Shown in pieces: positions 1 to 64,000 of a DNA stretch of 64,000 nt. This DNA is from Escherichia coli phage AZ21. The notes beneath the pieces are model-generated. The model did no database searches. It was not told where the DNA came from and saw only the letters and a list, made by a program, of their open reading frames with translations. A program made the position numbers and the translations under genes. Position 1 is the first letter of the stretch. The number at the start of each line of letters is the position of its first letter. The stretch is taken from the sequence record LC788708.1; one strand, given 5' to 3'.

Positions 1-467
1 TCGTACGTCCTAATGAACCTCTAGGCAAGTCTCTTGGTATGCTTCCTGGTGATCTAGCAGAAAAGCTAGAGCCTTGGTTGGAGCCAATAGCTGATGGTAT
101 GAAATGGGCCATCGGCGATCATGCATATAAAGGATATGTCGAACGTCAGAAAATTAAATTTTTGGCTATCGAACATGCTCGTGGCAGAACTTTCAACAAC
201 TCCTATGTAATTGTCGATGAAGCTCAGAATATTTCCGTTGAGGCAATGATTTGTCTCCTAACTCGTGTAGGACAAGACTGCCGTTTAATTATCTGCGGAG
301 ATATAGCTCAGAAAGACATTAAAGGTGACTCAGGTCTAGCACTCCTTATGGAAGTCTATGAGAAATACGAAAATGCCCCATTCTCAATGATCGAATTGAT
401 TGATAACGTTCGTTCTGTCGAGTCTAAAGCATTCTATGATATTTTTAAAGACATGGGGAAGGTGTAA
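1..467 (+). CDS. phoH: PhoH-like ATPase, C-terminal part (5' end lies outside window)
   Basis: Frame open to window start; Walker B-like VIVDEAQN and PhoH-like C-terminal sequence. Confidence 0.65.
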   Translation, partial: VRPNEPLGKSLGMLPGDLAEKLEPWLEPIADGMKWAIGDHAYKGYVERQKIKFLAIEHARGRTFNNSYVIVDEAQNISVEAMICLLTRVGQDCRLIICGDIAQKDIKGDSGLALLMEVYEKYENAPFSMIELIDNVRSVESKAFYDIFKDMGKV

Positions 468-468
468 T

Positions 469-690
469 ATGGGAAACGTCGTTCATCTGAGCCGTAAAAC
501 TAAAATACATCGTACTTCACTGAGTGCTGCTAATATTATTACACGTAAGGAAGGAGAAGAAAGTCCTAAGACAACCCTAGCGTGGAAAATTGTAACCTCA
601 AATCCAAATAAACCATTCAATTATAACGAGCTGAGCACCTCCATAGATATTCTATTAAAAGAAGTAGCTAGAGCTAAAGTAATTGAATAA
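469..690 (+). CDS. hypothetical small protein
   Basis: ATG after AAGGTG, 73 aa, between phoH-like gene and nrdA. Confidence 0.3.
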   Translation: MGNVVHLSRKTKIHRTSLSAANIITRKEGEESPKTTLAWKIVTSNPNKPFNYNELSTSIDILLKEVARAKVIE

Positions 691-832
691 GCTAAAAAGC
701 TAGACTGGTAATATACAGGGCCTGGGTATGAAAATACTCGGGCCTTTTCTATCAGAAAATTTTATTTGCCTAATGACCAATAATAATGTAGAATATTCCT
801 TAAATCCTGATAACTATAAAAAGGAAAGCCAA

Positions 833-3163
833 ATGAGCCATCGCATTGAAAAAGTAATTAAACGTGACGGTACTGTAGAAGACTTTGCTCCTGAAAAAAT
901 CAATGGTTGGGCAGAGTATGGTTGCAAAACAGTTGATGTAAGTTGGTCAGCCATTACTATGGCTGCTCAAAAAACTCTGCCTAAAGGGGTTGTAGATTCC
1001 GACACTCTGATGGATGCATTAATTAAAGCTGCTGAAAGTCTTATTAAAGATAATCCAGCATATGATGTGCCAGCAAAGGAATTACGTCTTGCGCAAATGC
1101 GTAAACGCCTTTATGATTCCTTCGAACCGCCTTCTCTGCGCTTCTTCCATGACCATATGGTTAGCGTAGGTGCATGGGAAGACATGAGTGCATGGATTAC
1201 CGATGAGCAATTTGAAGCTCTGAATCAGGTTATCGACCATGATCGTGACCGTCTTTTTACTAGTGGTGGGCTGAAGCAGTTCTTTGATAAGTATTCCCGC
1301 CGTAACATAGCCACTGGTGAAATTTATGAAACCCCGCAGTTTGCCTACATGGGTATGGCAATGGCGATGCTTTCTCAACCTAACTGGACAATTCTAGATG
1401 CAATCGACCTCTACAACGCAATGTCACTCCACAAAATCAACGTTCCTACGCCGCCACTGGTTGGTCTGCGCTCTAGTGACCGTGGATTTGCTAGTTGCTG
1501 TCTCGTGGATTCCACTGACACGTTGGATTCAATCGACACCGCCGAGCACATCGTCTTCAAAATGGTCGCAGCCAGAGCGGGAATCGGGTATCATCTTGAA
1601 AGCCGATCAATTGCTGATCCGGTGCGAAATGGGGCATTCCCGCATTCCGGAAAACTGCCATATTATCGACACATTGACCGCTCAGTAAAGGCCAATACTC
1701 AGCAAACTCGTGGTGGTTCTGCTACAGTGTCTTATCCATACTTCGACCCTGAAATCATTCAATTGATGCAGGTTAAGCAACAACGTGCTACAGATGAGAA
1801 TAAAATCGATAAGATGGATTATTCTCTGAGCTTTAACAATCTTTTGTTAAAACGTTATCTTAAAAACGAAGATATTACGCTAATGTCATACTTCTATGCT
1901 CCAGAAGTTCATGAAGCGTTTTATAGTGATGACGAGGCTAAATTTGAAGAAATCTACGTGGCAGCGGAGAAACGTGTGGCATCTCTTACAAAGATCGACC
2001 ACGAAGGAAAAACAGTTCCTGCAGCTCCTAAAGTCTCTGCAAAAGAAATCCTAGATACTTGGCTACGTATCCGAATGGAAACAGGACGTATGTATGCTCA
2101 TCACATCGGGGAATCTAATCGTCACGGTAACTTCCTTGATCCGATCCGTATGACAAACCTTTGTGTTGAAATTACTCAGCCTACACGCCCGTTCCATCAT
2201 ATCACAGAGCTGTATAAGACAAAAGAGCAGCTTGATCAAATGAAGCCGGAGGATATTGGTGAAGTATCTCTGTGTAACTTAGGCGGTGTTGTACTTGGAC
2301 GCATGGAATCTCTGGCTGAGTGGGAAAAAACTTGCTACATCCTTCTGAAATTCGTTGATACAATTATTGAGATTCAGGATTATCCGTTCCCAACTATGGA
2401 ATATACGGCTAAGAAACGTCGTAATGTTGGTATTGGCCTGATGAACGCAGCAGGTGCAATGGCAGCAGAAGGTCTGGCTTACGAAGGTATTGAAGCCCGT
2501 AACTGGATCCACCGTGAGGCTGAAAAACTGTCTTACTTCCTGCATAAAGCCTCTGTACGCCTAGCTAAAGAACAAGGTGCATGTGAGTGGTTTGATCGTA
2601 CTAAACCATCTAAAGGAATTCTGGTAATCGACACGTACAAGAAAACTGTTGATGAACTAGTATCCGTAGGCCTAGAAATGGATTGGGAGTCTCTGCGGGC
2701 AGATATTCTGAAATATGGTATGCGTAACTCTGTTCTAACTGCTCAGATGCCGGGAGAAAGTTCTTCTGTTCTGTTAGGTGTTACTAACTCTATTGAACCA
2801 CCTCGTAAGATTGTATCTATCAAGGGTAGTGCAGTAAATAAAGTAATTGCAATTGCTCCGGGTGCAACCGATTGGGAGACGTTAATGAGCTATAAACTGG
2901 CTTATGATGTAGATCGTATCGAGTGGATCAAGTGGGTAGCAACTATGCAGAAATTCTTCAGTCAGTCTATCAGTACGAATATGTACTATGACTACACCAA
3001 GTTTGAGAATGAAATCATTCCTGGCCCAGTAGTAGTTCGTGATTTCATGACTGCTGTTAAGTATGGGTGGAAAACTTTCTATTATGCTAACTTCAACACC
3101 GCAAATGGTGGAGGTGCTGGAGAAGAAGCAGCCGGTTGTGCATTCGGTGGTTGTACTATTTAA
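833..3163 (+). CDS. nrdA: ribonucleotide reductase class Ia large subunit
   Basis: ATP-cone-like N-terminus (MSHRIEKVIKRDGT) after RBS AAGGAAAG; active-site NLCVEI motif; C-terminal Cys pair CAFGGC; track ORF 728 trimmed to RBS-supported ATG. Confidence 0.9.
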   Translation: MSHRIEKVIKRDGTVEDFAPEKINGWAEYGCKTVDVSWSAITMAAQKTLPKGVVDSDTLMDALIKAAESLIKDNPAYDVPAKELRLAQMRKRLYDSFEPPSLRFFHDHMVSVGAWEDMSAWITDEQFEALNQVIDHDRDRLFTSGGLKQFFDKYSRRNIATGEIYETPQFAYMGMAMAMLSQPNWTILDAIDLYNAMSLHKINVPTPPLVGLRSSDRGFASCCLVDSTDTLDSIDTAEHIVFKMVAARAGIGYHLESRSIADPVRNGAFPHSGKLPYYRHIDRSVKANTQQTRGGSATVSYPYFDPEIIQLMQVKQQRATDENKIDKMDYSLSFNNLLLKRYLKNEDITLMSYFYAPEVHEAFYSDDEAKFEEIYVAAEKRVASLTKIDHEGKTVPAAPKVSAKEILDTWLRIRMETGRMYAHHIGESNRHGNFLDPIRMTNLCVEITQPTRPFHHITELYKTKEQLDQMKPEDIGEVSLCNLGGVVLGRMESLAEWEKTCYILLKFVDTIIEIQDYPFPTMEYTAKKRRNVGIGLMNAAGAMAAEGLAYEGIEARNWIHREAEKLSYFLHKASVRLAKEQGACEWFDRTKPSKGILVIDTYKKTVDELVSVGLEMDWESLRADILKYGMRNSVLTAQMPGESSSVLLGVTNSIEPPRKIVSIKGSAVNKVIAIAPGATDWETLMSYKLAYDVDRIEWIKWVATMQKFFSQSISTNMYYDYTKFENEIIPGPVVVRDFMTAVKYGWKTFYYANFNTANGGGAGEEAAGCAFGGCTI

Positions 3164-3172
3164 TAAAAACAA

Positions 3173-3198
3173 GGAGATCTTCGGGTCTCCTTTTTCTT
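3173..3198 (+). terminator. rho-independent terminator after nrdA
   Basis: GGAGATC-UUCG-GGTCTCC hairpin followed by TTTTT. Confidence 0.7.
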
Positions 3199-3209
3199 TG
3201 AAATTTTAC

Positions 3210-3239
3210 TTGCTAATCGCTACCAGATTTGCTATAATA
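3210..3239 (+). promoter_or_regulatory. sigma70 promoter (T5 early type)
   Basis: TTGCTA-18-TATAAT upstream of nrdB. Confidence 0.6.
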
Positions 3240-3269
3240 TTCCTGAAATAGTGAGAAAGAGGAAAATCA

Positions 3270-4415
3270 ATGACTACTTTACTAAACCTGAATTGGGATC
3301 ATACTAACGCTGACCTTTTCCTGGGAGATTCTCTCGGTATCGCAGATTATGTACGTGTAGCACATCCAGAACTAGAACGTCTGGCACTTCTGCAACGCTC
3401 TCAATTTTGGACTGAAACTGAAATCAGTCTGGAAGCAGATAAGAAACAATGGCCCAATCTCCCTCGTGAAATTCAGGAAATTACACTCCTGAACTTAGCA
3501 TGGCAAACTCAAACTGATTCCTTTATCAGTCGTGCCCCTGAAGCAGCTATTATGCCACTTGTAAGTCGTCCAGAATTGGAAGGTATGCTCAAACAGTGGA
3601 GCTATTTTGAAGACCTGCATAGTCGTGCTTATAGCAATATTATTCGTAATGTGCTGACTGATCCAGCAGAATTTATTGATTCTGTAACCAAAAACCAAGA
3701 AGCATTCGCGCGCATCGCTGATTCTGTTGAACTATTCGATGAACTGTACCAGTTAGGTCAGTATTTCATCGCAGTACGCGATCATCGTGGAGACAATACA
3801 TATCCAGAAACTGAGTTCCCTGAAGTTAAACGTGAAACTCAGGCTAAACTATTGGACGCTTACTTTGCGATCTATGGTCTGGAAGCAATGCAGTTTTACG
3901 CATCCTTTGCATGTACCTTTGCATTAGCAGAGAACGATATTCTGCAAGGTATTGCTAAAAATCTGCAATTAATCGCTAAAGATGAAGCTCTGCACACTCA
4001 GATGTCCAAAGCAATCATCCAGATTATGTTTCAGCAATTTGACAAAGATCTGGTAGATGAGGCAGTAGCTAAAGCACCAGCACAGCTCCTGAAAACTCTG
4101 AAAACTGAAATTGAATGGGGTCATTTCATTTTCAAAGGTCGTAGTCTGATTGGCTTGAATGCAGAACTTCTAGAAGAATATCTGTACTTTGTGGGGCGCA
4201 ATGCATTTATGCACATCGGTGTAGAATGGCCTAGTCACTTACCAGTAATCACCAAAAACCCTATTCCGTGGATCATGAACTGGTTGGATACTACTTCTCT
4301 ACAGCCTGCTCCGCAAGAAATCCAGATTGGTGCAGCTTACCGTGTAGGTCAGGTAACTGAGACCTCTACTGATACTCTGAAAGATCTGGGTAATGAATTT
4401 GGAGATTTCTTATGA
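3270..4415 (+). CDS. nrdB: ribonucleotide reductase small subunit
   Basis: 381 aa directly after nrdA with RBS; length and helical di-iron-type sequence consistent with NrdB. Confidence 0.8.
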   Translation: MTTLLNLNWDHTNADLFLGDSLGIADYVRVAHPELERLALLQRSQFWTETEISLEADKKQWPNLPREIQEITLLNLAWQTQTDSFISRAPEAAIMPLVSRPELEGMLKQWSYFEDLHSRAYSNIIRNVLTDPAEFIDSVTKNQEAFARIADSVELFDELYQLGQYFIAVRDHRGDNTYPETEFPEVKRETQAKLLDAYFAIYGLEAMQFYASFACTFALAENDILQGIAKNLQLIAKDEALHTQMSKAIIQIMFQQFDKDLVDEAVAKAPAQLLKTLKTEIEWGHFIFKGRSLIGLNAELLEEYLYFVGRNAFMHIGVEWPSHLPVITKNPIPWIMNWLDTTSLQPAPQEIQIGAAYRVGQVTETSTDTLKDLGNEFGDFL

Positions 4416-4945
4416 TTACAGCAATGTATGCAGTTGGGCCGAATGGGGAGTTCGGCCTCCGCGGTAAACTTCCATGGGGTTCCTTCAAAGAAGAACTAGA
4501 TGCTTTCTATTCTCAACTGGACGTATTAAATCCAGATAACATCATCATTGGTGCGGGTACTTATTTAGCTCTTCCATACGCCGTTAGAGAACGTATGATT
4601 AGGGCTTCTGACCTATTTATTCGTGTTGATCGTCCACTGCCAGACGATATTACGCATGATATTTACACTCCAATTTCTAAGATTGGGGATACATTACCTA
4701 CGTTTCTGAAAGATCAGCAGACAGTGGTTTTAGGTGGCGCAACATTATTGTACGAAATGTATATTCATGGACATATTGAGAGTGCTTTTGTATCCACAAT
4801 CTTTAGTAGTCAAAAACTAGAGGCAGATGTACATCTGGATAATATGATTCTAGATTACAACTATGAATCTACTCGTTTAGTTTACGCAACTGGCGCAAAC
4901 AGTGATAACAGCCTGCGATTTGTACAGGAATTGGTTACTTATTAA
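4412..4945 (+). CDS. frd: dihydrofolate reductase
   Basis: 177 aa; N-terminal GxxxxLPW and central GGATL pattern like FolA; start overlaps nrdB stop. Confidence 0.65.
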
Positions 4946-5799
4946 TGGATCAGTATATCGAAGTTGGAAAACGCATTCTATCAGATGGTCAGTGGGTAAC
5001 GAATCCTAGAACAGGGGTTCGTTGCCTCACTATTATTGATGCAGACTTTACTTTTAACGTAGGTGCAGGGGAATTTCCCCTTATTACTACTCGTAAGGCG
5101 TTTGCAAAACAAGCAATAATGGAAATGATTGGGTATCTACGTGGATATGACTCAGCAGCACAATTCCGTGCTATTGGTGTTAACACATGGAATGCTAATG
5201 CAAATGAAAACTCAGCTTGGCTAGACAATCCATACCGTAAAGGTGAGGATGATATGGGACGAGTCTATGGTGTTCAAGGACGTCAGTGGACTAATTCCGA
5301 TGGTCTTATGTTTGACCAACTAGCCAAGATTTATCATAATCTGAAAAGGGGCATTGATGATCGTGGGGAAATTCTAACCTTCTGGAATCCGGGAGAGTTC
5401 TCAAAGGGTTGCTTACGTCCATGTATGCACACTCATCAGTTCTCTATTTTGGGAGATACATTATACCTGAACTCTTTCCAGAGATCTAATGACTTCCTGT
5501 TAGGCCAAGTATTTAACATGGTTCAGTGCTATACGCTTCTAGCATTAATGGCTCAGATTACAGGCCTTAAACCAGGAATTGCACGCCAGAAGATTATCAA
5601 TCTTCATATCTATGAGGATCAGTATAATGTTTTGATGGAGCATAAGCAATTCGATCGTAAACCTTTTGCACCTCCTACTCTAGAAATTAATCCAAATATC
5701 CGAACTCTGGAGGATGTATTGACCTGGGTAAATAAGGATGATTTTACTGTTCGTGGTTACGAACACCACCCTGCTATTGCATACCCCTTTACGGTATAA
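4945..5799 (+). CDS. thyA: thymidylate synthase
   Basis: FWNPGEF and catalytic [10 protein letters not shown] motifs. Confidence 0.9.
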
Positions 5800-5802
5800 T
5801 AT

Positions 5803-6156
5803 ATGTTGACAATACTATTATTTGTTATATTCTTCCTGAAACATTTTATGGCTGATTATCCCCTCCAAACTCCATACATGTTAAGGAAGACCCACAAAAT
5901 AGGGTGGAAACTTCCATTACTAACCCATTCTCTAGTACATGCTGGACTAACCTTTATAATTCTTACTATGTTCACATCACTAGGAATGGCTATAACTTTA
6001 GCTATAATGGAATTAATTCTACACTTTATCATAGATTACTGGAAAGCACAATGCTGTAAATACGATATAAGTGATTCCAGGTTTTGGATAGCTTTAGGAT
6101 TTGATCAGTTACTCCATTACTTAACCTATGCTCTCATAATTTTAATTATAATTTAG
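5803..6156 (+). CDS. hypothetical membrane protein
   Basis: 117 aa, several hydrophobic helices. Confidence 0.4.
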   Translation: MLTILLFVIFFLKHFMADYPLQTPYMLRKTHKIGWKLPLLTHSLVHAGLTFIILTMFTSLGMAITLAIMELILHFIIDYWKAQCCKYDISDSRFWIALGFDQLLHYLTYALIILIII

Positions 6157-6159
6157 CTC

Positions 6160-6190
6160 AAATAGCCCTTCGGGGCTATTATATTTAAAT
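6160..6190 (+). terminator. terminator-like hairpin
   Basis: ATAGCCC-TTCG-GGGCTAT hairpin then AT-rich run. Confidence 0.55.
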
Positions 6191-6250
6191 TTCATTTGCT
6201 TATTTAGTGAAATTTAAATATAATATATTTTATAAATTGGAGGTACACAT

Positions 6251-6508
6251 ATGGGACTCTTTAGAAAGAAAGTTTATTTAACAGAAGAGCAAGAACACAA
6301 ACTTCTTACTCTATCAGAATACTATCATTTACCATATGATTATTTTGTAGATAGAGCAATAGAGGAATTCTTAGATAGAGAATTAGAGGCTATAAAACCT
6401 AAGCCTCCTGAGCCGTCTTTAGCATCAAAGGGTCACCAAAGAGAATCCCCAAGAGTTCCGCCAATGCCCCCAATTCCACCAAAAACTAGAGTTGTAACAG
6501 AGTTGTAA
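6251..6508 (+). CDS. hypothetical protein, proline-rich C-terminus
   Basis: RBS GGAGG then ATG. Confidence 0.4.
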   Translation: MGLFRKKVYLTEEQEHKLLTLSEYYHLPYDYFVDRAIEEFLDRELEAIKPKPPEPSLASKGHQRESPRVPPMPPIPPKTRVVTEL

Positions 6509-6524
6509 TAGAAGGTAAAAAATA

Positions 6525-7004
6525 ATGTCGGTTTTCCACATTTACACAGATGGTGCTTGTAAGTCTAACCCAGGTCCAGGTGCTTGGGGTTTTATTGTCT
6601 ATAATGATAACGACGATCGTTTAGGTTCTAAATCTGGTTATAATCCTAAAACTACAAATAATGAGATGGAACTCACAGCTATTGTAGAAGCTCTACGTTG
6701 GTCTGTTAAAAAAGATAATAGACCAATTGCTATCTATACTGACTCTGCTTATTGCAAAAATGGCATGGAAAGCTGGATGTTTTCTTGGCAAAGGAAAGGC
6801 TGGAAGAAAGCAGATGGTGAAGTTCCTCTTAATCTAGAACTTTGGCAGGAAGCATTTAAATTAACACAGCAGTATATCAACTTTCATAATACTAATCCTA
6901 CCTTTATTAAGGTTAAAGGACATTCTGGTATTAGTGGTAATGAAGCTGTAGACGCCTTATGTAATACAGTTATTACTGAAGCTGAAATGGCTGAGATGTT
7001 ATAA
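6525..7004 (+). CDS. rnh: ribonuclease H
   Basis: RNase HI motifs: IYTDGAC, EMELTAI, YTDSAY, GHSGISGNEAVDAL. Confidence 0.8.
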   Translation: MSVFHIYTDGACKSNPGPGAWGFIVYNDNDDRLGSKSGYNPKTTNNEMELTAIVEALRWSVKKDNRPIAIYTDSAYCKNGMESWMFSWQRKGWKKADGEVPLNLELWQEAFKLTQQYINFHNTNPTFIKVKGHSGISGNEAVDALCNTVITEAEMAEML

Positions 7005-7021
7005 ATAAATTAAAAATTTTC

Positions 7022-7050
7022 TTGCTTAAAGCCCTCTAATTTAGTATAAT
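7022..7050 (+). promoter_or_regulatory. sigma70 promoter (T5 early type)
   Basis: TTGCTT-17-TATAAT. Confidence 0.6.
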
Positions 7051-7077
7051 ATTCGTATTGAAAGTGAGGAGGGATTT

Positions 7078-7356
7078 ATGCGAATTTATAACTCAAATTC
7101 ATTAGGATTTAAACCATTGAGAAAACGTGCACAATCACCTCGTCAAATAAGAAAGGCTAATATTGGTGAGCCAGAGACACGCCTTCCACCTCCTCCAGAA
7201 CAACGTTTAGTTTATCTGGACGAAGAATTAGCTGAACGCGAAAGAAAAGCTCAAGAAGAGATTGAGCGTAAGAAAATGTGTACTGCTCCAGCGTATAATA
7301 AAGGGGCGTATCAATACGTCTCAGATGCCGAACAAGCTAAGATGGTTGGTAGATAA
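7078..7356 (+). CDS. hypothetical protein
   Basis: RBS GAGGAGGG then ATG. Confidence 0.4.
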   Translation: MRIYNSNSLGFKPLRKRAQSPRQIRKANIGEPETRLPPPPEQRLVYLDEELAERERKAQEEIERKKMCTAPAYNKGAYQYVSDAEQAKMVGR

Positions 7357-7372
7357 TTTTTAAAAAATTCAT

Positions 7373-7401
7373 TTGCTAAACGCTTCAAATTCTCGTATAA
7401 T
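7373..7401 (+). promoter_or_regulatory. sigma70 promoter (T5 early type)
   Basis: TTGCTA-17-TATAAT then CATAAATTGAT leader. Confidence 0.65.
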
Positions 7402-7439
7402 ATACTTCATAAATTGATAAACAAAAAGGAAAACAAATA

Positions 7440-7955
7440 ATGGCTAAGCAGAAAAACGCAAAAACTCAAGCAGCTCCGGCAGTTAAAACTTTCCCGAAGA
7501 CTGAGGCTAATCGCAAAGCTCGGCTGGAACGTCACCTGCGTAAGCATCCTACAGATGCTCAGGCTGCGCAAGCACTGAATAATCCGGCTCCGATTCGTCA
7601 GAAGCCTAAAGCTAAAAATGCCACCCGTAAATCCTACAAAATGGTTATGTATGTAGAAAATTACGGCCACAAATCTGTCCCAGTTTCCCTGAGCTTTAAC
7701 GCTGGGGCTGAATTGTTCTCTCGTAATGGTATGTCTATGAAAGACTATGAGAAGGCAGTTAACCAGAAGCGTAAACCAACAGCAGATGTATTGCGCGATA
7801 CTCGTGGACAGTTTGGTTCTGTTAAGCCAAGTATCTTTGGCGTAGAGTATAGTAAAGATAATGTTCGTGCTCTGTGTTACGGTGTAGGTATTAAGTTCAC
7901 GGGTGATTCTGCTCGTAAATCTGCTAAACCAGCTCGCAAGCGTAAAGCGAAGTAA
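7440..7955 (+). CDS. hypothetical basic (K/R-rich) protein
   Basis: 171 aa, lysine/arginine-rich termini. Confidence 0.45.
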   Translation: MAKQKNAKTQAAPAVKTFPKTEANRKARLERHLRKHPTDAQAAQALNNPAPIRQKPKAKNATRKSYKMVMYVENYGHKSVPVSLSFNAGAELFSRNGMSMKDYEKAVNQKRKPTADVLRDTRGQFGSVKPSIFGVEYSKDNVRALCYGVGIKFTGDSARKSAKPARKRKAK

Positions 7956-8019
7956 TAGATAAATAGGGGCGAAAGCCCCTACAATCGACTAATTCTCTAA
8001 CTAATCAAGGATATTTTTT

Positions 8020-8235
8020 ATGTTCTCTAAGAAACCACGTTCTGTTACTGAAATCGTTGCTTCCTTTACCACTATCACTGATGAGCTTCAAGCTCGTATT
8101 GAGGCTGATCAAAAAATCGCTGCTGATATTCAGAAACAGCAGGAAGAACTCGCTTTAAAGTTGGCTGAAACCAACAAGAGTGAAAAATCTGCCCAAACTA
8201 TTATGGAAAATATCCTTAAACTGCTGGGCAAGTGA
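8020..8235 (+). CDS. hypothetical protein
   Basis: RBS AAGGA then ATG. Confidence 0.35.
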   Translation: MFSKKPRSVTEIVASFTTITDELQARIEADQKIAADIQKQQEELALKLAETNKSEKSAQTIMENILKLLGK

Positions 8236-8279
8236 TTTAAATCAGGGGGGGGCGAAAGCCCCTCTTATTTGGAGAAACT

Positions 8280-8516
8280 ATGCGTAATTTTGTAGCAAAG
8301 AATGATTTTAACCGTGCTAGCACTCATAAGTCCGCTAGAGATTATACACGACTTTCTAGTCATGAGGTAATGGATACCTGTTATGAAGAGCTGGAAGGTA
8401 GCTGGAATGAGTGTCCCGACTTCTCTATGGAAGAGAACTGGGATGTCAGTGAGGATATGCTTCCTGGTTTTAAAGACCCCAAGAAGTGGGAGTCTATTAA
8501 AGAGACAGCTCTTTAA
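8280..8516 (+). CDS. hypothetical acidic protein
   Basis: RBS GGAGAAA then ATG. Confidence 0.35.
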   Translation: MRNFVAKNDFNRASTHKSARDYTRLSSHEVMDTCYEELEGSWNECPDFSMEENWDVSEDMLPGFKDPKKWESIKETAL

Positions 8517-8544
8517 TAGTTTTCTACACAATAAAGGATAAGTT

Positions 8545-9246
8545 ATGAAAGTAAAACCATTTGGTATGCTAGATATTGAATCTCTAGGAACTCCAGGAGA
8601 TTGTGGTACTACCCATATCGCAATGCCTTCATTCGCTTTTGTGGCTATGCATGGAATTGATAAAGACCCTGATCTAGTATTTGTTACTTTAGATGTACAA
8701 GATCAACTTAATTCTGGTGCCAAAGTTACAGCATCTACTCTAGCATTCTGGATGGATCAGGCTAAACATAGCCCGTCTGCTATCCACATTATGGAAGCTA
8801 TGAATGAGCGTAATCCAAAACTGGTTGCCTTCCAAAATGGTAAACATCATTGCACTAATAAACTTGGCTCTAACCATGCTGCCTTCTCTATGGCTCAAAA
8901 TATTATGGAGTTGGCTCTAGGCGAAAATGCTTTGTATTATGGCAATGGCCCAGAGTTTGATATGACTATCTACTCTGCAAACACTTTCCATGCTGGAACC
9001 AATGAAGAAATAGTTCCGTGGAAATTCTGGAACTTGGGTAATGTTAGATCTCTTCGTAATCTCTGGATGCAAACTGGCTATAGTTATAAAGCTCTAGAAA
9101 CCGAAGGTATTAGCTGGGCAATAGCTAAAATGGAGAAGATGGACACCATTCGTTATGGGATCTATCCGGTTAAGCACGACCCAGCATTCGATGCCCTAGT
9201 TGAGAGCTATTGTGTTGCAGCTATGATCGAAAAAATGAAAATTTGA
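8545..9246 (+). CDS. putative DEDDh-type 3'-5' exonuclease
   Basis: Exo I-like LDIESLG near N-terminus and Exo III-like YPVKHDPAFDA near C-terminus. Confidence 0.5.
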   Translation: MKVKPFGMLDIESLGTPGDCGTTHIAMPSFAFVAMHGIDKDPDLVFVTLDVQDQLNSGAKVTASTLAFWMDQAKHSPSAIHIMEAMNERNPKLVAFQNGKHHCTNKLGSNHAAFSMAQNIMELALGENALYYGNGPEFDMTIYSANTFHAGTNEEIVPWKFWNLGNVRSLRNLWMQTGYSYKALETEGISWAIAKMEKMDTIRYGIYPVKHDPAFDALVESYCVAAMIEKMKI

Positions 9247-9247
9247 T

Positions 9248-9276
9248 TTGCTTCCGGCTCCAAAATTCTGTATAAT
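9248..9276 (+). promoter_or_regulatory. sigma70 promoter (T5 early type)
   Basis: TTGCTT-17-TATAAT then CATAAATTTGAG leader. Confidence 0.65.
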
Positions 9277-9316
9277 ATATTCATAAATTTGAGAAAACAA
9301 TAAAAGGAAAACAAAT

Positions 9317-9499
9317 ATGCCAGTATCTAAAAATGTTCGTAAAAATGGTAAGAAAGCTACTCGTAATCTGGGTATCCGTCGTATGGCTGAACGTCAATCA
9401 GGTATCCAGAAAATCTTTGATCTGCTAAATCGTGCTAATCCTAAAATTGATAACAGTAACGATACTGTTCTGCGCACCCTGCTGGCAATTGGTCTGTAA
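9317..9499 (+). CDS. hypothetical basic small protein
   Basis: 60 aa. Confidence 0.35.
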   Translation: MPVSKNVRKNGKKATRNLGIRRMAERQSGIQKIFDLLNRANPKIDNSNDTVLRTLLAIGL

Positions 9500-9552
9500 T
9501 AGACCAAATTTAAACAAATTCAAATCTCAAACTTCATATAAGGAAGCAAATA

Positions 9553-10191
9553 ATGACTACTCGTATCTCTAAAACTCGCGCTCTGGCAACTATCAAATCT
9601 CTGGAAGCTAAAATCCGTAAAGCTACTGAACAACAGCTTCTGATCGCTGTTGGTGAAGGTAAGGATAAAAACCAGGTTGTAGTTGGCGCTGCAATCGAAG
9701 TAGATGCCCTGTCTACTCGTATTAAAACTGATTTCCAATCTCTGCTGGATATGATGTCTCAGCGTGATCGTATTAAATCTGCTCTGATTAAGAGCAATGC
9801 AGAAACAATCGTTGAGATTGGTTCTCGTAAGATGACTGTTGCGGAAGCAATTGAAGCTAAGCGTTCTATGGAGCTTAAAGCTCAGCTGCTGGCTAACATG
9901 CGTAAGCAGTTCCATGCCGCTACGATTAAGTTTAATACGCAGAAAGCACAGTTTGATGCTAAATATGAGCGTTTGCAGGATAGCATGGCTACCCGCGATA
10001 AGAAAACTTCCGAAGATGAAGTTAAAATGCAGCTCAATCTGCTGGAACTCAAGAATACTCCATTCTTGATTGATCCGCTGGAACTGGAGAAGCTGATTAA
10101 GCAGCATGACGAGGAATACCAGGACTTTGCAACAAATGTTGACTTTGTTCTATCCGAGTCTAACGCCTCTACCTTCATTGAAGTAGAGTAA
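9553..10191 (+). CDS. hypothetical coiled-coil protein
   Basis: RBS AAGGAAG then ATG; 212 aa. Confidence 0.45.
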   Translation: MTTRISKTRALATIKSLEAKIRKATEQQLLIAVGEGKDKNQVVVGAAIEVDALSTRIKTDFQSLLDMMSQRDRIKSALIKSNAETIVEIGSRKMTVAEAIEAKRSMELKAQLLANMRKQFHAATIKFNTQKAQFDAKYERLQDSMATRDKKTSEDEVKMQLNLLELKNTPFLIDPLELEKLIKQHDEEYQDFATNVDFVLSESNASTFIEVE

Positions 10192-10574
10192 TAATTTAAA
10201 AGCTAGTAAATCGGTAGACGAAAGCCCAAGCATCTTACCTCGCAGCAGCGGTTGAAATACGAGGTTAAATAAGACCGCTGACCATACTATAAAGTATAAT
10301 CTATTGGAGATTATGTTTATTACACCAGCCTCTTAAGCTGACACGTAAGAACAAAGCGTCGTTGATATTACCGACACAACTTCAAAGATCAACATTTAAG
10401 TATGAAAGCTGAAAAGTTTAAAGAACTCAAACTTCTAAACTTCTAAAGCTAAAAGATGCAAAGTATTCGTTGATGATTCAAACCCTAGATCAAAGGTACA
10501 TGGCTCATAAGATATGGCCTGTGGCGCCTCTAGGCTGTTTATCGGTTTACTAGTTTCACAATTTAAAAATGTAT

Positions 10575-10603
10575 TTGCTAATTTACTAAGTTATCTGTAT
10601 AAT
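10575..10603 (+). promoter_or_regulatory. sigma70 promoter (T5 early type)
   Basis: TTGCTA-17-TATAAT then AAATTGATGAAACGAGG leader. Confidence 0.65.
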
Positions 10604-10633
10604 ATATTTTTAAATTGATGAAACGAGGCTATT

Positions 10634-10951
10634 ATGACTTTTCATATTTTGATTGATGATGTGCGTAATCTTCACGGAATGGACATTATCATTCGAACCC
10701 CAGAAGCCGCTGTAGAGTTTCTGAATAAAACTGATACCACAGGCCACTTCGTTTATATGGATAATGACTTGGCTGTAGATGGTATGGAAGGTTATCAAAT
10801 TCTTCGTTTACTCTTAGAATTTGGGCAGAGACCAAAGAAAGTGGTACTAGTAACCTCAAACCCAGTAGCTAAGCAAAATATGCGTAATGATTTGCTTGAC
10901 TTAGGGTATAAAGAAAATCCCAATCGTGTTGAATATGATTGGCAGGAGTAA
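10634..10951 (+). CDS. CheY-like receiver-domain protein (stand-alone)
   Basis: ILIDDV acidic pocket, YMDNDLAVDGMEG (Asp + MDG-like), VVLVTSN (conserved Thr/Ser) in receiver-domain order; 105 aa. Confidence 0.4.
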   Translation: MTFHILIDDVRNLHGMDIIIRTPEAAVEFLNKTDTTGHFVYMDNDLAVDGMEGYQILRLLLEFGQRPKKVVLVTSNPVAKQNMRNDLLDLGYKENPNRVEYDWQE

Positions 10952-10956
10952 AAAGA

Positions 10957-11406
10957 ATGAAGGCAGCTTTGCTTTTAGTAGCTGCCCTTACCTTCAGCTT
11001 TAGTAGTCAGGCATCGCACGATGCAAAAGAAATAGATTGCATTGCTAAAAATATCTATTTCGAGAGTCGCGGTGAGGGCATAAAGGGAATGACGGCGGTT
11101 GCACATGTTACTAAAAACCGTGTAAACTCCGGTAAATTCCCAGATTCCTACTGTAAAGTAGTATATCAGTCTAACCAGTTCTCTTGGGTATCTAAGAGAC
11201 CAAAAGTTGATAAAACTGATGAGGCTTGGCAAACCGCTAAGAATTTAGCTAGAGTGATATACTACGTTGATTTACCACAAGATCCTACGTATGGAGCACT
11301 ATACTTCCATAGTGGTAAAGATAAACCTTACTGGACAAAGAAGTTTAAGAAAACAACTAAGATTAAGGGACATACGTTTTATAAACCTGTTGTCACTAAA
11401 ACTTAA
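10957..11406 (+). CDS. SleB-like cell wall hydrolase with signal peptide
   Basis: Signal peptide MKAALLLVAALTFSFSSQA; YFESRGEG...AVAHVTKNRV...QFSW pattern typical of the SleB hydrolase family. Confidence 0.55.
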   Translation: MKAALLLVAALTFSFSSQASHDAKEIDCIAKNIYFESRGEGIKGMTAVAHVTKNRVNSGKFPDSYCKVVYQSNQFSWVSKRPKVDKTDEAWQTAKNLARVIYYVDLPQDPTYGALYFHSGKDKPYWTKKFKKTTKIKGHTFYKPVVTKT

Positions 11407-11414
11407 AAATTTAC

Positions 11415-11443
11415 TTGCTTAGCTACTTAAATTTCTGTATAAT
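11415..11443 (+). promoter_or_regulatory. sigma70 promoter (T5 early type)
   Basis: TTGCTT-17-TATAAT. Confidence 0.65.
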
Positions 11444-11474
11444 ACTTTCATAAATTAATGAGAGGAAGCGAAAT

Positions 11475-11645
11475 ATGAAATCAGTTGTAATTATTGGTGT
11501 TAACACTCGCGGTATTCGTACTACGAAAACTGTTAAAACTTCTAACGTTGCTGAAATCACTACGAACCCTAAAAAGTTTGATTTCGCCAAAGTCTCAGCA
11601 GTTATGACAGAACAATCTTTTAACCAAGCATTGGGGATGAAATAA
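11475..11645 (+). CDS. hypothetical small protein (56 aa, below ORF-track cutoff)
   Basis: Promoter plus RBS GAGAGGAAG then ATG; stop overlaps next start (ATAATG). Confidence 0.4.
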   Translation: MKSVVIIGVNTRGIRTTKTVKTSNVAEITTNPKKFDFAKVSAVMTEQSFNQALGMK

Positions 11646-12079
11646 TGGGTGAAAATATTCTAATGACCCTTCGTGGACTGCTTAGTCTAGCACGTACCCA
11701 CGGTGATAAGGAGAGGGCACTTAATCTTCAGACCATGATTGGTGATCTGCAACGTATTGATAAAGACATTGTTACTCGAACCGAGTTCGTAGCCTATCTG
11801 AAAGCTCAGATTAAGGCTCTAGAAAATGCAAAACAACGCGCTATTAAAGTTGGTACGGAAGTTCCTACTGATGTAGACTATGAGCAACTGCTTTATTCCA
11901 TGCTGCAAGAGTATCAGCCAAGTCAACTGACTGAAGTTCAGATTCGTGAGTATTTTGCAGAACTGGTTAAATTAAACCCAGGTATTACCAAAGCTCTATT
12001 AATGAAAACTATTAAGGCAGAATTTCCTGGACGTTATGACGGTAAAACAACTGCTTTGATTGCTAGTGAATTTTTCTAA
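11645..12079 (+). CDS. hypothetical protein
   Basis: 144 aa, coupled to upstream small ORF. Confidence 0.45.
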   Translation: MGENILMTLRGLLSLARTHGDKERALNLQTMIGDLQRIDKDIVTRTEFVAYLKAQIKALENAKQRAIKVGTEVPTDVDYEQLLYSMLQEYQPSQLTEVQIREYFAELVKLNPGITKALLMKTIKAEFPGRYDGKTTALIASEFF

Positions 12080-12087
12080 AAATTCAC

Positions 12088-12116
12088 TTGCTAAATGCTT
12101 ATAAATTCTATATAAT
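12088..12116 (+). promoter_or_regulatory. sigma70 promoter (T5 early type) ahead of tRNA cluster
   Basis: TTGCTA-17-TATAAT. Confidence 0.65.
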
Positions 12117-12193
12117 ATATTCATAAATTAGATGATAATTAGGCATCTAATTTATAAATAGTGGGGTGTGGAAATCACTTATGTAGTAACACT

Positions 12194-12265
12194 GCCGTCC
12201 TAGTATAATTGGTATTATCAAGCCGTAACTGGTGGAAGATGTAGGTTCGAATCCTACGGTCGGTA
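12194..12265 (+). tRNA. tRNA-like element, isotype undetermined
   Basis: Perfect T-arm GTAGG-TTCGAAT-CCTAC and D-loop GG, but acceptor and anticodon stems did not pair cleanly by eye. Confidence 0.35.
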
Positions 12266-12767
12266 AGAACTGGATAACTGATGCTTTTAACGTAAAAGCT
12301 TCCGAGGTTAGTTGCGCACTGCCTAAACCACGCGGTAGTTGGTTCCAGACTAACCAACCAGTCTGCTGAATAGTTTTATTACGATTTAACTATGTCCAGG
12401 CTAAAGAAGAACTTTAGAAGGTATTCTAGGATAGTGAAGTTCTTTCTCCACATCGGAGTAGTTTTTCAAGCTATCCACAAAGTGGGAAATGCTGACATGA
12501 GAGATGTCACTAATGGTGCACAATAGCACAGGTAATTCGCGATAATTCCTGTTGAGTAGCAGCAAAAGGCGGGAAGTCATGACCCCAAGCCTAACCGAGT
12601 CCTCAATATACCGCAGGGCATAACCACTAAGTCACCCTGACTTAAACTGGAAAATAATAGACGTTACTGTATTTTGTCTTGAAATACTTAATGAGTGAGA
12701 CTTATGACTCTCCCGGTATCGTCTGTATTTTTAAGAGTTTTTACGAGAGTTCTTAAAAATACTTAAA

Positions 12768-12842
12768 CGGGGTGTAGTCTAAGGGAGAGGCAGGAGTCTT
12801 CTAAATTCCTTTATGCAGGTTCGAATCCTGTCACCTCGGCCA
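12768..12842 (+). tRNA. tRNA-Arg (anticodon UCU), CCA encoded
   Basis: Acceptor CGGGGTG/CACCTCG, anticodon stem GGAGT/ATTCC with loop CTTCTAA, T-arm GCAGG-TTCGAAT-CCTGT. Confidence 0.65.
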
Positions 12843-12876
12843 ATTTTATTAACTGTAACTAAAACAAAGGAAACAT

Positions 12877-13824
12877 ATGTTTAATACTAAAAATATGAAA
12901 GAATTGACTTCTGAGCAGAAAGTAATTCGTACTATTAAACGTTGGGGTATTGGTGCTGTAGTTGGTTTAGCAGGTTTAATCCTAGCTTTTAATTCGTATA
13001 CCATTGTTTCTGATGGTACGGTTAAAACCCAAACATTCCTGGGTAAAGTAGACCCTAATCCAGTATTACCTGGTTTCCATCTTGTAAACCCGTTTGCATC
13101 TTTCGATACTTTTAGTACGAAAGATATTTCTATGAAACTGGATAAACTTCAGGTTCCTAGCCAGGATAAGTTTAAGTCTACAGTTGACATTACCGTTATG
13201 TTGCAGTTTGATGGTGCTAAAGCTCCTATTAACCGTGTTAACGCAGGTACTCAGGATCAAGCTCTGAACAAGTACGTTGAAGAGAAGATGCTGTCTACGA
13301 TTCGTGAGTTTGGTAAGTCTGTACCAAAAGCACAAGATCTGTTCGACGCTAAGATTCAGGCTCAACTGCAAACCGCTATTCAGCAAGAAGTAGAAGAGTA
13401 TGCGCGTCCTTATGGCTACACCGTTAAGCAAGTATTCCTTCAGGATATTACTCTGCCACCGGTAATCATGGAACAGGTACAAAACACCAAAGTTCGTGAA
13501 GAACAAGTTAACGCTGCAAAAGCTGAACTAGCTCGTGTTGAACAAGAAGCACAGCAGAAAGTTAAGCAAGCTGAGGCTGATCGTTCTGCTCGTGAAAATA
13601 TGGCAGTAGCTAACGAACGTGACGCAGATGCTAAACTGTATGCGGCTAAGAAAGAAGCTGAAGCTAACACCGCTCTGCAGCGTACCATCACTCCAGAGAT
13701 GATTCGCTGGAAACAGCTGGAAGTTGATATGAAACGCGCTGAAAAATATCAGGGTGGCGTTCCTCAGACTGTTGTAGGTACTGGTTATGATGGCCAGATG
13801 ATTATGGATATGCGTAATAAGTAA
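12877..13824 (+). CDS. SPFH/band-7 (prohibitin/HflKC-like) membrane protein
   Basis: N-terminal TM helix, SPFH-like core, long Ala/Glu/Gln-rich coiled-coil tail. Confidence 0.55.
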   Translation: MFNTKNMKELTSEQKVIRTIKRWGIGAVVGLAGLILAFNSYTIVSDGTVKTQTFLGKVDPNPVLPGFHLVNPFASFDTFSTKDISMKLDKLQVPSQDKFKSTVDITVMLQFDGAKAPINRVNAGTQDQALNKYVEEKMLSTIREFGKSVPKAQDLFDAKIQAQLQTAIQQEVEEYARPYGYTVKQVFLQDITLPPVIMEQVQNTKVREEQVNAAKAELARVEQEAQQKVKQAEADRSARENMAVANERDADAKLYAAKKEAEANTALQRTITPEMIRWKQLEVDMKRAEKYQGGVPQTVVGTGYDGQMIMDMRNK

Positions 13825-13848
13825 TAGTTACACGTAATCTTCGAAACA

Positions 13849-13882
13849 AGCCCGCGTTTCCTCCGAGAGCGCGGGCTTTTCT
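13849..13882 (+). terminator. rho-independent terminator
   Basis: AGCCCGCG...CGCGGGCT hairpin followed by TTTTCTG. Confidence 0.7.
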
Positions 13883-14027
13883 GTATTTAAGGCAAAAGAA
13901 AAGCCCATAAGTTATTCAACTAAGGTCTTTAGTACTTAATTCTTTAGAATCATATACTATTATTGCAGCAACAACGTGCTACCACTAAATGCCCTACGAT
14001 TTTCCTCTAAAAAGTTAAAAAATTCGA

Positions 14028-14056
14028 TTGCTTGAATGCTAAATTCTCTGTATAAT
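14028..14056 (+). promoter_or_regulatory. sigma70 promoter (T5 early type)
   Basis: TTGCTT-17-TATAAT then TTATAAATTTGAGAGAGG leader. Confidence 0.65.
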
Positions 14057-14086
14057 ATATTTATAAATTTGAGAGAGGAATCAAAT

Positions 14087-14383
14087 ATGAAACGCATTGT
14101 ACTTGCATTGACTCTAGTATCTACTTCTGTATTTGCTGCTCCACAACAGGAACTTTGTCAAGTTCAAGTTTGTAATAAGCTAGAACGATTTACTTTGGAT
14201 ATTTGGTCACACATTAAAGATAATATGGGTGAGCAATGTTTTGATATTGTTCTGCCAAAAGAACAAGCTGTTCCTGGTGCTGTTCTCAGCTCAGAATCAC
14301 GTTGGTGGCAAGGTTCTTCTATCAATCCAACTAAGAAGTCAGTGACACGTATCAAACAAGTGTATCAGTGCAGTGTTCAGTAA
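14087..14383 (+). CDS. small secreted Cys-containing protein
   Basis: Signal peptide MKRIVLALTLVSTSVFA; track ORF trimmed to RBS-supported ATG. Confidence 0.45.
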   Translation: MKRIVLALTLVSTSVFAAPQQELCQVQVCNKLERFTLDIWSHIKDNMGEQCFDIVLPKEQAVPGAVLSSESRWWQGSSINPTKKSVTRIKQVYQCSVQ

Positions 14384-14391
14384 AATTTCAC

Positions 14392-14420
14392 TTGCTTAAT
14401 GCCGAAATTTTCTATATAAT
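14392..14420 (+). promoter_or_regulatory. sigma70 promoter (T5 early type)
   Basis: TTGCTT-17-TATAAT. Confidence 0.65.
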
Positions 14421-14451
14421 ATATTCTATAAATTATAGATAGGAGTCATAT

Positions 14452-14970
14452 ATGACTGTTGACGAGTTAAAACAACATCTTTTATCTAGGGGCTTTGATA
14501 GTGATAAGTATCACTGTTGGCTCTCTCCACATGGATGGTTAACAGTTCCACTGTATGATTTCTCTGGCATGTTACGTGGATATCAAACATATAACCCTAG
14601 TGCAGCTAAAGGTCATGGAAAATGTCCTTCTGAAGCTAAATATTTTACGCATTCTTCTACTCAATGTCTATGGGGTTTAGAAACTCTTACAGGTAATGAA
14701 GACCTAGTATTAGTTGCAGAATCTGTATTTAAAGCTGTGGCACTACACAACGCGGGATATCCCGCACTAGCAATGCTAGGATCTTCCCCTAGCAAAGCAC
14801 TGCTAAAGCAGCTAAAATTACAACCTTTTAAAGTAGTAGCCGTAGGCGATAATGATTCTGCTGGTGAGAAGTTTGCTAAAAAACTAAATGGGTTTACTTC
14901 CCTCATGGATTTAGATGAAATGAATACAGAAAACTTGAAAAATTTTCTTGCCATGAAGCTAAATTTCTAA
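14452..14970 (+). CDS. Toprim-domain protein (primase-like fold)
   Basis: Toprim-like conserved Glu (LVLVAESVF) and DxD (VAVGDNDSAG). Confidence 0.4.
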   Translation: MTVDELKQHLLSRGFDSDKYHCWLSPHGWLTVPLYDFSGMLRGYQTYNPSAAKGHGKCPSEAKYFTHSSTQCLWGLETLTGNEDLVLVAESVFKAVALHNAGYPALAMLGSSPSKALLKQLKLQPFKVVAVGDNDSAGEKFAKKLNGFTSLMDLDEMNTENLKNFLAMKLNF

Positions 14971-14976
14971 TATAAT
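14948..14976 (+). promoter_or_regulatory. sigma70 promoter inside the 3' end of the preceding CDS, ahead of tRNA pair
   Basis: TTGCCA-17-TATAAT then CATAAATTTGG; tRNA starts about 15 nt downstream. Confidence 0.55.
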
Positions 14977-14990
14977 ATATTCATAAATTT

Positions 14991-15084
14991 GGAAGATTAA
15001 CCCTAAAGGTAAGGGAGCTGTTTGCTAAACAGCCAGTAGCTGTGGAGACACGGTGTGCCAGTTCGAATCTGGCATCTTCCTCCA
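14991..15084 (+). tRNA. tRNA-Ser (anticodon GCU), long variable arm, CCA encoded
   Basis: Acceptor GGAAGAT/ATCTTCC, anticodon stem GCTGT/ACAGC with loop TTGCTAA, T-arm GCCAG-TTCGAAT-CTGGC. Confidence 0.7.
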
Positions 15085-15089
15085 AATTT

Positions 15090-15167
15090 GGTTCTCAAGC
15101 TCATTTGGTATGAGCCGTCGCCTCATAAGCGAAAGGTAGGCAGGTTCGAATCCTCCGGGAGCCACCA
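15090..15167 (+). tRNA. tRNA with CAU anticodon (Met or Ile2), CCA encoded
   Basis: Acceptor GGTTCTC/GGGAGCC with G-U pairs, anticodon loop CTCATAA, T-loop TTCGAAT. Confidence 0.65.
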
Positions 15168-15186
15168 AATTAAATAAGGACAACTA

Positions 15187-15375
15187 ATGGAATTATTCAT
15201 AGTTTCTATTAAATTTGCACAAGATAGAGAACATTCGGACGAGTTTAAACAAGGGTACAGACTAGTAAAGGCTACATCTGAACTACATGCTATGGACAAA
15301 GTAGTAGACTATATGTATAAAGTAGAAGACGTTTACTACGTCAATGCTTTAGAAGCCTCAAAAGTAATTAACTAG
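15187..15375 (+). CDS. hypothetical protein
   Basis: RBS AAGGA then ATG. Confidence 0.3.
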   Translation: MELFIVSIKFAQDREHSDEFKQGYRLVKATSELHAMDKVVDYMYKVEDVYYVNALEASKVIN

Positions 15376-15383
15376 GAGACTAT

Positions 15384-15569
15384 ATGTCCAAATTTCAAGA
15401 ACTCAAGCAAGAGCTAGAAGAGTGTGCCTGCCCAAAATGCTTCGGAGTAGGTGAGTGGAACGATGCTGAACCCGGTGATACACGGTATAATACATACGTT
15501 TGTACATATTGTAATGGTTCTGGTATTAATCCTGAATGTGGTATTTCTCTAGACATTGAGCGAGGTTAA
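15384..15569 (+). CDS. small zinc-finger-like protein
   Basis: Two CxxCxGxG-like motifs (CPKCFGVG, CTYCNGSG). Confidence 0.4.
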   Translation: MSKFQELKQELEECACPKCFGVGEWNDAEPGDTRYNTYVCTYCNGSGINPECGISLDIERG

Positions 15570-15909
15570 GATGGATATTTTTACTACTCCGGCAATAAAC
15601 CTTTTAGGTGTTGGCTTGTTCCAAGCTACGGTGTATCGTACTGATGATTCTACTGATGTGGTAACGTTCATCGTACCTGAGTTCTTCCTAGAAAAGTTCT
15701 TTGAAGAGTTTGAGCAGTTCCGTGAAGAACACAATGCTCATTCCGATATGGAAGATCTAGCAGCTATGTTCCCTGCGGTTTACGGCTATATCTTTGAAGG
15801 TAATGGCCTAGATCTTAATAAATCTGAACTCGTTGAACTTAACTGGGGCATCAATTTTGAAGTTGGCTCTCCATTCCCTCGATATTTCCAGGGTTTAGAG
15901 ATTCGCTAA
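15556..15909 (+). CDS. hypothetical acidic protein
   Basis: Start overlaps upstream stop. Confidence 0.4.
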   Translation: MSEVKMDIFTTPAINLLGVGLFQATVYRTDDSTDVVTFIVPEFFLEKFFEEFEQFREEHNAHSDMEDLAAMFPAVYGYIFEGNGLDLNKSELVELNWGINFEVGSPFPRYFQGLEIR

Positions 15910-15917
15910 GATTACAT

Positions 15918-15994
15918 GGGGGTGTAATCGAATTGGCATAGGTACTGGACTTAAAATTCAGGTTTTGTGGGTTCGAATCCCACCACCCCTACCA
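15918..15994 (+). tRNA. tRNA, anticodon apparently UAA (isotype uncertain), CCA encoded
   Basis: Acceptor GGGGGTG/CACCCCT, anticodon stem CTGGA/TTCAG with loop CTTAAAA, T-arm GTGGG-TTCGAAT-CCCAC; short variable loop is atypical for Leu. Confidence 0.5.
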
Positions 15995-16145
15995 AATTAA
16001 GGAAATAAAATGAAAGCTATTAAGAAAGCACTGCGTAAATTTATGTATTGTCGTTTTCATAGCATCAAGGCTTCAACTAATGGTACTACTTACGATCGCT
16101 ATGATCCTAAGTTTGGCTTACATTCTAAATAACTGGAGAAAACAA

Positions 16146-16352
16146 ATGGCTAATCCTGAAATTACGGCACAACGCTTTATGCTGAAAGGAATTATTGCTG
16201 AAGCAGGCATGACAGAAGAAGTTGCAGATTTTCAAAAGCAATTCCTCAATATTCTCACTCAAGCCAAAGAGCTAGGAGAGAAAGAACATGGCGCGGCTAT
16301 TATGGCAATCACATTGGTTGGGCTTGATCTGGCTGAAGAATCAGGAGTTTAA
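16146..16352 (+). CDS. hypothetical protein
   Basis: RBS CTGGAG then ATG; track ORF trimmed. Confidence 0.35.
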   Translation: MANPEITAQRFMLKGIIAEAGMTEEVADFQKQFLNILTQAKELGEKEHGAAIMAITLVGLDLAEESGV

Positions 16353-16382
16353 CTCCTCCAAGCAGAAATTTTAAAAATGTAC

Positions 16383-16412
16383 TTGCTTTTTGCTTAAGAT
16401 TTCTGCTATAAT
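16383..16412 (+). promoter_or_regulatory. sigma70 promoter (T5 early type)
   Basis: TTGCTT-18-TATAAT then AAGTTGATGAGAGG leader. Confidence 0.6.
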
Positions 16413-16441
16413 AGTTATATAAGTTGATGAGAGGAATCAGA

Positions 16442-16717
16442 ATGTTAAAACGTTTTGCAGCAACTGGTATTGAAAGCTCAGTATGTAAATCCTGGGGTGG
16501 TTGGGAAGGTGAGATCGAGTGGCTTCAGTTCTACAATGTAGAACTTCTTCCAGAGATCAAAGCTCAATGTATTGAGGCTGGTATGGCTCCTGATGCTACG
16601 GCTGATGTTGAAATCAGCATGAATAAGCTAGAGGGTCGAGTAGTCACTGTTACTGATGAAGGTGAAGAGGTATTCGAACTTCCATTCACTTTGAAAGTCA
16701 CTCCTTCATTTGATTAA
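16442..16717 (+). CDS. hypothetical protein
   Basis: RBS GAGAGGAATC then ATG. Confidence 0.4.
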   Translation: MLKRFAATGIESSVCKSWGGWEGEIEWLQFYNVELLPEIKAQCIEAGMAPDATADVEISMNKLEGRVVTVTDEGEEVFELPFTLKVTPSFD

Positions 16718-16753
16718 CTGATACAGCACTGAGCAAGTTCTTTAAAATTTGAC

Positions 16754-16782
16754 TTGCTCAGTGCCTTAAAACTTGATATAAT
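16754..16782 (+). promoter_or_regulatory. sigma70 promoter ahead of tRNA-Tyr
   Basis: TTGCTC-17-TATAAT. Confidence 0.6.
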
Positions 16783-16847
16783 ATTTATCTAATTTGGAAA
16801 CATATTTAAAAGTGTTTAAATGAGAATTTTTGAATACTTCTAAATAT

Positions 16848-16935
16848 GGGCGTTTATTCCGTAAGTGGTAGCGGAGGGGATTGTAAATCCCTGGTCATTG
16901 CGACTCGAGTGGTTCGACTCCATTAACGCCCACCA
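16848..16935 (+). tRNA. tRNA-Tyr (anticodon GUA), long variable arm, CCA encoded
   Basis: Acceptor GGGCGTT/AACGCCC, anticodon stem GGGGA/TCCCT with loop TTGTAAA, T-loop TTCGACT. Confidence 0.7.
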
Positions 16936-16952
16936 AATTAAAGGTAAAGGAT

Positions 16953-17144
16953 ATGTATATTGATCGGATAATTCAAGAAGCTGCAAATAGGGGTATTATA
17001 CAGTTGGGTTCACCCGCTGATATAAATAAAGATCTAATATTAGAAAGCCTCACATTTGGTACAGCTAACTTTGGTCGCGATAGTAATCGTCGATATAGCT
17101 TGAAGTTATCTGCACTATCTTTTATCAAGTATAACAAATTATAG
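16953..17144 (+). CDS. hypothetical protein
   Basis: 63 aa between two tRNAs; weak support. Confidence 0.25.
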   Translation: MYIDRIIQEAANRGIIQLGSPADINKDLILESLTFGTANFGRDSNRRYSLKLSALSFIKYNKL

Positions 17145-17218
17145 TTAGTTGGCAGAGTGGTTATGCACCTCCTTCATACGGAGCGACTACAGTGGTTCAA
17201 CTCCACTACTAACTACCA
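17143..17218 (+). tRNA. tRNA with CAU anticodon (Met or Ile2), CCA encoded
   Basis: Acceptor AGTTAGT/ACTAACT, anticodon loop TTCATAC, T-arm AGTGG-TTCAACT-CCACT. Confidence 0.6.
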
Positions 17219-17401
17219 AAGATAAGATCAGGCCTTTGTGCCAGATCTCTGTGTTTATTAAACTGAATGGGACTATCAATCCACAAGCCGGACTACGAGC
17301 GATTATCGGGTATTCACTTAATAAACAGCCTGCCTCCCAGTTTTTATCTTGCTTCTGGGTTAACAAAAAGCTGAGCCAAATTCTAACATCAGGGAGATCT
17401 A

Positions 17402-17770
17402 ATGAAAGCATATCAAAGTCTTAAGTCTGGCGTAATTAACCTTGTTCATGATAACCAGATCATTCAGCTATATTCTAAAGATGGTGAACTTAAACAAAAG
17501 GTTCTAGTTGAAGATCTAGAGGGTATCACACCTCATTTTGACCCTGAGGCCTTCCGCATTGTAGATGTAGAAGTGGTTCCTCAAGTCGAGGGTGGTCAGC
17601 ACCTAAATGTCAATGTGTTAAGCCGTGATCAGCTTTTGGATGCACAGAAACATCCTGAAAAATATCCTCAGTTGACCATCCGTGTCTCTGGCTATGCTGT
17701 TCGATTTAACGCATTGACGCGTGAACAACAGAACGACGTTATTAGTCGTACATTTACTCAGGCGATATAA
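17402..17770 (+). CDS. grcA: GrcA/YfiD-like autonomous glycyl-radical cofactor protein
   Basis: C-terminus [12 protein letters not shown]...[40 protein letters not shown] is near-identical to the PFL/GrcA glycyl-radical domain (RVSGYAVRF radical motif); RBS GGGAG. Confidence 0.8.
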
Positions 17771-17851
17771 TGGGGTTTGGATACGATTTCTCCCAACTAC
17801 GCAAGGTAGTCGAGCAAACTCCATTTATCTCCCAAGTTTTAGGAGAAATGT

Positions 17852-18151
17852 GTGGATCGAGCATTAAGACGCCATCACCGGCAACGTGTGAAAAACAATC
17901 GCAAGAAGTATTGGACAGTCTTCCCACATGAAGAAAGCCCTAAGAGGTTAGGCATTATCACTACCACTCCTTGCATCTGTTCTTGTTGGATGTGTGGGAA
18001 TCCTCGCAAATACTATAAGAATAGTAAAGCAGGCATGAAAATTTCGGAGATTAAAAAGATGGATGCAATGATTATGGGCATCACCTTTACAGGTGGTATC
18101 TCTGATGAATTCGACGGTTTTGTAACTCAGGATATTGTCGAAATTATCTAA
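17852..18151 (+). CDS. hypothetical Arg-rich, Cys-cluster protein (GTG start)
   Basis: RBS AGGAG 6 nt before GTG; CICSCWMCG cluster. Confidence 0.35.
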   Translation: MDRALRRHHRQRVKNNRKKYWTVFPHEESPKRLGIITTTPCICSCWMCGNPRKYYKNSKAGMKISEIKKMDAMIMGITFTGGISDEFDGFVTQDIVEII

Positions 18152-18161
18152 TTAATAATAA

Positions 18162-18196
18162 ACCCCAGCTATTGAATACGTAGTCTGGGGTTTTCT
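18162..18196 (+). terminator. rho-independent terminator
   Basis: CCCCAG...CTGGGG hairpin then TTTTCTTG. Confidence 0.65.
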
Positions 18197-18215
18197 TGTA
18201 TATAGGATTTTCGAA

Positions 18216-18401
18216 ATGAAAATTTTTAAAGTGAACTATAGCGGCCTGTGGTTAGGTGGTACAGCTATTGTTGTTGCGGAAACTGCGGAAGAAGCAATCG
18301 AACTGGCTAGAAATCATAGAAGTTCTATAGAATTCGAGAATGTGACAGCAGAAGAACTCCCTAGCAGTGGGGTAGTATACAACGATAACGGAGACTACTA
18401 A
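18216..18401 (+). CDS. hypothetical protein
   Basis: 61 aa. Confidence 0.3.
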   Translation: MKIFKVNYSGLWLGGTAIVVAETAEEAIELARNHRSSIEFENVTAEELPSSGVVYNDNGDY

Positions 18402-18460
18402 ATGTTATATTTTGAAGTTAGACCACATTAAGTTACTTTAACAGACTTAATGGAGGTATT

Positions 18461-18814
18461 ATGAGCCGTACATATCGTAAACAATCGGGGAATCGTCACT
18501 GGCGTGATGCACATCGTTCTAAATTCAACTTTACTCTTGGGTACAATCGTCGTTTCTTTGCTTTGAAGGAGCCAGCAGTCCCGTATACTAGAGAAGAAGT
18601 TGAAAAGGAATTACAAGACGATATCATTAAATATGAGAAGAAGGATGGTTATAACTGGAATTCCATTAGTAAGAATGTTAAGTGGCACTCTAATAAAATG
18701 GTTCGTCAAGGGAATCGTCAAGAACTTCACCGCGTGATGAAAGATCCAGAAAATTACGACTATAATCGCGATCATGACATGCGTAAGCGTGGGTTATGGT
18801 GGTGCTATGACTAA
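18461..18814 (+). CDS. hypothetical basic protein
   Basis: RBS GGAGG then ATG. Confidence 0.4.
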   Translation: MSRTYRKQSGNRHWRDAHRSKFNFTLGYNRRFFALKEPAVPYTREEVEKELQDDIIKYEKKDGYNWNSISKNVKWHSNKMVRQGNRQELHRVMKDPENYDYNRDHDMRKRGLWWCYD

Positions 18815-18831
18815 ATTCTGAAATAATTCAT

Positions 18832-18860
18832 TTGCTAAACCTCTCTTTTCTTGCTATAAT
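18832..18860 (+). promoter_or_regulatory. sigma70 promoter (T5 early type)
   Basis: TTGCTA-17-TATAAT then ATAAATTGATGAGAGAGG leader. Confidence 0.65.
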
Positions 18861-18890
18861 ATGTTTATAAATTGATGAGAGAGGTTTGAA

Positions 18891-19172
18891 ATGAAAACTC
18901 GTCTAGACTGTGCTGTTCATGTTCTTGAGCATGATGTTGCGGGAACCTGTATGTCCTACCATGAAGCAGGTCGTTTAATTAAAGAACGTGTGGCAGATGT
19001 GTGCGGATTGAAGATTACTGCTGAGGAAGCTGATGATCTTTTAGGTCAAGCACTGGAGAAAACCGAAATGTTCCTCTGCGATTCTTGTTCTTGGTGGTGT
19101 GAAGCTCACGAACGTTCTTTCAACGATTATGATGTATGTCGTGATTGTAGTGGGGAGGATGAAGATGAATAA
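18891..19172 (+). CDS. hypothetical Cys-rich acidic protein
   Basis: CDSCSWWC and CRDCSG motifs; C-terminus GEDEDE. Confidence 0.4.
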   Translation: MKTRLDCAVHVLEHDVAGTCMSYHEAGRLIKERVADVCGLKITAEEADDLLGQALEKTEMFLCDSCSWWCEAHERSFNDYDVCRDCSGEDEDE

Positions 19173-19464
19173 GTTTATTATTGCACTGATGATCTCCGCA
19201 GTTAGTTTCGGTTCTCTGGCGTCTACCAAAGTTTCTATGAAAAATGGTAATGTTAAAGTCCAACAGAACGGTATTATTACCGAGTATGGTAAAGTTCGCG
19301 ATGTTAAAGAACGTAATGGTAAAGTAGAAATCTATACTAATAAAAACTTCTCTACTCCAGCCGTTACTATTGGCAAACGTGGTGAAATAACCACTCAACG
19401 TACTAATAGTTCCAGCTCTTTTACTTGTCGTTATGATTGCGACTTTGAAGGTGAAGATGAATAA
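19165..19464 (+). CDS. small secreted protein
   Basis: Signal peptide MNKFIIALMISAVSFGSLAS; start inside GAAGATGAATAA coupling junction. Confidence 0.4.
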   Translation: MNKFIIALMISAVSFGSLASTKVSMKNGNVKVQQNGIITEYGKVRDVKERNGKVEIYTNKNFSTPAVTIGKRGEITTQRTNSSSSFTCRYDCDFEGEDE

Positions 19465-19852
19465 TTTAGACCCTAGAATTAAATTTGCAATTACAGAAAT
19501 CCAAGATCAAATTGATGAGGACTTCACTGTTTGGTCAAGGTCTGGTAATGGGGAATATTGCCAGCTTTATAGCATGAAAATGGGTATCTCAATTGAGCTT
19601 AATATCAACTCTGAAGGCAGAGTAGAAGCCCAACCCATGTTCAGTGTTCCAGGCTTCTCTGGATTTGTTGCAGGTATAAAATTGTGTCTACCAAATAACC
19701 ATCTTCATCGAATTATTTGTCAGCTAGAGACTATTAAGCATTTCTTGCCAGAAGATAACATTAATGACTACTACCACGAAGTTGTAGCAGCTCATATGAT
19801 GAAAGAATCTAAACGTCGGAGAGAAGAACGTGAAAAGACTAAACATCAATAG
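19457..19852 (+). CDS. hypothetical protein
   Basis: Start in a second GAAGATGAATAA junction. Confidence 0.4.
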   Translation: MNNLDPRIKFAITEIQDQIDEDFTVWSRSGNGEYCQLYSMKMGISIELNINSEGRVEAQPMFSVPGFSGFVAGIKLCLPNNHLHRIICQLETIKHFLPEDNINDYYHEVVAAHMMKESKRRREEREKTKHQ

Positions 19853-20126
19853 CACAGTGCAGATTCCAGCAACTAAGGATGTTTTAACATTCCTACGGAG
19901 TGAAAACGCTCAGTTTTGGCATGATCATGTTGTAAAGAACGGTAGTATTCCAGATGTAGTTGCCTTTGCCAAAAAACGTATTGAAGAATATAAAGATCCA
20001 GAGATTAAAGATGGGATGATCACTATACAATTGTGGGTAGCCATGAATACGTTTGGGCCTACTATGAGTCTAGGAGTTACTCCACTGTTTACTAATATTC
20101 TAATTAAGGAAAAGGATCTGAAATGA
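19830..20126 (+). CDS. hypothetical protein
   Basis: 98 aa. Confidence 0.35.
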   Translation: MKRLNINSTVQIPATKDVLTFLRSENAQFWHDHVVKNGSIPDVVAFAKKRIEEYKDPEIKDGMITIQLWVAMNTFGPTMSLGVTPLFTNILIKEKDLK

Positions 20127-20407
20127 TTATCTCTCCATTTGCTCTTTGGTTCGTCATTGGATCTATAGTAGCTATTTACAGCTTGGTTGATGATCTGTAT
20201 ATTTCTAAGAATAAAGATGTAATATTATACGTTATACATAAAACTCGACCGTTAGATCTGCCTCCTCTTGATGATAAAACATTACTCAGATGTGCTAGAT
20301 CTATGATATTTGTTGTGGATATTCTTCTAGGCCCAACATCTGTGTTTTTCTTTTATAGAAAGACTCGTAATATGAAAAAATTTAAAGCTGAAATGCAGAA
20401 TACCTAA
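20123..20407 (+). CDS. hypothetical membrane protein
   Basis: N-terminal TM helix. Confidence 0.35.
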   Translation: MIISPFALWFVIGSIVAIYSLVDDLYISKNKDVILYVIHKTRPLDLPPLDDKTLLRCARSMIFVVDILLGPTSVFFFYRKTRNMKKFKAEMQNT

Positions 20408-20481
20408 AGAACTCGCGTAGGACCGAGTTGCGTCACCTGCAACTGTTACGGATAAGGGAGTCGTGCCCCTTAGTGCGGTAA

Positions 20482-20862
20482 GTGGTGAGGTGGCTGCTAG
20501 CCATAACTGGAGATAATATGACTATATTACTAATTCTTGTTACAACTTGGTTTTTAATAGGTGCTGGATACGCAATAGCTATTATTAGACATTTGGACGA
20601 ATACTCTGCTGAATGGTTTGTTAAATATCTACGTATTGATGATCAAGAACAGAAGTTTAAAGATGAAAAGCAGAAAAAAGCAGTAAATAATATGACAGCC
20701 AAAGAATGCTTGTTCTACATGCGTATTGTAGGGTTCTTTGGACTATTAGTTGCTGGCCCAATTGGTTCTACCATTGCTCCCTATAAAGAAACAGTTGCTG
20801 ACATCAAATTGTGGAGAAATGCAGGGGTACTACGCAAAGCTAGAGAAACTAATATTACATAA
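20482..20862 (+). CDS. hypothetical membrane protein
   Basis: Two predicted TM helices. Confidence 0.35.
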   Translation: MVRWLLAITGDNMTILLILVTTWFLIGAGYAIAIIRHLDEYSAEWFVKYLRIDDQEQKFKDEKQKKAVNNMTAKECLFYMRIVGFFGLLVAGPIGSTIAPYKETVADIKLWRNAGVLRKARETNIT

Positions 20863-20956
20863 GATTGATACTAAATCAACTTACTAGCAAAAGCAAATAA
20901 TGACAAAGTCCAGCCTGCACTTTTGCGACTGGGCTATTTTTATAATAAAATTTTAG

Positions 20957-20985
20957 TTGCTTAGATGCCCAAACTTTTGTATAAT
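20957..20985 (+). promoter_or_regulatory. sigma70 promoter (T5 early type)
   Basis: TTGCTT-17-TATAAT. Confidence 0.65.
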
Positions 20986-21016
20986 ATGTTTATAGATTGA
21001 GGCAAGAGGATTAAAT

Positions 21017-21715
21017 ATGAGGATTATTTCTAAGTTCGCCGATGTGTATGATTTGCAGAACAGTTTGTTCGACCCAGATCGTGTTTGGGAACGTAAAACT
21101 GAAGAGTTGCTGGTTAAAGTAACCGATGATGCAGAAAAGAACATTGTGCATACTCGCCAGGTATTTCGTGATGGTTCGCTATCTTTCCGTGGTGATTTCG
21201 AATATTTTGTAAACCCACTATTTGTTGCAGGTGAAGTTTACTGGTTACACGAGCTGTACTGCTGGCATCCAGCATTTAGCTTCAAAACGTTTAATCTCGA
21301 CACTATGTTCGATAAAATGGAAGAGATGGGATTACATGCTCGCTCTTACTTAATGGATAAGAGTCGTGGAGATGTTCGTGAAACAGTACGTGATTTGCTC
21401 TCTGAAGCAAAACCTAAAGCAGAACGTATCTTATCCGAACTGCGTGTACCGATTGCATATGTGAAAGGTATTAAGAAGAACGATAACGATGATGTTCGTA
21501 ACTTCGTGATTCAGACTAACATTCGTTTCCATCAGTCAGGTATTCCGTGGCAGGAAATTGAAAGTAACTTATACCGTTTACACCAAGTTCTCGAACAGTA
21601 TATCTTCGGTGTACTAGGAACTGGTGAGCCTGATATGATTAAAGTATCAGATAAAGACAGGTTAGCAGCGCATGGATTTGATACAAAAACTTCTTTCAGG
21701 AATATGGCACGGTAA
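21017..21715 (+). CDS. hypothetical protein
   Basis: 232 aa, RBS GAGGATT. Confidence 0.45.
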   Translation: MRIISKFADVYDLQNSLFDPDRVWERKTEELLVKVTDDAEKNIVHTRQVFRDGSLSFRGDFEYFVNPLFVAGEVYWLHELYCWHPAFSFKTFNLDTMFDKMEEMGLHARSYLMDKSRGDVRETVRDLLSEAKPKAERILSELRVPIAYVKGIKKNDNDDVRNFVIQTNIRFHQSGIPWQEIESNLYRLHQVLEQYIFGVLGTGEPDMIKVSDKDRLAAHGFDTKTSFRNMAR

Positions 21716-22121
21716 GTGGTATATCCTGGGAGCAGGTCTAGCGATAGGCATCGGGTTCGGTGCTTATCACTTAGTAGATAAAGTGGAGACTTTAGCAGGA
21801 GATCTTGCGGTAGCTACTAAAAAGATTTCTTCTCTAGAAACTTCCCTTAATAAGGTGAAAGCTGAAAGTGAACTTCGGGAGACTCGGATGAATCAGTATT
21901 TCACGATGAATAATACTTCTCAAGCAGATCTAGACAAAAAGATTAAGCAGTTAGATAAAGCTCTTAGTCGACAAGATATTATAGCTGCAAAGCCTGGATT
22001 GGTAACATTAATTGCTAAAAAGCAGAGTAAAGAGTTCGAGGAAAGATTAGCGTGTTTAACTGGAAACTTGGAATACTGCTCGCAGCCGCAATCACAATCA
22101 CAGGCTGTGCAGAAGAAATAA
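21672..22121 (+). CDS. putative i-spanin (Rz-like)
   Basis: N-terminal TM helix (ILGAGLAIGIGFGAYHLV) then coiled-coil periplasmic domain; start uncertain. Confidence 0.45.
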   Translation: MDLIQKLLSGIWHGKWYILGAGLAIGIGFGAYHLVDKVETLAGDLAVATKKISSLETSLNKVKAESELRETRMNQYFTMNNTSQADLDKKIKQLDKALSRQDIIAAKPGLVTLIAKKQSKEFEERLACLTGNLEYCSQPQSQSQAVQKK

Positions 22122-22405
22122 AACCAGAGCCATCTCATGAGTTAAAGCAAGCTCATGTAGACTGGCCTAAAGGACTTCAACCTTGTAGCTTTGACTTTAA
22201 GTTTGAAAAGAAATTAGCTACAAATGGAGAAGATGGCGTAGTAGTTGTTGTACCATACAAAGATTGGAATGCAAAAGCAAAATGTGAGGAAGCAGTTTAC
22301 TCTTACATTTCACGACTGACTGGTATGGTTTGCTTCTATCGCCAAGATTTACAAGAAAAACGTTGCTTAGTTTACTATCCACCAATTAACAATAGGAAAG
22401 ATTAA
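22052..22405 (+). CDS. putative o-spanin (Rz1-like lipoprotein)
   Basis: Lipobox ITGC after signal sequence; gene starts inside the i-spanin gene in another frame. Confidence 0.45.
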   Translation: MFNWKLGILLAAAITITGCAEEIKPEPSHELKQAHVDWPKGLQPCSFDFKFEKKLATNGEDGVVVVVPYKDWNAKAKCEEAVYSYISRLTGMVCFYRQDLQEKRCLVYYPPINNRKD

Positions 22406-23157
22406 TGTCAGTATTAGTCGGTTTACATGGTGAAGCTGGTTCGGGAAAAGATACCGTTGCAAAATTAATTATCGATTGGTGTAATGACACGTATCCAACG
22501 TGTTTATCCCGTCGTTATAGTTTTGCTAAGCCCGTTTATGAACTTGCATCCGTAATCCTCGGTGTAACTCCGGAGTTTCTAGGAGAGCGCAGGGGAAAAG
22601 AGATTGACCAATGGTTTACTGTCACACAATCTCAATTGGAGCGAGCCAGAGATGTGTGGTTTAAGTACGGTATCGATAAGTTTGAAGACTTCTCGTACAT
22701 TTGGCCTATTTTTGAGGAAAAGTATCTTAATCCTCAACAACTTATCTCAGAGAATAAAGAAGACGGATTTTATAGTTTATTTATTTCTCCGAGAAAAATG
22801 TTACAGCTCGTAGGGACAGAGCTAGGAAGGCAGCTGGTGCATGAACGCATTTGGCTCATAATTCTGGAGCAATCCATCGCTAAAGACGACCCAGATGTCG
22901 CCGTAATAACAGATGTTAGATTCCCCAATGAAGGAGAGTTACTCAGAGAAACAAACCATTTAGATATGGATTCTTTGATAGTAAATGTAGTACCCGCTGA
23001 GCAGAAGTTCACTATTAAATCAGATCATCCATCTGAAAGTGGTATTCCTGCAAAATATATTACTCACGAATTAGTTAATAAATTCGATGGTATCAATAAC
23101 CTTAAACTAGAAGTTTATAACTTCTGTGACTTAGAGCTAGAACCACTAGTTGGATAA
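22405..23157 (+). CDS. dnk: P-loop kinase, putative deoxynucleoside monophosphate kinase
   Basis: Walker A GEAGSGKDT; 250 aa. Confidence 0.5.
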   Translation: MSVLVGLHGEAGSGKDTVAKLIIDWCNDTYPTCLSRRYSFAKPVYELASVILGVTPEFLGERRGKEIDQWFTVTQSQLERARDVWFKYGIDKFEDFSYIWPIFEEKYLNPQQLISENKEDGFYSLFISPRKMLQLVGTELGRQLVHERIWLIILEQSIAKDDPDVAVITDVRFPNEGELLRETNHLDMDSLIVNVVPAEQKFTIKSDHPSESGIPAKYITHELVNKFDGINNLKLEVYNFCDLELEPLVG

Positions 23158-23169
23158 TCAAGGATCGCT

Positions 23170-23769
23170 ATGACTAATAAAAAAGAAGAAAAGACTAACC
23201 TGTTTCACTCCATTCGCCAATCTAACGAGTATACCTTTTTCTTTGATGAAGAATTAGGCCCGCCTGATGAATACCGTGATTTATCAATGGTACTTATGCA
23301 GGCAAATGAGGACGACGAAATTAATCTGATGATTAATGGCCCAGGTGGTTATGTTGATACTGCTGCACAGTTAGCTAACTTAATTGCTAATTGCCGTGGA
23401 ACAGTTATAGGGCATCTGATTGGTCCTAGTGCTTCTGCTTACTGCACAATTTTCCTATCCTGTCATGGATGGGTAGTACATCCACATGCTACGTTAATGG
23501 GACACACGTTCTCTGGCGGATTCTGTGAGAAAGGTCAGGAAATCAAGAAAGCCTATGAATCTTACAACAAGTTTGTAGAAGATATGATGCTAGATGTCTA
23601 CTATCCCTTTTTCTCAATAGATGAAATCGACGAGATGGTAAAAGACAACAAAAATATCTATCTAGATAGCAAGGAAATCCATAAGCGTATTGAAATCTTG
23701 GCGAAATATCGATCTGAGCAATATAATAAAGCCCAGTTACCTCAATCCGAGGAGTACAACGAAGAGTAA
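23170..23769 (+). CDS. ClpP-like serine peptidase
   Basis: INGPGGYVDTAAQL and GPSASAY...LMGH resemble ClpP nucleophile Ser and His regions. Confidence 0.45.
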   Translation: MTNKKEEKTNLFHSIRQSNEYTFFFDEELGPPDEYRDLSMVLMQANEDDEINLMINGPGGYVDTAAQLANLIANCRGTVIGHLIGPSASAYCTIFLSCHGWVVHPHATLMGHTFSGGFCEKGQEIKKAYESYNKFVEDMMLDVYYPFFSIDEIDEMVKDNKNIYLDSKEIHKRIEILAKYRSEQYNKAQLPQSEEYNEE

Positions 23770-23777
23770 GTAATTTT

Positions 23778-23810
23778 AAGCCAGGGTTTAACGACCCTGG
23801 CTTTTCTTTT
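23778..23810 (+). terminator. rho-independent terminator
   Basis: AGCCAGGG...CCCTGGCT hairpin then TTTTCTTTT. Confidence 0.7.
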
Positions 23811-23873
23811 ATCTAAAATTCTTCTTGACAACGACAAAATTTTGTGCTCCAAAGAAAATCTTTAAAAACACAT

Positions 23874-23901
23874 TGTAATTTTCCTCCAAAATTAGTATAA
23901 T
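23874..23901 (+). promoter_or_regulatory. sigma70 promoter ahead of lysis cassette
   Basis: TTGTAA-16-TATAAT then RBS GAGGAGG. Confidence 0.5.
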
Positions 23902-23925
23902 GGTACTGGTTAGAGGAGGTTACAA

Positions 23926-24582
23926 TTGGAAAAGTTCTTACAATTATTAACGGTACTGCTCCAAGAAGCGAAAGATCCAGCATCGCTTCTTAAACGTCTG
24001 CTAACTATCTTAGTTGCTGTCATTATTTTCTTATTTGTTAGTAATACTAGCGAGGTGATGTCATTCTTAAAGACTTTCTCCACGTCTGCGGTTCTACAGG
24101 ATGTTCAAACTCAAAGGATAGATAACTTTCCTAATGTAGCTAGAGAAAAGAGCATGGTACTCTTTTCTCAAACGGGTGCGGATGCTGTTTTTGTAGTCAA
24201 GTATAAACCCGATGCCATTAATGATTATTCTAACATTATTGCATGGGAAAGCAATGCGCAATTAGATAGGGCTGACTTGGCCGATAAAGCAGTAAATAAA
24301 ACGTCTGAGCTATACAGACGTCACTTAGAGGGCTTTAACTACGCATCGGATTTAAGTGTAAGAGTAAATAAATATACGGGGTTAAATATACCTGCGTTTA
24401 AGAACGTTACTTTTAATTACATATACACTTGTCCATATTTCAATCTAAACAATATCTATGCTGGATATATTGGTATTGCTTGGAAAGATAATCCTGTAGA
24501 TGCAGCCGATTCTGAGAGATTTAAGGAATATTTAACAAAGCTCTGTTCTCCACAACAGAGATCTTTAGGTAGATCAATATGA
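23926..24582 (+). CDS. putative holin (TTG start)
   Basis: N-terminal TM segment, directly upstream of and overlapping endolysin. Confidence 0.5.
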   Translation: MEKFLQLLTVLLQEAKDPASLLKRLLTILVAVIIFLFVSNTSEVMSFLKTFSTSAVLQDVQTQRIDNFPNVAREKSMVLFSQTGADAVFVVKYKPDAINDYSNIIAWESNAQLDRADLADKAVNKTSELYRRHLEGFNYASDLSVRVNKYTGLNIPAFKNVTFNYIYTCPYFNLNNIYAGYIGIAWKDNPVDAADSERFKEYLTKLCSPQQRSLGRSI

Positions 24583-24992
24583 GTTTTAAATTTGGTAAAA
24601 ATAGCGAAAAACAATTAGCTACCGTTAAGCCAGAGCTACAAAAAGTAGCTCGTAGAGCGTTAGAATTATCCCCATATGATTTCACAATCGTACAGGGTAT
24701 TCGTACAGTAGCACAAAGTGCCCAGAATATTGCTAATGGTACTTCATTTTTAAAAGATCCTAGTAAAAGCAAGCATATTACTGGGGATGCGCTTGATTTT
24801 GCTCCATATATTAATGGCAAAATTGATTGGAATGACTTAGAAGCATTTTGGGCGGTTAAAAAGGCTTTTGAACAAGCGGGTAAAGAACTAGGTATTAAAC
24901 TTCGTTTTGGTGCTGATTGGAATAATTCTGGAGACTATCACGATGAAATAAAACGTGGTACCTATGATGGCGGTCATGTCGAACTAGTTTAA
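24579..24992 (+). CDS. endolysin, L-alanyl-D-glutamate peptidase (M15-type)
   Basis: Zinc-ligand motifs HITGDALDF and DGGHVEL; 137 aa. Confidence 0.75.
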   Translation: MSFKFGKNSEKQLATVKPELQKVARRALELSPYDFTIVQGIRTVAQSAQNIANGTSFLKDPSKSKHITGDALDFAPYINGKIDWNDLEAFWAVKKAFEQAGKELGIKLRFGADWNNSGDYHDEIKRGTYDGGHVELV

Positions 24993-25001
24993 TTAATAAT
25001 T

Positions 25002-25028
25002 GAGGCGGGAATATTCCCGCCTTTTTAG
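25002..25028 (+). terminator. rho-independent terminator
   Basis: AGGCGGGA-ATAT-TCCCGCCT then TTTTT. Confidence 0.7.
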
Positions 25029-25069
25029 GCAAAGGGGGCTTTAATAATTTTTGAAGATAGGAGAAAGCC

Positions 25070-25486
25070 ATGTTTGCAGAACTATTCACTATGATGCTGC
25101 TAAGTATCTGGAAAATAAGTCTAGTAGTATTCGTTTTAATGATAGTCTTTACTATCCTTGCATTAACTACCCGAAATAGCTTATTAATAAAGGTTATTCA
25201 CGGACTAGAGTATATAATTATGGGTTCATTCGGCGTTTGTAAATGCAATTGCCATAGAGATACGAAATATTGTTGGTTATGGATGGAACTAGAGAATCCT
25301 ATATCCATAGCTTTGGCTGTTTCATTCGGCATGATTCTTATGGCCCTTACTCTAGCATTAATACCTTTGATGTTAGCTGGGGGAGTTACAGCGTATTTCA
25401 CCCTTTTCTCCCCGATACTTATGTACTCAATTTACCCGATAACTATGTATCTAGTTAGGAAAAGATTTATCCATGCAGTAGATTAA
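25070..25486 (+). CDS. hypothetical multi-pass membrane protein
   Basis: Several TM helices. Confidence 0.35.
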   Translation: MFAELFTMMLLSIWKISLVVFVLMIVFTILALTTRNSLLIKVIHGLEYIIMGSFGVCKCNCHRDTKYCWLWMELENPISIALAVSFGMILMALTLALIPLMLAGGVTAYFTLFSPILMYSIYPITMYLVRKRFIHAVD

Positions 25487-25499
25487 GATAAAAAAGTAG

Positions 25500-25528
25500 T
25501 TGACTTTTAGCCCTACTTATTATATAAT
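25500..25528 (+). promoter_or_regulatory. sigma70 promoter (T5 early type)
   Basis: TTGACT-17-TATAAT then CATAAATTAG. Confidence 0.6.
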
Positions 25529-25563
25529 ATATACATAAATTAGTTAAGAGAGGTATATATATT

Positions 25564-25992
25564 ATGTCTGATCGTTTCTATACTCAAATGGCGGAACATT
25601 TTCGTATACCACATTACGAGCTAAACATTGCACTCCGTGATCATGACTCTCCTGAGTACAAAAAGCTCGAAAAGAAAGCGGAAAAATCTATTGATACAAA
25701 GGTAGGTGCATCTATGTCTAAGGGCAAAAAGTTAACTCGTCTTGATCTTAATAAAATTTTAACTGAACTTTTGGGTACTGATATTGAAGGTGCTAAATTA
25801 CCGCTTCTTGTACTAGAGACTATGATTAAAAAGGTCAAAAATAAAGAATATAAGAAGGTAGAAGTCCCGGAAGGCAGATTAAAAGCTCCTTATCAGGAAG
25901 CATTAACCGAGTGTTTGGGTGTAAATCTTGATCTGAGCACCGCAACCGTAAAAACTATGAAAAACTTCTTAGAGGCCATTAATAAATTGTGA
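25564..25992 (+). CDS. hypothetical protein
   Basis: 142 aa. Confidence 0.4.
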   Translation: MSDRFYTQMAEHFRIPHYELNIALRDHDSPEYKKLEKKAEKSIDTKVGASMSKGKKLTRLDLNKILTELLGTDIEGAKLPLLVLETMIKKVKNKEYKKVEVPEGRLKAPYQEALTECLGVNLDLSTATVKTMKNFLEAINKL

Positions 25993-26495
25993 TTACTAGG
26001 GAAAGATTATTAGAGGTACTAGAGTATCACGAAGATGGTACTCTAACCTGGAAACCTAGACCAGAAGGTACAAGAGGTTGGAATACCAGCCTTAACAATA
26101 TGCCTGCTGGGTCTATTAATGCTGATGGCTATCTAATGCTCTCTATTGATAGAGAACGAATACTTGCGCATAGGGCAATCTTCTTTATGCACAAAGGCTA
26201 TTTACCTGATATAGTAGATCATGATGATACCAATACTCTAGATAATCGTATTGGTAACTTAAGAGAAGCTACAAAAGCTCAAAATGCTTTTAATAGGAAA
26301 TCGGCTAATAAAAATAACCTATTGGGATTAAAAAATATATCTCAAAGAGGGAAGTCTTTTAGAGTAAAAATCTCTAGGGCAGGAATCAATTATATGAAAA
26401 CGTGCAGTTCTTTGGAAGAAGCAATTGCATGGAGAGATGAAAAACTAGAAGAACTCCACGGTGAGTTTGCCAGCAAAGGAAATAAAAATGTCTAA
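25989..26495 (+). CDS. HNH homing endonuclease (HNH plus AP2-like DNA-binding region)
   Basis: DHDDTNTLDNRIGNLREAT HNH motif; GTG start overlapping upstream stop. Confidence 0.65.
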   Translation: MITRERLLEVLEYHEDGTLTWKPRPEGTRGWNTSLNNMPAGSINADGYLMLSIDRERILAHRAIFFMHKGYLPDIVDHDDTNTLDNRIGNLREATKAQNAFNRKSANKNNLLGLKNISQRGKSFRVKISRAGINYMKTCSSLEEAIAWRDEKLEELHGEFASKGNKNV

Positions 26496-26778
26496 ATTAG
26501 TCTATCTATTAAAAGGTTCCACCTGTAACCCGTGTAAACTTTTCGAGCCAGTATTTGATAAAGTAGTCAGTGACTATAATTTGGAAATCCATAAAGAGAC
26601 TGATAATACAGAATTAATGCAGAAATTTGGTGTGCGCCAAGTTCCTGTAGTAGTTCTGGCGGATCGCTTACCTAATGGTCGAGTAGAAGCTAATCATATT
26701 CTGATTGGACGTCAGCTTCGTAAAGAAACTATGCACGAAGCTATTAAAAATTTCCTGGATGATAATCCAGAGGACTAA
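26488..26778 (+). CDS. thioredoxin/glutaredoxin-like protein
   Basis: CNPC redox motif near N-terminus; VRQVPVVV beta-strand. Confidence 0.5.
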   Translation: MSKLVYLLKGSTCNPCKLFEPVFDKVVSDYNLEIHKETDNTELMQKFGVRQVPVVVLADRLPNGRVEANHILIGRQLRKETMHEAIKNFLDDNPED

Positions 26779-26783
26779 TAAAC

Positions 26784-26816
26784 AAAGCCTGATTTTAGCT
26801 GATCAGGCTTTTATTT
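26784..26816 (+). terminator. rho-independent terminator
   Basis: AGCCTGAT...ATCAGGCT hairpin then TTTATTTT. Confidence 0.65.
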
Positions 26817-26819
26817 TAC

Positions 26820-26848
26820 TTGCTTTTTGCTAAAAATTTTGGTATAAT
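26820..26848 (+). promoter_or_regulatory. sigma70 promoter (T5 early type)
   Basis: TTGCTT-17-TATAAT. Confidence 0.65.
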
Positions 26849-26875
26849 ACTTATATAAATTGATTGGAGGATTAA

Positions 26876-27121
26876 ATGTTAGCGGAACAAGCAAAACGTT
26901 TAGCTAGAATAAATAGAGCTGCACTCCTTAAGAGCAAGAAGAAAACGTATAAGTATGTTAAAAAGAGAATAGTTTCTTCTGTAGGGATTGGAAGTTCTTT
27001 TGTACAGTTTAATCGTGATGAAATTAGTTATGAAGTTATAAAAGCCCTCTATAAAGAGGGTTATACTCTCCAACTATCTAATGATTATGGCACAACTATT
27101 TTAACTGTTATTTGGGAATAA
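26876..27121 (+). CDS. hypothetical basic protein
   Basis: 81 aa. Confidence 0.35.
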   Translation: MLAEQAKRLARINRAALLKSKKKTYKYVKKRIVSSVGIGSSFVQFNRDEISYEVIKALYKEGYTLQLSNDYGTTILTVIWE

Positions 27122-27123
27122 TT

Positions 27124-27987
27124 ATGAAAAAAGAATTTAATGTACATAAAACTCTAGTAGTGCCTGATGATGCCAACTTGTTTTTCGTTGGTGATATTCA
27201 TGGATGCAATGATTTGCTAGAAGATGCGTTGAAGTTAGCTGGGTATAATAGCAAAAAAGATTGCGTAGTATGTGTCGGAGACTTAATAGACCGAGGCACA
27301 CAAAACCTACAAGTTTTAGCCAAATTCCTGTATAATCCACGTTTTATCAGTGTACGTGGTAATCATGACCAATTTATGATTGTAGGAGATTGGGCTAATT
27401 GGATGTATAATGGTGGTATGTGGGCTATGAATGAACTAGATGCAGACACCATTAAAAATATTGCCGAAGATATGGCTGAAAAAATGCCAGTATTCCTAAC
27501 TGTTAGACATCGTGGTAAGAAGTTTGGTGTTGTTCATGGTGGTGTACCTTTTACGTACAAAGAATGTGGTAATGAAGTAGAAACCCCAGTATGGGATAAT
27601 CTTATTGCACAAATAGAAGCAGCTAAGGAAAACCCACATGACCATCCTGAATACCATATTGAACCATATTTATGGGATCGAGATGTAATCCAAGAAATAG
27701 GCTTCTACTTGTCCAAAAATGGTGAGGAACACCCGTATTTCCAGCGTTATGCAGGATTTAAAGAAAAATACATGGTAGAAGTGCCAGAAGTTAAAGGTGT
27801 AGATTTCGTGTTTCACGGACATACTGGAGTTCCTTACCCACTTCTTTATAAGAACCGTGTTTATCTTGATACTGGCGGTGTTTTCAACGGGCAGTTGACG
27901 GTTGCGCAAGTTAACGATGAAACTGGCAAAATCACCACATTTACCACAGATAAAAATAATAGCTGCGGTGTACAGAGGATTCTTTAA
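27124..27987 (+). CDS. Ser/Thr protein phosphatase-type metallophosphatase
   Basis: GDIHG, GDLIDRG, GNHD motifs. Confidence 0.7.
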   Translation: MKKEFNVHKTLVVPDDANLFFVGDIHGCNDLLEDALKLAGYNSKKDCVVCVGDLIDRGTQNLQVLAKFLYNPRFISVRGNHDQFMIVGDWANWMYNGGMWAMNELDADTIKNIAEDMAEKMPVFLTVRHRGKKFGVVHGGVPFTYKECGNEVETPVWDNLIAQIEAAKENPHDHPEYHIEPYLWDRDVIQEIGFYLSKNGEEHPYFQRYAGFKEKYMVEVPEVKGVDFVFHGHTGVPYPLLYKNRVYLDTGGVFNGQLTVAQVNDETGKITTFTTDKNNSCGVQRIL

Positions 27988-28508
27988 TGAAAGTTCGCTT
28001 TTGGAGTGATCTCCACTTGGGGCATGCAAATATTACTAAATTCAGACCAATCTTCTCTACTATGGAAGAGCATGATGAATTTATTATGGATACTATTACA
28101 TCTATGAAAGATAAGCGTACAGTATTCTATATTTTAGGAGACGCATTTGTATCTAGAAATGGTTTGGAGAAGTTCGAAAAACTCTTTGGCAATGTTAGAA
28201 CTACGTTAGTTTTGGGAAACCACGACTTAGAACGAGAAGGATTATCTTTCAAAGACTTAATAGGGGTTGTAGATAATGTACAATCACTAGTTAAATATAA
28301 AAACTTCTGGCTTTCCCATGCTCCAGTGCACCCTGGGGAGCTGAGGGGTAAAAAGAACCTACATGGACATACTCACTTTGAGTTAATGGGAGACCCTCGT
28401 TATATTAACGTTTGTATCGAGTATGCAAAATCTCCAGTACGCCTGGAAGACATCATGAGTGGTAAGTACACTTCACATGATAAAACTAGCTGGATGTTAA
28501 ATGTCTGA
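27987..28508 (+). CDS. calcineurin-like metallophosphoesterase
   Basis: DLHLGH, GD, GNHD, GHTH motifs. Confidence 0.6.
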   Translation: MKVRFWSDLHLGHANITKFRPIFSTMEEHDEFIMDTITSMKDKRTVFYILGDAFVSRNGLEKFEKLFGNVRTTLVLGNHDLEREGLSFKDLIGVVDNVQSLVKYKNFWLSHAPVHPGELRGKKNLHGHTHFELMGDPRYINVCIEYAKSPVRLEDIMSGKYTSHDKTSWMLNV

Positions 28509-28616
28509 GTATATAGCTGAGGGTATTATTAAACGAATCATACAAGCGATAGCAATACTTATAATCATTTGTATTGCTATTGGTGCGGGATTAGGCATTT
28601 TAATTAAAAGTTTTAT

Positions 28617-28645
28617 TTGCTAAAATGCTTAAGTTTCTGTATAAT
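28617..28645 (+). promoter_or_regulatory. sigma70 promoter (T5 early type)
   Basis: TTGCTA-17-TATAAT then ATAAATTGATGAGAAGG. Confidence 0.65.
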
Positions 28646-28675
28646 TACTTTATAAATTGATGAGAAGGAATCAAA

Positions 28676-29104
28676 ATGAACAAAGTTGATAAAGCTCTAG
28701 TTTTCGCAGCAGCAGATAAGTTTGAACAAGTTAAGGCAACTTTCCGAACCTTGTTCCAGTCTTACGTTCAAGATAAGTCTAATCCTATCTCTGAACGTTT
28801 GATGGTCTGGGAATGCTACGCAACTGATGCCCTATTAATGGCATATTACAGGGGTGAGGCAGACGAAGAGATCGAAGAACTTTTTACTGAAGATACTCCA
28901 CGTTATCAGGCAGTTTATTTCCAAGACCTAGCTGAGCGCATCATTCCTGATGATCTTTGGAATAAATACTACGGTGATCCTGAAGATGAAGGAATGACTC
29001 CAGAAGCCTGTATTGAGCTGATCTGCAAAGATCATCCTGAAATTGCAGAGAAATTTGAAAAAGTTTTTGCTTCTGAGTTCTCCGGCGTTGTTAACGATTG
29101 GTAA
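28676..29104 (+). CDS. hypothetical acidic protein
   Basis: 142 aa. Confidence 0.4.
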   Translation: MNKVDKALVFAAADKFEQVKATFRTLFQSYVQDKSNPISERLMVWECYATDALLMAYYRGEADEEIEELFTEDTPRYQAVYFQDLAERIIPDDLWNKYYGDPEDEGMTPEACIELICKDHPEIAEKFEKVFASEFSGVVNDW

Positions 29105-29121
29105 GTAATTAAAAAATTCAG

Positions 29122-29150
29122 TTGCTTTAAGCCTTAAAATTCTGTATAAT
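29122..29150 (+). promoter_or_regulatory. sigma70 promoter (T5 early type)
   Basis: TTGCTT-17-TATAAT then CATAAATTAATGAGAGAGG. Confidence 0.65.
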
Positions 29151-29182
29151 AAGTTCATAAATTAATGAGAGAGGAAATTCTA

Positions 29183-29461
29183 ATGAAAAACATGACTAAA
29201 GACTTCGACGCCTCTAACCTTACCAAGACTGAAATGGCCAATGTATTAGCAATTCTCCTCGACATGCAAGGATTTGAGGGGCAACTGATGAAAATGTCTA
29301 TTCCAGCGATGAAGAAGATGTACGATTCCCTTAACAAGAACGCTATGGCCTTTAACTTAGCAAAACAAGAGGCGCGCTTTGCTAAGGAGCATCAAGCAGT
29401 GGCAGAACGCCGAGCAGCTAGCTTTGAGCGTGAAGTTAAGCAACTGAAAGGTAAGAAATAA
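29183..29461 (+). CDS. hypothetical protein
   Basis: RBS GAGAGG then ATG; track ORF trimmed. Confidence 0.35.
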   Translation: MKNMTKDFDASNLTKTEMANVLAILLDMQGFEGQLMKMSIPAMKKMYDSLNKNAMAFNLAKQEARFAKEHQAVAERRAASFEREVKQLKGKK

Positions 29462-29483
29462 GGACTAAGGGAGTATATAATTA

Positions 29484-29765
29484 ATGTTAATTGAAATTCT
29501 CATTGGATTGCTAGTGCTTATGACACTAGCAGCGATTGGTGGGGTTATTGGTATTGTAAGCATACGAAAAAACATGGAGAGTATGCTTATTACTAATAGT
29601 GGACTTCACTGCCGCTTAATAGAACAAGAACAAGATATTGAACTAGCACAAAGACGCTCGGATATTCTAAAAGAAAAATTAAACAATATTGAAGCAATAG
29701 CTGGGAATACAAAACTACCTAATAAAGTAATGCGTGCTCAGATAATTACGGAGATTAAAAAATGA
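29484..29765 (+). CDS. hypothetical membrane protein
   Basis: N-terminal TM helix. Confidence 0.3.
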   Translation: MLIEILIGLLVLMTLAAIGGVIGIVSIRKNMESMLITNSGLHCRLIEQEQDIELAQRRSDILKEKLNNIEAIAGNTKLPNKVMRAQIITEIKK

Positions 29766-30007
29766 TGATGTTTATTCTAGCGTTTTATCTAATTGTGGTT
29801 GGTGTACTGGTTACTAAATATCACACATGGACGCCAAAGAATGTTGTTAAGGTAGCCTTATTTGTTATTCCAGTTCCACTTATTATCTTTTCTATGTTAC
29901 TAGTGATGTTAGTTGGTAAAGTAACAAAAACCGATATTAAACGAATTGCGGATGAATTGCAACAGTCTTGTGATATGGTAGAGGATATTCTTAAAGATGA
30001 AGCTTAA
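29762..30007 (+). CDS. hypothetical membrane protein
   Basis: Two TM helices. Confidence 0.3.
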   Translation: MMMFILAFYLIVVGVLVTKYHTWTPKNVVKVALFVIPVPLIIFSMLLVMLVGKVTKTDIKRIADELQQSCDMVEDILKDEA

Positions 30008-30323
30008 TTTTAATGAATTAAATACCTTACATGAGATATTACAGTTTGTGAATAACAATATTAGTATTCCGGACGATACACTAGAAGTTCTCAGGATAAT
30101 TGAGAAAAAGGTAGGAATTGAAATTGAGGACTCTTGGAAACCACTTTCTGTATTAACACCACTTAATATGAAAGTGATAGTTAAAAATATCAATACTGGT
30201 GAAGAGTGTGAAATGATTCGTAAAGAACTAGCTGATAGCTATTCACCAAAGTCTGTAGTAATGTACCATGATGATACTGCTAAGACTCTACAGACAGCTA
30301 ATTACGTATGGCGTCTCCCATGA
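29997..30323 (+). CDS. hypothetical protein
   Basis: 108 aa. Confidence 0.3.
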   Translation: MKLNFNELNTLHEILQFVNNNISIPDDTLEVLRIIEKKVGIEIEDSWKPLSVLTPLNMKVIVKNINTGEECEMIRKELADSYSPKSVVMYHDDTAKTLQTANYVWRLP

Positions 30324-30619
30324 TTGATTTAGTACCAATTACTGCTGGGCTAATAGCACTATTAGTGCTTGCAGTTTTTATTATTGTGGAGCAGGCCAAA
30401 GTAATAAGGAGACTTAAAAACAATGATAAAACGTCTTGTTTATCAGGCACCAAAGATTGTAACTGAGTATTTTGTATTACTGCCTCAGATTGTATTTCTA
30501 ACAGCATTATTTAATATACTTTTTCGGCATCTAGGAATAACGGAAAATATCTTCTACACTTCTGAACTACTTCCTTTTATGTACGAAGGCATCATCGTGG
30601 CAATTAACGGAGTTCGTAA

Positions 30620-31081
30620 ATGACAGCACTACAACAACTACAGAATTACTGGTTTGATAACCAATTTAACGATCTCTTCATCCAGTTGTTTGTCGAAACG
30701 AACGGACGCTTCAACTACCGATTCTTTAATAAGTTTCACGAAACAAAATTCTCGCATACAGAAATTAATGCAGCGATCCAAGACCTAACTGGTTCTAAAG
30801 TAATTCAGTATCGTGAAGTAGACTTTACACCAGATTGTTTTGGGTTTGAATTGTTTAAGAAAGCATATAAATTTGGTAAGTTTGAGGATGCTCGTCAATG
30901 GGTTCATGATTTCTGGTACAACACTGATATTGTTCCTAGTCGTGTGCTGATTCTTAACTGGATTGCTAAACAACATCCACCTAAAGCTCAATCGTCCTTC
31001 TTACCAACTGACACAGGAAACCTTTACCATGACAGAAAAGAAAAATCCATTGCTGGAGCAGATGAAGGAATGGGAGAGTAA
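30620..31081 (+). CDS. hypothetical protein
   Basis: 153 aa. Confidence 0.35.
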   Translation: MTALQQLQNYWFDNQFNDLFIQLFVETNGRFNYRFFNKFHETKFSHTEINAAIQDLTGSKVIQYREVDFTPDCFGFELFKKAYKFGKFEDARQWVHDFWYNTDIVPSRVLILNWIAKQHPPKAQSSFLPTDTGNLYHDRKEKSIAGADEGMGE

Positions 31082-31400
31082 TATTGAATCTGGTCTGGTA
31101 GACGGAGAAGATATTGTTAACTCTATGCTAGAAGTAACAATAGATAATATAAATCCTATTTTGGCCAGTGAAACCTCAGATCTTATAGGACTTTCTAGTA
31201 CTTTCGATTCTTTGGCTAAATTAGCCTTAGATGACAAAGAGATAACCAAAGAAGATCTCGCCTCAGCTATGAATATGGCTATTAACGCTTACATTGGCAA
31301 ACGTACCGATGAACTCGACAAACAAATCAAAAAGCGTGATACAACACTAAATCTTATGGAAACGGCCACTATTTTAAGAAGTGGTAAACAACTTCATTAA
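31029..31400 (+). CDS. hypothetical acidic protein
   Basis: RBS AGGAAA then ATG; track ORF trimmed. Confidence 0.35.
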   Translation: MTEKKNPLLEQMKEWESNIESGLVDGEDIVNSMLEVTIDNINPILASETSDLIGLSSTFDSLAKLALDDKEITKEDLASAMNMAINAYIGKRTDELDKQIKKRDTTLNLMETATILRSGKQLH

Positions 31401-31454
31401 TTCTAGAGGCCGGGACTTGATTGTTCTGGCCTTTTGTGTTTCAAGGAATATAAT

Positions 31455-31652
31455 ATGAAAGCACTAGATAATTACTTAAAGGCTAAATATAGTCCTATAG
31501 AAGATCAATCTGCTGTAACTTGTGAAATAAGTCGAAATAATACAGTACGATTAGCTCAAAAAGGCGGAGGAACATCTGCTAATATTATTTGGCTATCCGA
31601 AGAACAAGCAAAAGACTTGTACCATAAACTAGACAAGTTATTTAATAAGTAG
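31455..31652 (+). CDS. hypothetical protein
   Basis: RBS AAGGAAT then ATG. Confidence 0.3.
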   Translation: MKALDNYLKAKYSPIEDQSAVTCEISRNNTVRLAQKGGGTSANIIWLSEEQAKDLYHKLDKLFNK

Positions 31653-31653
31653 T

Positions 31654-32094
31654 ATGAGAGAAAAAGTAAATGAATTACTAATCGAGGAAGCTAACAACTT
31701 TCCAATAAATAGGTTTGTCAAATCTGATGGATCTATTAATAGAACTAAGATTAAGCAGCTACATCCCGACTTTCAACAAGAAGCACTAAACCTTATATTT
31801 ATCAAGAAAGCTGTTGCAGTTCATGGGGCTTTCTTTGGGTATGAGCGTGTAAATTACAAAACAATGCAACAGCAAGTCGAGATCTACTGTCCAGATCATG
31901 AAGGGTATTATTGGCAAACTGCTAGATCTCATTTAGAAGGGCATGGTTGTCGACTGTGTGCACACAAGGTTGTGCAGCGTGTCACGGATTATGGAACTTA
32001 TACCGTACCAGCATGTTATCATAAATTTGTAGTTGACGATAATCATATAGTTTGGTATAATAAGTTTTCAAAGTTAAGAATGGAGATAAAATAA
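31654..32094 (+). CDS. hypothetical Cys/His-rich protein
   Basis: CPDHEG...HGCRLCAH motif. Confidence 0.35.
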   Translation: MREKVNELLIEEANNFPINRFVKSDGSINRTKIKQLHPDFQQEALNLIFIKKAVAVHGAFFGYERVNYKTMQQQVEIYCPDHEGYYWQTARSHLEGHGCRLCAHKVVQRVTDYGTYTVPACYHKFVVDDNHIVWYNKFSKLRMEIK

Positions 32095-32279
32095 TGGAAA
32101 CTCTTTTTCTTTTAATGCTCGTAGGTTCTCTGTTACTAATACTAGCACTTCTACTAATCTGCAATATTCTTAACAACAAGAATCTAGAGCTAAAGTGTGA
32201 GAACCAAATCCTTAATCGTGAACTTAAACAATATAACATCGCAGCCCATAAACTGTTAGACAAACTGGAGAATAAATAA
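32094..32279 (+). CDS. small membrane protein
   Basis: Single TM helix. Confidence 0.3.
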   Translation: METLFLLMLVGSLLLILALLLICNILNNKNLELKCENQILNRELKQYNIAAHKLLDKLENK

Positions 32280-32884
32280 TGACTTTTAATACACAACAAT
32301 CTATTCAAGTAGTGCCAGATCATGAACTGAACACATGGGATTATAGCTTTAAAGATTTAACTGCTACTATACAATTTAAATCTATGAAGCTAACATTTGC
32401 ACACACTGATCTTAGAGCCTGTAAAGATCTTGAGGATAAGCTCGAAGATGCTCGTAAGATTTTTGGCAAGGCTCGCATCCCGGCTGATAATCTAATTAAC
32501 GCATTAATCGATGTAGGATACAAACTCGTGAAGACTGAGGTGAACCGCCCTAGTACTCCAGTGACTGTTAGAGATCCGTGGCAGCCAGGGACAATCTCAA
32601 TGCTAAATAAATCATCGGATATACACAATGTTCCATGCGGTGGTGTGGTAAGTAGTACGCAGTCATACAAGTTTGGTGAAGATTACGGCCCTTCTGTGCA
32701 GTTGAAACATACTCAAGAAGCTTTTGAATCTGATATGCGAAGCGTAGCACCTGTGGATGCTGGAGTTTCTAGGAGTTCTGTTTGTACTATTCATTTTAAT
32801 AATCCTAGTAAACATGGAAGTTTAGAGGATGCTATCCTTGAAGCGTTGGGAGCTGCTATTAATGAAGATAAAAGAGGTAGTTAA
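32279..32884 (+). CDS. hypothetical protein
   Basis: 201 aa. Confidence 0.4.
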   Translation: MTFNTQQSIQVVPDHELNTWDYSFKDLTATIQFKSMKLTFAHTDLRACKDLEDKLEDARKIFGKARIPADNLINALIDVGYKLVKTEVNRPSTPVTVRDPWQPGTISMLNKSSDIHNVPCGGVVSSTQSYKFGEDYGPSVQLKHTQEAFESDMRSVAPVDAGVSRSSVCTIHFNNPSKHGSLEDAILEALGAAINEDKRGS

Positions 32885-33774
32885 TGGGATTTTATAGTAA
32901 TAGAAAACCAAAAGGTGTAACTGGTAAATTCGCAGTTGAAGAAAGACCTTTTCCACCGGTCGATGTAGAGAAACTACGTGAACTTCTAGAAATGCTAGAA
33001 GGTTGCCATGAACGTTGTTATTCTGAACTCTCTTTAAATGAGAAACGTGTTGTTGAGATGTTCTGTATTCGTTCAGCTAGAACAGCTAAAGGTACTTCTC
33101 CAAAAGATGAAGTAAAAGAGTACAGAGTTCTAGTGATGCATGCTTGGGCACAACGTTTTGCAGTTCATTCGCTTCAGGAATGGTTTAATCTTCCAGCCTA
33201 TAAAGATTTTCATGTTTACGAAGATGAGGTTATGAATTATAATGAGTTGTATGGTTTGTCCTTCAAAAAGACAGGCTCACCGATGCATGATGCACTCAAT
33301 TCATTCCCTGATCATTACCTTCCAGTTCGTGAATATAGAGATCGTGAAGGAAATAAACCCTGCTTCACTATTTGGAATAAGTCTAAGACGATATCTGATC
33401 TAGATAATTATTGGTTTCGCACAAAAGAAGGATTCCTAGGAACAGAACCTTTACCTAAGGATCTCAAACCTATCCTTCCGCCTGCGAAACCTAAACATGA
33501 AGTAACGATTGCTATTAATAGAATAATTCTAGGAGCAGATGATCTTACTAAACAAATCGCCGCAGTTATCGCAGTTCTGTTTGACGGTACAAATTCTTCT
33601 GCACGTTATGAGAAGCTAACGGATAACAAATTGCAGATACCTAACGAGTTGTATGAGAGTTCGTGCAAGATCTATGATAACTTTAGTAAAGTAGATTACC
33701 CCGTGAGATCCATTAAAGAACTCATGGAGTATGCGGAGATGGGGATGAAAGGAAATCTCATGTTCGATGAATAA
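32884..33774 (+). CDS. hypothetical protein
   Basis: 296 aa; last early-type gene before repeat region. Confidence 0.45.
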   Translation: MGFYSNRKPKGVTGKFAVEERPFPPVDVEKLRELLEMLEGCHERCYSELSLNEKRVVEMFCIRSARTAKGTSPKDEVKEYRVLVMHAWAQRFAVHSLQEWFNLPAYKDFHVYEDEVMNYNELYGLSFKKTGSPMHDALNSFPDHYLPVREYRDREGNKPCFTIWNKSKTISDLDNYWFRTKEGFLGTEPLPKDLKPILPPAKPKHEVTIAINRIILGADDLTKQIAAVIAVLFDGTNSSARYEKLTDNKLQIPNELYESSCKIYDNFSKVDYPVRSIKELMEYAEMGMKGNLMFDE

Positions 33775-33781
33775 ACTCTAC

Positions 33782-33810
33782 TTGACGTTATGATTTCTGC
33801 ATGTTATAAT
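33782..33810 (+). promoter_or_regulatory. sigma70 promoter pointing into the gene-free repeat region
   Basis: TTGACG-17-TATAAT; no convincing ORF downstream. Confidence 0.5.
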
Positions 33811-34138
33811 AACTCTATGAAATAACATAGAATAAAGAGATCCACCCGGATACGGATGGTGGATGGGAAACTTCTATTTCCCCCGTAGCTTGTCGGAGGG
33901 CTAGGGAAATCTTAAGAAGTTTTGTACCATCTCACGCAATTCGTATCCCAGGGGTGGAGCATCTCTTCCAATCTTTGGGGATCTTATACTTAAATTAAAG
34001 GTAAAACTTTTGGTCACATAATTTACATTCAAGATGATACACTGGTTGCCGCCATTCTTCCTAGGATGGCACAACACTTTCTTCTAGACTCCTAAGTTTC
34101 TAGGAATACTAACTCTAGAGTTTACACTAAACTTTGAA

Positions 34139-34876
34139 TCGGATTCGCACATGCTCTAGGGCAGTTTTTCATCTACTATAAATATCCTAGGCCGGTTTTC
34201 CTATACAGGGCGGTTATGGGGAGGGCGGTTATTTCTAGACAATAAAATTTACTCTTGTCAGTCCAGAAATTACTGTCGGATTTGCACATTGTGTTTCTAG
34301 AAATTTATGGTCGGATTTGCACAATTGCCTAAGTTTTTAGGAACATATAATCTCCTGAAAATGGCAGCATTATTTCGGGCCGAAGGCCCATGATTGCCTG
34401 AGTTTTTTTAGAGACACAGAAATTTTCACTTGTCAAGCTATTTTGCCCCATTTTGCTAATAAAATTTTACTTTATCTCCCCTAATCTCAAATTAACCCAA
34501 ATCTTCTCAACTCTTCTCCAAAATCCCCGCAAATCAGGTGCTCCGCACCAAACATGCGCCCCTCCCGTAGTTCCCCCAAGTTTCTCTCGATCTCTCAACT
34601 TCTCCCCAAACTCATACAATCACACACCCTCCAATCGAAGTCACAAAAATCTTGTCGGATTCGCACAAATAAACCCATGTCGGATTTGCACATATTCTAG
34701 TTAATTCCACAGGATTGATGCGCAGCATCGGATTGCTGGAGTTTTTGGGAGAATTCATTGTCGGATTCGCACACTATAAAAATTTTTCGGGTCGGATTTG
34801 CACACTACCAAAAATTGTCGGATTCGCACATACACGCCCACGCGTAATCCATGGGGGCAAATGTCGGATTTGCACA
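34139..34876 (+). repeat. array of nine direct copies of GTCGGATT(T/C)GCACA
   Basis: Copies at about 34139, 34275, 34310, 34654, 34679, 34760, 34791, 34817, 34863, irregular spacing. Confidence 0.85.
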
Positions 34877-34881
34877 AAAGC

Positions 34882-34899
34882 GCAGGGCAATTGCCCTGC
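34882..34899. repeat. perfect 18 bp palindrome GCAGGGCAATTGCCCTGC
   Basis: Read directly. Confidence 0.85.
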
Positions 34900-34904
34900 T
34901 TGCC

Positions 34905-35098
34905 TGAATGCGAATGATAATGAGAATCATTTGCATTTAAAAAGCGGAATGAGAATGATAATAATTCGCATTTAAGAATGGAAGTGAGAATTATTCAGGA
35001 AGTGAAACGATTCTCATTTAAAAAGTGAAACGATTCTCATTTAGAAAGTGAAACGCGAATGATAATGATTCGTATTTAAGAATGGAAGTGAGAAACAC
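34905..35098. repeat. GAATGATAATGA / AGTGAAACGATTCTCATTTA / CGCATTTAAGAATGGAAGTGAGAA repeat block
   Basis: AGTGAAACGATTCTCATTTA twice in tandem (35001, 35025); C(G/A)(C/T)ATTTAAGAATGGAAGTGAGAA twice (34968, 35071). Confidence 0.8.
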
Positions 35099-35109
35099 TA
35101 TTATTTAAG

Positions 35110-35118
35110 TTATCCACA
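35110..35118 (+). promoter_or_regulatory. DnaA-box consensus TTATCCACA
   Basis: Exact 9-mer; TTATCAACA variants at about 35122, 35171, 35183. Confidence 0.6.
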
Positions 35119-35199
35119 GACTTATCAACAGCACGATTTGACTTGACAGAATCCTAGCCATTTTGAGGCGTTATCAACAGACTTATCAACAGCTTATCC

Positions 35200-35219
35200 T
35201 ACTGTATAAATATACAGTA
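35200..35219. promoter_or_regulatory. LexA-box-like palindrome TACTGTATAAATATACAGTA
   Basis: CTGT-N8-ACAG with AT-rich core, close to the E. coli SOS-box consensus. Confidence 0.55.
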
Positions 35220-35413
35220 TTCCTATGCAGTGAATAATTCTAATATACAGCTAAAACGCTCTCAAACGCATTCTAACGCGTTTAATTTTGGTGGGGATAC
35301 TAAAACAAGGGCAAAATTGGAGGAGGCTTGAAAATTAGTTAGCTCGCTAATGATCACACACGGCGACACGTAACACCCTAACCATTAGCAGGCTAACCAT
35401 CGCGGGCGTGGTC

Positions 35414-35434
35414 AAATGAGAATGATTCTCATTT
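35414..35434. repeat. 21 bp palindrome AAATGAGAATGATTCTCATTT
   Basis: Same GAGAATGAT core as the upstream repeat block. Confidence 0.8.
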
Positions 35435-35585
35435 GTGGATTGGGGGCGCTTCCTGATAGTTGCGCCCCGTGATTATTATAGTAGGGGGCAACCGTTACGC
35501 TTTGCCCACTCCCGCCACTCATCTTGGTGCCTAGACTTGCGACGGCGTACTAAAAACCGCTTGTACCAGTGATTAAACCATCGTT

Positions 35586-35789
35586 TCATAAATCCTCCTC
35601 CGGTAGTCGATGCGTGATCTTTTCCTCCTCCCCATAGGAATCCACCAAATACTGATAATAACCATCGTGATCATAAATCACTTTATCATATTCCCCACGC
35701 TCGACCGCTTGCCGATTTTCCAACGTATCAGGCACAAAGAAAGTATCAACGGTAACAGTAGTTTTAGTTACAACAATTTTATCACTCAT
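35586..35789 (-). CDS. hypothetical pre-early protein
   Basis: 67 aa acidic; last gene of minus-strand block. Confidence 0.4.
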   Translation of the reverse strand: MSDKIVVTKTTVTVDTFFVPDTLENRQAVERGEYDKVIYDHDGYYQYLVDSYGEEEKITHRLPEEDL

Positions 35790-35915
35790 AATGCCATCGC
35801 CCCTAGAATGAGAATGATTATCAATATCATTGTGAAGCCATTACCAAATCGTAAACGCTGGGAATGTTTCCCAGCGGTATTATTAGACTTATGGCTTTGT
35901 GTTTTTCGCCACCAG

Positions 35916-36116
35916 CTATTCACGGTAGACGCTCCATCCGTCTAGCTTCCATTCTTCCCCCTTGCGAATATTGAAAAACCAATCATTAAAATTGTAACCA
36001 TCTTCTGACATGATCACGCCGTTTTCTTTCATGTACAAAAATTCATCACTAGTAAAATATTGATTACTAACTTTAAAACCTTGTTTCATTTTTTCTAGTG
36101 CTTCATCTTTAGTCAT
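35916..36116 (-). CDS. hypothetical pre-early protein
   Basis: 66 aa; start overlaps upstream stop. Confidence 0.4.
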   Translation of the reverse strand: MTKDEALEKMKQGFKVSNQYFTSDEFLYMKENGVIMSEDGYNFNDWFFNIRKGEEWKLDGWSVYRE

Positions 36117-36457
36117 TGCGCCACCTTTCGAAACGCTGTTTCAATACTATCCGCAGTGGATTGAATATATGCGCCTTTGAGTATCAGCCGCTCGGTGCAT
36201 ATCTTGCGAAAAATATTAATAAAATCGTCCTCATTTTCTGCGATTAATGCCTCACCCATAACCTGAACGTCGCAAGATGCAAAGGTCAAAAATTGAAACG
36301 CTAGTTCACGGGCAACGACCGCATTGATTTTATAATGCGCCTTGCCTTCATAGATATTAATAACGCCCTTATAAGCTGGCGAAAGCTGATTTAAGTAGTT
36401 TGCTAATAATGCCGGACGGCAATTAGCAACAAAACGATTGCCCTCATAAATAACCAT
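36113..36457 (-). CDS. hypothetical pre-early protein
   Basis: 114 aa. Confidence 0.4.
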   Translation of the reverse strand: MVIYEGNRFVANCRPALLANYLNQLSPAYKGVINIYEGKAHYKINAVVARELAFQFLTFASCDVQVMGEALIAENEDDFINIFRKICTERLILKGAYIQSTADSIETAFRKVAQ

Positions 36458-36580
36458 TTGATAGTCTCCCGATTAGATAGCCAGATAATAACATAAAGAT
36501 CCCCAATAAAAGAGGATCATTCTTAAATAAGGTGGCGGTAAAACCGCCAACCATTGCAAGGAGAATAACAATAATGCTTT

Positions 36581-36793
36581 TCATAGTACCCCACGAAACG
36601 CAGCGTAAAAGGTGGCAAAGTGTTTAACTGTTTCAGCAATCACGTTGCCGCGCTTATCAAATTTCTTTTCTGTAACACGAAAGGCATTTTTATTACGTGC
36701 TACATATTCGATTTTACAATCTTCCCGCTCGAACGTGTTAACATCCACCAGCTTAAAGCCTTTCGAACGTGCAAGAGAAACGTTGCGGATCAT
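36581..36793 (-). CDS. hypothetical pre-early basic protein
   Basis: 70 aa. Confidence 0.35.
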   Translation of the reverse strand: MIRNVSLARSKGFKLVDVNTFEREDCKIEYVARNKNAFRVTEKKFDKRGNVIAETVKHFATFYAAFRGVL

Positions 36794-36795
36794 TT

Positions 36796-36978
36796 TTATT
36801 CCCCTTTACTAGTCATGCAGCCCAGCAGATAAGAAAATACAGCGATGCCAGCACCAATAGTAACCATTGGTTTTATATTTACTAAACCGCAATAGGAATC
36901 CTGAATACCATAAGCGGTGGCGAAAAGAGTCAAAATAGCGCCCAAGATACCCGCTAAAATAGCTCGAAAAATAACCAT
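36796..36978 (-). CDS. hypothetical small membrane protein
   Basis: 60 aa, two hydrophobic helices. Confidence 0.35.
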   Translation of the reverse strand: MVIFRAILAGILGAILTLFATAYGIQDSYCGLVNIKPMVTIGAGIAVFSYLLGCMTSKGE

Positions 36979-37027
36979 TTGTAATACTCCTCTAGTTAGT
37001 GGGGCGAAAGTAACGCCCCGTTATTAA

Positions 37028-37258
37028 TTACATTAAAATAATTTTTGCCGCTTGTTTTTTGGTACAGTGTTCCGCTTTCAGGGTGTCCAGCAAAAAGCCC
37101 GCCGTTTGCTGATCGATTTTATCGGCATTATATAGTTCTTGGATGGTGTTATAAGTTTTAGCAATGCCGTATTCTTGTACCATTTCTTGAATAATCCAGC
37201 GATTTGATACCCAGCCTTTACCAGTGAAAAGAGCGTCAGAAGAAGAGTAAGCAACCAT
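37028..37258 (-). CDS. hypothetical pre-early protein
   Basis: RBS GGAGG then ATG on minus strand; track ORF trimmed. Confidence 0.4.
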   Translation of the reverse strand: MVAYSSSDALFTGKGWVSNRWIIQEMVQEYGIAKTYNTIQELYNADKIDQQTAGFLLDTLKAEHCTKKQAAKIILM

Positions 37259-37364
37259 TTTAAGCCTCCAAATTTTTGGGAAAATTTTCAACCGTCCTCA
37301 AACGGTGTAAAGGCATTATAACAAAAAAGGCCGCCATAAAAGGCGACCTTTACAAAACTTTACA

Positions 37365-37859
37365 TTAAACTACTTGTAAGGATTCAATATTGAAACATCG
37401 TTTCAGTTCGTCATGCAAAACGGCATATTCATCCCATCGGGTACTATCAGGAATATAAACAAGCTGTTTTAATCGGTTTGCATATATTACCGCTTTGTTA
37501 TCAATTATCTCGACGCCACCATATTTAATAATTAATTTCATGACGGAATTAATAGGATCGCCGCCGTTTACATATGCGCCGGATTTACTTAATTGATAAT
37601 GATAAAGGCTTGCATATACGTTTTCATTTTCATACCATTCGCCAGTCTCTTCGTCTTCATAGCCATCGCTACCAAAACGAGAAGCATTATCAACAGCCAT
37701 TTCATGAGCAAAAGCGTCCAGATCCGTACCAGCAGGAACAAAATATTCCTCGGTATTCCCTTCCCCGCAATAGCCAGTATGACAATCGACTAAAATGATC
37801 ATATCATGTTTAGCCTTGCTCACTTCCCCTAGCGAGAAGCCGTATTTTTCTTCTAACAT
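37365..37859 (-). CDS. hypothetical pre-early acidic protein
   Basis: RBS AGGAGA then ATG on minus strand; 164 aa. Confidence 0.45.
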   Translation of the reverse strand: MLEEKYGFSLGEVSKAKHDMIILVDCHTGYCGEGNTEEYFVPAGTDLDAFAHEMAVDNASRFGSDGYEDEETGEWYENENVYASLYHYQLSKSGAYVNGGDPINSVMKLIIKYGGVEIIDNKAVIYANRLKQLVYIPDSTRWDEYAVLHDELKRCFNIESLQVV

Positions 37860-37923
37860 AATTAGTCTCCTATTAATTAACAAGGAAATAGTAAAGCGGG
37901 GAAATAATCCCCGCTAGATATTA

Positions 37924-38157
37924 TTACTCGTTTTCGGTGTTAGTGGTAAAAGTAGAGATATCGATACCTTTTACCATTTCATCGATCATCTCAGCGATGT
38001 TAAAACTTTGCACCATTTCTAACATTGCCGCTTCCATAGCCGCCCCTGCTACCGCTTTCGCTTTCTGATTAGTCGGGGCGTACTGGTCAACCGCTACACT
38101 CAGCAGGTTAGCGATCACTACACGACCAATCGGCGTATCAATATAGCCTTTGATCAT
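37924..38157 (-). CDS. hypothetical pre-early protein
   Basis: 77 aa; start overlaps upstream gene end by 20 nt. Confidence 0.4.
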   Translation of the reverse strand: MIKGYIDTPIGRVVIANLLSVAVDQYAPTNQKAKAVAGAAMEAAMLEMVQSFNIAEMIDEMVKGIDISTFTTNTENE

Positions 38158-38929
38158 AAACGGTGCTTTTTTTAGCCGCTACTTTCGTGATTTGAGTTAG
38201 TGCAATTTTACCAGCTTCCAGTTTTGCAGCGTTTACAACAGCGGATTTATTAGCGGCAACGATATTAGCGATCTTGGTCATGGTATTTTTTCCTTTGTTT
38301 TCAGTAGTTTGAGTATTAACGCTTTGAGTGTTAGAGCTTACAACCTGTTTTTCAATATTGTCAACTGGTTTTAGTGTAAATCCAGCATTTGCAACGTTTG
38401 ATTCATTCCCATACTCTAAATAATCACTAGGGATCAACATGTTGCCACTAGCGCGTTCAAAACATAACACGCCAGTTGTAGAAATTACATTACTATCAGC
38501 ACTTTTGTAATTAGCTGATAGTTCACGCCAAATGCTAGTTAATAACGATCCGACACTATCAGTCCTGATATTACTTACTTTTGTTGCTGTTACTTGCTCT
38601 TTTTCTTGCACGTTATATAATCGCGCAATGTAACCACTATTAGATTCACTATAACCAACAATGATAAAATCAATATCTCTTCCACGTTGATTGCGGAAAA
38701 TGTGATAATCACGGTTGAAAATTACTAGCGCCCTTTTCTGGTCTAGTAATTGTGTGAAATCTTCAACTGAATAATGAGTACCCTCATCGTCTAAAATTCT
38801 ATCATGAATCTTTTCGATAATAGTAGCGGTATGCTGTACGCTTGCCGCGCTACTACCCTCTAACAGATTGCGCAAACTGCCTTTAATAATAGTGGCGTTT
38901 GCTGGTACTGCAATTCTTACAGTAGACAT
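38138..38929 (-). CDS. hypothetical pre-early protein (first gene of minus-strand block)
   Basis: 263 aa; RBS GGGAGA then ATG on minus strand. Confidence 0.5.
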   Translation of the reverse strand: MSTVRIAVPANATIIKGSLRNLLEGSSAASVQHTATIIEKIHDRILDDEGTHYSVEDFTQLLDQKRALVIFNRDYHIFRNQRGRDIDFIIVGYSESNSGYIARLYNVQEKEQVTATKVSNIRTDSVGSLLTSIWRELSANYKSADSNVISTTGVLCFERASGNMLIPSDYLEYGNESNVANAGFTLKPVDNIEKQVVSSNTQSVNTQTTENKGKNTMTKIANIVAANKSAVVNAAKLEAGKIALTQITKVAAKKSTVYDQRLY

Positions 38930-39195
38930 TTTATTTTGTCTCCCTCGTTAATCGGTGAGTGAATGATAAGGGTAATTTTCTAGCATAGGCAAATATTATT
39001 TTACTTTTTTATTTTCCTTGCCTAGCGTCTAATTTTATGCTAACCGCGCAGCGGTGCAATAAAGAGCAAACCACGGCGAAGCCACCAGCCCGACGCATTG
39101 AGGCTTTACTTTAATATTACCTTACAGCGTTTAGCTCGTTAGAATGCGTTTTGGGCCACTTAAAATTGATTGCAGTTGTTAACACTACCTTTCTA

Positions 39196-39215
39196 CCCTG
39201 TATATTTATACAGTG
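39196..39215. promoter_or_regulatory. LexA-box-like palindrome CTGTATATTTATACAG
   Basis: Exact reverse complement of the 35202-35217 core; lies upstream of the minus-strand block. Confidence 0.55.
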
Positions 39216-39224
39216 GAATAACCT

Positions 39225-39233
39225 GTGGATAAG
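39225..39233 (-). promoter_or_regulatory. DnaA-box consensus (TGTGGATAA on + strand)
   Basis: Exact reverse complement of TTATCCACA; second copy at about 39298-39306. Confidence 0.6.
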
Positions 39234-39554
39234 TCTGTGCAAAAGTCCTTATATCACCGCCTATCGTGTCAAGTTATTTTGTGCTGTGGAAAACATTGTG
39301 GATAACTTAAATGATAGTGCTTCTCACTTAGGCTAATGATTTCTTATAGTTATTATTTCTCATTAATTTATAAGTATATTATATATTATCAAATAGTTAG
39401 TTGGCTAATGAGATTTTCCGTGATTAATAGTCTGCTAATAATTCAGGTCGTTACAATCCACCAGCATGATTATCATTCTAGCAATTATTAGTCTGCTATC
39501 TTTCCGATACATACTAACAAATAAAAGTCAATTAATTTATTTCATAAAATAAGT

Positions 39555-39591
39555 AGTTATCCACTGGAAAATAAAAGTCAAGTGGATAACT
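39555..39591. repeat. perfect 11 bp inverted repeat AGTTATCCACT-N15-AGTGGATAACT
   Basis: Each arm contains a DnaA-box variant TTATCCACT. Confidence 0.8.
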
Positions 39592-39978
39592 AGGAAAATT
39601 TCATTTTTGCTTTTGGGGATAAGTTATCAACAAGGCTAGAATGCGCCTAAAACGCTCCAGAACGCGATGAAGTTTTTAGCCACCCCATCATAAGGGGATA
39701 GGCCGTTTATCGCTGCCACGAGCTTTTTAGATTTTGTCAAGTAGGGGAAAGCAAATATAAATGAAAAAATTACTTGCCTATTTGCTTTATTTTGTGGTAT
39801 TCGCGCCCGTTTCTTTTAATTTTAGGCCGTCGCCGGACGTGGTGCGGTGAATTTTGTCTTTACGTTTCTTTACAAAAATAAGGTTGCGCCATTTTCGGGA
39901 ATCCCCTATTATTTATCACGTAGGGCGGCAATGACGAACTACACGGCGGGAAGTTTACCGCCACGCTCTTTAAAAATT

Positions 39979-40002
39979 GGGTACATCTTAAAGCCTATCG
40001 GC
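39979..40002. repeat. left arm of 24 bp inverted repeat (GGGTACATCTTAAAGCCTATCGGC)
   Basis: 23/24 match to the reverse complement of 40247-40270. Confidence 0.85.
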
Positions 40003-40034
40003 GGTAAACTTATTTATTATAAGGAATCGACGAT

Positions 40035-40247
40035 ATGAAACAAACTTTATTGATCACTGGCAAGCCTATTAAGGCACTAGATAGCAAAACAAAAAATTTG
40101 TTGACAGTAGCGCAAAGATCGGTAAAATACCGATTCACGCAGTACAAGAAAGACCGCCAGCAAGGTTTAGAAATGATCTGGCGAAACATTATGATTGACT
40201 TGAAAGAAAATCATAAAAAACTGCAAAAAAATTATTTGACAACCTAG
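40035..40247 (+). CDS. hypothetical basic pre-early protein bracketed by the 24 bp inverted repeat
   Basis: 70 aa; stop codon TAG lies in the right repeat arm. Confidence 0.4.
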   Translation: MKQTLLITGKPIKALDSKTKNLLTVAQRSVKYRFTQYKKDRQQGLEMIWRNIMIDLKENHKKLQKNYLTT

Positions 40248-40270
40248 CCGATAGGTTTTAAGATGTACCC
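40247..40270. repeat. right arm of 24 bp inverted repeat (GCCGATAGGTTTTAAGATGTACCC)
   Basis: See left arm. Confidence 0.85.
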
Positions 40271-40391
40271 AGTTCGATAAGAGCGATAACTTGATAAAAT
40301 TTGACGGTCGGTGCTTACCATAATGCGCCCCGCCCCCTAACGGGATATAGCGGCCTACGTGGAGTTCTTTAAATTGATTATAGCGGCGAGA

Positions 40392-40445
40392 GGATTGTTA
40401 CTTATTACCTGCTAGTATTTTCTAGTAGGTAATAAGTAACAATCC
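40392..40445 (+). other. long hairpin, 24 bp stem (23/24) with 6 nt loop
   Basis: GGATTGTTACTTATTACCTGCTAG-TATTTT-CTAGTAGGTAATAAGTAACAATCC, just upstream of the next RBS. Confidence 0.8.
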
Positions 40446-40468
40446 ATCAAATAACTGGAGTTTATATT

Positions 40469-40720
40469 ATGCAAAACGTTATTACCGCGCCTAAAATTGG
40501 TCAATCCGTCTTTATTCCTTTCGTTACTAAAACGGATGAATTAACCGGAAAGGCCGAACGTATTAAAGGTGCGGCGCTTATGCCGTTCGATACAATCGAC
40601 GCGGTATATGCTGAAAATGAACGCAGTAACAACGGCAAGCCCGTTTTTAGCGTTCGCGTTAAATCCGGCGATGTTGTAAAGGTTGTTCAACGCAACGAAA
40701 AATGGGAAGCTGTGTTGTAA
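40469..40720 (+). CDS. hypothetical pre-early protein
   Basis: RBS CTGGAG then ATG; 83 aa. Confidence 0.45.
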   Translation: MQNVITAPKIGQSVFIPFVTKTDELTGKAERIKGAALMPFDTIDAVYAENERSNNGKPVFSVRVKSGDVVKVVQRNEKWEAVL

Positions 40721-40818
40721 TTTAGTGTTAACTTTATATCCCCCTTATTTCAGGGGGATATAACGATTAACATTAAGTTAATCTAATCCCTTAAATTAAA
40801 CTAATAGGAGTTTTTACC

Positions 40819-41226
40819 ATGACTAACGCAAAAACCGCAAAATTCGCATGGAATGAAGAAAACACTCAGAAAGCTGTTACCATGTACCAGCAGTTAATCA
40901 ACGAAAACGGTTTAGATTTTGCAAATAGCGACGGCCTGAAAGAGATTGCAAAAGCAGTAGGCGCGGCCTCCCCCGTATCCGTTCGGTCAAAATTGACCAG
41001 TGCAAAAGCCTATCAAAAAAGCGATAAGCCGCGTAAAGTTGGCGGCGGTAGCTCTGTGCGTAAAGCTCACTATGTGCGAGTAATTGCAAAACACGCTATC
41101 GATTCCGGTATTATCAAAGACGCCGATGATCTGGCAAGCCTTGAAAGTGCTAAACTGGAAACGCTGGACGCGGTGGCGCAACTGTTAGGCGTTGCCGATG
41201 AAGTAAAACAAGCCGTAGGTGAATAA
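40819..41226 (+). CDS. hypothetical pre-early protein, possible A2 homolog
   Basis: 135 aa; RBS TAGGAG; sits on the inner side of the A1-like gene with one small ORF between; name assigned by position and size only. Confidence 0.4.
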   Translation: MTNAKTAKFAWNEENTQKAVTMYQQLINENGLDFANSDGLKEIAKAVGAASPVSVRSKLTSAKAYQKSDKPRKVGGGSSVRKAHYVRVIAKHAIDSGIIKDADDLASLESAKLETLDAVAQLLGVADEVKQAVGE

Positions 41227-41316
41227 TAGTTATACCTTGCCCCCTTCTAGTGAGGGGGCACTAATATAACTGTTTAGCGATAGTTATTTTCTTCCCTTAA
41301 ATCAGGAGTTTTAAAA

Positions 41317-41514
41317 ATGGTTTTCTTCCCTACTGAATCTTTGATTCTAGGCTTGTTTATTATGGCGGCCTCATTATTGTTCGCTTATTTTCAGAATGAT
41401 TTAGATTCGTATTATTTTAAACGTAAATCTAAATTAGCAAAACGTTTGGGCTTGCTTTGTTTTATCGCTGCCGTTGCCTGTGGTGTTAGTTCGAGTCTAG
41501 TACCATTAAATTAA
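41317..41514 (+). CDS. small membrane protein
   Basis: Two TM helices; RBS CAGGAG. Confidence 0.35.
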   Translation: MVFFPTESLILGLFIMAASLLFAYFQNDLDSYYFKRKSKLAKRLGLLCFIAAVACGVSSSLVPLN

Positions 41515-41601
41515 TGTTGCAAATTATAACGCCTATTATTCGAGGCGTTATATTTGGCAATATTGCCATTATTAACCTAATCCCTTTAATGGAGTTTTAT
41601 T

Positions 41602-43272
41602 ATGATTATTTCCGCAGAAAAACAAACCGTTATCCTGAAAATGGCCGCTGATTTCAATTTCTACGGTAAACGCCTGCGCGCCACTAAACTGGAGGTCTGC
41701 GACGATATTTCAAAAGCGGTCTACGATACAACGAAACACTCCACCGCTATCTGCGACTGGCTGGAAGCAAATAAACCAGCGAAACCAAAAGCGGCAAAAG
41801 TAGCAAAAGCCATTAAAAACGGTGAGCGCCCCGAAGCGGCTGGGATTGTTTCTAGTACCGTGGAGCAGTGGGAAGTAAAACAAGGTAAACGCTTTATTAT
41901 TACATCGATTCAGAATAATACTTTCCCGCATAAAAACTTTTTAGCCTCACTGGAGCAATTTGCTAAATATATCGGGGCTGATTTGCTCGTTTCTAAGTAT
42001 ATTTATAATAAAAACGGTTTTCAAAATGGGGAAGGTGCTGACGGAATCAAATATGATTCCGCGTTTGATAAATATATTTGCAGCAAAAACGTGTTTTTGA
42101 ATAACCGCCGCTTTGCTTTCATGGCTGAAATTAATGTTTTGCCTACCGCAGATTATCCGCTTTCTGGATTCGCAGAAACTGCAACGGCTTTAAATATTGA
42201 AGGTCTGGCAATTGGTCACGCTAAAATTACCGCTGAAAGCGTACCAGCTTTAAAAGGTGAAGTAGTGCGCCGTATGTACTCAACCGGAACGGCAACGCTC
42301 AAAAACTACATTCAGCAGAAAGCAGGACAAAAGGCCGAGGCGCTGCATAACTTCGGTGCGCTTATTGTTGAGTTCGACGAGGACGGGGAATTTTTTGTAC
42401 GCCAGCTTGAAACGATGGACGAAAGCGGGGTATTTTATGATCTGAATGTGTGTGCTACTCCTGCCGGATGCTATGAAACATCGGGGCATGTTTTAGGCTT
42501 GCAGTATGGCGATATTCACGCCGAAAAATTAGATGAGGAGTGCGCCGCCGCGTCATGGGGGCATGGTGATACTTATGGGCTAGTAGATATTCTTAAACCA
42601 AAATATCAGTTTGTGCATGACGTGCATGATTTTACATCGCGCAATCATCATAACCGCGCATCGGGTGTATTCCTAGCAAAACAGTACGCCGCCGGACGTG
42701 ATAAGGTTATTGATGATCTTATCGATACGGGGCGCGTGCTGGAATCAATGGAGCGTGATTTTTCTCAAACAATCATTGTTGAATCGAATCACGATTTGGC
42801 GTTATCCCGTTGGCTTGATGATCGTAATGCTAACATCAAAGACGATCCAGCAAACGCAGAACTGTATCACCGCCTGAATGCTGCAATTTACGAGGCAATC
42901 GGTGAACATGACGAAACGTTCAACGTGCTAGATTATGCGCTGCGCAAGGTTGCAGGTTGTGAGTTTAACGCCATTTTCCTGACCACTGACCAATCTTTCA
43001 AGATTGCAGGCATTGAATGCGGCGTACACGGTCACAACGGCATTAATGGCAGTCGTGGCAATCCCAAACAATTTAAGAAATTGGGCAAGTTAAACACTGG
43101 TCATACTCATACGGCAAGCATTTACGGCGGGGTATATACCGCTGGCGTAGCTGGTAGTCTGGATATGGGTTACAACGTTGGCGCGTCAAGCTGGACGCAA
43201 ACTCATTTAATTACCTATGCAAACGGTCAGCGCACTTTGATTGACTTTAAGAACGGTAAATTTTTTGCGTAA
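41602..43272 (+). CDS. A1: A1-like pre-early protein, calcineurin-like metallophosphoesterase/nuclease
   Basis: 556 aa, the length I recall for T5 A1; metallophosphoesterase motifs YGDIHAE, HDVHDF, ESNHD, GVHGHNG, GHTHT; RBS AATGGAG. Confidence 0.75.
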   Translation: MIISAEKQTVILKMAADFNFYGKRLRATKLEVCDDISKAVYDTTKHSTAICDWLEANKPAKPKAAKVAKAIKNGERPEAAGIVSSTVEQWEVKQGKRFIITSIQNNTFPHKNFLASLEQFAKYIGADLLVSKYIYNKNGFQNGEGADGIKYDSAFDKYICSKNVFLNNRRFAFMAEINVLPTADYPLSGFAETATALNIEGLAIGHAKITAESVPALKGEVVRRMYSTGTATLKNYIQQKAGQKAEALHNFGALIVEFDEDGEFFVRQLETMDESGVFYDLNVCATPAGCYETSGHVLGLQYGDIHAEKLDEECAAASWGHGDTYGLVDILKPKYQFVHDVHDFTSRNHHNRASGVFLAKQYAAGRDKVIDDLIDTGRVLESMERDFSQTIIVESNHDLALSRWLDDRNANIKDDPANAELYHRLNAAIYEAIGEHDETFNVLDYALRKVAGCEFNAIFLTTDQSFKIAGIECGVHGHNGINGSRGNPKQFKKLGKLNTGHTHTASIYGGVYTAGVAGSLDMGYNVGASSWTQTHLITYANGQRTLIDFKNGKFFA

Positions 43273-43328
43273 TTAAATTATTTCCCTAGCGGCTTGAAAT
43301 ACAGCCGCTATTACAGGAGCTAAATTAA

Positions 43329-43607
43329 ATGGCTATTAAAATTAATCTTCCCAATATTAAAAACACCGCTGATATATGGTCGATTGATACTATATTGCGT
43401 GGCACTGTATACCGTAATTTAAAAGATAATAATTGTTATATTTATCAAAATGAATTAAACGGCCATATTTACATAATCGAGTCCGATGGTTTTTGTTCTT
43501 TTGAGACTGATTATGAAGCGCAAGATCATATACAGGCAAATGATATTCCTGACGTATGGAAAGAAACAAACCTTGCTTTTGTTGTAAGTCTTGAAGCTAA
43601 CAAATAA
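43329..43607 (+). CDS. hypothetical pre-early protein
   Basis: RBS CAGGAG; 92 aa. Confidence 0.4.
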   Translation: MAIKINLPNIKNTADIWSIDTILRGTVYRNLKDNNCYIYQNELNGHIYIIESDGFCSFETDYEAQDHIQANDIPDVWKETNLAFVVSLEANK

Positions 43608-43645
43608 ATTAAATATCTTATTAAATTAATTGGAGTTTTACAAAT

Positions 43646-44038
43646 ATGAAAAAGCAAAATATTCCATTCGATCGCGCTCAGTCTTCTATTGTTCTGGTTT
43701 ATTCTAATGGTGAGCGTTACCACGTCGAGGCGGGGCACGTTATTGATGAATTATTAGATTTCAATGACGCTTTACAGGTTACTACCTTTGCCTACACGCA
43801 AGGCCGCGCAAGTAGTTACATTAAGGCCGCAGGCGTTTATGTTGACACGGTGAAACAAGAAACGATTATCATCGACGCAGTAAAATCCGGTCTAGCCTTT
43901 GCAGTTGTCGCGCCTTGCCCCTCTTGTCTTGATGATCAGCTAACGAGTGCGAAAGTATACACCTGCGCGGGCATTCGTTCCCATGTATCAGGAGAGGATA
44001 TTAGTTTTATCGCTGATGCGTTGGCTTATGGTCTTTAA
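43646..44038 (+). CDS. hypothetical pre-early protein
   Basis: RBS TTGGAG; 130 aa. Confidence 0.45.
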   Translation: MKKQNIPFDRAQSSIVLVYSNGERYHVEAGHVIDELLDFNDALQVTTFAYTQGRASSYIKAAGVYVDTVKQETIIIDAVKSGLAFAVVAPCPSCLDDQLTSAKVYTCAGIRSHVSGEDISFIADALAYGL

Positions 44039-44118
44039 TAGTTGATTTATTATTGCCCGCTGATAGATAGCGGGCAATGCTGGATAAACTACATCCCTTT
44101 AATGGAGAACGTAACAAA

Positions 44119-44853
44119 ATGAATCAAGTTAAAACGAATATTTCCCGTAACTTCCCGCATATTTCCCGCGTCATGATCTGGGATCTTGATGGCACTATCG
44201 TTAATTCATTCCATCGTGTAGCGCCTTGCTTTGATAGTGAGGGTAATCTAGATTTAAATAAGTATAAGAATGAGGCTTGCAAACATGATTTAATAATGCA
44301 GGATACTTTATTGCCTTTGGTGGAATATATGCGCCAATGCATGAATGACGCAAATACTTTAAACATTATTTGTACCGCTCGATTAATGAGCAAATCGGAT
44401 TATTATTATTTGCGCAAACAAGGCTTGCGAGGGCGTGGGGATAGCAATATCCGCGTGTTTTCCCGCGACACGCTGCATAAATATTTTGAAGCTGATAAGG
44501 TTAGCGAGATATACCACAGTAAAGACGCAGTTTATAAATCGTATTACTTTGAATTATTTAAACAGCTATATCCGAACGCTGATTTCACAATGATTGATGA
44601 TCATAAAGGTGTATTATCAGCGGCGGCGTCATACGGATTTAAAACGCTAGACGCGCAAGCCGTTAACGATATTCTATCAATCGGCGTGGCATTGATAGGC
44701 GGAACCTTTATTGATGAATCTCTCGATGATGATAATGATTATCAGTTCCTAGCCGATCGATTGAAATTATGTTGGGAAAGTATGACCGAAGAAGAACGCG
44801 CAGAATATAGTTGCAGCCCGCAACAATATATTGAGAAATTAAAAGTTGCGTAA
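44119..44853 (+). CDS. dmp: HAD-family 5'-deoxyribonucleotidase (Dmp-like)
   Basis: HAD motif I VMIWDLDGT near N-terminus; 244 aa from the RBS-supported ATG; same CCCTTTAATGGAG leader as the A1-like gene. Confidence 0.7.
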   Translation: MNQVKTNISRNFPHISRVMIWDLDGTIVNSFHRVAPCFDSEGNLDLNKYKNEACKHDLIMQDTLLPLVEYMRQCMNDANTLNIICTARLMSKSDYYYLRKQGLRGRGDSNIRVFSRDTLHKYFEADKVSEIYHSKDAVYKSYYFELFKQLYPNADFTMIDDHKGVLSAAASYGFKTLDAQAVNDILSIGVALIGGTFIDESLDDDNDYQFLADRLKLCWESMTEEERAEYSCSPQQYIEKLKVA

Positions 44854-45017
44854 TAATTAAAGTTGAAATAGTTTCATCCTGCAATTAAAATGGTTGCGGG
44901 ATGAAACAATTACCCTGCTAATAGTAACGGGGGTGGCGGTTAGCAGACTAAGTATTCTCCCCCAACCCACTGGACACACCTCCATGTGTAATCCTATGAA
45001 ATTTGGCAAAAGTCAAA

Positions 45018-45263
45018 TTAGCGCATAGAAGGGTCATCAAACCTGTGCTCTGGTCTGAACTCACGGAATCTCTTCCACGACGCCCGAGATCCATCAGACC
45101 ACTCCCGCTCAAACTCCGCACGTTTCTCGTCAAACTTCCGCTCCCTTTCCGCAATCTCTCGCGTCACCCCCGCGATATATTCCCGATGCTTGTTAATTGC
45201 CGCAGTTGTCCCGAAAACTCCCGCGAGTATCCCGATAATAAAAGCAATTACAATACTAAACAT
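45018..45263 (-). CDS. small membrane protein
   Basis: N-terminal TM helix; RBS GAGAGGG on minus strand. Confidence 0.35.
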   Translation of the reverse strand: MFSIVIAFIIGILAGVFGTTAAINKHREYIAGVTREIAERERKFDEKRAEFEREWSDGSRASWKRFREFRPEHRFDDPSMR

Positions 45264-45450
45264 CTAATTCCCTCTCAATTTGCAGAATACGGGTACTATC
45301 ACAACGTTGCAGTAGTGCTAGCTTTTCTAGAGTAACTTGTTGTTGTTTTACCTGAGCTTCTAGAGTTTTTAGGCGGAGATACACGATACGAGAGACAATG
45401 AGGATTACCCAGACTAATATTACCATTAGTGTAATTGCCGCTTCCATCAT
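45256..45450 (-). CDS. small membrane protein
   Basis: TM helix; RBS GGAGAAA on minus strand. Confidence 0.35.
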   Translation of the reverse strand: MMEAAITLMVILVWVILIVSRIVYLRLKTLEAQVKQQQVTLEKLALLQRCDSTRILQIERELDV

Positions 45451-45553
45451 TTACGTTTCTCCAATAATAAGGTTTCAATTCTAGCTAAATGATTATCTAA
45501 AATACATTGTCCAATAATCACAATCCCTAGTAGTGCAATAATTACCCATTCCA

Positions 45554-45745
45554 TTAAATCCACCCCGCCATAGCTGCTAACCAAAAACCTACGAAGATTA
45601 GGAATAATACAAAACCAAATCCGTAAATATTAATCCACGCTTCATATACTTCTCCGCGTCTGTTCTTTCTTTTATTTGACATATCTTTCATGCTCCAATA
45701 AATGTGGTATCTGGAATATTTTACAGTTTGTGCACAACCAACCAT
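45554..45745 (-). CDS. small membrane protein
   Basis: C-terminal TM helix; RBS AGGAAG on minus strand. Confidence 0.35.
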   Translation of the reverse strand: MVGCAQTVKYSRYHIYWSMKDMSNKRKNRRGEVYEAWINIYGFGFVLFLIFVGFWLAAMAGWI

Positions 45746-45858
45746 GCTTGTGACTTCCTAGAAGGACTTCTCATTTTCTTGCATAGTGGTTTCTGCCAAT
45801 ATACCATCCAAAAAATAAAAAATTTAGTTTACTTGGATGTCGTTTTGCTTTATACTAA

Positions 45859-46125
45859 TTACAGGTAGTTAGATTGCTCTAGTTTAAATTTACAATCACC
45901 GTATTTAAGATCAAACTGACTGAGATCCCACCACCCAAACTTAGTACGGAGCTGTACTACTGGGAAGCGATCTCCCTTAATACGAACTTTTTGAACTTTG
46001 AGGCCATAATGTTCTTCTCCTGCACCTCCAAAAGATTTTACAAATCCCGTACAAAATGGTTTGGGAGCAGGTGCACAACCAGATAACATAACTGCGGCAA
46101 CTAGTGCAATCACAAACTTTTTCAT
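45859..46125 (-). CDS. llp: lipoprotein, Llp-like receptor-blocking candidate
   Basis: Signal peptide with lipobox LSGC; divergent from and adjacent to the receptor-binding protein gene; own early-type promoter. Confidence 0.6.
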   Translation of the reverse strand: MKKFVIALVAAVMLSGCAPAPKPFCTGFVKSFGGAGEEHYGLKVQKVRIKGDRFPVVQLRTKFGWWDLSQFDLKYGDCKFKLEQSNYL

Positions 46126-46156
46126 ATTTATCTCTCCATTTCTAATTTATGAATCT

Positions 46157-46185
46157 ATTATAGCAAAATAGAGGGATGAAAGCAA
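46157..46185 (-). promoter_or_regulatory. sigma70 early-type promoter for llp-like gene (minus strand)
   Basis: On minus strand TTGCTT-17-TATAAT then AGATTCATAAATT and RBS GGAGAG. Confidence 0.65.
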
Positions 46186-46210
46186 ATACATTTTTATAAT
46201 AGGAGATTAT

Positions 46211-47968
46211 ATGGGTTTTTTCGCTGGTAAGTATAGCGATGGTAAGACCGTACTATCTTTAAATACTGAATCTGGTGGTGACATTAATCGTCACTATAGT
46301 CCAAATGCCAATAGTATTTTTCATAGTGATATGCCATTTGTCCTAGTTGATGGTACTTATGAGTCTGGGTTAGGTGATGCCGGTAATGGGTTTTTTGTAT
46401 GTCAGATGCCCTCTGACATAATAAATATTAAATCTAACGATCCTGGTAGAGTTATACTAACTGCTATTGAAATTAATGGTACTCACAGAGCTTTTCTTAA
46501 CGGTACTCAGAGTAAAGTAGGTCAAACTATAGCTGCCACTCAAGCAGATCCTTTTAGATCTTTTGCTAGTGTTTCCCAGACTAGTGGATTTGCATTTGGT
46601 AATAGCCTGGCATCTGGTACATATAACTATAATCCATCTATAGGGCATGAAGAATCTATTTCTAGAAATGGTACTGGTGGAACCACCCTACATAGTACGT
46701 ATCATGGTATAGTTAGGCCAGGTGCAGGAGCTCCAGTAGGGGTTACTGTTGCAGAAGCTTTTGCACAGTTGGGTTTTCCTACTAATAGTAGTACAGTACC
46801 TATAGATGGTAATAATCAATATTACTGGGACCCAGGATGGATGTCTCCTTTAGGATCAGCACACAGAGGGCACGATTGGTTTTATGTTTGTAACTCTAAC
46901 ATACGTGGGTATGGTGGGGTAAGACAAGGTCTTCCTGGTAGTGTAAATACTATGTATCATGATGGTGGCAACAGATTTGTTTGTAGGGGTTCTACAACTA
47001 ATTTAGCTAATCAATCTAGTGATTCTACAATACTACAAGATTGGTATAACATAACTCCTACTAAGGTTATTTGGTACGTCTTGAATTTAAGATATTCTGG
47101 CGGCAATATGAGTATCTCTGGTAATCCTTTTACTGGTTCAGATATTCTTATATCTCCTTCTAATTTCATAATTAAAGGGGTTAGTCTTCCCAATACTGGA
47201 TACAAGTTTATTAACCAGAACGCTTTCGGTAACTTAGGTTATAGACCAGATATGGAATATATTGGAAATAATGCAGCGTACACTGGGGCCTTCGGAGATA
47301 CTACTGCAAGGTGTGAACTTGTAGGTTCTAGTAATGGGGGTTTATGGTCTCCTGTGGACTATGGAGGGGCTAAGTCTCAAATTAGTATTTACAAATTCGG
47401 AGCTGGTAAGCAATGGTACGTAAACTCTAATGATAATACTATCGGTAATGAACACGGGGTTGTTTGGGGGCCTTCAGCAGTTCCACTACGACTTTTTAGC
47501 GGAAATGTTGGTAGTTCTTACATGGGGGATGATATTACTCCCAGCTATCCAGGAACTGGAGATAGATACGTTGGTTTATCAACTATTGGGCTAGGTATAC
47601 CGGGTGGCAATGCTACCGTAATTCTTACCACTGAAGTTATATCAGGTAATCTTAACTGCGCGGGTGTTCCCGCTAATACATGGAATAACGGTGTATTTCA
47701 GGTTCAAGGAAGAAGAGCATATAGTTATAGTAATGGGGATGCAATATTTCATCAGATTTTAACATTACCAGTAGGGTATTTAGTACCTTTTCATACTACA
47801 TCTGCTTTTAGATACACACCTAACAATGCCCTAAGTAGAAATAGTTTTATATACACTGCTAAAAATCTGGGGAATGGAAATGTAGAGCTAGGGGTAGTTA
47901 TGCACGTAAGTTTAGGTAGTGCAGTTTTCCTACCTAGATTAAGAGTAACAGTTCAACGCCTAACCTAA
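46211..47968 (+). CDS. receptor-binding tail protein (pb5/Oad-like)
   Basis: 585 aa, Gly/Asn/Ser/Thr/Tyr-rich, adjacent to divergent llp-like gene. Confidence 0.55.
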
Positions 47969-47978
47969 AGGAGGATAT

Positions 47979-48461
47979 ATGGCAAATGATGTATTAGTTC
48001 CCGATCTCATGTCTCCCGAAGGCATGGATGTTATTGAAGCCTATTTACAGTGCGGTAGTGATGTTCCTGCCGCCGCTCGTAGTCTTGGAATGTCCGAGAT
48101 TGCATTTCGTGATATAATGAATCGTGGGGAAGTTAAAAACTATCTCAACGATATCTTTATGGAAAGCGGCTTCCGTAATCGTGACCGCTTATTCGGAGTT
48201 CTTGATGAAGTTATCAAACGCAAGTTGGAAGAACTCGAAGAAACTGGCATGGGTTCTGACCAGGATATCATGGATATTCTCTGGAAGGCGCACAAGATGA
48301 AGATGGAAGAAATGAAAATGATGGTAGAACTGGAGAAAGTGAAGGCAGCAGCCCGTACTCCGGCTAACCAGACTAATATTCAGAATAATATTATTGCTGG
48401 AAGTGGTGACGAAAACTATATGAATCTTATTACCGCTCTAGCAGGAGGAGGTAAGAGATAA
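47979..48461 (+). CDS. terminase small subunit
   Basis: HTH-like [17 protein letters not shown]; directly upstream of and overlapping terminase large subunit. Confidence 0.5.
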
Positions 48462-49777
48462 TGAAAGTCTCTAGAGATTATATTAACACCACAGATGTTA
48501 TTGACTTTGGTATTGACAAACGATTTTTTCGTCTGCCAGTCTCTAGCATTCTAGCTCAAGAGGGGATTACACCTAACGCCCCTCAGGTTGCAATTATTAA
48601 TGCGTTAGAAGATCCTAGACACCGTTTCGTAACTGCGTGTGTATCACGTCGTGTAGGTAAGTCATTCATCGCATATACACTTGGGTTCCTAAAACTTCTG
48701 GAACCCAATGTGAAGGTGCTGGTAGTTGCACCTAACTACTCACTGGCTAACATAGGTTGGTCACAGATTCGTGGTCTTATTAAGAAGTATGGATTACAGA
48801 CTGAACGTGAGAACGCAAAAGATAAAGAGATTGAACTAGCGAATGGTTCTCTCTTTAAGCTGGCTTCTGCGGCGCAGGCTGACTCCGCGGTTGGTCGTTC
48901 ATATGACTTCATCATTTTTGACGAAGCAGCGATTTCCGACGTTGGTGGTGCAGCTTTCGATATTCAGTTACGTCCTACTCTAGATAAGCCAAACTCTAAA
49001 GCTCTGTTTATTTCCACACCTCGTGGTGGTAACTGGTTTAAAGAGTTCTATGAGAAAGGATTTAACGAAACTCTACCTAACTGGGTATCTATTCATGGTA
49101 CATATCGTGATAACCCACGTGCTGATCTGAACGATATCGAAGAAGCGCGTCGTACTGTTAGTAAAAACTACTTCCGTCAAGAATATGAGGCTGACTTCTC
49201 TGTATTCGAAGGTCAGATCTTTGACACCTTCAATGCTATCGAACATGTTAAAGACCTCAAAGGTATGCGCCACTTCTTTAAAGATGATGAGGCTTTCGAA
49301 ACATTACTTGGTATCGACGTTGGTTATCGTGACCCTACAGCAGTTCTTACTATCAAGTATCACTATGATACTGATGTTTATTACGTACTGGAAGAATATC
49401 AGCAAGCTGAAAAGACTACAGCTCAACACGCTGCTTATATCCAACACTGCATAGATCGTTATAATGTTGATCGTATATTTGTAGACTCCGCCGCTGCTCA
49501 GTTCCGTCAGGACTTAGCATATGAACATGAAATCGCTTCTGCTCCTGCTAAGAAATCTGTCCTAGATGGTCTGGCATGCCTACAAGCACTGTTCCAGCAA
49601 GGTAAGATCATCGTAGATGCTTCATGTACCTCATTGATCCACGCCCTAGCGAACTACAGGTGGGACTTCCAGGAGGGCGAAGAGAAATTATCACGTGAAA
49701 AACCACGTCATGATGCGAACTCTCACCTTTGTGACGCACTGCGTTATGGAATTTACTCAATTTCCCGTGGGAAATAA
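48461..49777 (+). CDS. terminase large subunit
   Basis: Walker A-like VSRRVGKS, Walker B DFIIFDEAA, C-terminal nuclease-like acidic motifs (GIDVGYRDPT, FVDSAAA); 438 aa. Confidence 0.85.
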   Translation: MKVSRDYINTTDVIDFGIDKRFFRLPVSSILAQEGITPNAPQVAIINALEDPRHRFVTACVSRRVGKSFIAYTLGFLKLLEPNVKVLVVAPNYSLANIGWSQIRGLIKKYGLQTERENAKDKEIELANGSLFKLASAAQADSAVGRSYDFIIFDEAAISDVGGAAFDIQLRPTLDKPNSKALFISTPRGGNWFKEFYEKGFNETLPNWVSIHGTYRDNPRADLNDIEEARRTVSKNYFRQEYEADFSVFEGQIFDTFNAIEHVKDLKGMRHFFKDDEAFETLLGIDVGYRDPTAVLTIKYHYDTDVYYVLEEYQQAEKTTAQHAAYIQHCIDRYNVDRIFVDSAAAQFRQDLAYEHEIASAPAKKSVLDGLACLQALFQQGKIIVDASCTSLIHALANYRWDFQEGEEKLSREKPRHDANSHLCDALRYGIYSISRGK

Positions 49778-49948
49778 ATAAGTATAGGATGGGATACTAC
49801 TCAGTTGGTATCCCATTCCTGCATTTTAAAATCCCCTTTACAAATTCGACATGATTATGTATACTATATTCATTGATCGGGAGAACTTCTCCCCTAATAG
49901 AACGTAAACAAGAAAAATTAGTGCTCTATACGGAGTGTAGGAGATTCT

Positions 49949-50623
49949 ATGGGTCGACAAAAGCTAACAATAAAAGATATAAATACTAGATTAGCTGATC
50001 GTGGAATCCAAATTGTCGGTGAATATGTAAACCAACGTACAAAAACAGTATTTAAGTGCCAAAGAGCACACGTTTGGGAAGCAACGCCACATTCTATACT
50101 CCATATTAAGAGGGGTTGCCCACACTGCGCACCTAATACTATATTGCTAGATGAAGTTAATAACAGGATATCCAGTATAGGGTATACACTGTTAAATAAC
50201 TATACTAATGCAAAAACAAAACTACATCTACGCTGTAATAATGGTCATGAATGCGATATTACCTTAGATGGGTTGACGCAAGGTAGAAGATGTCCTTATT
50301 GCTCCCTTAAATGGGATAATGGTGGATTTCTCTATATCATGTCCTCTTCTAGGGGTACTAAAGTAGGTATAGGTTTATACCCCGAGAAGCGATTGAACGA
50401 GGTTAAAAGAGAGTCTGGATTTTCAGATCTATACTTATTTACCACGTATCACTTACCTGATAGAGAAACTGCTCTAGATTTAGAAAAAGAAGTCCATAGA
50501 GAATATTATAATAAAAACTGTGGGTTTTCAAAATTTACAGGAAGCACAGAATTTTTTAATGTTGCTCCAGAGGATATAGTAGTCTTTCTAAGTAACTTTG
50601 GATTGGAGGAATATGGCCACTAA
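49949..50623 (+). CDS. zinc-ribbon plus T5orf172/GIY-YIG-like domain protein
   Basis: Two CxxC pairs then GFLYIMSSSRGTKVGIGLYPEKRLNE pattern. Confidence 0.5.
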   Translation: MGRQKLTIKDINTRLADRGIQIVGEYVNQRTKTVFKCQRAHVWEATPHSILHIKRGCPHCAPNTILLDEVNNRISSIGYTLLNNYTNAKTKLHLRCNNGHECDITLDGLTQGRRCPYCSLKWDNGGFLYIMSSSRGTKVGIGLYPEKRLNEVKRESGFSDLYLFTTYHLPDRETALDLEKEVHREYYNKNCGFSKFTGSTEFFNVAPEDIVVFLSNFGLEEYGH

Positions 50624-51050
50624 TACTAAGTACAAACGTGATGCCATTTCCATAATGAGGGATGGTATAAAATCTAGGTATAGTAAGGATGGTTGCTGTG
50701 CTATATGCGGTAGTGATGAAGCCCTAGAACTTCATCACTATCATACTATATCTCAACTAATTAAAAATTTTGCTAAAGAACTCCAGCTGGATTTCACTGA
50801 TGAGAATATCGTCCTTTCAAATAGGGAAGCATTCTATAAGAAATATGAGCATGAATTAGTTAGAGACGTAGTAACATTATGCCAGCATCATCACCAATTA
50901 TTACATAAGGTTTACACAAAAGAACCTCCTTTATTTTCTGCTAATAAGCAAAAAGTGTGGGTTCAAAAGCAGAAAGACAAATTACAGAATCCTCAAGAAA
51001 AGACACAAGTCAAGACTGAAACAAAATCAGGATTCGCAAGGTTCTTATAA
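50598..51050 (+). CDS. HNH endonuclease
   Basis: CCAICGSDEALELHHYH ... CQHHHQLLH. Confidence 0.6.
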   Translation: MDWRNMATNTKYKRDAISIMRDGIKSRYSKDGCCAICGSDEALELHHYHTISQLIKNFAKELQLDFTDENIVLSNREAFYKKYEHELVRDVVTLCQHHHQLLHKVYTKEPPLFSANKQKVWVQKQKDKLQNPQEKTQVKTETKSGFARFL

Positions 51051-52267
51051 TGGGTTTTAAAAGCTGGATTACTGAAAAGCTAAATCCGGGTCAACGTATT
51101 ATAAGAGACATGGAACCAGTTAGTCATCGCACTAACCGTAAGCCTTTTACCACTGGACAAGCCTACAGTAAAATTGAGATTCTCAATAGAACTGCTAATA
51201 TGGTTATAGATAGTGCGGCGGAGTGTTCTTATACTGTCGGAGATAAATATAATATTGTCACGTATGCCAATGGCATCAAGGCAAAGACTCTAGACACTCT
51301 CTTAAATGTACGACCTAATCCATTCATGGATATAAGCACATTCCGTAGACTTGTAGTCACTGACCTACTTTTTGAAGGTTGTGCATACATCTATTGGGAT
51401 GGCACAGCACTTTACCATGTCCCTGCTGCACTAATGCAAGTAGAGGCAGATGCCAATAAGTTTATCAAAAAATTTATATTTAATAACCAGATAGACTATC
51501 GCGTAGATGAGATTATCTTTATAAAGGATAACAGTTACGTGTGTGGCACAAATTCTCAAATTTCTGGACAATCTCGTGTTGCTACTGTTATTGATTCTCT
51601 TGAGAAGCGTTCTAAGATGCTTAACTTTAAAGAGAAGTTCCTAGATAACGGAACCGTGATTGGTCTTATTCTTGAGACGGATGAAATCCTGAACAAGAAA
51701 TTGCGTGAGCGTAAACAAGAAGAATTACAACTAGATTATAATCCTAGTACTGGTCAGTCCTCTGTCCTGATTCTAGATGGTGGTATGAAAGCTAAACCGT
51801 ACTCCCAAATATCCTCTTTTAAAGATCTAGACTTTAAGGAAGACATTGAAGGATTTAATAAATCTATCTGTCTAGCCTTTGGTGTTCCGCAAGTGCTACT
51901 TGATGGTGGTAATAATGCGAACATTAGACCAAATATCGAACTGTTCTATTATATGACTATCATCCCTATGCTGAACAAGCTGACTAGTTCTCTTACTTTC
52001 TTTTTTGGTTATAAGATTACTCCTAATACTAAGGAAGTAGCTGCATTAACACCAGATAAAGAATCTGAGGCTAAACATTTAACCTCATTGGTTAATAATG
52101 GTATTATAACTGGTAATGAAGCTCGCTTAGAGCTGAACCTTGAACCTTTAGATGATGAGCAGATGAATAAGATTCGTATTCCTGCTAACGTTGCTGGTTC
52201 TGCAACAGGTGTATCCGGTCAAGAAGGTGGTAGACCTCAAGGTTCCACCGAGGGAGATAAAGAATGA
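51050..52267 (+). CDS. portal protein
   Basis: 405 aa immediately downstream of terminase region and upstream of protease and capsid; assigned by synteny and size. Confidence 0.6.
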   Translation: MGFKSWITEKLNPGQRIIRDMEPVSHRTNRKPFTTGQAYSKIEILNRTANMVIDSAAECSYTVGDKYNIVTYANGIKAKTLDTLLNVRPNPFMDISTFRRLVVTDLLFEGCAYIYWDGTALYHVPAALMQVEADANKFIKKFIFNNQIDYRVDEIIFIKDNSYVCGTNSQISGQSRVATVIDSLEKRSKMLNFKEKFLDNGTVIGLILETDEILNKKLRERKQEELQLDYNPSTGQSSVLILDGGMKAKPYSQISSFKDLDFKEDIEGFNKSICLAFGVPQVLLDGGNNANIRPNIELFYYMTIIPMLNKLTSSLTFFFGYKITPNTKEVAALTPDKESEAKHLTSLVNNGIITGNEARLELNLEPLDDEQMNKIRIPANVAGSATGVSGQEGGRPQGSTEGDKE

Positions 52268-52752
52268 TTGATTATAGTGGTCTAAAGACCATTTTTGGAG
52301 AAAAACTGCCAGAATCTCATATCTTCTTTGCTACGGTTGCTGCGCATAAATATGTTCCTAGCTATGCTTTTCTGCGTAGAGAACTAGGACTTTCATCTGC
52401 GCATACTAACCGTAAAGTATGGAAGAAATTTGTAGAGGCTTATGGTAAGGCTGGTCCAGTAGACGTTGTCCCTGGAGCCCCTACGTTGCAGGTAACTCCG
52501 GGTGAAAATTCAGTAACTTATATAATTACTGAGGGTACTAATACCGACTCACCAATCACCCAGTATAAAGTATACTATACTGATGGGGTTACTGCGAAAA
52601 CCTATAACTCTGGATCTTCTAAAACAGGTACTATTCCTACCTTAGAAGCAAAAGAGTATACTTTCCAGGCAGTAGCTGTTAATGGGGCGGGAGAATCTCC
52701 TAAGTCTACAGCAGTAAAAGCTACCCCAACTGCACCTGGTGTTGGAGGCTAA
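52264..52752 (+). CDS. putative capsid decoration protein with Ig/FN3-like domain
   Basis: Beta-rich C-terminal domain (TYNSGSSKTGTIPTLEAKEYTFQAVAVNGAGESP). Confidence 0.4.
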   Translation: MIDYSGLKTIFGEKLPESHIFFATVAAHKYVPSYAFLRRELGLSSAHTNRKVWKKFVEAYGKAGPVDVVPGAPTLQVTPGENSVTYIITEGTNTDSPITQYKVYYTDGVTAKTYNSGSSKTGTIPTLEAKEYTFQAVAVNGAGESPKSTAVKATPTAPGVGG

Positions 52753-52755
52753 TAA

Positions 52756-53388
52756 ATGACACAAGCTGCTATTGACTATAACAAGTTAAAATCAGCACCG
52801 GTTCATTTAGATGCTTATATTAAATCTATTGATAGCGAATCCAAAGAGGGTGTTGTAAAAATCCGTGGATTCGCTAATACAATTAGTAAAGATCGCGCTG
52901 GTGATGTAATTCCTGCTTCGGCATGGAAAACATCTAATGCACTTGCTAACTACATGAAAAACCCGATTATTCTTTTCGGACATGACCATCGTCGTCCAAT
53001 CGGCAAGTGTATTGATCTTAACCCTACTGAAATGGGTCTCGAAATCGAATGCGAGATCTATGAAAGTTCTGATCCGGCTATCTTTTCACTAATTAAAAAC
53101 GGTGTACTGAAAACTTTTAGTATCGGATTCCGCTGCCTAGATGCAGAGTGGGATGAAGCTACTGATATATTTATTATTAAAGATTTAGAACTATACGAAG
53201 TTTCGGTAGTTTCTGTACCTTGTAATCAGGACTCAACATTCAACCTCGCTAAGAGTATGAATGGTCATGATTATACTGAATGGCGTAAATCTTTTACTGC
53301 AATAAGTTCTAAAGCTGTCCCAGCTCAAGAACGTAATCTTTCTGAACTAGAAAAACTTGCGATAGCTTTAGGCTACGTTAAAGAATAA
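52756..53388 (+). CDS. prohead protease
   Basis: 210 aa directly upstream of major capsid gene; His/Ser-containing protease-like core. Confidence 0.55.
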   Translation: MTQAAIDYNKLKSAPVHLDAYIKSIDSESKEGVVKIRGFANTISKDRAGDVIPASAWKTSNALANYMKNPIILFGHDHRRPIGKCIDLNPTEMGLEIECEIYESSDPAIFSLIKNGVLKTFSIGFRCLDAEWDEATDIFIIKDLELYEVSVVSVPCNQDSTFNLAKSMNGHDYTEWRKSFTAISSKAVPAQERNLSELEKLAIALGYVKE

Positions 53389-53405
53389 CGGAGAATTATT
53401 TAAAA

Positions 53406-54782
53406 ATGACTATTGATATTAATAAGCTGAAAGAAGAACTTGGTCTGGGTGATCTGGCTAAATCTCTGGAAGGTCTGACCGCTGCTCAGAAAGCTGCTGA
53501 AGCTGAACGTATGCGTAAAGAGCAGGAAGAAAAAGAACTGGCTCGTATGAATGATCTGGTTTCTAAAGCAGTTGGCGAAGATCGTCAGAAGCTAGAAGAA
53601 GCTCTGGAACTGGTTAAATCCCTGGATGAAAAATCTAAGAAGAGCGCAGAACTGTTTGCACAGACTGTAGAAAAACAGCAGGAAACTATTGTTGGTCTTC
53701 AGGACGAAATCAAATCTCTGCTAGCAGCTCGTGAAGGTCGTTCCTTCGTCGGTGATAGCGTAGCTAAAGCACTGTATGGTACTCAAGAAAACTTTGAAGA
53801 CGAAGTGGAGAAACTGGTTCTTCTGTCCTACGTGATGGAAAAAGGTGTATTTGATACCGAACATGGCCAGAGACACCTGAAAGCTGTAAACCAGTCCTCT
53901 TTAGTAGAAGTTTCTAGTGAAAGCTATGAAACTATTTTCTCCCAGCGTATTATTCGTGATCTGCAGAAAGAACTGGTAGTTGGTGCACTGTTCGAAGAAT
54001 TGCCGATGTCCAGCAAATTGCTGACTATGCTGGTTGAACCAGAAGCTGGTAAAGCTACTTGGGTAGATGCTAGTGCATATGGTACTGATGCTACTACTGG
54101 TGACGAAGTTAAAGGTGCTCTGACTGAAATTCAGTTCAAAACCTATAAACTGGCTGCTAAGTCCTTCATTACTGATGAAACTGAAGAAGATGCAATCTTC
54201 TCCCTGCTACCGTTGCTGCGTAAGCGTCTGATTGAAGCACACGCTGTTTCTATCGAAGAAGCATTTATGACTGGTGACGGTACTGGTAAGCCTAAGGGTC
54301 TGCTGAAACTGGCTGAAGGCGATAAGGCTAAAGTTATTACTGAAGCTAAAGCTGATGGTTCTGTTCTGGTAACTGCTAAAACTATCTCTAAACTGCGTCG
54401 TAAACTGGGCCGTCATGGTCTGAAACTGAGCAAACTGGTACTGATCGTATCTATGGATGCTTATTACGATCTGCTGGAAGATGAAGAATGGCAGGATGTT
54501 GCCCAGGTTGGTAACGATGCTGTTAAACTGCAAGGTCAGGTTGGTCGTATTTACGGTCTGCCGGTTGTAGTTTCTGAGTTCTTCCCGGCTAAAGCTAACT
54601 CTGCAGAGTTCGCAGTTATTGTTTATAAAGATAACTTCGTAATGCCGCGTCAGCGTGCTGTTACTGTTGAACGTGAGCGCCAAGCTGGTAAACAACGTGA
54701 TGCGTACTACGTTACTCAGCGTGTTAACCTGCAACGTTACTTCGAAAACGGCGTTGTATCCGGTACTTACGCTGCATCTTAA
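53406..54782 (+). CDS. major capsid protein (with N-terminal coiled-coil delta domain)
   Basis: 458 aa; N-terminal ~150 aa coiled coil, HK97-like order protease-capsid. Confidence 0.8.
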   Translation: MTIDINKLKEELGLGDLAKSLEGLTAAQKAAEAERMRKEQEEKELARMNDLVSKAVGEDRQKLEEALELVKSLDEKSKKSAELFAQTVEKQQETIVGLQDEIKSLLAAREGRSFVGDSVAKALYGTQENFEDEVEKLVLLSYVMEKGVFDTEHGQRHLKAVNQSSLVEVSSESYETIFSQRIIRDLQKELVVGALFEELPMSSKLLTMLVEPEAGKATWVDASAYGTDATTGDEVKGALTEIQFKTYKLAAKSFITDETEEDAIFSLLPLLRKRLIEAHAVSIEEAFMTGDGTGKPKGLLKLAEGDKAKVITEAKADGSVLVTAKTISKLRRKLGRHGLKLSKLVLIVSMDAYYDLLEDEEWQDVAQVGNDAVKLQGQVGRIYGLPVVVSEFFPAKANSAEFAVIVYKDNFVMPRQRAVTVERERQAGKQRDAYYVTQRVNLQRYFENGVVSGTYAAS

Positions 54783-54802
54783 TACAGGCTTTTCAGCCGA
54801 TA

Positions 54803-54830
54803 AGGAGAGCTTCGGCTCTCCTTTTTTATT
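54803..54830 (+). terminator. rho-independent terminator after capsid gene
   Basis: GGAGAGC-TTCG-GCTCTCC then TTTTTT. Confidence 0.75.
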
Positions 54831-54841
54831 GGGAAAAATAA

Positions 54842-55354
54842 ATGCAAATCATCACAGCCGAAGATTATAGATTATATGGTGGTTTAAAACGACCTGAATT
54901 AGAATCTGGTGTAGAAATGATGATTACTGCTGCCAATGCGCTGATTACGAGCCTTCTAGGCATGGATGATGCTGATGCGGTAGACCAGTTAATCAATACA
55001 AAACCTACACGTAGGAAATATTTTCTGAGCTCACCATCTGCTACCTCCGTAACTAAAGTGACGATTAACGATAATGAGATTGACCCAGAGCAGTATAAGC
55101 TATACTCTGATGGTATTATCCTTCTCAAATTTAATCCTCCAGAAGGTTATATGGATGTAGCATATACACAAGGTGGATTCAATCCAATACCTGAAGATCT
55201 CAAACTTGCAGCATGTATGTTAGTAGATCATTGGCACAAACAAGATTACCGCCAAGCTAAAACAATTGGTGGTGAAACAGTAACCTTCAATAGCACTAAG
55301 TCTGGTATCCCAGAGCATATTCGTACTATTATTGAAGTGTATAGGAGAGTATAA
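54842..55354 (+). CDS. putative head completion/connector protein
   Basis: Position between capsid and tail genes. Confidence 0.35.
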   Translation: MQIITAEDYRLYGGLKRPELESGVEMMITAANALITSLLGMDDADAVDQLINTKPTRRKYFLSSPSATSVTKVTINDNEIDPEQYKLYSDGIILLKFNPPEGYMDVAYTQGGFNPIPEDLKLAACMLVDHWHKQDYRQAKTIGGETVTFNSTKSGIPEHIRTIIEVYRRV

Positions 55355-56121
55355 TGTCTCTTTCCGATCTAGCTAAACAAATTATTAAAGAGCAGCTAGA
55401 TACTGCAGGACGATCTGAAAATAATAAGAATACTGTTGTGTATTCTGTTGAGACAGGGTTAAAAGATCCTACCAGAGATGGTACTGTTGCTCAAGTATCT
55501 TTTAAGTTTTCAAAACCCGTATCACAAGATCTTCTTGATGTTAGAACAGCCTCTATACTAAAAGCAGTATCCTCTAGTTTAGATCTTTCGGGGGATTTAG
55601 GTGCTCTAGAGAACTTAATACAAGCAACCGCGGGTAAAAAATCCTCTGTAGGTAAAAAACGTTCTACAGGCAGAGTACAGGTAAACTTTGGGGATCCTAG
55701 AGACGTAGAGGATGGATACTCAGGTGCAATAACAGGTGCTTCCGGACGTTTTGTATCAAATAGCAATATGAAGGTTATATTAGAGATAGTTGCTAAAGAG
55801 TACTTAATAAAGGATATGAAAAAGACAGGAGCGCCATTAAAATTTAGAACTGGCAGGTTTGCAAATTCTCTGAAAATTAAGGATGTTATGCTTAGAGATG
55901 CAGAGACTAGTAAAGGTGCTCCTGAATTAAACGTGACGTATAATTATATGGTACGTCCATATTCTGTATTTAATCCAGCAGTATCTACATATCGAAGATT
56001 ATCTCTACGACCTTACCCAGGCGCTAGAAACCCCCAAAAACTTATTGGTGAGGCTATAGCAAAAGCTGCAAGAGACCTGATTCACTCTAGATATAAAATC
56101 AAGGTTAATCAAGGAACCTAA
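55354..56121 (+). CDS. putative head-tail joining protein
   Basis: Position. Confidence 0.35.
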   Translation: MSLSDLAKQIIKEQLDTAGRSENNKNTVVYSVETGLKDPTRDGTVAQVSFKFSKPVSQDLLDVRTASILKAVSSSLDLSGDLGALENLIQATAGKKSSVGKKRSTGRVQVNFGDPRDVEDGYSGAITGASGRFVSNSNMKVILEIVAKEYLIKDMKKTGAPLKFRTGRFANSLKIKDVMLRDAETSKGAPELNVTYNYMVRPYSVFNPAVSTYRRLSLRPYPGARNPQKLIGEAIAKAARDLIHSRYKIKVNQGT

Positions 56122-56124
56122 TAA

Positions 56125-56610
56125 ATGGATTATAGAACAAGTATTGCACAAGCTCTGGTTGACCGTATATCTAAACAGTTGGATGGTTCTCAACCTGACG
56201 AATATTTTAATAACCTATATGGAAACGTTTCTCGTCAAACTTATAAATTTGAGGAAATACGAGAGTTTCCTTATGTGGCAGTTCATATCGGAACTGAAAC
56301 TGGGCAGTATCTTCCTTCGGGCCAACAGTGGATGTTTTTAGAACTTCCAATCCTGGTGTACGATAAAGAGAAAACAGACATTCAAGAGCAACTTGAAAAA
56401 CTCGTAGCGGATATAAAAACCGTTATTGACACAGGTGGAAATTTAGAATATACTGTTAGTAAACCTAATGGATCGACCTTCCCATGTGAGGCAACTGATA
56501 TGATCATTACATCAGTTAATACAGATGAGGGTCTACTGGCCCCATATGGTTTAGCAGAAATAAATGTAACAGTGAGGTATCAGCCTCCACGTAGGTCACT
56601 TCGCAGATAA
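56125..56610 (+). CDS. putative tail terminator/completion protein
   Basis: 161 aa immediately upstream of tail tube gene. Confidence 0.4.
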   Translation: MDYRTSIAQALVDRISKQLDGSQPDEYFNNLYGNVSRQTYKFEEIREFPYVAVHIGTETGQYLPSGQQWMFLELPILVYDKEKTDIQEQLEKLVADIKTVIDTGGNLEYTVSKPNGSTFPCEATDMIITSVNTDEGLLAPYGLAEINVTVRYQPPRRSLRR

Positions 56611-56636
56611 GTTACAGATTAGGAGAAAATAATTAA

Positions 56637-58031
56637 ATGTCTTTACAACTATTACGTAATACTCGAATCTTCGTGTCTACGGTTAAGACTGGTCATAATA
56701 AGACCAACACGCAAGAGATTCTAGTTCAGGATGATATTTCTTGGGGTCAGGACAGTAACTCAACAGATATTACTGTTAATGAAGCTGGTCCGCGTCCAAC
56801 TCGTGGTTCTAAACGTTTTAACGACTCTTTAAACGCGGCTGAGTGGAGTTTCTCTACTTACATCCTGCCCTATATCAATAAAGATGATCAGAAGCAAATC
56901 GTTCCTGACTATATGTTATGGCATGCACTTTCTAGTGGTAAAGCTATTAACTTAGAAGGTAATACAGGGGCACACAATAACGAGGCTAACTTCATGGTTA
57001 ACTTCAAAGATAACTCCTATCATGAGTTAGCAATGTTACATATTTATATTCTGACTGATAAAGCATGGAGTTATATCGATTCCTGTCAGATTAATCAGGC
57101 AGAAGTTAACGTTGATATCGAAGATATTGGCCGTGTAACTTGGTCCGGTAATGGTAATCAGCTTATTCCTCTGGATGAGCAACCATTTGACCCAGATGAG
57201 TTAGGTATTGATGATGAAACTTATATGACTATCCAGGGTTCTTATATTAAGAACAAACTAACGATCTTGAAGATCAAGGATATGGATACCAATAAGTCTT
57301 ATGACATACCTATTACTGGTGGTACTTTCACCATTAATAATAACATCACGTATCTAACCCCGAATATTATGTCCCGTGTAAATATTCCGATCGGTTCATT
57401 TACTGGCGCATTTGAACTAACTGGTTCATTAACTGCTTATCTGAATGATAAATCTCTTGGTTCTATGGAGCTGTATAAAGATCTTATCAAAACTCTGAAG
57501 GTAGTTAACCGCTTCGAAATTGCTCTAGTACTTGGTGGTGAATACGATGAAGAACGTCCTGCGGCTATTTTGGTAGCTAAACAAGCACACGTTAATATTC
57601 CTACTATTGAAACTGATGATGTACTTGGTACTTCAGTAGAGTTTAAAGCTATTCCATCTGATCTGGATGCTGGTGATGAAGGTTACTTAGGCTTCTCTAG
57701 TAAATATACCAAAACAACTATTAATAACTTGATTGTTAATGGTGATGGTGCTACTAATGCTGTAACCGCAATTACTGTTAAATCTGCTGGTGATGTTACT
57801 ACAGTAAATAACTCGGCTACTCTTCAAATGAGTGTTGAAATTACTCCTTCTTCCGCAAAGAATAAAGAAGTTACTTGGGCTATCACTGCTGGTGATGCAG
57901 CTACTATCAATGCAGCAGGACTATTAACAGCCCATGCTAGTAAAACAGGTGCGGTAACTGTTGAAGCTACAGCTAAGGATGGTTCTGGAGTTAAAGGTAC
58001 TAAACAGATTACTGTAACAGCAGGTGGTTAA
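56637..58031 (+). CDS. tail tube protein with C-terminal Ig-like (BIG2-type) domain
   Basis: 464 aa; C-terminal Ig-like domain; upstream of chaperone and tape-measure genes. Confidence 0.75.
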   Translation: MSLQLLRNTRIFVSTVKTGHNKTNTQEILVQDDISWGQDSNSTDITVNEAGPRPTRGSKRFNDSLNAAEWSFSTYILPYINKDDQKQIVPDYMLWHALSSGKAINLEGNTGAHNNEANFMVNFKDNSYHELAMLHIYILTDKAWSYIDSCQINQAEVNVDIEDIGRVTWSGNGNQLIPLDEQPFDPDELGIDDETYMTIQGSYIKNKLTILKIKDMDTNKSYDIPITGGTFTINNNITYLTPNIMSRVNIPIGSFTGAFELTGSLTAYLNDKSLGSMELYKDLIKTLKVVNRFEIALVLGGEYDEERPAAILVAKQAHVNIPTIETDDVLGTSVEFKAIPSDLDAGDEGYLGFSSKYTKTTINNLIVNGDGATNAVTAITVKSAGDVTTVNNSATLQMSVEITPSSAKNKEVTWAITAGDAATINAAGLLTAHASKTGAVTVEATAKDGSGVKGTKQITVTAGG

Positions 58032-58035
58032 TTAA

Positions 58036-58935
58036 ATGTACTACTCTCTAATGAGAGAGTCAAAAGTTATAGTTGAGTATGATGGTAGGGCATTTCATTT
58101 TGATGCCCTATCAAACTATGATATACAGACTTCCTACGAGGAATTCAAGACTCTTCGTAGGACTGTTCATCGTAGAACTAACTATGCAGACTCTATTATA
58201 AATGCTCAAACTCCCTCTTCTATCTCTCTAGCCGTAAATTTCAGTAATACTCTTACGGAGGCTAACTTCTTTGAATGGTTAGGTTTTGATAGAAAAGGTA
58301 ATACTTTCTTACTCCCACTATATAGTAGTAATATTGAACCTATTATGTTCAATATCTATATAGTAAACAAAGATAGTAACTGTGTATATTTTGAAAACTG
58401 TTATGTATCTACGGTAGATTTTTCTTTAGATAAGAACATACCAATTCTTAATGTTGGTATTGAGTCTGGGAAATTCTCAGAAGTATCTACCTATAGAGAA
58501 GCAGCTTCTATTATACAGGGTGAAGTAATGTCTTACAGCCCAGTAATAGCTTCTACTAATGGCAGCATCTTACCAGGTCTTATTTCTGCCTCTTTATCTT
58601 TCCAACAGCAGTGTTCCTGGAGAGAGGATAAGAGTGTTTTTGATATAAATAAAATTTATAATAATAAAAGAGCCTATGTAACTGAAATGAATGCTTCGGC
58701 AACCATTTCTCTATACTACTTAAAACGTTTTGCAGGAGATATGGTTTATAATATAGAACCGGAGATAGATATACCTTTAACAATAAGAAATAATAATATT
58801 TCTATAGATTTTCCTTCAGCACGTATTACAAAACGCCTAGATTTCTCAGATGTGTATAGAGTTGAGTGGGATATTATACCTACTGCTTCTTCAGACCCAG
58901 TGAGAATAGATTTCTTTGGAGAAATTAAAAAATGA
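58036..58935 (+). CDS. hypothetical tail-associated protein
   Basis: 299 aa between tail tube and chaperone genes. Confidence 0.4.
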   Translation: MYYSLMRESKVIVEYDGRAFHFDALSNYDIQTSYEEFKTLRRTVHRRTNYADSIINAQTPSSISLAVNFSNTLTEANFFEWLGFDRKGNTFLLPLYSSNIEPIMFNIYIVNKDSNCVYFENCYVSTVDFSLDKNIPILNVGIESGKFSEVSTYREAASIIQGEVMSYSPVIASTNGSILPGLISASLSFQQQCSWREDKSVFDINKIYNNKRAYVTEMNASATISLYYLKRFAGDMVYNIEPEIDIPLTIRNNNISIDFPSARITKRLDFSDVYRVEWDIIPTASSDPVRIDFFGEIKK

Positions 58936-59336
58936 TTAATTTAAAAGATATTACTCTTGATACTCGTACTATTACTCTTTCCTACCCAGGTATGCCGAAC
59001 TTTAAACTAGAACTTAACTATATGTCTCGTGCTACCTCTAAACGTGTTATTTCTTCTGCTAAACGCGATGAATGGGTTAACGGTACTTTGGTTCAGGTAC
59101 AGGATGATGATAAGTTCATTGAAGCCTTTGTTGACGCAGCTATTAAAGGTTGGACTGGTTTGACTGTAGGTGACGTTGAAAAACTAATGCTGATTGAAAC
59201 AGATGCTGATCCTGCTACTGAAGTTCCTTTTAGCCGCGATAATGCTGTAATGCTTATGCAGAACTCTGCTGCGTTTGATTCTTGGATCAACCAGACAGTG
59301 TTCCACTTAGACACTTTTCGTAGCCCAAAAGCGTAA
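58932..59336 (+). CDS. tail assembly chaperone (short form)
   Basis: 134 aa acidic protein immediately upstream of tape measure gene. Confidence 0.45.
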   Translation: MINLKDITLDTRTITLSYPGMPNFKLELNYMSRATSKRVISSAKRDEWVNGTLVQVQDDDKFIEAFVDAAIKGWTGLTVGDVEKLMLIETDADPATEVPFSRDNAVMLMQNSAAFDSWINQTVFHLDTFRSPKA

Positions 59337-59766
59337 AGAACTTCTGGATGCTGTTGCTGATTTTGCAGATAAATGTATTAAGAGCTCAGCATCTAAAATG
59401 ACCAAACAACAATATTTAATACTTTGCGAGTCAATGGGTATAGAGCCTGATCCTAAGGCTATGCCCGTTGAACTTGAGGATTTTCCACCTATTGTATCTA
59501 TTAGTATGAATATTTATAACAGTCTGATTGACTGTTTCATACCGGGTGACTTTCCTATTTTTATAGGTAAGGATAAAGCTGCATTAGGTGTTTTATTTGA
59601 TATTTATGGGATTACTGATCCTATAGAAAAAGAATTTGTTCTACACATTATCAATATATTTGATGCTAAAGCTGTAGACGCTGCACGTAAACATGCTGAG
59701 AAGCATAAACCGCAAAACGGGAGGATCCCTAACGTTAAGCCACATGCTAGATCTCGTGCACGGTAA
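59311..59766 (+). CDS. tail assembly chaperone extension (probably expressed by +1 frameshift from 58932-59336)
   Basis: Frame open from 59311, overlapping the upstream ORF end; no convincing RBS before the first ATG at 59398. Confidence 0.35.
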   Translation, partial: TLFVAQKRKELLDAVADFADKCIKSSASKMTKQQYLILCESMGIEPDPKAMPVELEDFPPIVSISMNIYNSLIDCFIPGDFPIFIGKDKAALGVLFDIYGITDPIEKEFVLHIINIFDAKAVDAARKHAEKHKPQNGRIPNVKPHARSRAR

Positions 59767-59801
59767 AAGTTTCCTCCAATGGGCGTTCCACGATGAGGCT
59801 T

Positions 59802-59833
59802 GGCTCTGGGTGATTTGCCCAGAGCCTTTTTTA
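59802..59833 (+). terminator. rho-independent terminator
   Basis: GGCTCTGGG-TGATTTG-CCCAGAGCC then TTTTTT. Confidence 0.75.
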
Positions 59834-59849
59834 TTGGGAAAAATAAAAC

Positions 59850-62800
59850 ATGACTGATAAGCTAATACGAGAATTACTAATAGACGTTAAACAGAAGGGG
59901 GCAACTCGTACTGCAAAGTCTATTGAAAACGTATCTGATGCGTTGGAAAATGCTGCTGCTGCTTCCGAACTGACAAATGAGCAGTTAGGTAAAATGCCCA
60001 GAACTCTTTATTCCATTGAGAGGGCAGCAGACAGAGCAGCGAAAAGTCTTACTAAAATGCAAGCTAGTAGGGGTATGGCTGGTATCACTAAATCCATTGA
60101 TGGTATTGGTGATAAGCTAGATTACCTGGCTATCCAACTTATTGAAGTAACAGATAAACTAGAAATTGGATTTGATGGAGTTTCTAGATCTGTTAAAACA
60201 ATGGGTAATGATGTTGCAGCTGCAACAGAAAAAGTCCAGGATAGATTATATGATACTAATAGAGCATTAGGTGGTACAGCTAGAGGTTTTAACGACACTG
60301 CTGGTGCCGCTGGTAGAGCTTCTAGAGCTATTGGTAATACTTCTGGTTCAGCACGTGGTGCAACTCGTGATTTTGCGGCAATGGCTAAGATCGGTGGTAG
60401 TCTACCTATTATGTACGCAGCTCTTGCTTCCAACATCTTCGTTTTGCAATCAGCATTTGAACAACTTAAACTAGGTGATCAGCTAAATCGTCTAGAAAAA
60501 TTTGGTGTTATAGTAGGTACTCAGACAGGTACTCCTGTTCAGACCCTTGCTAGATCACTACAAGAAGCTGCTGGATATGCTATTTCTTTTGAGGAAGCAA
60601 TGAGACAGGCATCTTCAGCATCTGCTTATGGATTTGATGCTGAACAGCTTAATAAATTTGGTTTAGTAGCTCGTCGTGCGGCTGCTGTTCTTGGCGTTGA
60701 TATGACTGATGCACTTAACCGTGTAATTAAGGGCGTATCTAAACAAGAAATCGAACTTCTGGATGAACTTGGTGTCACCATCCGTCTTAATGACGCATAC
60801 GCTGATTATGTTAAACAGTTAAATGCTGCAAACACAGGTATAACATATAATGTTAATAGTCTTACCACTTTCCAGAAGCAACAAGCATACGCTAATGCGG
60901 TAATTGCTGAATCTACTAAGCGTTTCGGCTACCTAGATGAAGTACTACGTGCAACTCCATGGGAGCAGTTTGCTGCTAATGCAGATGCTGCACTAAGAAA
61001 AATACAACAAGCTGCTGCTAAGTATTTAGGGCCAGTAATTGATGCTATCAACACAGTATTTTATACGTCTCAGGCTTCTATATCTGCTGAGGCAGCTAGG
61101 GCTCAAGAAAAAACTAATAGACAGATAGACCCTACCAACGTTGGTGCTGTTGCTTTAAGTTTAGCTGCTTCTGAAGAAGGCTATAATAAAGCTCTAGATA
61201 TGTATAAGGAATCTCTTGATAAGCGTAATAAGCTAAAATCTGAGTTTGATAAACGAATGGAACAAGCAGATTTCTATACAAAATTAGCTATACGTCAAGT
61301 TGGTGAAGGTATTCCTATTGGTATTGCAGCAGCAGGTGCTTCGGAGGCCAATAAGCAATTTGTAGCAGAAACTGCAGCTATGGGTCTACAAGTAACTAGA
61401 CTTGGTAAGGAAGTAGAGGATTCTACAGAGAATCTCAATGCTTGGAAATCAGCGTATCAAGCTGCTGGGGCTGCTGCTGCAAATGCTAGTCCAGAGTTTC
61501 AGAAGCAAATTAATCTCCAGAGAGATACTACTGATCCTGATGCTGTATACGATTTTAACTCTACTGTATTAAAAGGACTAACTGAGCAGCAGAAAGCGTA
61601 CAATCAGACTAAGAAAACTGCTAGTGACTTAGCTAATGACTTTCAAAATATAGCTAGTAGCACAGATACTGCTGCTAAAACCAGTGCAACTTTTGAAGAG
61701 GTAATTAAAAACATATCGTCTCTATCCGCAGGAACTGGTAAGAGTGCTGATGATTATGTTAAAAGCCTCAACTTAGGGTTTAACACTCTGTCTGAAATGA
61801 AAACTGCGTCTCAGGCCTTATCTGAGTACGTTAAACTAACGGGTAATGAGACTAAGAACCAGTTAGCAGTTCAACAGAAGATAGCGGATGTATATAACCA
61901 AACTAAGGATAAAGAAAAAGCACAGGAAGCTGGTAGACGTTTAGAGTTGCAACAGTTAGAAGAGCAAGAAACTGCTTTACACCGTGTTCTTCAAACAAAC
62001 CAGGGAAATAAAGCTGTTGAAAAAGAAATTGAAAAAATTCAGCTGGAGAAACTTAAACTTACTAATCAGGGTATGGAGGCTCAGAAGAAGGTTAAGGATT
62101 ACACAGATAAAATTCTGGGTGTAGATCGTGAGATAGCCCTCTTAAATAACCGTACTATGACAGATACTCAGTATCGTCTAGCACAGTTAAATCTTGAATT
62201 GACCGTTGAAAAAGAGAAGTACGAATGGTACACAAAACAAGCTGATAAACAGAAAGAGGCAGAACAGTCTAGACGTGCTCAAGCTCAAATTGAACGTGAA
62301 ATCTGGAAATTCCGCCAAGATCAGATTGCTTCAATGGCTGCTGGTAGAGAGGAAGAACAGCAAAGACAATTTACTGCTAAACCATTAATGGGAAATGCGG
62401 AGCGCCTACAGGAACAGCTAAAATTATATGAAGACTTAAAGCAGAAAACATTAGGTAATGCTGCGGCACAAGCGGAATATAATAAAAAGATAGCTGAAAC
62501 TAGGGCACAACTAGCAGGTTTAAGGGCACAGAGAAATGCGGAGATGCAAGCTTCTGTTGGATCTTCTTTAGGTGCTGTGTACACCCCTACAACTGGACTA
62601 TCTGGAGAAGATAAAGATTTTGCTGATATGGGAAATAGGATGGCTTCTTATGACCAGGCAATATCTAAACTATCCGAGCTAAACTCTGAAGCAACCGCTG
62701 TAGCTCAAAGCATGGGTAACCTAACCAATGCTATGATTCAGTTCTCTATGGGGTCTTTAGACACGACTTCCACGATCGCAGTAGGTATGCAAGCTGTATC

Positions 62801-63530
62801 CTCTATGATTCAATATAGTACTAGTCAACAGGTTAGTGCAATTGATCAGGCTATCGCAGCAGAGCAGAAACGTGATGGTAAATCAGAAGCATCTAAAGCT
62901 AAGTTGAAGAAGTTGGAAGCTGAAAAGCTGAAGATTCAACAAGACGCAGCTAAGAAGCAGATTATCATCCAAACTGCGGTAGCAGTAATGCAAGCGGCAA
63001 CAGCTGTACCGTACCCGTTCTCTATTCCTTTGATGGTGGCGGCAGGTTTGGCAGGTGCCTTAGCTCTTGCTCAAGCATCTTCTGCATCTGGCATGTCTTC
63101 TATTGCAGATTCTGGGGCGGATACAACTAGTTATTTAACCTTAGGAGAACGTCAGAAGAATATAGATGTGTCCATGTCTGCTAATGCTGGTGAATTATCT
63201 TATATTCGTGGCGATAAAGGCATAGGTGGTGCTAACTCTTTCGTTCCCCGTGCTGAGGGTGGTAATATGTACCCTGGGGTTAGCTATCAAATGGGTGAGC
63301 ATGGTACAGAAGTAGTTACCCCTATGGTTCCTATGAAAGCTACACCTAATGATGAGCTAAAAATCTCATCTAACTCAACTTCAGGAAGACCTATCATCTT
63401 GAATATTAGTGCTATGGATGCTGCAAGTTTTAGAGAGTTTGCTTCTAGTAATAGTAGTGCTCTAAGAGACGCAGTAGAATTAGCTCTGAATGAGAACGGT
63501 GCTAGTCTGAAAACATTAGGAAATTCTTAA
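59850..63530 (+). CDS. tail tape measure protein (pb2-like)
   Basis: 1226 aa, Ala/Gln-rich coiled-coil central region, TM-like segment near C-terminus. Confidence 0.85.
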   Translation: MTDKLIRELLIDVKQKGATRTAKSIENVSDALENAAAASELTNEQLGKMPRTLYSIERAADRAAKSLTKMQASRGMAGITKSIDGIGDKLDYLAIQLIEVTDKLEIGFDGVSRSVKTMGNDVAAATEKVQDRLYDTNRALGGTARGFNDTAGAAGRASRAIGNTSGSARGATRDFAAMAKIGGSLPIMYAALASNIFVLQSAFEQLKLGDQLNRLEKFGVIVGTQTGTPVQTLARSLQEAAGYAISFEEAMRQASSASAYGFDAEQLNKFGLVARRAAAVLGVDMTDALNRVIKGVSKQEIELLDELGVTIRLNDAYADYVKQLNAANTGITYNVNSLTTFQKQQAYANAVIAESTKRFGYLDEVLRATPWEQFAANADAALRKIQQAAAKYLGPVIDAINTVFYTSQASISAEAARAQEKTNRQIDPTNVGAVALSLAASEEGYNKALDMYKESLDKRNKLKSEFDKRMEQADFYTKLAIRQVGEGIPIGIAAAGASEANKQFVAETAAMGLQVTRLGKEVEDSTENLNAWKSAYQAAGAAAANASPEFQKQINLQRDTTDPDAVYDFNSTVLKGLTEQQKAYNQTKKTASDLANDFQNIASSTDTAAKTSATFEEVIKNISSLSAGTGKSADDYVKSLNLGFNTLSEMKTASQALSEYVKLTGNETKNQLAVQQKIADVYNQTKDKEKAQEAGRRLELQQLEEQETALHRVLQTNQGNKAVEKEIEKIQLEKLKLTNQGMEAQKKVKDYTDKILGVDREIALLNNRTMTDTQYRLAQLNLELTVEKEKYEWYTKQADKQKEAEQSRRAQAQIEREIWKFRQDQIASMAAGREEEQQRQFTAKPLMGNAERLQEQLKLYEDLKQKTLGNAAAQAEYNKKIAETRAQLAGLRAQRNAEMQASVGSSLGAVYTPTTGLSGEDKDFADMGNRMASYDQAISKLSELNSEATAVAQSMGNLTNAMIQFSMGSLDTTSTIAVGMQAVSSMIQYSTSQQVSAIDQAIAAEQKRDGKSEASKAKLKKLEAEKLKIQQDAAKKQIIIQTAVAVMQAATAVPYPFSIPLMVAAGLAGALALAQASSASGMSSIADSGADTTSYLTLGERQKNIDVSMSANAGELSYIRGDKGIGGANSFVPRAEGGNMYPGVSYQMGEHGTEVVTPMVPMKATPNDELKISSNSTSGRPIILNISAMDAASFREFASSNSSALRDAVELALNENGASLKTLGNS

Positions 63531-63537
63531 AACTGGA

Positions 63538-63562
63538 GGAGGACTTTGAGTCCTCCTTTTCT
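63538..63562 (+). terminator. rho-independent terminator
   Basis: GGAGGACT-TTG-AGTCCTCC then TTTT. Confidence 0.75.
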
Positions 63563-63583
63563 TTATGGAAAAATAAAAATTTC

Positions 63584-63612
63584 TTGATAAAATTTTCTAA
63601 TACTATTATAAT
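63584..63612 (+). promoter_or_regulatory. sigma70-like promoter in late region
   Basis: TTGATA-17-TATAAT upstream of RBS AGAGGAG. Confidence 0.5.
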
Positions 63613-63639
63613 ATTGTTATTAAAGAGGAGAAATTAACT

Positions 63640-64000
63640 ATGAGATTACCAGACCCATACACGAATCCAGAACTTTCAGGCTTAGGATTCGAAAGTGTTA
63701 ACCTGATTGATAATGACCCAGTAATTCGTGATGAGTTACCAAATGGTAAAGTTAACGAAGTTAAGGTATCTGCTCAATACTGGGGTATAAATATTTCTTA
63801 TCCAGAATTATTTCCAGATGAATATAGTGTTCTAGATGCTTTTATTCTAGAATACAAAAGGACTGGTGGTTATATAGATGTTATATTACCCCAATACGAA
63901 GCTTTCAGAGTTAGAGGTAATACTAGTCTAGTAAATATACCTGCTGGACAGAAGGGTTCTAATATAACTATGGATACAAAAGGACTTCTTACAGGTACTC
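63640..64000 (+). CDS. distal tail protein (Dit-like), N-terminal part; 3' end outside window
   Basis: First gene after tape measure; ORF runs to window end. Confidence 0.45.
   Translation, partial: MRLPDPYTNPELSGLGFESVNLIDNDPVIRDELPNGKVNEVKVSAQYWGINISYPELFPDEYSVLDAFILEYKRTGGYIDVILPQYEAFRVRGNTSLVNIPAGQKGSNITMDTKGLLTGT

Follow-up and report, generated by a model that had tools for sequence, protein, structure and literature searches.

The stretch of DNA analysed here, called the window, comprises 64,000 nucleotides of Escherichia coli phage AZ21 (LC788708.1). The 3.8 kb of it that reaches from the gene of the terminase large subunit (TerL) to the portal gene is 100% identical to Escherichia coli phage AZ23 (LC788707.1), and in the phage-by-phage comparisons below "AZ23" stands for the window sequence. 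Many T5-like phages, of the genera Tequintavirus and Epseptimavirus, match the same 3.8 kb at 91-97% identity, and the surrounding genes are those of the T5 head module, i.e. TerS, TerL, portal, pb10 decoration protein, prohead protease and major capsid protein. An earlier note, made from the sequence alone, had described two nuclease-like genes between terminase and portal. Both open reading frames are present on the + strand between TerL (48461-49777) and the portal gene (51050-52267) and both proved to be real genes; they are called gene A and gene B in the following. In the AZ23 record each of them is a 'hypothetical protein'. The features of the locus are the follows.

47979-48461: TerS
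48461-49777, + strand: terminase large subunit (TerL); Pfam Terminase_6N and Terminase_6C, phrog_2; 95-100% identical to Epseptimavirus phages
49787-49818, + strand: terminator-like hairpin with T-run just past the TerL stop; 13-pair stem, found by consensus scan
49837-49865, + strand: promoter-like element TTTACA-N17-TATACT; 10 of 12 consensus positions matched, nearly invariant in eight phages
49874-49948, + strand: leader with the ribosome-binding site AGGAG, which comes with gene A; occupied and empty sites diverge from 49874
49949-50623, + strand: gene A, putative free-standing homing endonuclease gene; 224 aa, Pfam and PHROG matches, T5.154/T5p150 orthologue
50613-51050, + strand: gene B, predicted sciA-type nicking endonuclease, divergent HNH-like; 145 aa, T5.153/T5p149 orthologue, core gene of T5-like phages
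50613-50888, + strand: 5' part of sciA (codons 1 to about 91) linked to gene A, a putative co-converted or immunity tract; defined by mismatches, dS and allele counts
49874-50888, + strand: whole co-inherited block of leader, gene A and sciA 5' tract
51050-52267, + strand: portal; Pfam Phage_portal 1e-49; 98-100% identical to Tequintavirus phages

The putative terminator-like hairpin at 49787-49818 is kept in junctions with gene A (occupied sites) and without it (empty sites), and so is the promoter-like element; the T5 st0 record has a putative promoter annotated at the place homologous to 49837-49865. An RNA structure in the leader of gene A was considered and rejected, as the fold of 49874-49948 was no better than that of shuffled sequences (z -0.75).

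Gene A and its homologues

Gene A extends from 49949 to 50623, exactly as the earlier note had placed it. Its description there as a zinc-ribbon plus T5orf172/GIY-YIG-like protein was borne out by four Pfam models scoring above their cut-offs: the DUF4379 treble-clef zinc finger (residues 29-62, 33.3 bits, cut-off 24.5), the CapR zinc-finger domain (residues 78-119, 32.4 bits, cut-off 24.2), T5orf172 (PF10544; residues 126-211, 33.2 bits, cut-off 20) and MUG113 (32.2 bits, cut-off 22.3). The protein also matched phrog_681 'endonuclease' (7e-58). The predicted architecture is that of two zinc-finger DNA-binding modules and a T5orf172 (GIY-YIG-type) nuclease domain. The segments GGFLYIM, GTKVG, KRLxEVKR and GSTEFFN are kept across AZ23, T5 and a 53%-identical Klebsiella homologue, which matches the same nuclease models (T5orf172, MUG113). 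A Glu is reported to be needed for the activity of a T5orf172 nuclease, and GSTEFFN has a conserved Glu. In the PDB neither sequence nor profile searches with gene A returned anything meaningful, an NCBIfam search gave nothing useful, and the single-sequence structure predictions of gene A and gene B (pLDDT 35.6 and 61.8, respectively) were too poor for a fold search.

Judged by its identity to the T5 gene (88.8% for nucleotides, 90% for amino acids), gene A is the orthologue of T5.154/T5p150. A different occupant in T5, where T5.154 is annotated with 277 aa, was considered and rejected; it is the same gene with an over-extended start. Several records already label gene A 'putative homing endonuclease', 'GIY-YIG nuclease family protein' or 'T5orf172 domain-containing protein'. 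The reading frame was intact in all six orthologues examined, and omega over these six was about 0.1 overall and 0.05 in the nuclease domain, i.e. the gene is under purifying selection. Gene A is thus a real gene and not a chance open reading frame. So low an omega means that the protein serves something, possibly the phage as well as the gene itself.

The gene A family was found in 362 phage records at 498 places, some of them elsewhere in T5-like genomes, where the annotation is putative or Hef-like homing endonuclease. No paralogue of gene A or gene B was found within the 64-kb window. AZ23 has a second member of the gene A family, which is located outside the window.

Occupied, decayed and empty junctions

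The TerL-portal junction was compared in related phages, as the earlier note had proposed, and in case of gene A the comparison revealed a variable insertion. Megablast with the TerL-portal spacer matched 441 records, only 73 of them with at least 80% coverage, while most matched in two pieces spanning 551 bp. Gene A alone matched 86 records, 73 over the full length and 13 partially, and the partial matches were decayed copies in those examined. About 440 close relatives have the same junction, and 12 records hold a deletion stub (K38-type).

The occupied junction measures 1272 bp in AZ23, TrudiRoth, S124, EC100, NR01 and vB_Sen_I1 and 1271 bp in T5, whereas the empty junction of DaisyDussoix, SSP1, ESCO40, phiST45, RN29, mar003J3 and TrudiGerster measures 551 bp. 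Between these lie internally deleted gene A pseudogenes with a junction of 954-955 bp (DT571/2, smaug) and the 699-bp stub of K38 and 11 other records, in which only the start of the leader is retained; in DT57C, Gostya9 and SA001 gene A was matched only partly, like in DT571/2. Presence and absence alternate among close relatives. In a group with near-identical TerL, TrudiRoth has gene A, smaug a remnant, and phiST45 and mar003J3 are empty; in a group with near-identical portal genes, EC100 and NR01 have gene A and DaisyDussoix and SSP1 are empty. Gene A is patchy in both genera, Tequintavirus and Epseptimavirus.

The left boundary of the insertion was fixed at 49873/49874 by the alignment of eight phages. 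Occupied and empty sites are the same up to ...TATATTCAT (49873), beyond which the empty sites continue with GAGGAG and the start of sciA, while in the occupied ones the 75-nt leader comes next, then gene A, the end of which contains a new ribosome-binding site for sciA. The insertion point is constant, between the conserved promoter-like element and sciA. Occupation of this slot varies in a distant clade as well: the 53%-identical homologue of gene A fills it in Klebsiella phage vB_Kpn13-P1, with the same 11-nt overlap, and in Sugarlandvirus K7PH164C4 the slot has no gene A homologue.

Gene B and the sciA family

The longest open reading frame of gene B starts with TTG at 50598, the start taken in the earlier note. 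The most likely start is the ATG at 50613, which gives a protein of 145 aa; GGAGGA lies upstream of it, the N-terminus MATNTKYKRD is common to the relatives, and this start is annotated in TrudiRoth, EC100 and NR01. From 50613 gene B overlaps the stop of gene A by 11 nt.

Gene B aligned over residues 1-145 with the PDB entries 9QGV_A and 9QGX_A, 'Nicking endonuclease' (E 1e-92). Compared with the wild-type motif LELHHYH, the second His of these entries is changed to Gln and to Ala, respectively, which suggests that they are catalytic-site mutants. PDB searches with sciA profiles found only 9QGV and 9QGX and no other solved HNH enzymes, and a literature search for these entries or for T5 nickase biochemistry found no paper. 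The orthologue of gene B is annotated in DT571/2 (KM979355) as sciA, 'nicking site-specific endonuclease [T5] (T5p149, ORF142)', and is named 'nicking endonuclease' in the BASEL phages. T5 and BF23 DNA has specific nicks in one strand (PMC10644984). According to work cited in a passage of PMC3517423, two genes, sciA and sciB, map to the late region, and nick-less mutants of T5 were reported to be viable. Together with the record annotations and the PDB molecule name, this genetics makes gene B a putative nickase of the virion DNA.

Gene B matched 530 phage records, in 435 cases with a query coverage of 80% or more, and T5-like phages of Klebsiella, Vibrio, Proteus and Providencia are among the 530. 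Its omega is about 0.1, which with the 530 records establishes gene B as a real gene rather than a chance open reading frame. In a large protein collection its family is a single narrow one, and the 61 clusters of this family all carry PF26848. All sampled relatives have gene B, in two unannotated cases as indicated by the spacing (phiR2-01) or by a blast match (MET_P1-88). The order TerL - sciA - portal is conserved in T5-like phages, and in the empty-site phages sciA stands directly downstream of TerL. Unlike gene A, gene B showed no variable insertion in the junction comparison and was present throughout the T5-like phages. By homology and distribution it is the orthologue of the T5 sciA nicking endonuclease gene, a conserved core gene and not a mobile one.

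Its earlier designation as an HNH endonuclease was only partly verified, by motifs and one PHROG match. Gene B matched phrog_3497 (unknown function, 5e-68), and phrog_8048 'HNH endonuclease' was matched weakly (2.3e-7). No Pfam model matched at E 0.01 or better; HNH_2 reached only E 0.3 and 11.4 bits (cut-off 21) at residues 29-99. Among 37 relatives C29, C32, H41, H42, C90, H93, H94 and H98 are at least 90% conserved, and this CxxC...HH...CxxHH...H set fits a zinc-bound HNH-like site. Asn 70 is invariant in 10 close relatives, yet falls below the 90% column set in the 37.

The sciA 5' tract linked to gene A

Phages that carry gene A or its remnant have a sciA allele 91-97% identical to that of AZ23, whereas the empty-site phages reach only 76-83% (per-segment identities). 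The split holds despite a TerL (phiST45 and mar003J3, 96-99%) or a portal gene (DaisyDussoix and SSP1, 99.5%) close to that of AZ23. Sliding windows limited the difference between carriers and empty sites to the first ~275 nt of sciA; in this 5' tract the carriers of both genera are 91-100% identical among themselves and 64-76% identical to the empty-site alleles. In five independent carrier/empty pairs, taken from both genera, there are 75-89 mismatches that end at 50885-50888, and the next 400 nt have only 0-6 differences. Between carriers and empty sites, codons 1-90 of sciA have a dS of 1.8-2.7 (saturated), a dN of about 0.19 and an omega of about 0.1, while the dS of codons 91-145 in same-genus pairs is 0.03-0.08.

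The AZ23-type 5' allele was found in 82 records, compared with 86 that have gene A or its remnant, and the breakdown by organism is nearly the same. A second linked allele plausibly accounts for the records left over: in vB_Sen_I1 gene A stands beside a K38-type sciA 5' allele, and the K38-type phages look like deletions of gene A in which this allele was retained. The AZ23-type allele likewise persists where gene A decays, and an empty-type allele beside gene A was not seen among the phages compared. Altogether there are at least four deeply diverged classes of sciA 5' alleles: AZ23/T5, vB_Sen_I1/K38, Tequintavirus empty and Epseptimavirus empty. The flanks of vB_Kpn13-P1 and K7PH164C4 are 93-100% identical and the first ~200 nt of their sciA-like genes only 64-75%, an independent replicate of the linked-flank pattern in this distant clade.

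AZ23 is itself recombinant at this place. Its TerS and TerL are Epseptimavirus-like and its portal gene is Tequintavirus-like; there are 0 mismatches to TrudiRoth (Epseptimavirus) over 50613-50897 and 0 mismatches to EC100 or NR01 (Tequintavirus) over 50889-51267. This places the crossover from TrudiRoth-like to EC100/NR01-like sequence between 50888 and 50898, no more than 10 nt from where the linked block ends, and in the recombinant sciA copy of AZ23 two allele types meet at about codon 92. T5orf172 genes mark boundaries of genetic exchange between phages and usually have CapR-type zinc fingers, according to passages of PMC10448857, where T5-like phages were surveyed in bulk; the crossover of AZ23 at the block edge is an instance of that published observation.

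Discussion

Most probably, gene A belongs to the T5orf172 branch of GIY-YIG nucleases and is a free-standing homing endonuclease gene, placed between the promoter-like element of sciA and portal and the start of sciA, and gene B is the conserved sciA. T5orf172 has been described as a GIY-YIG subfamily that is abundant in T5-like phages and often found near terminase genes (Barth, Dunham and Seed 2023; passages of PMC10448857). The earlier note had considered that both genes may be homing invaders of the packaging module. This holds up for gene A, which is absent or decayed at a conserved junction and has an apparently co-converted flank, but not for gene B, which as sciA occurs in 530 records.

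From the domains, the insertion series and the linked tract we infer nuclease activity, a cut position and homing for gene A. When a carrier and a phage without gene A infect the same cell, the gene A protein would bind DNA through its two zinc-finger modules and cut the empty allele within the 5' part of sciA or close to it; the repair would then copy gene A, the leader and the first ~275 nt of sciA from the carrier genome. The carrier would be immune to its own nuclease, as about 29% of its sciA 5' sequence differs from that of the empty allele, chiefly at synonymous sites. Once it has spread, gene A would decay or be deleted. The product of gene B would make the site-specific single-strand nicks of T5 virion DNA; as a gene it would not be part of the mobile element, and its 5' two-thirds would be the flank dragged along by gene A. 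No cleavage or homing experiment on gene A was found in the literature.

The linkage could also come from ordinary recombination spreading one ancestral block. Since a divergence of about 29% blocks crossovers inside the tract, sharp tract borders are expected even without cutting by gene A.

A more far-reaching reading is that the nickase gene itself is the target of homing, and that homing is what split sciA into the at least four diverged 5' allele classes. With the catalytic half of the nickase lying in the segment that is swapped, homing might then change the nick-site specificity and the nick pattern of the genome. We regard this as an unlikely extension. What speaks for the change of specificity is the existence of the at least four deep allele classes; the omega is without positive selection.

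The strong purifying selection on gene A (omega about 0.1 overall, 0.05 in the nuclease domain) is also what would be seen if it were a domesticated nuclease or DNA-binding regulator serving the phage, patchy because selection led to its gain in some phages and its loss in others. ICP1 and its satellites offer documented cases of domesticated T5orf172 nucleases and CapR-type repressors (passages of PMC10448857), and a promoter-like element lies immediately upstream of gene A, the translation of which is linked to that of sciA. Attack on competing phages or satellites, or repression of the sciA-portal gene group, are examples of roles that such a protein could have. However, gene A has decayed in situ several times (DT57C, DT571/2, Gostya9, smaug, SA001) and has been deleted elsewhere (the 12 K38-type records), which is not the fate expected of a useful gene. 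The tight linkage to a diverged, sharp-bordered flank is moreover the classic signature of homing with co-conversion, and the polymorphism of the same slot in the Klebsiella phages speaks against domestication as well, so that we consider this reading unlikely.

The constant place of gene B between TerL and portal raises the question of a role in packaging, either for genes A and B together or for gene B alone, as accessory nucleases like HK97 gp74 that are needed for concatemer cutting by the terminase. Packaging HNH proteins typically adjoin terminase genes (a passage of PMC13595911 citing Kala et al. 2014), and in the T5 st0 record the small subunit of the terminase bears the label 'probable sciB protein, involved in formation of single-chain interruptions', by which the nickase may act with the terminase. 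Homology of gene B to gp74 was undetectable: the hhalign probability was 0.1% with a 10-sequence and 1.4% with a 37-sequence profile, over nine columns that comprise LCxxHH only. The viable nick-less T5 mutants reported in the work that a passage of PMC3517423 cites mean that gene B is not an essential packaging factor, and gene A, missing from most relatives, cannot be a required one. Thus the suggestion of the earlier note that gene B is an HNH cofactor of the terminase found no backing in homology, although the sciB label keeps it from being baseless; a packaging role of this kind is highly unlikely.

It is least credible, to the point of being nearly negligible, that the block spreads through an advantageous linked sciA allele (e.g. 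one with a different nicking specificity) with gene A as a passive hitch-hiker: the at least four deeply diverged 5' classes and the dN of about 0.19 in the catalytic half would suit it, but the omega of the tract (about 0.1) gives no sign of positive selection, the allele outlasts the decay of gene A, yet an empty-type allele was not seen beside gene A, and the insertion point conserved across distant clades is left unexplained.

With gene A as a probable homing endonuclease gene and gene B as sciA, the two 'hypothetical proteins' of the AZ23 record can now be named, as putative T5orf172 homing endonuclease and sciA nicking endonuclease. Both genes are already annotated in relatives of T5 and the finding is real but ordinary; the fine mapping of the linked sciA tract and of the AZ23 crossover is added detail on a known phenomenon. 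The locus is a clean natural example of a probable homing endonuclease gene that carries along a flank with borders sharp to the base pair, across two phage genera. It is also a warning that sciA or the TerL-portal junction is unsuited to the phylogeny of T5-like phages. The carrier and empty alleles, which differ only in about 275 nt, are a ready pair of substrates for mapping of the cleavage site.

Comparison with known systems

Gene A resembles the free-standing GIY-YIG Seg proteins of T4, the genes of which are likewise intergenic, stand beside an important gene, are variably present and carry flanking markers along. The T4 Seg proteins have the opposite domain order to that of gene A, in which the zinc-finger modules are N-terminal and the T5orf172-type nuclease domain is C-terminal. 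The T5orf172 homing genes of ICP1 and other phages, as described in passages of PMC10448857, share the domain family and the CapR-type zinc fingers with gene A, while ICP1 belongs to a different phage family from the T5-like phages. The packaging HNH protein gp74 of HK97 is, like the putatively HNH-type product of gene B, a small protein encoded beside terminase genes, and the two have LCxxHH in common.

The closest known counterparts are in the T5-like phages themselves. T5.154/T5p150 of T5 and bas30_0003 of TrudiRoth, a 'putative homing endonuclease' of the BASEL collection, are the orthologues of gene A, in the same slot and of the same length from the shared ATG; the nucleotide identity is 88.8% to T5 and 99.1% to TrudiRoth, and nothing substantive differs. 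The 159-nt 5' extension of T5.154 in the T5 records, which runs across the terminator-like hairpin and the promoter, is probably wrong. T5 sciA (T5p149/T5.153; PDB 9QGV, 9QGX) aligns with gene B over the full 145 residues, shares the HH motif with it, likewise stands between TerL and portal, and differs from it by a few substitutions only.

Mosaic structure of the locus

The locus of AZ23 (LC788707.1, 100% identical to the window from TerL to portal) is a mosaic between 47979 and 52267 of the window. TerS and TerL share 95-100% identity with the Epseptimavirus phages TrudiRoth, smaug, phiST45 and mar003J3, while the 3' end of the nicking endonuclease gene sciA and the portal gene (from about 50890 on) are 98-100% identical to those of Tequintavirus EC100, NR01, DaisyDussoix and SSP1. 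Two open reading frames were recorded upstream of TerS:

46211-47968, + strand, 585-aa ORF
45859-46125, - strand, 88-aa ORF, on the strand opposite to the former

The 585-aa ORF occupies the slot of the receptor-binding protein pb5 (oad) in T5; the position of the 88-aa ORF corresponds to that of the T5 Llp/Cor-like exclusion lipoprotein. The N-terminus of the latter, MKKFVIALVAAVMLSGC, is a lipoprotein signal.

Junctions between TerL and sciA in relatives

Gene A, the putative T5orf172 homing endonuclease gene, was followed in the stretches below (coordinates of each stretch):

K7PH164C4 (L019), 1952-2497, Klebsiella T5-like empty site, compared with vB_Kpn13-P1 (L018), 1919-2617
Kenya-K38 (L005), 2501-2762, K38-type junction, 12 records

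Leader, ribosome-binding site and the six initial codons (MRGIFN) of the annotated endonuclease gene are all still present in the Klebsiella empty site, so the point of insertion or deletion in these phages is not that of the E. coli and Salmonella phages. The annotated sciA at this site has an extension at its N-terminus. Of the leader of gene A, the K38-type junction has kept the first approx. 45 nt; the next 100 nt or so are unrelated and bring a ribosome-binding site of their own. The junction adjoins a third sciA 5' allele. The same allele occurs in vB_Sen_I1 together with an intact gene A, the stop codon of which is shifted (230 aa).

Unusual database records

DNA within 86-96% identity of the AZ23 locus was found under 'Listeria phage LM ...' (OR848653, OR847562, OR846838) and 'Campylobacter phage C13' (MG065692), which are probably contaminant or mislabelled contigs. 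A protein of 117 aa named 'PhoH family protein, partial [Enterococcus faecalis]' (P0056) shares 95% identity with sciA across 41% of the query and has a PhoH domain as well; it probably comes from a contig that is chimeric or a contaminant. In MET_P1-88 (PV804860, L009) the TerL, portal and capsid genes are fragmented and sciA is unannotated, yet the sequence matches; this looks like the result of sequencing frameshifts.

Comparison with T5

The gene A orthologue is annotated in the T5 records as follows:

NC_005859 (L004), 9774-10607, 834 nt
AY692264 (L022), 1732-2565, 834 nt

In the records of the BASEL phages, EC100 and NR01 the gene starts 159 nt further downstream. Since the additional 5' stretch in T5 takes in both the putative promoter and the terminator-like hairpin, the T5 annotation is probably over-extended.

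Follow-up and report, generated by a model that had tools for sequence, protein, structure and literature searches.

The late region of the window, by which we mean the whole 64-kb stretch of DNA analysed here, is 100% identical to that of Escherichia coli phage AZ23 (Tequintavirus), and the window comes from a T5-like phage. Three strong hairpins, each with a T-rich tail next to it, lie in this region: S1 follows the major capsid gene, S2 the tail chaperone genes and S3 the tape measure gene (Table 1). Their counterparts in phage T5 (record AY543070) are the rho-independent terminators annotated after pb8, after T5.142 and after pb2; in the same record 'promoter P-G 25' begins at the end of the third terminator and 'P-J 5' lies within T5.146. 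The S1 hairpin starts 19 nt past the capsid stop at 54782 (9 pairs, dG -13.6 kcal/mol), S2 35 nt past the chaperone stop at 59766 (11 pairs, dG -19.1 kcal/mol) and S3 4 nt past the tape measure stop at 63530 (11 pairs, dG -14.8 kcal/mol). S1 reads AAGGAGAGC-TTCG-GCTCTCCTT and is followed by TTTTATTGGGAAAAATAA and the ATG of the head-completion gene at 54842, while S2 reads GGCTCTGGG-TGATTTG-CCCAGAGCC and is followed by TTTTTTATTGGGAAAAATAAAAC and the ATG of the tape measure gene at 59850. The S3 hairpin leads into TCTTTATGGAAAAATAAAAATTTC and then into the hexamers of the late promoter PG25, the next ATG being that of the distal tail protein gene. All three sites fell within the top four of a terminator scan of positions 46000-64000.

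Table 1. Features of the late region discussed in the text (positions in the window).
Feature	Position	Strand	Remarks
Major capsid gene	53406-54782		
Small hairpin GGCTTTTCAGCC	54787..54798	+	Capsid gene 3'UTR, upstream of the S1 terminator; read from sequence
S1 terminator hairpin	54802..54823	+	UUCG loop; orthologous to the T5 (AY543070) terminator after pb8
S1 tail, TTTTTTATT + GGG + AAAAATAA	54822..54841	+	U-tract, putative weak Shine-Dalgarno, A-rich spacer
Late promoter PJ5, TTGACA-17-TATACT	56426..56454	+	Inside tail terminator protein gene; matches T5.146 'promoter P-J 5'
3'UTR element TTTCCTCCAATGGGCGTTCCACGATGAGGCTT/UUUCCUCCAAUGGGCGUUCCACGAUGAGGCUU	59770..59801	+	32 nt; between chaperone stop (59766) and S2 terminator
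S2 terminator hairpin	59802..59826	+	After tail assembly chaperone genes; annotated in T5 and Sugarland
S2 tail, TTTTTTATT + GGG + AAAAATAAAAC	59827..59849	+	U-tract, putative weak Shine-Dalgarno, spacer
S3 terminator hairpin	63535..63559	+	After tape measure gene (stop 63528-63530); annotated in T5
A/T tract ATGGAAAAATAAAAATTTC	63565..63583	+	About -37 to -55, upstream of the PG25 -35; in the 75-nt T5 'promoter P-G 25' feature
Late sigma-70 promoter PG25	63584..63612	+	-35 TTGATA, 17-bp spacer, -10 TATAAT; annotated in T5
Strong Shine-Dalgarno GAGGAG + ATG (63640)	63625..63642	+	Distal tail protein gene; duplex -9.1 kcal/mol

The earlier note had reported a strong hairpin with a T-run followed by a shared motif at three late sites, writing the motif as (A/T)TTATGG(G)AAAAATAAA; other forms of it are TTATTGGGAAAAATAA and the 21-mer TTTTTTATTGGGAAAAATAAA. 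A renewed reading of the sequence and shuffled controls both agree with this, and the site coordinates it gave are accurate. The 11-mer GGAAAAATAAA has three exact copies on the + strand of the 64-kb window and none on the - strand, each copy lying 5-8 nt 3' of a strong hairpin with a T-run (3/3), against 0.20 copies expected by chance and with none of 100 shuffles reaching three. S1 and S2 have 23 identical bases in common (CCTTTTTTATTGGGAAAAATAAA), and in a repeat search of the window the three terminator tails cluster as one family, D2. Among the 49 candidates for a hairpin with a T-run in the whole AZ23 genome, the motif follows no candidate other than these three.

The hairpins are real and conserved intrinsic terminators, as had been supposed: they are G+C-rich, stand just past a stop codon, have a T-run within 0-2 nt on the coding strand and keep a stem in relatives. 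At the S1 position a hairpin with a T-run is present in all lineages down to ~45% capsid identity, with differing stems, and the same holds after the tape measure stop in all lineages examined, the stems differing between clades. In 16 sequences representing different lineages, nearly every pair of the S2 stem shows compensatory GC/CG/UA/AU exchanges, and at 7 of the 9 pairs at least 15 of the 16 sequences are canonical. This support for the S2 stem comes from covariance model R1 and its alignment; RNAalifold on a MAFFT alignment of the S2 regions returned no structure, the stems being misaligned. The earlier note had also named poor conservation of the motif in relatives as an argument against its proposal, and here the S1 61-mer proves widely kept: 340 of 564 phage records carry it with at least 99% identity, and in genera with capsid genes of ~70% DNA identity it matches at 90-98%.

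At S1 and S2 the motif reads most simply as the T-rich tail of the terminator, a weak Shine-Dalgarno sequence (GGG/GGGA) and an A-rich spacer before the ATG, and the claim that in two cases it supplies the RBS and start context of the next gene is true of these two sites. Each has the usual marks of a Shine-Dalgarno sequence (a purine-rich stretch able to pair with the 16S rRNA 3' end, 5-10 nt before a start codon), with a weak duplex; the gap from the last G of GGG(A) to the ATG is 8 nt at S1 and 11 nt at S2. The anti-Shine-Dalgarno duplex comes to -4.2 kcal/mol at both sites. Just two starts among 18 late genes are weaker, most late genes falling between -6.4 and -13.4 kcal/mol. Comparison of 29 unique S1 and 28 unique S2 sequences, drawn from 88 loci, shows that in more distant clades the place of GGG(A) is taken by GGAG, GGAGG, AGGAG, AGGAGG or GAGG, always 5-10 nt before the ATG, and a recognisable Shine-Dalgarno sequence stands at the homologous position in Vibrio and metagenomic relatives. 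In the Sugarland record, the S1 and S2 homologues consist of a terminator followed directly by an annotated RBS (GGGT and GGA). T5 lacks the motif/RBS part GGGAAAAATAAA at S2 because an inserted ORF, T5.141, displaced it. A mini-hairpin between the U-tract and the A-tract (UUUUUUAUU-GGG-AAAAAUAAA) was also considered and rejected, its fold of just -1.5 to -2.3 kcal/mol being no better than that of shuffles. The U-rich and A-rich flanks of these sites could raise translation despite the weak Shine-Dalgarno, and for this reason it is not certain that the two RBSs are weak.

At S3 the motif corresponds by its position to the A/T tract at about -37 to -51 of PG25, and the tract ATGGAAAAATAAAAATTTC resembles a proximal UP-element subsite. 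PG25 matches the consensus at 11 of 12 positions (9-12 of 12 in relatives), and the order terminator, A/T tract, -35 and -10 is kept in 27 of 27 unique lineages examined. All genera carry an A/T-rich, ATAAAA(A)TT-type tract at the S3 place; the exact 11-mer is confined there to close T5 relatives, and the motif is replaced by other A/T-rich sequence in relatives from Serratia, Proteus, Providencia, Pectobacterium and Vibrio. Late activity in vivo has been shown for both PG25 and PJ5 (Klimuk et al. 2020, PMC7472727), and PG25 transcripts have been seen by primer extension 30 min after T5 infection (PMC7472727). PG25 is a strong restart promoter after the S3 terminator, with the A-rich part of the motif as its upstream A/T tract, and PJ5, between S1 and S2, restarts transcription for the tail tube gene.

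The spacers that carry these signals vary little. In 26-27 close relatives, nucleotide diversity is 0.017 in the S1 spacer vs 0.126 and 0.275 at the third codon positions of the flanking genes, and 0.023 in the S2 spacer vs 0.175 and 0.199. Taken together, the three spacers have diversities of 0.017, 0.023 and 0.044 vs 0.126-0.299 at correctly phased flanking third positions (those downstream of S3 being left out), a difference that shows strong purifying selection on all three. The S1 and S2 spacers, with positions 54783-54801 and 59770-59801 upstream of the hairpins included, show more conservation than a plain terminator with an RBS would need, which tells against the reading given below. 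The first of these two stretches includes the small hairpin of the capsid 3'UTR, which is kept with other sequence in relatives (GGCAATATGCC in Providencia, GGCTTAACGCC in Pectobacterium).

We consider it likely that the three sites are intrinsic terminators dividing the late morphogenesis operon, each with the next expression signal packed against its U-tract. In the first two cases the tail UUUUUUAUU would pass into the weak Shine-Dalgarno, an A-rich spacer of 7-10 nt and the AUG of the head-completion or tape measure gene. No promoter was found between the S1 or S2 terminator and its downstream essential gene; the head-completion and tape measure genes would therefore be expressed via read-through transcripts only. 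Partial termination together with the weak Shine-Dalgarno could then produce a step-down in expression, with the capsid and tail-tube proteins abundant and the connector and tape measure proteins at low copy number. Such a role in stoichiometry is reasonable given where the terminators stand: a drop in expression is to be expected past the capsid gene and ahead of the tape measure gene. Partial read-through, the step-down in protein dosage and a UP-element-like action of the A-tract are what we infer from this layout, and a dedicated regulator is not needed to account for the motif.

The further proposal of the earlier note, a single regulatory module used repeatedly downstream of the terminators, is not supported, since S1 and S2 resolve into U-tract, Shine-Dalgarno and spacer and S3 into a promoter upstream region. 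A single cis-regulatory site reused after three late terminators, to which some factor of the phage or the host would bind and so adjust read-through or late expression, seems to us very unlikely. The three exact GGAAAAATAAA copies do stand exclusively after terminators, the motif spacers have very low diversity among close relatives, and how T5 switches from early to late expression has yet to be explained (PMC7472727). Yet a motif read by a dedicated trans-factor would be expected to be the same at all sites in relatives and independent of its neighbours, which is not what the relatives show: beyond Tequintavirus, Epseptimavirus and (partly) Sugarlandvirus the S3 motif disappears and the terminator-promoter pair remains, and the variable positions at S1 and S2 track Shine-Dalgarno variants rather than a fixed site. 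Moreover, T5 itself lacks the motif at S2, where the ORF is inserted, the late promoter PJ5 and the remaining terminators carry no copy, and a conventional explanation is available for every base of the motif. A restart promoter behind each terminator, with the motif acting as a promoter element at S1 and S2 as it would at S3, is hardly credible. TTGGGA resembles a -35 hexamer (4/6) and terminator-promoter pairs are common in the AZ23 genome, but no usable -10 follows it at 16-18 bp (TAAGCT at S2 comes closest, and S1 has no candidate); furthermore, the start codons lie 8-11 nt past the GGG, and a transcript from such a promoter would therefore lack the RBS and the start codon. The shared tail could also be a mere relic, of no selective value, left when terminator tails of the T5 lineage were duplicated or underwent gene conversion. 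The 23-nt identity of S1 and S2 and their 11-mer identity with S3 are indeed lineage-specific, and the S2 covariance model weakly matches S1 sites (E ~0.02) and S3 sites (E ~0.35). However, diversity in the spacers is 5- to 15-fold below that at adjacent third codon positions, and the T6-ATT-GG junction is retained at S1 and S2 in clades with 45-60% capsid identity. Selection is therefore favoured and a pure relic appears quite unlikely, common origin and selection being compatible. A further point against the reading favoured here is that, in the T5 lineage, S3 has an exact 11-mer in common with S1 and S2, a closer likeness than a pair of distinct functions would call for; the terminator tails may share an ancestor or be held by some additional constraint.

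The 32-nt element between the chaperone stop and the S2 hairpin is kept from Escherichia to Vibrio T5-like phages. A coding role was rejected: 1-nt indels separate close relatives (AATGGGCG vs AATGGGGCG, CACGATGAGG vs CACGTGAGG), and the element therefore has no conserved reading frame. An Rfam scan of positions 53000-64000 gave three chance-level snoRNA matches alone (E of at least 1), and none for this element. We entertain, with considerable doubt, the idea that it is a functional RNA element acting with the terminator and the abutting RBS. It could be an anti-Shine-Dalgarno switch that keeps tape measure translation from read-through RNA low or couples it to chaperone translation; alternatively, it could be the body of a 3'UTR-derived small RNA ending at the S2 terminator. 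A related proposal is that in read-through RNA pyrimidine-rich upstream segments (UUUCCUCC and UUCCACGA at S2, CCGAUA at S1) pair across the hairpin with the Shine-Dalgarno region AUUGGGAAA, repressing or coupling translation of the next gene. When the S1 and S2 read-through RNAs are folded, these upstream segments pair with the RBS in the MFE or centroid structure, a similar clamp appears in the MFE folds of distant S2 homologues (L044, L052, L009, L065 and L039), and the CCUCC-containing element is kept down to ~45% capsid identity. In some lineages (the T5 group, L044 and L052) the S2 upstream duplex also beats 300 shuffles (p ~0.03-0.05), whereas the S1 duplex energy shows no enrichment over 300 shuffles. 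Across 17 lineages, cognate pairs of 5' element and RBS at S2 average -5.62 kcal/mol vs -6.07 kcal/mol for non-cognate pairs (permutation p = 0.86), and the complementarity is therefore generic, pyrimidine vs purine. The CCUC:GAGG pairs never vary and are therefore uninformative on the upstream helix either way. In addition, ATTGG at S1 persists in clades without the upstream CCGA, and T5-group sequences are predicted to form a local hairpin that would compete. On balance such a clamp is improbable, and we retain the reading of terminators with closely packed expression signals.

In T5-like phages, then, the late operon is split by three deeply conserved terminators, two fused to the next RBS and one to a restart promoter. 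This compact layout plausibly sets stoichiometry, with many capsid and tail-tube copies and few connector and tape measure copies. The three terminators and their adjoining signals are an already known, ordinary and well-conserved design, and little is offered beyond annotation other than defined sites for T5-like phage engineering or for measuring read-through. A literature search for Term-seq, RNA-seq or transcript ends of T5-like late transcription found none. The closest comparison is phage T5 itself, whose late terminators and PG25/PJ5 promoters occupy the same positions and in which S1, the S2 hairpin, S3 and PG25 have nearly the same sequence; it differs in the extra ORF T5.141 between the S2 terminator and pb2, and its records pass over the shared tail without comment.

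Terminators of this kind have a familiar counterpart in phage T7, where T-phi, after major capsid gene 10, is a leaky terminator and the downstream structural genes are expressed by read-through. Like T-phi, S1 is a strong hairpin terminator directly after the capsid gene, and promoterless essential structural genes would depend on read-through. T7 transcribes with a polymerase of its own and relies on a class I T7 terminator, whereas the arrangement here involves the host sigma-70 polymerase, canonical intrinsic terminators and an RBS abutting the U-tract. The UP element, or '-43 A block', marks strong sigma-70 promoters such as rrnB P1 and phage T5 promoters. A similar A/T-rich sequence, ATAAAAATT, occupies about -38 to -46 of PG25, ahead of its near-consensus -35, and is conserved in kind in all relatives. 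A full UP element lies at -38 to -59 and stimulates transcription through the alpha subunit C-terminal domain; in the candidate tract here just the proximal subsite resembles the consensus, and the tract overlaps the preceding terminator tail. S3 also resembles the early terminator-promoter pairs of the same phage, in which a hairpin, T-run, A/T tract and -35 fall within ~25 nt (for example after nrdA at window position 3171, and at AZ23 positions 32791, 38235, 57690 and 60697). These early pairs differ in having a TTGCT-type -35, and none carries GGAAAAATAAA; in its overall arrangement of terminator and promoter, S3 is the same as many early T5 junctions.

Direct reading of the sequence bore out three sites in the late region of phage AZ21 where the earlier note had placed a terminator and motif as one reused module: after the major capsid gene (S1), after the tail chaperone genes (S2) and after the tape measure gene (S3). 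At each, a hairpin and T-run are shortly followed by the A-rich 11-mer GGAAAAATAAA. All three fall within the top four of a terminator scan of positions 46000-64000, and the 11-mer has exactly three copies in the window, at these sites only (0.20 expected from shuffles, none of 100 of which gave as many as three). A repeat search grouped the three tails as a single three-copy family, and a hairpin plus T-run scan of the whole genome of AZ23, the reference phage (49 candidates), found the motif after no other candidate. The three-site observation is beyond chance.

Late-region features (window positions; inserted ORFs in the loci of T5-like relatives)
Feature	Position	Strand	Description
Major capsid protein pb8	53406-54782		
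Small hairpin	54787-54798	+	GGCTTTTCAGCC; between capsid stop and terminator S1
S1 hairpin	54802-54823	+	AAGGAGAGC-TTCG-GCTCTCCTT, then TTTTATTGGGAAAAATAA, then ATG 54842; 19 nt past stop of 458-aa ORF
Head completion, tail completion, tail terminator proteins			late-gene ORFs after pb8
PJ5 counterpart	56426-56454	+	TTGACA-17-TATACT
Tail tube protein pb6			late-gene ORF
Two tail chaperone ORFs			late genes before tape measure gene
Non-coding element	59770-59801	+	TTTCCTCCAATGGGCGTTCCACGATGAGGCTT; 32 nt, between chaperone stop and terminator S2
S2 hairpin	59802-59826	+	GGCTCTGGG-TGATTTG-CCCAGAGCC, then TTTTTTATTGGGAAAAATAAAAC, then ATG 59850 (start of 1226-aa ORF)
Tape measure protein pb2	59850-63530		
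S3 hairpin	63535-63559	+	directly 3′ of 1226-aa ORF stop; then TCTTTATGGAAAAATAAAAATTTC
Promoter after S3	63584-63612	+	TTGATA-17-TATAAT, then strong Shine-Dalgarno, ATG 63640
Distal tail protein			late-gene ORF, after pb2
Inserted ORF, L004 (T5)	18456-19208		
Inserted ORF, L017	11465-12034		
Inserted ORFs, L029 and L059			between capsid and head-completion genes

Over the 10.6 kb around the sites, the sequence matches E. coli phage AZ23 (LC788707, Tequintavirus) at 100% identity and hundreds of T5-like phages at 83-94%, and its ORFs are the T5 late genes. In the T5 record (AY543070), pb8, T5.142 and pb2 are each followed by a 'putative rho-independent transcription terminator'; 'promoter P-G 25' begins at the end of the third, and 'promoter P-J 5' lies inside T5.146. 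Primer extension in infected cells identified PG25 and PJ5 as late promoters (PMC7472727). All three hairpins and the promoter at S3 are thus known features already. The window and the AZ23 record are not colinear (window 1 maps to AZ23 32073, window 53400 to 87312); therefore, the window is without the ~1840 bp that hold nadR and pnuC in AZ23 (window about 13824-14036 versus AZ23 46158-47892). Three records labelled Corynebacterium or Listeria phage (PQ773600.1, OR848485.1, MZ079855.1) contain a T5-like late region at 96-100% identity, and in some T5-like records the gene for head completion bears the label 'RecT family recombinase' or 'anaerobic NTP reductase small subunit'; such labels likely stem from public entries that are contaminated or misannotated.

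The S1 and S2 spacers were compared in nine annotated relatives and 79 IMG/VR loci found via capsid-protein alignment (98% down to 34% capsid identity). The layout of stop codon, hairpin, T5-7, usually ATT, a G-rich block, 5-10 nt and ATG is kept to about 45% capsid identity. Where the T5 group has GGG(A), other relatives have a canonical Shine-Dalgarno (TTTTTTATTGGAGGTAATAAAATG; TTTTTATTGGAGGTAGCCAATG; TTTATGGAGAACAAGATG; TTTTAGGAGGTAAGAAATG), and in the Sugarland record precisely these G's are marked as RBS, immediately 3′ of terminator features. The anti-SD duplex in the window is -4.2 kcal/mol at both sites, with just two weaker-scoring starts among 18 late genes. These equivalents and energies make the S1/S2 motif a distal U-tract, a weak Shine-Dalgarno and an A-rich spacer; the earlier claim that it supplies the next gene's RBS and start context at two sites is correct. 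Neither sequence reading nor a promoter scan found a usable -10 element at S1 or S2. In T5 an inserted ORF (T5.141, after the S2 terminator) pushes away the RBS part of S2, and in three IMG/VR relatives a similar ORF precedes an intact S1 terminator-RBS unit; these placements fit a unit made of a terminator and the next gene's RBS. Such ORFs, which adjoin terminators in some relatives (189-250 aa, CxxC pairs, common C-terminal LPDGY(S/T)ETC motif), look like putative mobile endonuclease-type genes.

At S3, the tape measure stop is followed in every lineage compared by a hairpin and T-run, an A/T-rich 15-20 nt and a near-consensus sigma-70 promoter (9-12 of 12). In the window AAAAATAAAAATTTC spans about -37 to -51 of this promoter, and ATAAAAATT (about -38 to -46) is similar in sequence to a proximal UP-element subsite and to the A block known to precede T5 promoters. 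The S3 11-mer is confined to Tequintavirus, Epseptimavirus and, partly, Sugarlandvirus; the Serratia, Proteus, Providencia, Pectobacterium and Vibrio relatives carry a different A/T-rich stretch in its place. The early region of this genome is also rich in terminator-promoter pairs of this kind. The promoter context, the 11-mer distribution and the early pairs therefore set the S3 junction apart in kind from S1/S2, and the 11-mer common to all three in the T5 lineage may reflect a common origin of the tails. An A/T tract plus a TTGCT/TTGAC -35 hexamer lie within about 20 nt downstream of the early terminators at window 719, 3171 and 6163 and at AZ23 57690 and 60697, which makes such pairing a general design in this genome. 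After nrdA, the hairpin (AAGGAGATCTTCGGGTCTCCTT) is very similar to that of S1. The S3 motif also contains a three-codon mini-ORF (ATG GAA AAA TAA, window 63565-63576) without its own Shine-Dalgarno, probably a coincidence, and the PG25 leader ATTAAAGAGGAGAAATTAACTATGAGA (window 63620-63642) appears to match the 'RBSII' ribosome-binding site of pDS/pQE expression vectors. After the large terminase gene, a hairpin with a 13-bp stem and no proper T-run (window 49787-49818) precedes a promoter-like TTTACA-17-TATACT (49837-49865), in a 172-nt gap not present there in T5.

Predicted folds of read-through RNAs, which join segments upstream of each terminator to the RBS, suggested that these segments could act as an anti-Shine-Dalgarno clamp. 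Compared with shuffles, the pairing was no stronger at S1 and only marginally stronger at S2, and cognate pairs were not better than non-cognate ones across 17 lineages (p = 0.86), which indicates no co-evolution. A mini-hairpin of U-tract and A-tract was rejected, being no more stable than shuffles, and Rfam gave no match. Of the proposed reused module, the real, conserved hairpins and the RBS context at S1/S2 stand; S3 is a different junction, and the features at all three sites are already annotated and explained by conventional signals.

Across 26-27 distinct close relatives, the three spacers show nucleotide diversities of 0.017, 0.023 and 0.044, versus 0.126-0.299 at correctly phased flanking third codon positions. 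For the S1 61-mer, 340 of 564 records show at least 99% identity, and identity stays at 90-98% in phages of Klebsiella, Proteus, Serratia and Providencia with capsid genes that share about 70-73% DNA identity or have no detectable similarity; the S1 spacer is conserved even in parts without an assigned role. Relatives also have a hairpin where the small one lies before S1, built from altered stem bases (GGCAATATGCC, GGCTTAACGCC, GGCTATACTGCC), and GCCGA 3′ of it is conserved in the enterobacterial genera. In a covariance-model alignment of S2 homologues, nearly every one of the nine stem pairs undergoes GC/CG/UA/AU exchanges, and pairing is almost complete; by this comparative evidence the hairpins are real RNA structures under selection. 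The 32-nt element before S2, conserved across T5-like phages from those of Escherichia to those of Vibrio, contains an anti-SD-like CCUCC block and a nearly invariant core, UUCCACGAG; it matches no Rfam family, and is not coding because 1-nt indels separate close relatives. Upstream (window 59308-59340), the first chaperone ORF stops at 59336, and its end is overlapped in the +1 frame, around CCCAAAAGCG, by the second, which is open from 59311; this could be a G/GT-type programmed frameshift, though not of the usual -1 kind.

The stretch from S1 to the head-completion, tail-completion and tail-terminator genes contains no promoter, nor does that from S2 to the tape measure gene; promoters next occur at PJ5, inside the tail-terminator gene (third after S1), and at PG25, after S3. 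The essential genes behind S1 and S2 must therefore be expressed via terminator read-through. We infer that partial termination and a weak Shine-Dalgarno would yield less of these products than of the capsid and tail-tube proteins, which are required in far higher copy number, and that transcription of the tube and baseplate genes then begins afresh at PJ5 and PG25. In phage T7 a terminator sits after gene 10, an arrangement analogous to the read-through proposed here for S1 and S2.

Follow-up and report, generated by a model that had tools for sequence, protein, structure and literature searches.

Gene order and reading frames at the chaperone locus

The window analysed here is a 64,000-nucleotide stretch of Escherichia coli phage AZ21 (LC788708.1), a Tequintavirus sequence with 100% identity to that of E. 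coli phage AZ23. A pb6-like gene (56637–58031) is followed by the gene for the baseplate tube protein p140 (58036–58935; Pfam PF23779 Baseplate_Tube_p140, E = 9e-140; phrog_3889), by two small open reading frames, ORF1 (58932–59336) and ORF2 (annotated at 59398–59766), and by the tape-measure gene (59850–63530), an order identical to that of T5. The p140 gene fixes the place of the chaperone genes within the tail module, and its stop codon overlaps the start of ORF1 in an ATGA at 58932–58935. ORF1, the homologue of T5.143, runs from ATG 58932 to the TAA at 59334–59336 and corresponds to a short, 'G-like' tail assembly (tape-measure) chaperone of 134 residues and 15.1 kDa. Annotated ORF2, the homologue of T5.142, corresponds to a 'T-like' C-terminal domain of 122 residues. 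The 1226-residue tape-measure protein, assigned as a pb2 homologue from the ORF list and the annotation of relatives, is presumed to be the client of both chaperones. The tail tube gene is thus upstream of the pair and the tape-measure gene directly downstream of it; p140, ORF1, ORF2 and the tape-measure gene are on the plus strand, as are all features described below.

ORF2 occupies the +1 frame relative to ORF1. After a TAG at 59308–59310, this frame stays open from 59311 up to the TAA at 59764–59766. The two frames are therefore open together only over 26 nucleotides (59311–59336), flanked by the +1-frame TAG and ending with the ORF1 TAA, and any shift between them must fall there. A sequence-only reading of the window had placed the open +1 frame at 59311–59766, overlapping the ORF at 58932–59336, and had proposed a fused form of about 277 residues; both frames are present at these coordinates, and every possible +1 join computes to 277 residues. 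In its own frame, ORF1 ends with ACT TTT CGT AGC CCA AAA GCG TAA, so that the grouping CCC AAA AGC GTA A given in that reading is out of frame. For a shift at the TTT codon, the predicted product, join(58932..59318, 59320..59766), would have 277 residues and a mass of 31.1 kDa, with ...FHLDTF passing directly into VAQKRKELL... at the junction; the predicted junction peptides are DTFVAQKRKELL after Asp-N and DNAVMLMQNSAAFDSWINQTVFHLDTFVAQK after tryptic digestion.

At the level of protein families, phrog_313 is a single profile of 258 positions that spans both ORF1 and ORF2, and ORF2 matches phrog_3914 as well as positions 170–258 of phrog_313. The ORF1 protein has a candidate tail-assembly-chaperone-like fold. 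For neither ORF did sequence searches of the PDB, a local Pfam copy and NCBIfam yield a significant match, and similarity to lambda G or T was not detectable (no matches in the local Pfam copy). The joined product is annotated in none of the approximately 22 GenBank/RefSeq records inspected. A collection of some 15 billion proteins lacks it in all seven T5 junction variants, a protein search with the artificial fused sequence as query returned no matches, and natural in-frame ORF1–ORF2 fusions number zero among 144 cluster representatives. Two apparent natural fusions, P0032 (1455 residues) and P0160 (554 residues), were rejected as chance matches driven by repeats, and three others (P0012, P0018 and P0010) were discarded, as their source is a single indel-riddled assembly.

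The start of ORF2 and the linker preceding it

The first ATG, GTG or TTG in the +1 frame is ATG 59398. The 20 nucleotides before it (ttaagagctcagcatctaaa) hold a single candidate ribosome binding site, a poor AAGAG lying 13 nucleotides upstream, which bears out the earlier remark that this start has no convincing one. In none of the 13 lineages compared is there a Shine–Dalgarno sequence before the first ATG of ORF2. Nor is the codon itself maintained: its methionine aligns with Ile, Val, Leu or Phe in other genera, and the ATG is replaced in Sugarlandvirus, in several Vibrio phages and in phages of Enterobacter, Pantoea and Serratia, where the first ATG falls inside the conserved domain. Among 146 homologues, the called starts are scattered across many positions. 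ORF2 is thus a reading frame that overlaps ORF1 in another frame and has neither a conserved start nor a conserved ribosome binding site. A methionine does occupy the T5 position in about a third of the family representatives (53 of 146), and some internal initiation may therefore take place.

Between the proposed shift site (see below) and ATG 59398, the +1 frame contains 26 codons (59320–59397; VAQKRKELLDAVADFADKCIKSSASK) with no start codon of their own. In all 13 lineages the ORF2 frame before the first ATG is free of stops, over 23–47 codons, and the other two frames carry one to seven stops each; the probability that the region would stay open after shuffling is 0.03–0.23 per genome. When Klebsiella, Vibrio and Proteus relatives are aligned by tblastn, the alignments start at residues 1–4 of the extended frame, and the protein alignment of this linker contains the conserved motifs FAKQ and SK-x-TKEQYL. 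Among close relatives, the differences at first, second and third codon positions number 24/8/48, with 44 synonymous and 16 nonsynonymous changes. AF2 predicts a helix at linker residues 2–20 (pLDDT 81–86). By its lack of stops, its third-position variation and its conservation as protein, the linker behaves as coding sequence, and it would be made only as part of a frameshifted product.

These observations bear directly on the alternative that follows the current database annotation, namely that the two ORFs are independent genes, with ORF2 initiated weakly at ATG 59398, or by re-initiation after the ORF1 stop at 59336, and with no fusion made. The inspected records all annotate two separate coding sequences, and the T5 RefSeq record lists T5.142 as a separate tail assembly chaperone. 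T5.142 has been reported as the trigger of the pSlfn5 defence, a Schlafen tRNase (2026 report); expressed alone from a plasmid it is stable, binds pSlfn5 and activates it, so that an ORF2 protein on its own is at any rate viable. In addition, PMC6256483 reports the T5 and Sugarland chaperones to be without a predicted frameshift signal, a statement for which it cites Zivanovic et al. 2014 (PMC3911642), and the methionine at the T5 position in about a third of the representatives points the same way. Independent genes would not, however, account for 23–47 stop-free upstream codons that are conserved as protein and vary like coding sequence, for the replacement of the ATG in several genera with no Shine–Dalgarno sequence in any lineage, or for the canonical –1 heptamers found at the same junction in distant relatives (see below). 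We consider this alternative improbable.

Conservation of the junction among relatives

The relation between the two frames is kept over long evolutionary distances. ORF2 is always in the +1 frame in 28 loci, which represent about 12 Demerecviridae genera together with metagenomic relatives; the sample comprises Tequintavirus, Epseptimavirus, Sugarlandvirus, Priunavirus, Novosibvirus, Myunavirus, Pogseptimavirus, Cetovirus and Jesfedecavirus, Enterobacter, Pantoea and Serratia phages, and five metagenomic relatives. Protein identity falls to 26–34% across these genomes, and the +1 relation is still maintained. Conservation of the overlap in relatives, the check proposed in the sequence-only reading, comes out in favour of its frameshift: the +1 layout is present in all 28 of these +1-class loci, with overlaps of 14–122 nucleotides (26 in AZ21). 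On sequence comparison, the arrangement of ORF1 with a following +1 frame is far beyond chance.

In the alignment of the +1-class relatives, TTTCG are the sole invariant nucleotides around the junction. An in-frame TTT_CGN is present in 28 of 28 loci, as CGT in most, as CGA in the Vibrio clades and one metagenomic locus (L031), and as CGC in two others (L032 and L034). In AZ21 it is the UUU_CGU at 59316–59321, which we propose as the shift site; here and in the relatives it is the only invariant nucleotide block near the junction, and in AZ21 it is located four to five codons 5' of the ORF1 stop. The codon before TTT is variable (ACT, ACC, ACG, TCA, TCC, TCT, AAC, GGG or CGA). The ORF1 stop follows the UUU by one to 13 codons, and the A-site codon of the shift is not a stop. 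The tightest constraint comes from My1 and Vibrio phage 70E35-1, where the overlap is just 14 nucleotides (NNC TTT CGT TAA), so that the shift is confined to the TTT CGT codons themselves.

This last arrangement also speaks against a +1 shift at the 3' end of ORF1, within CCA AAA GCG TAA, where tRNA-Lys would slip from AAA to AAG or the shift would be stimulated by the stop codon. The sequence does fall within the 26-nucleotide overlap, AAA_G permits cognate re-pairing of tRNA-Lys, and a stop two codons further on could slow ribosomes. However, in My1 and 70E35-1 the stop comes directly after CGT, in other genera CGN is followed by 0–12 codons of unrelated sequence, and the pre-stop codon differs in nearly every genus. 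CCA is replaced by TCA in T5, MM-1 and Lindwurm, and Sugarlandvirus has AAA_CAG. A slip at this position is very unlikely, and CCC AAA AGC, the site implied by the sequence-only reading, gives way to the conserved TTT CGT at 59316–59321. The same codons include C_CCA_AAA (59324–59330), formally an X_XXY_YYZ heptamer in the ORF1 frame, at which a canonical –1 shift would add a short tail to ORF1. That frame closes after about 23 codons, a dead end before ORF2; T5, MM-1 and Lindwurm interrupt the heptamer with TCA, elsewhere it is absent, and conservation of the –1 extension was not seen. We give this possibility hardly any weight.

A third route to the ORF2 frame would use the T-run itself, either by a –2 shift of the ribosome, known from phage Mu, or by transcriptional slippage that deletes one U. 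A –2 shift does reach the same frame, and four consecutive T are present in the window (59315–59318). Most genera, however, have just three (AAC TTT CG, ACG TTT CG and TCA TTT CG), a run too short for polymerase slippage, and after a –2 slip tRNA-Phe would have to pair with ACU, CGU or CAU, none of which is cognate to it. Both forms of this route appear extremely unlikely.

Six more distant homologous pairs from metagenomes (L028, L033, L036, L037, L029 and L035) form a second, –1 class, in which ORF2 is in the –1 frame. Here too the pair is located upstream of a tape-measure gene, ORF1 belongs to PF27119 (Phage_YdaY), ORF2 is homologous, and the C-terminal Asn/Thr-Phe of ORF1 is again the point of junction. 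In four of the six, the homologous Asn-Phe codons are embedded in a canonical A_AAU_UUU heptamer; the remaining two have the slippery site [C/G]UU_UUC_AAC_AAA. The frame has changed between lineages and the junction has been kept, which argues that fusion by frameshifting is the conserved feature. The residue after the Phe in the –1 class is Thr, Ser or Asn in the short form and Tyr, Phe or Gln in the long form, and this variety means that the CG shared by all +1-class loci is not accounted for by a constraint on the protein. Comparison among relatives thus lends strong support to a programmed +1 frameshift in the T5 family, and with it to the earlier proposal of a short and a frameshifted long chaperone ahead of the tape-measure gene.

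Proposed shift at UUU_CGU and its counterparts

We assign a probability of roughly 80% to the reading that ORF1 and ORF2 constitute a tail chaperone pair of the lambda G/GT type, whose long form would be produced by a +1 shift at UUU_CGU. Both products would originate from one translation start at 58932. The majority of ribosomes would terminate at the TAA (59334–59336) and release the 15-kDa short form, and a minority would shift at 59316–59321. With the A site empty, the P-site peptidyl-tRNA-Phe would re-pair from UUU (59316–59318) to UUC (59317–59319), which offers the anticodon GAA a Watson–Crick rather than a wobble match. C59319 would be skipped, and decoding would restart at GUA (59320–59322) and run to 59766, yielding the 31-kDa fusion, which includes the T5.142-like domain. 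If lambda is a guide, the N-terminal domain common to both forms may coat the tape-measure protein, with the rare C-terminal extension recruiting the tail tube protein. The arrangement and its conservation, the coding status of the linker and the homologous junction with –1 heptamers in distant relatives are observed; the exact slip, how often it occurs and the roles of the two domains are inferred.

No conserved stimulatory element accompanies the site, and a low efficiency, of a few per cent, is therefore expected. Neither an upstream Shine–Dalgarno-like or purine-rich element nor a downstream structure is conserved at the shift site among the +1-class relatives; RNAalifold on 17 sequences gave zero consensus pairs, with per-genome folds unlike each other, and no Rfam family matches 58800–59900. 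A hairpin at 59345–59395 (dG –20.7, z –2.3) was rejected as a stimulator, since it lies 24 nucleotides downstream and is not conserved. CGU is a major E. coli codon, and CGT is used for Arg more often than any other codon in the window's late genes (68 of 147); the usual rationale of a slow, or 'hungry', A-site codon is thus inapplicable.

The conserved tail-assembly-chaperone frameshift of long-tailed phages, with lambda gpG/gpGT as its model, is described by Xu, Hendrix and Duda 2004, as summarised in PMC5009743. Like lambda G and T, the ORFs of AZ21 overlap just 5' of the tape-measure gene, the downstream ORF lacks a start of its own, and an abundant short form and a rare C-terminally extended form would be expected; ORF1 may also have a tail-assembly-chaperone-like fold. 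Unlike in lambda, the shift is +1 rather than –1, the site leading into ORF2 is UUU_CGN rather than X_XXY_YYZ, and the p140 gene separates the chaperones from the tail tube gene.

The closest counterparts of the site itself are the established +1 sites of influenza A virus PA-X (UCC_UUU_CGU) and of plant amalgaviruses (UUU_CGN) (PMC5009743; PMC5052127). These share with the phage site an in-frame UUU_CGN core, a P-site tRNA-Phe that is likewise proposed to slip from UUU to UUC, the lack of an evident stimulatory structure and a low expected efficiency. They differ in that the viral sites are read by eukaryotic ribosomes, for which CGU is rare, whereas the phage site is read by a bacterial ribosome with CGU as the commonest Arg codon, and in that the minimal influenza cassette includes a preceding UCC, whereas the preceding codon is variable in the T5 family. 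Within the literature collection searched, the eight papers that use the term UUU_CGN all deal with eukaryotic viruses or genes.

On bacterial ribosomes, UUU_Ynn is described as especially prone to +1 shifts (PMC5009743); the cases reviewed there are E. coli argI (Fu and Parker 1994) and Yersinia YopN-TyeA. Both resemble the phage site in the bacterial ribosome, in the UUU followed by a pyrimidine and in that no stop codon is required, and YopN-TyeA, in addition, fuses two adjacent ORFs. The argI shift is an error-level event, whereas the site described here is kept across a whole phage family, with the next codon restricted to CGN. Further bacterial and phage examples of non-canonical recoding (+1 or –2) are prfB, Mu and SPP1 gp17.1*. 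E. coli prfB, however, uses CUU_UGA with a Shine–Dalgarno sequence 3 nucleotides upstream, and here there is neither an A-site stop nor a Shine–Dalgarno-like stimulator; the tail chaperone shift of phage Mu is –2 and thus differs in direction; and the +1 shift in SPP1 yields, in gp17.1*, a tail tube protein rather than a chaperone.

We suggest, tentatively and at somewhat less than even odds, that UUU_CGN is a minimal, stimulator-free +1 cassette for both bacterial and eukaryotic ribosomes, used for the tail chaperone throughout the diversification of the Demerecviridae after a switch of direction on one and the same Phe codon, between –1 at A_AAU_UUU and +1 at UUU_CGN. Such a switch at one codon, if true, would be a clean system for asking why UUU_CGN is shifty where CGU is not rare, and the T5 family would provide a natural, phylogenetically validated bacterial example of a motif so far drawn from influenza A virus and amalgaviruses.

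T5 is one of the classical model phages; its relatives have been sequenced widely and serve in therapy. If the frameshift is real, a missing gene product would be added to hundreds of genome records, and the T5 family would obey the near-universal G/GT rule, though via a +1 site. The abundance, timing and form of the trigger of the Schlafen defence hinge on whether ORF2 arises solely by frameshifting; a corollary of the cassette suggestion is that the natural form of the T5.142 domain sensed by pSlfn5 would be a low-abundance 31-kDa T5.143–T5.142 fusion, not the free 122-residue protein.

The chaperone locus in the tail module

The interval 58932–59766 is part of the T5-like phage tail module. 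The gene order runs from the major capsid protein and head-tail connectors to the pb6-like tail tube protein (56637–58031), the p140 baseplate tube protein (58036–58935; Pfam PF23779, E = 9e-140), ORF1 (58932–59336; 134 aa, homologue of T5.143), ORF2 (ATG 59398 to 59766; 122 aa, homologue of T5.142) and the tape-measure protein (59850–63530; 1226 aa). A 961-bp query matched 444 phage records, with 100% identity to E. coli phage AZ23 and 97–98% to many Tequintavirus genomes. In RefSeq, T5.143 and T5.142 are separate tail assembly chaperones, without a join. The p140 stop overlaps the ORF1 start as ATGA (58932–58935), so the chaperone may be translationally coupled to p140.

The features that the sequence-only reading had described at the ORF1/ORF2 junction are all present. 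The +1 frame carries a TAG at 59308–59310 and is open from there through to 59766; its earliest ATG, GTG or TTG is ATG 59398, with no usable Shine–Dalgarno sequence ahead, and any +1 join of ORF1 and ORF2 gives 277 aa. The predicted masses are 15.1 kDa for the short form and 31.1 kDa for the long form. The interpretation as a +1 frameshift chaperone pair is supported, with the site relocated to TTT CGT at 59316–59321. The triplets originally read near the ORF1 stop, CCC AAA AGC, are out of frame; in frame, ORF1 ends ...GAC ACT TTT CGT AGC CCA AAA GCG TAA.

Probable access to ORF2 by frameshifting

A +1 frameshift product is probably made from ORF1 and ORF2 (probability about 0.8), because four independent lines, namely the frame relation, a coding linker, an unconserved start and the distant homologues, point to translation of ORF2 by frameshifting. 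The overlap, whose conservation in relatives had been proposed as a check, recurs with the +1 relation and a length of 14–122 nt in every Demerecviridae genome fetched (T5, MM-1, Lindwurm, KPP2018, RN29, two Sugarlandvirus, Enterobacter KKP_3711, Pantoea AAS21, Serratia Slocum, Pectobacterium My1, two Priunavirus, Proteus Stubb, and eight Vibrio phages of several clades), among which the identity of the fused protein to that of the window falls to 26–34%. The tblastn matches that span both halves always come in two pieces, in differing frames.

Judged from alignments and substitutions, the stretch ahead of ATG 59398 is coding. With the frame extended to 59311, tblastn alignments begin at query residues 1–4, well ahead of the Met, at identities of 53% in Klebsiella phages, 31–41% in Vibrio and 34% in Proteus. 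Within the linker (59320–59397), the motifs FAKQ and SK-x-TKEQYL are conserved in an alignment of conceptual fusions, and five close relatives differ at 24, 8 and 48 first, second and third codon positions, respectively, with 44 synonymous and 16 nonsynonymous codon changes, a pattern like that of the ORF bodies. Across 13 lineages, the 23–47 codons from the shift site to the first ATG hold no stop in the ORF2 frame, and 1–3 and 2–7 stops in the other two frames; the shuffle probability of the ORF2 frame staying open is 0.03–0.23 per genome.

ORF2 itself lacks a conserved start. In the alignment, the position of the ATG 59398 Met is taken by Ile (Sugarlandvirus and Enterobacter phages), by Val (Pantoea and Serratia phages), or by Leu or Phe (Vibrio phages), and in these phages the first ATG lies within the conserved YLxxCExxG domain. 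Gene-called starts are widely scattered (the T5 position is used in only 53 of 146 family representatives), and annotators have picked ATG, GTG or TTG codons, some within the overlap.

Searched by HMMER with the extended ORF2, 1.84 billion cluster representatives yielded 144 homologues, all below 180 aa except two repeat artefacts, and none of them a natural in-frame ORF1–ORF2 fusion. DNA was fetched for eleven. ORF2 is in the +1 frame in five, with TTT_CGT, TTT_CGA or TTT_CGC, and in the −1 frame in six. Four of the latter (metagenomic loci L028, L033, L036 and L037) carry a textbook A_AAU_UUU heptamer, e.g., GG[A AAT TTT] ACG, which falls on Asn-Phe codons homologous to the Thr-Phe of T5; the other two (L029 and L035) have [C/G]TT_TTC_AAC_AAA instead, without any canonical heptamer. 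The family PF27119 (Phage_YdaY) is found in the upstream ORFs of both classes, and also in close homologues of ORF1. The frame of ORF2 has thus changed in the course of evolution, but the junction has been kept, and with it the requirement for fusion. A G/GT-type recoding pair predicts this outcome, which two independent genes would hardly explain. Initiation of ORF2 on its own as the sole route, without fusion, is improbable in the face of the same four lines; some internal initiation at the Met may occur in T5-like phages, and T5.142 alone is a stable protein. In one metagenomic relative (L030; ENA contig_25402, 2123–2520), ORF1 is broken by an extra frame change upstream of TTT_CGT, which reflects misassembly or else a second recoding event.

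Position and likely mechanism of the proposed shift

In 15–17 diverse sequences anchored on the junction, the lone invariant block is TTTCG, followed by T, A or C, always in frame as TTT_CGN and always within the overlap. My1 and Vibrio phage 70E35-1 have an overlap of just 14 nt (xxC TTT CGT TAA), with three sense codons left for shifting; cognate re-pairing is possible only for UUU to UUC. The short-form tails beyond CGN comprise 0–12 codons of unrelated sequence. In the −1 class, Phe is followed by T, S or N in the short form and by Y, F or Q in the long form, so neither protein demands Arg, or a codon with an initial G, at this position; the invariant CG of the +1 class thus seems to reflect selection on the nucleotide motif as such.

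Other events fare worse by conservation. A +1 shift close to the ORF1 stop would use a site that is not conserved, as CCA AAA GCG varies even inside Tequintavirus (TCA in T5, MM-1 and Lindwurm). A −2 shift and transcriptional slippage on the run of 3–4 T are likewise contradicted by missing conservation. C_CCA_AAA is formally an in-frame −1 heptamer, but it too is unconserved, and the −1 frame is closed after ~23 codons, short of ORF2.

The most likely shift event, from the sequence, a review statement on UUU_Ynn and two viral motifs, is a P-site slip from UUU to UUC. Peptidyl-tRNA-Phe (anticodon GAA) would slip before the A-site CGU is decoded, exchanging a G:U wobble pair for a G:C pair, and GUA would then be decoded in the +1 frame. 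UUU_Ynn is described as especially +1-prone in bacteria and as the likely YopN-TyeA site, and the influenza +1 cassette is UCC_UUU_CGU (PMC5009743); the amalgavirus +1 consensus is UUU_CGN (PMC5052127). One point departs from the textbook view: CGU is the commonest Arg codon of the phage late genes (68/147), so a 'hungry' A site is not supported as the cause. The window contains a six-gene tRNA cluster (12768–17218; Arg-TCT, Ser-GCT, two Met-CAT, Leu-TAA and Tyr-GTA), and neither tRNA-Phe nor tRNA-Arg(ACG) was found within the window.

RNAalifold gave no consensus structure at the junction, no upstream Shine–Dalgarno-like element is conserved among the aligned junction sequences, and no Rfam family matches the locus. 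Efficiency should be low, since a stimulator is absent, which fits a G:GT-like ratio. Other genera do not conserve a local RNA hairpin that the window has at 59345–59395 (dG −20.7 kcal/mol, z −2.3), 24 nt downstream of the shift site. In 38 long ORFs of the window (each at least 150 aa), UUU followed by a pyrimidine-initial codon is rarer than expected (TTT_Cnn, 35 observed and 54 expected; TTT_Tnn, 31 and 54; TTT_CGN, 4 and 9.5), and the UUC equivalents are commoner (TTC_Cnn, 56 and 38; TTC_Tnn, 55 and 37.5), a deficit that would be consistent with avoidance of +1-prone UUU_Y and lends the proposed slip weak support.

Earlier descriptions and neighboring features

A joined CDS is absent from all ~22 records inspected, including some with CPT locus tags (annotation from the Center for Phage Technology), and none of the seven possible T5 junction products is in a collection of ~15 billion proteins. 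For the chaperones of T5 and Sugarland, PMC6256483 states, citing Zivanovic et al. 2014, that no frameshift signal is predicted. A 2026 study in Nature Microbiology (PMC13056530) shows that the bacterial Schlafen tRNase pSlfn5 is triggered by T5.142 expressed on its own; the escape mutations D18G, D68G and I72T fall in T5.142. That study handles T5.142 as a free-standing 122-aa protein, does not mention frameshifting and does not consider that the domain may be made only as a fusion. In the literature searched, UUU_CGN concerns eukaryotic viruses or genes only. The proposed shift of the T5-like locus is a chaperone frameshift of the G/GT type, but it runs in the +1 direction and would use a motif that the literature searched ties to eukaryotic viruses.

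Downstream, a 54-aa ORF (59693–59857) that overlaps the ORF2 end and the terminator is probably spurious; in phage MM-1 a hypothetical-protein CDS is annotated over part of the matching region. The strong intrinsic terminator (59802–59835; an 11-bp stem, GGCTCTGGGTGATTTGCCCAGAGCC, then TTTTTTATT) follows the ORF2 stop and precedes the tape-measure ATG, is annotated at the equivalent position in the records of Lindwurm, PR1, Slocum, Sealy and T5, and implies a putative attenuated read-through into the tape-measure gene. In T5 (NC_005859), the endonuclease gene T5.141 (95777–96529) is inserted between chaperone ORF2 and pb2, where the window has a spacer of only 83 bp (59767–59849).
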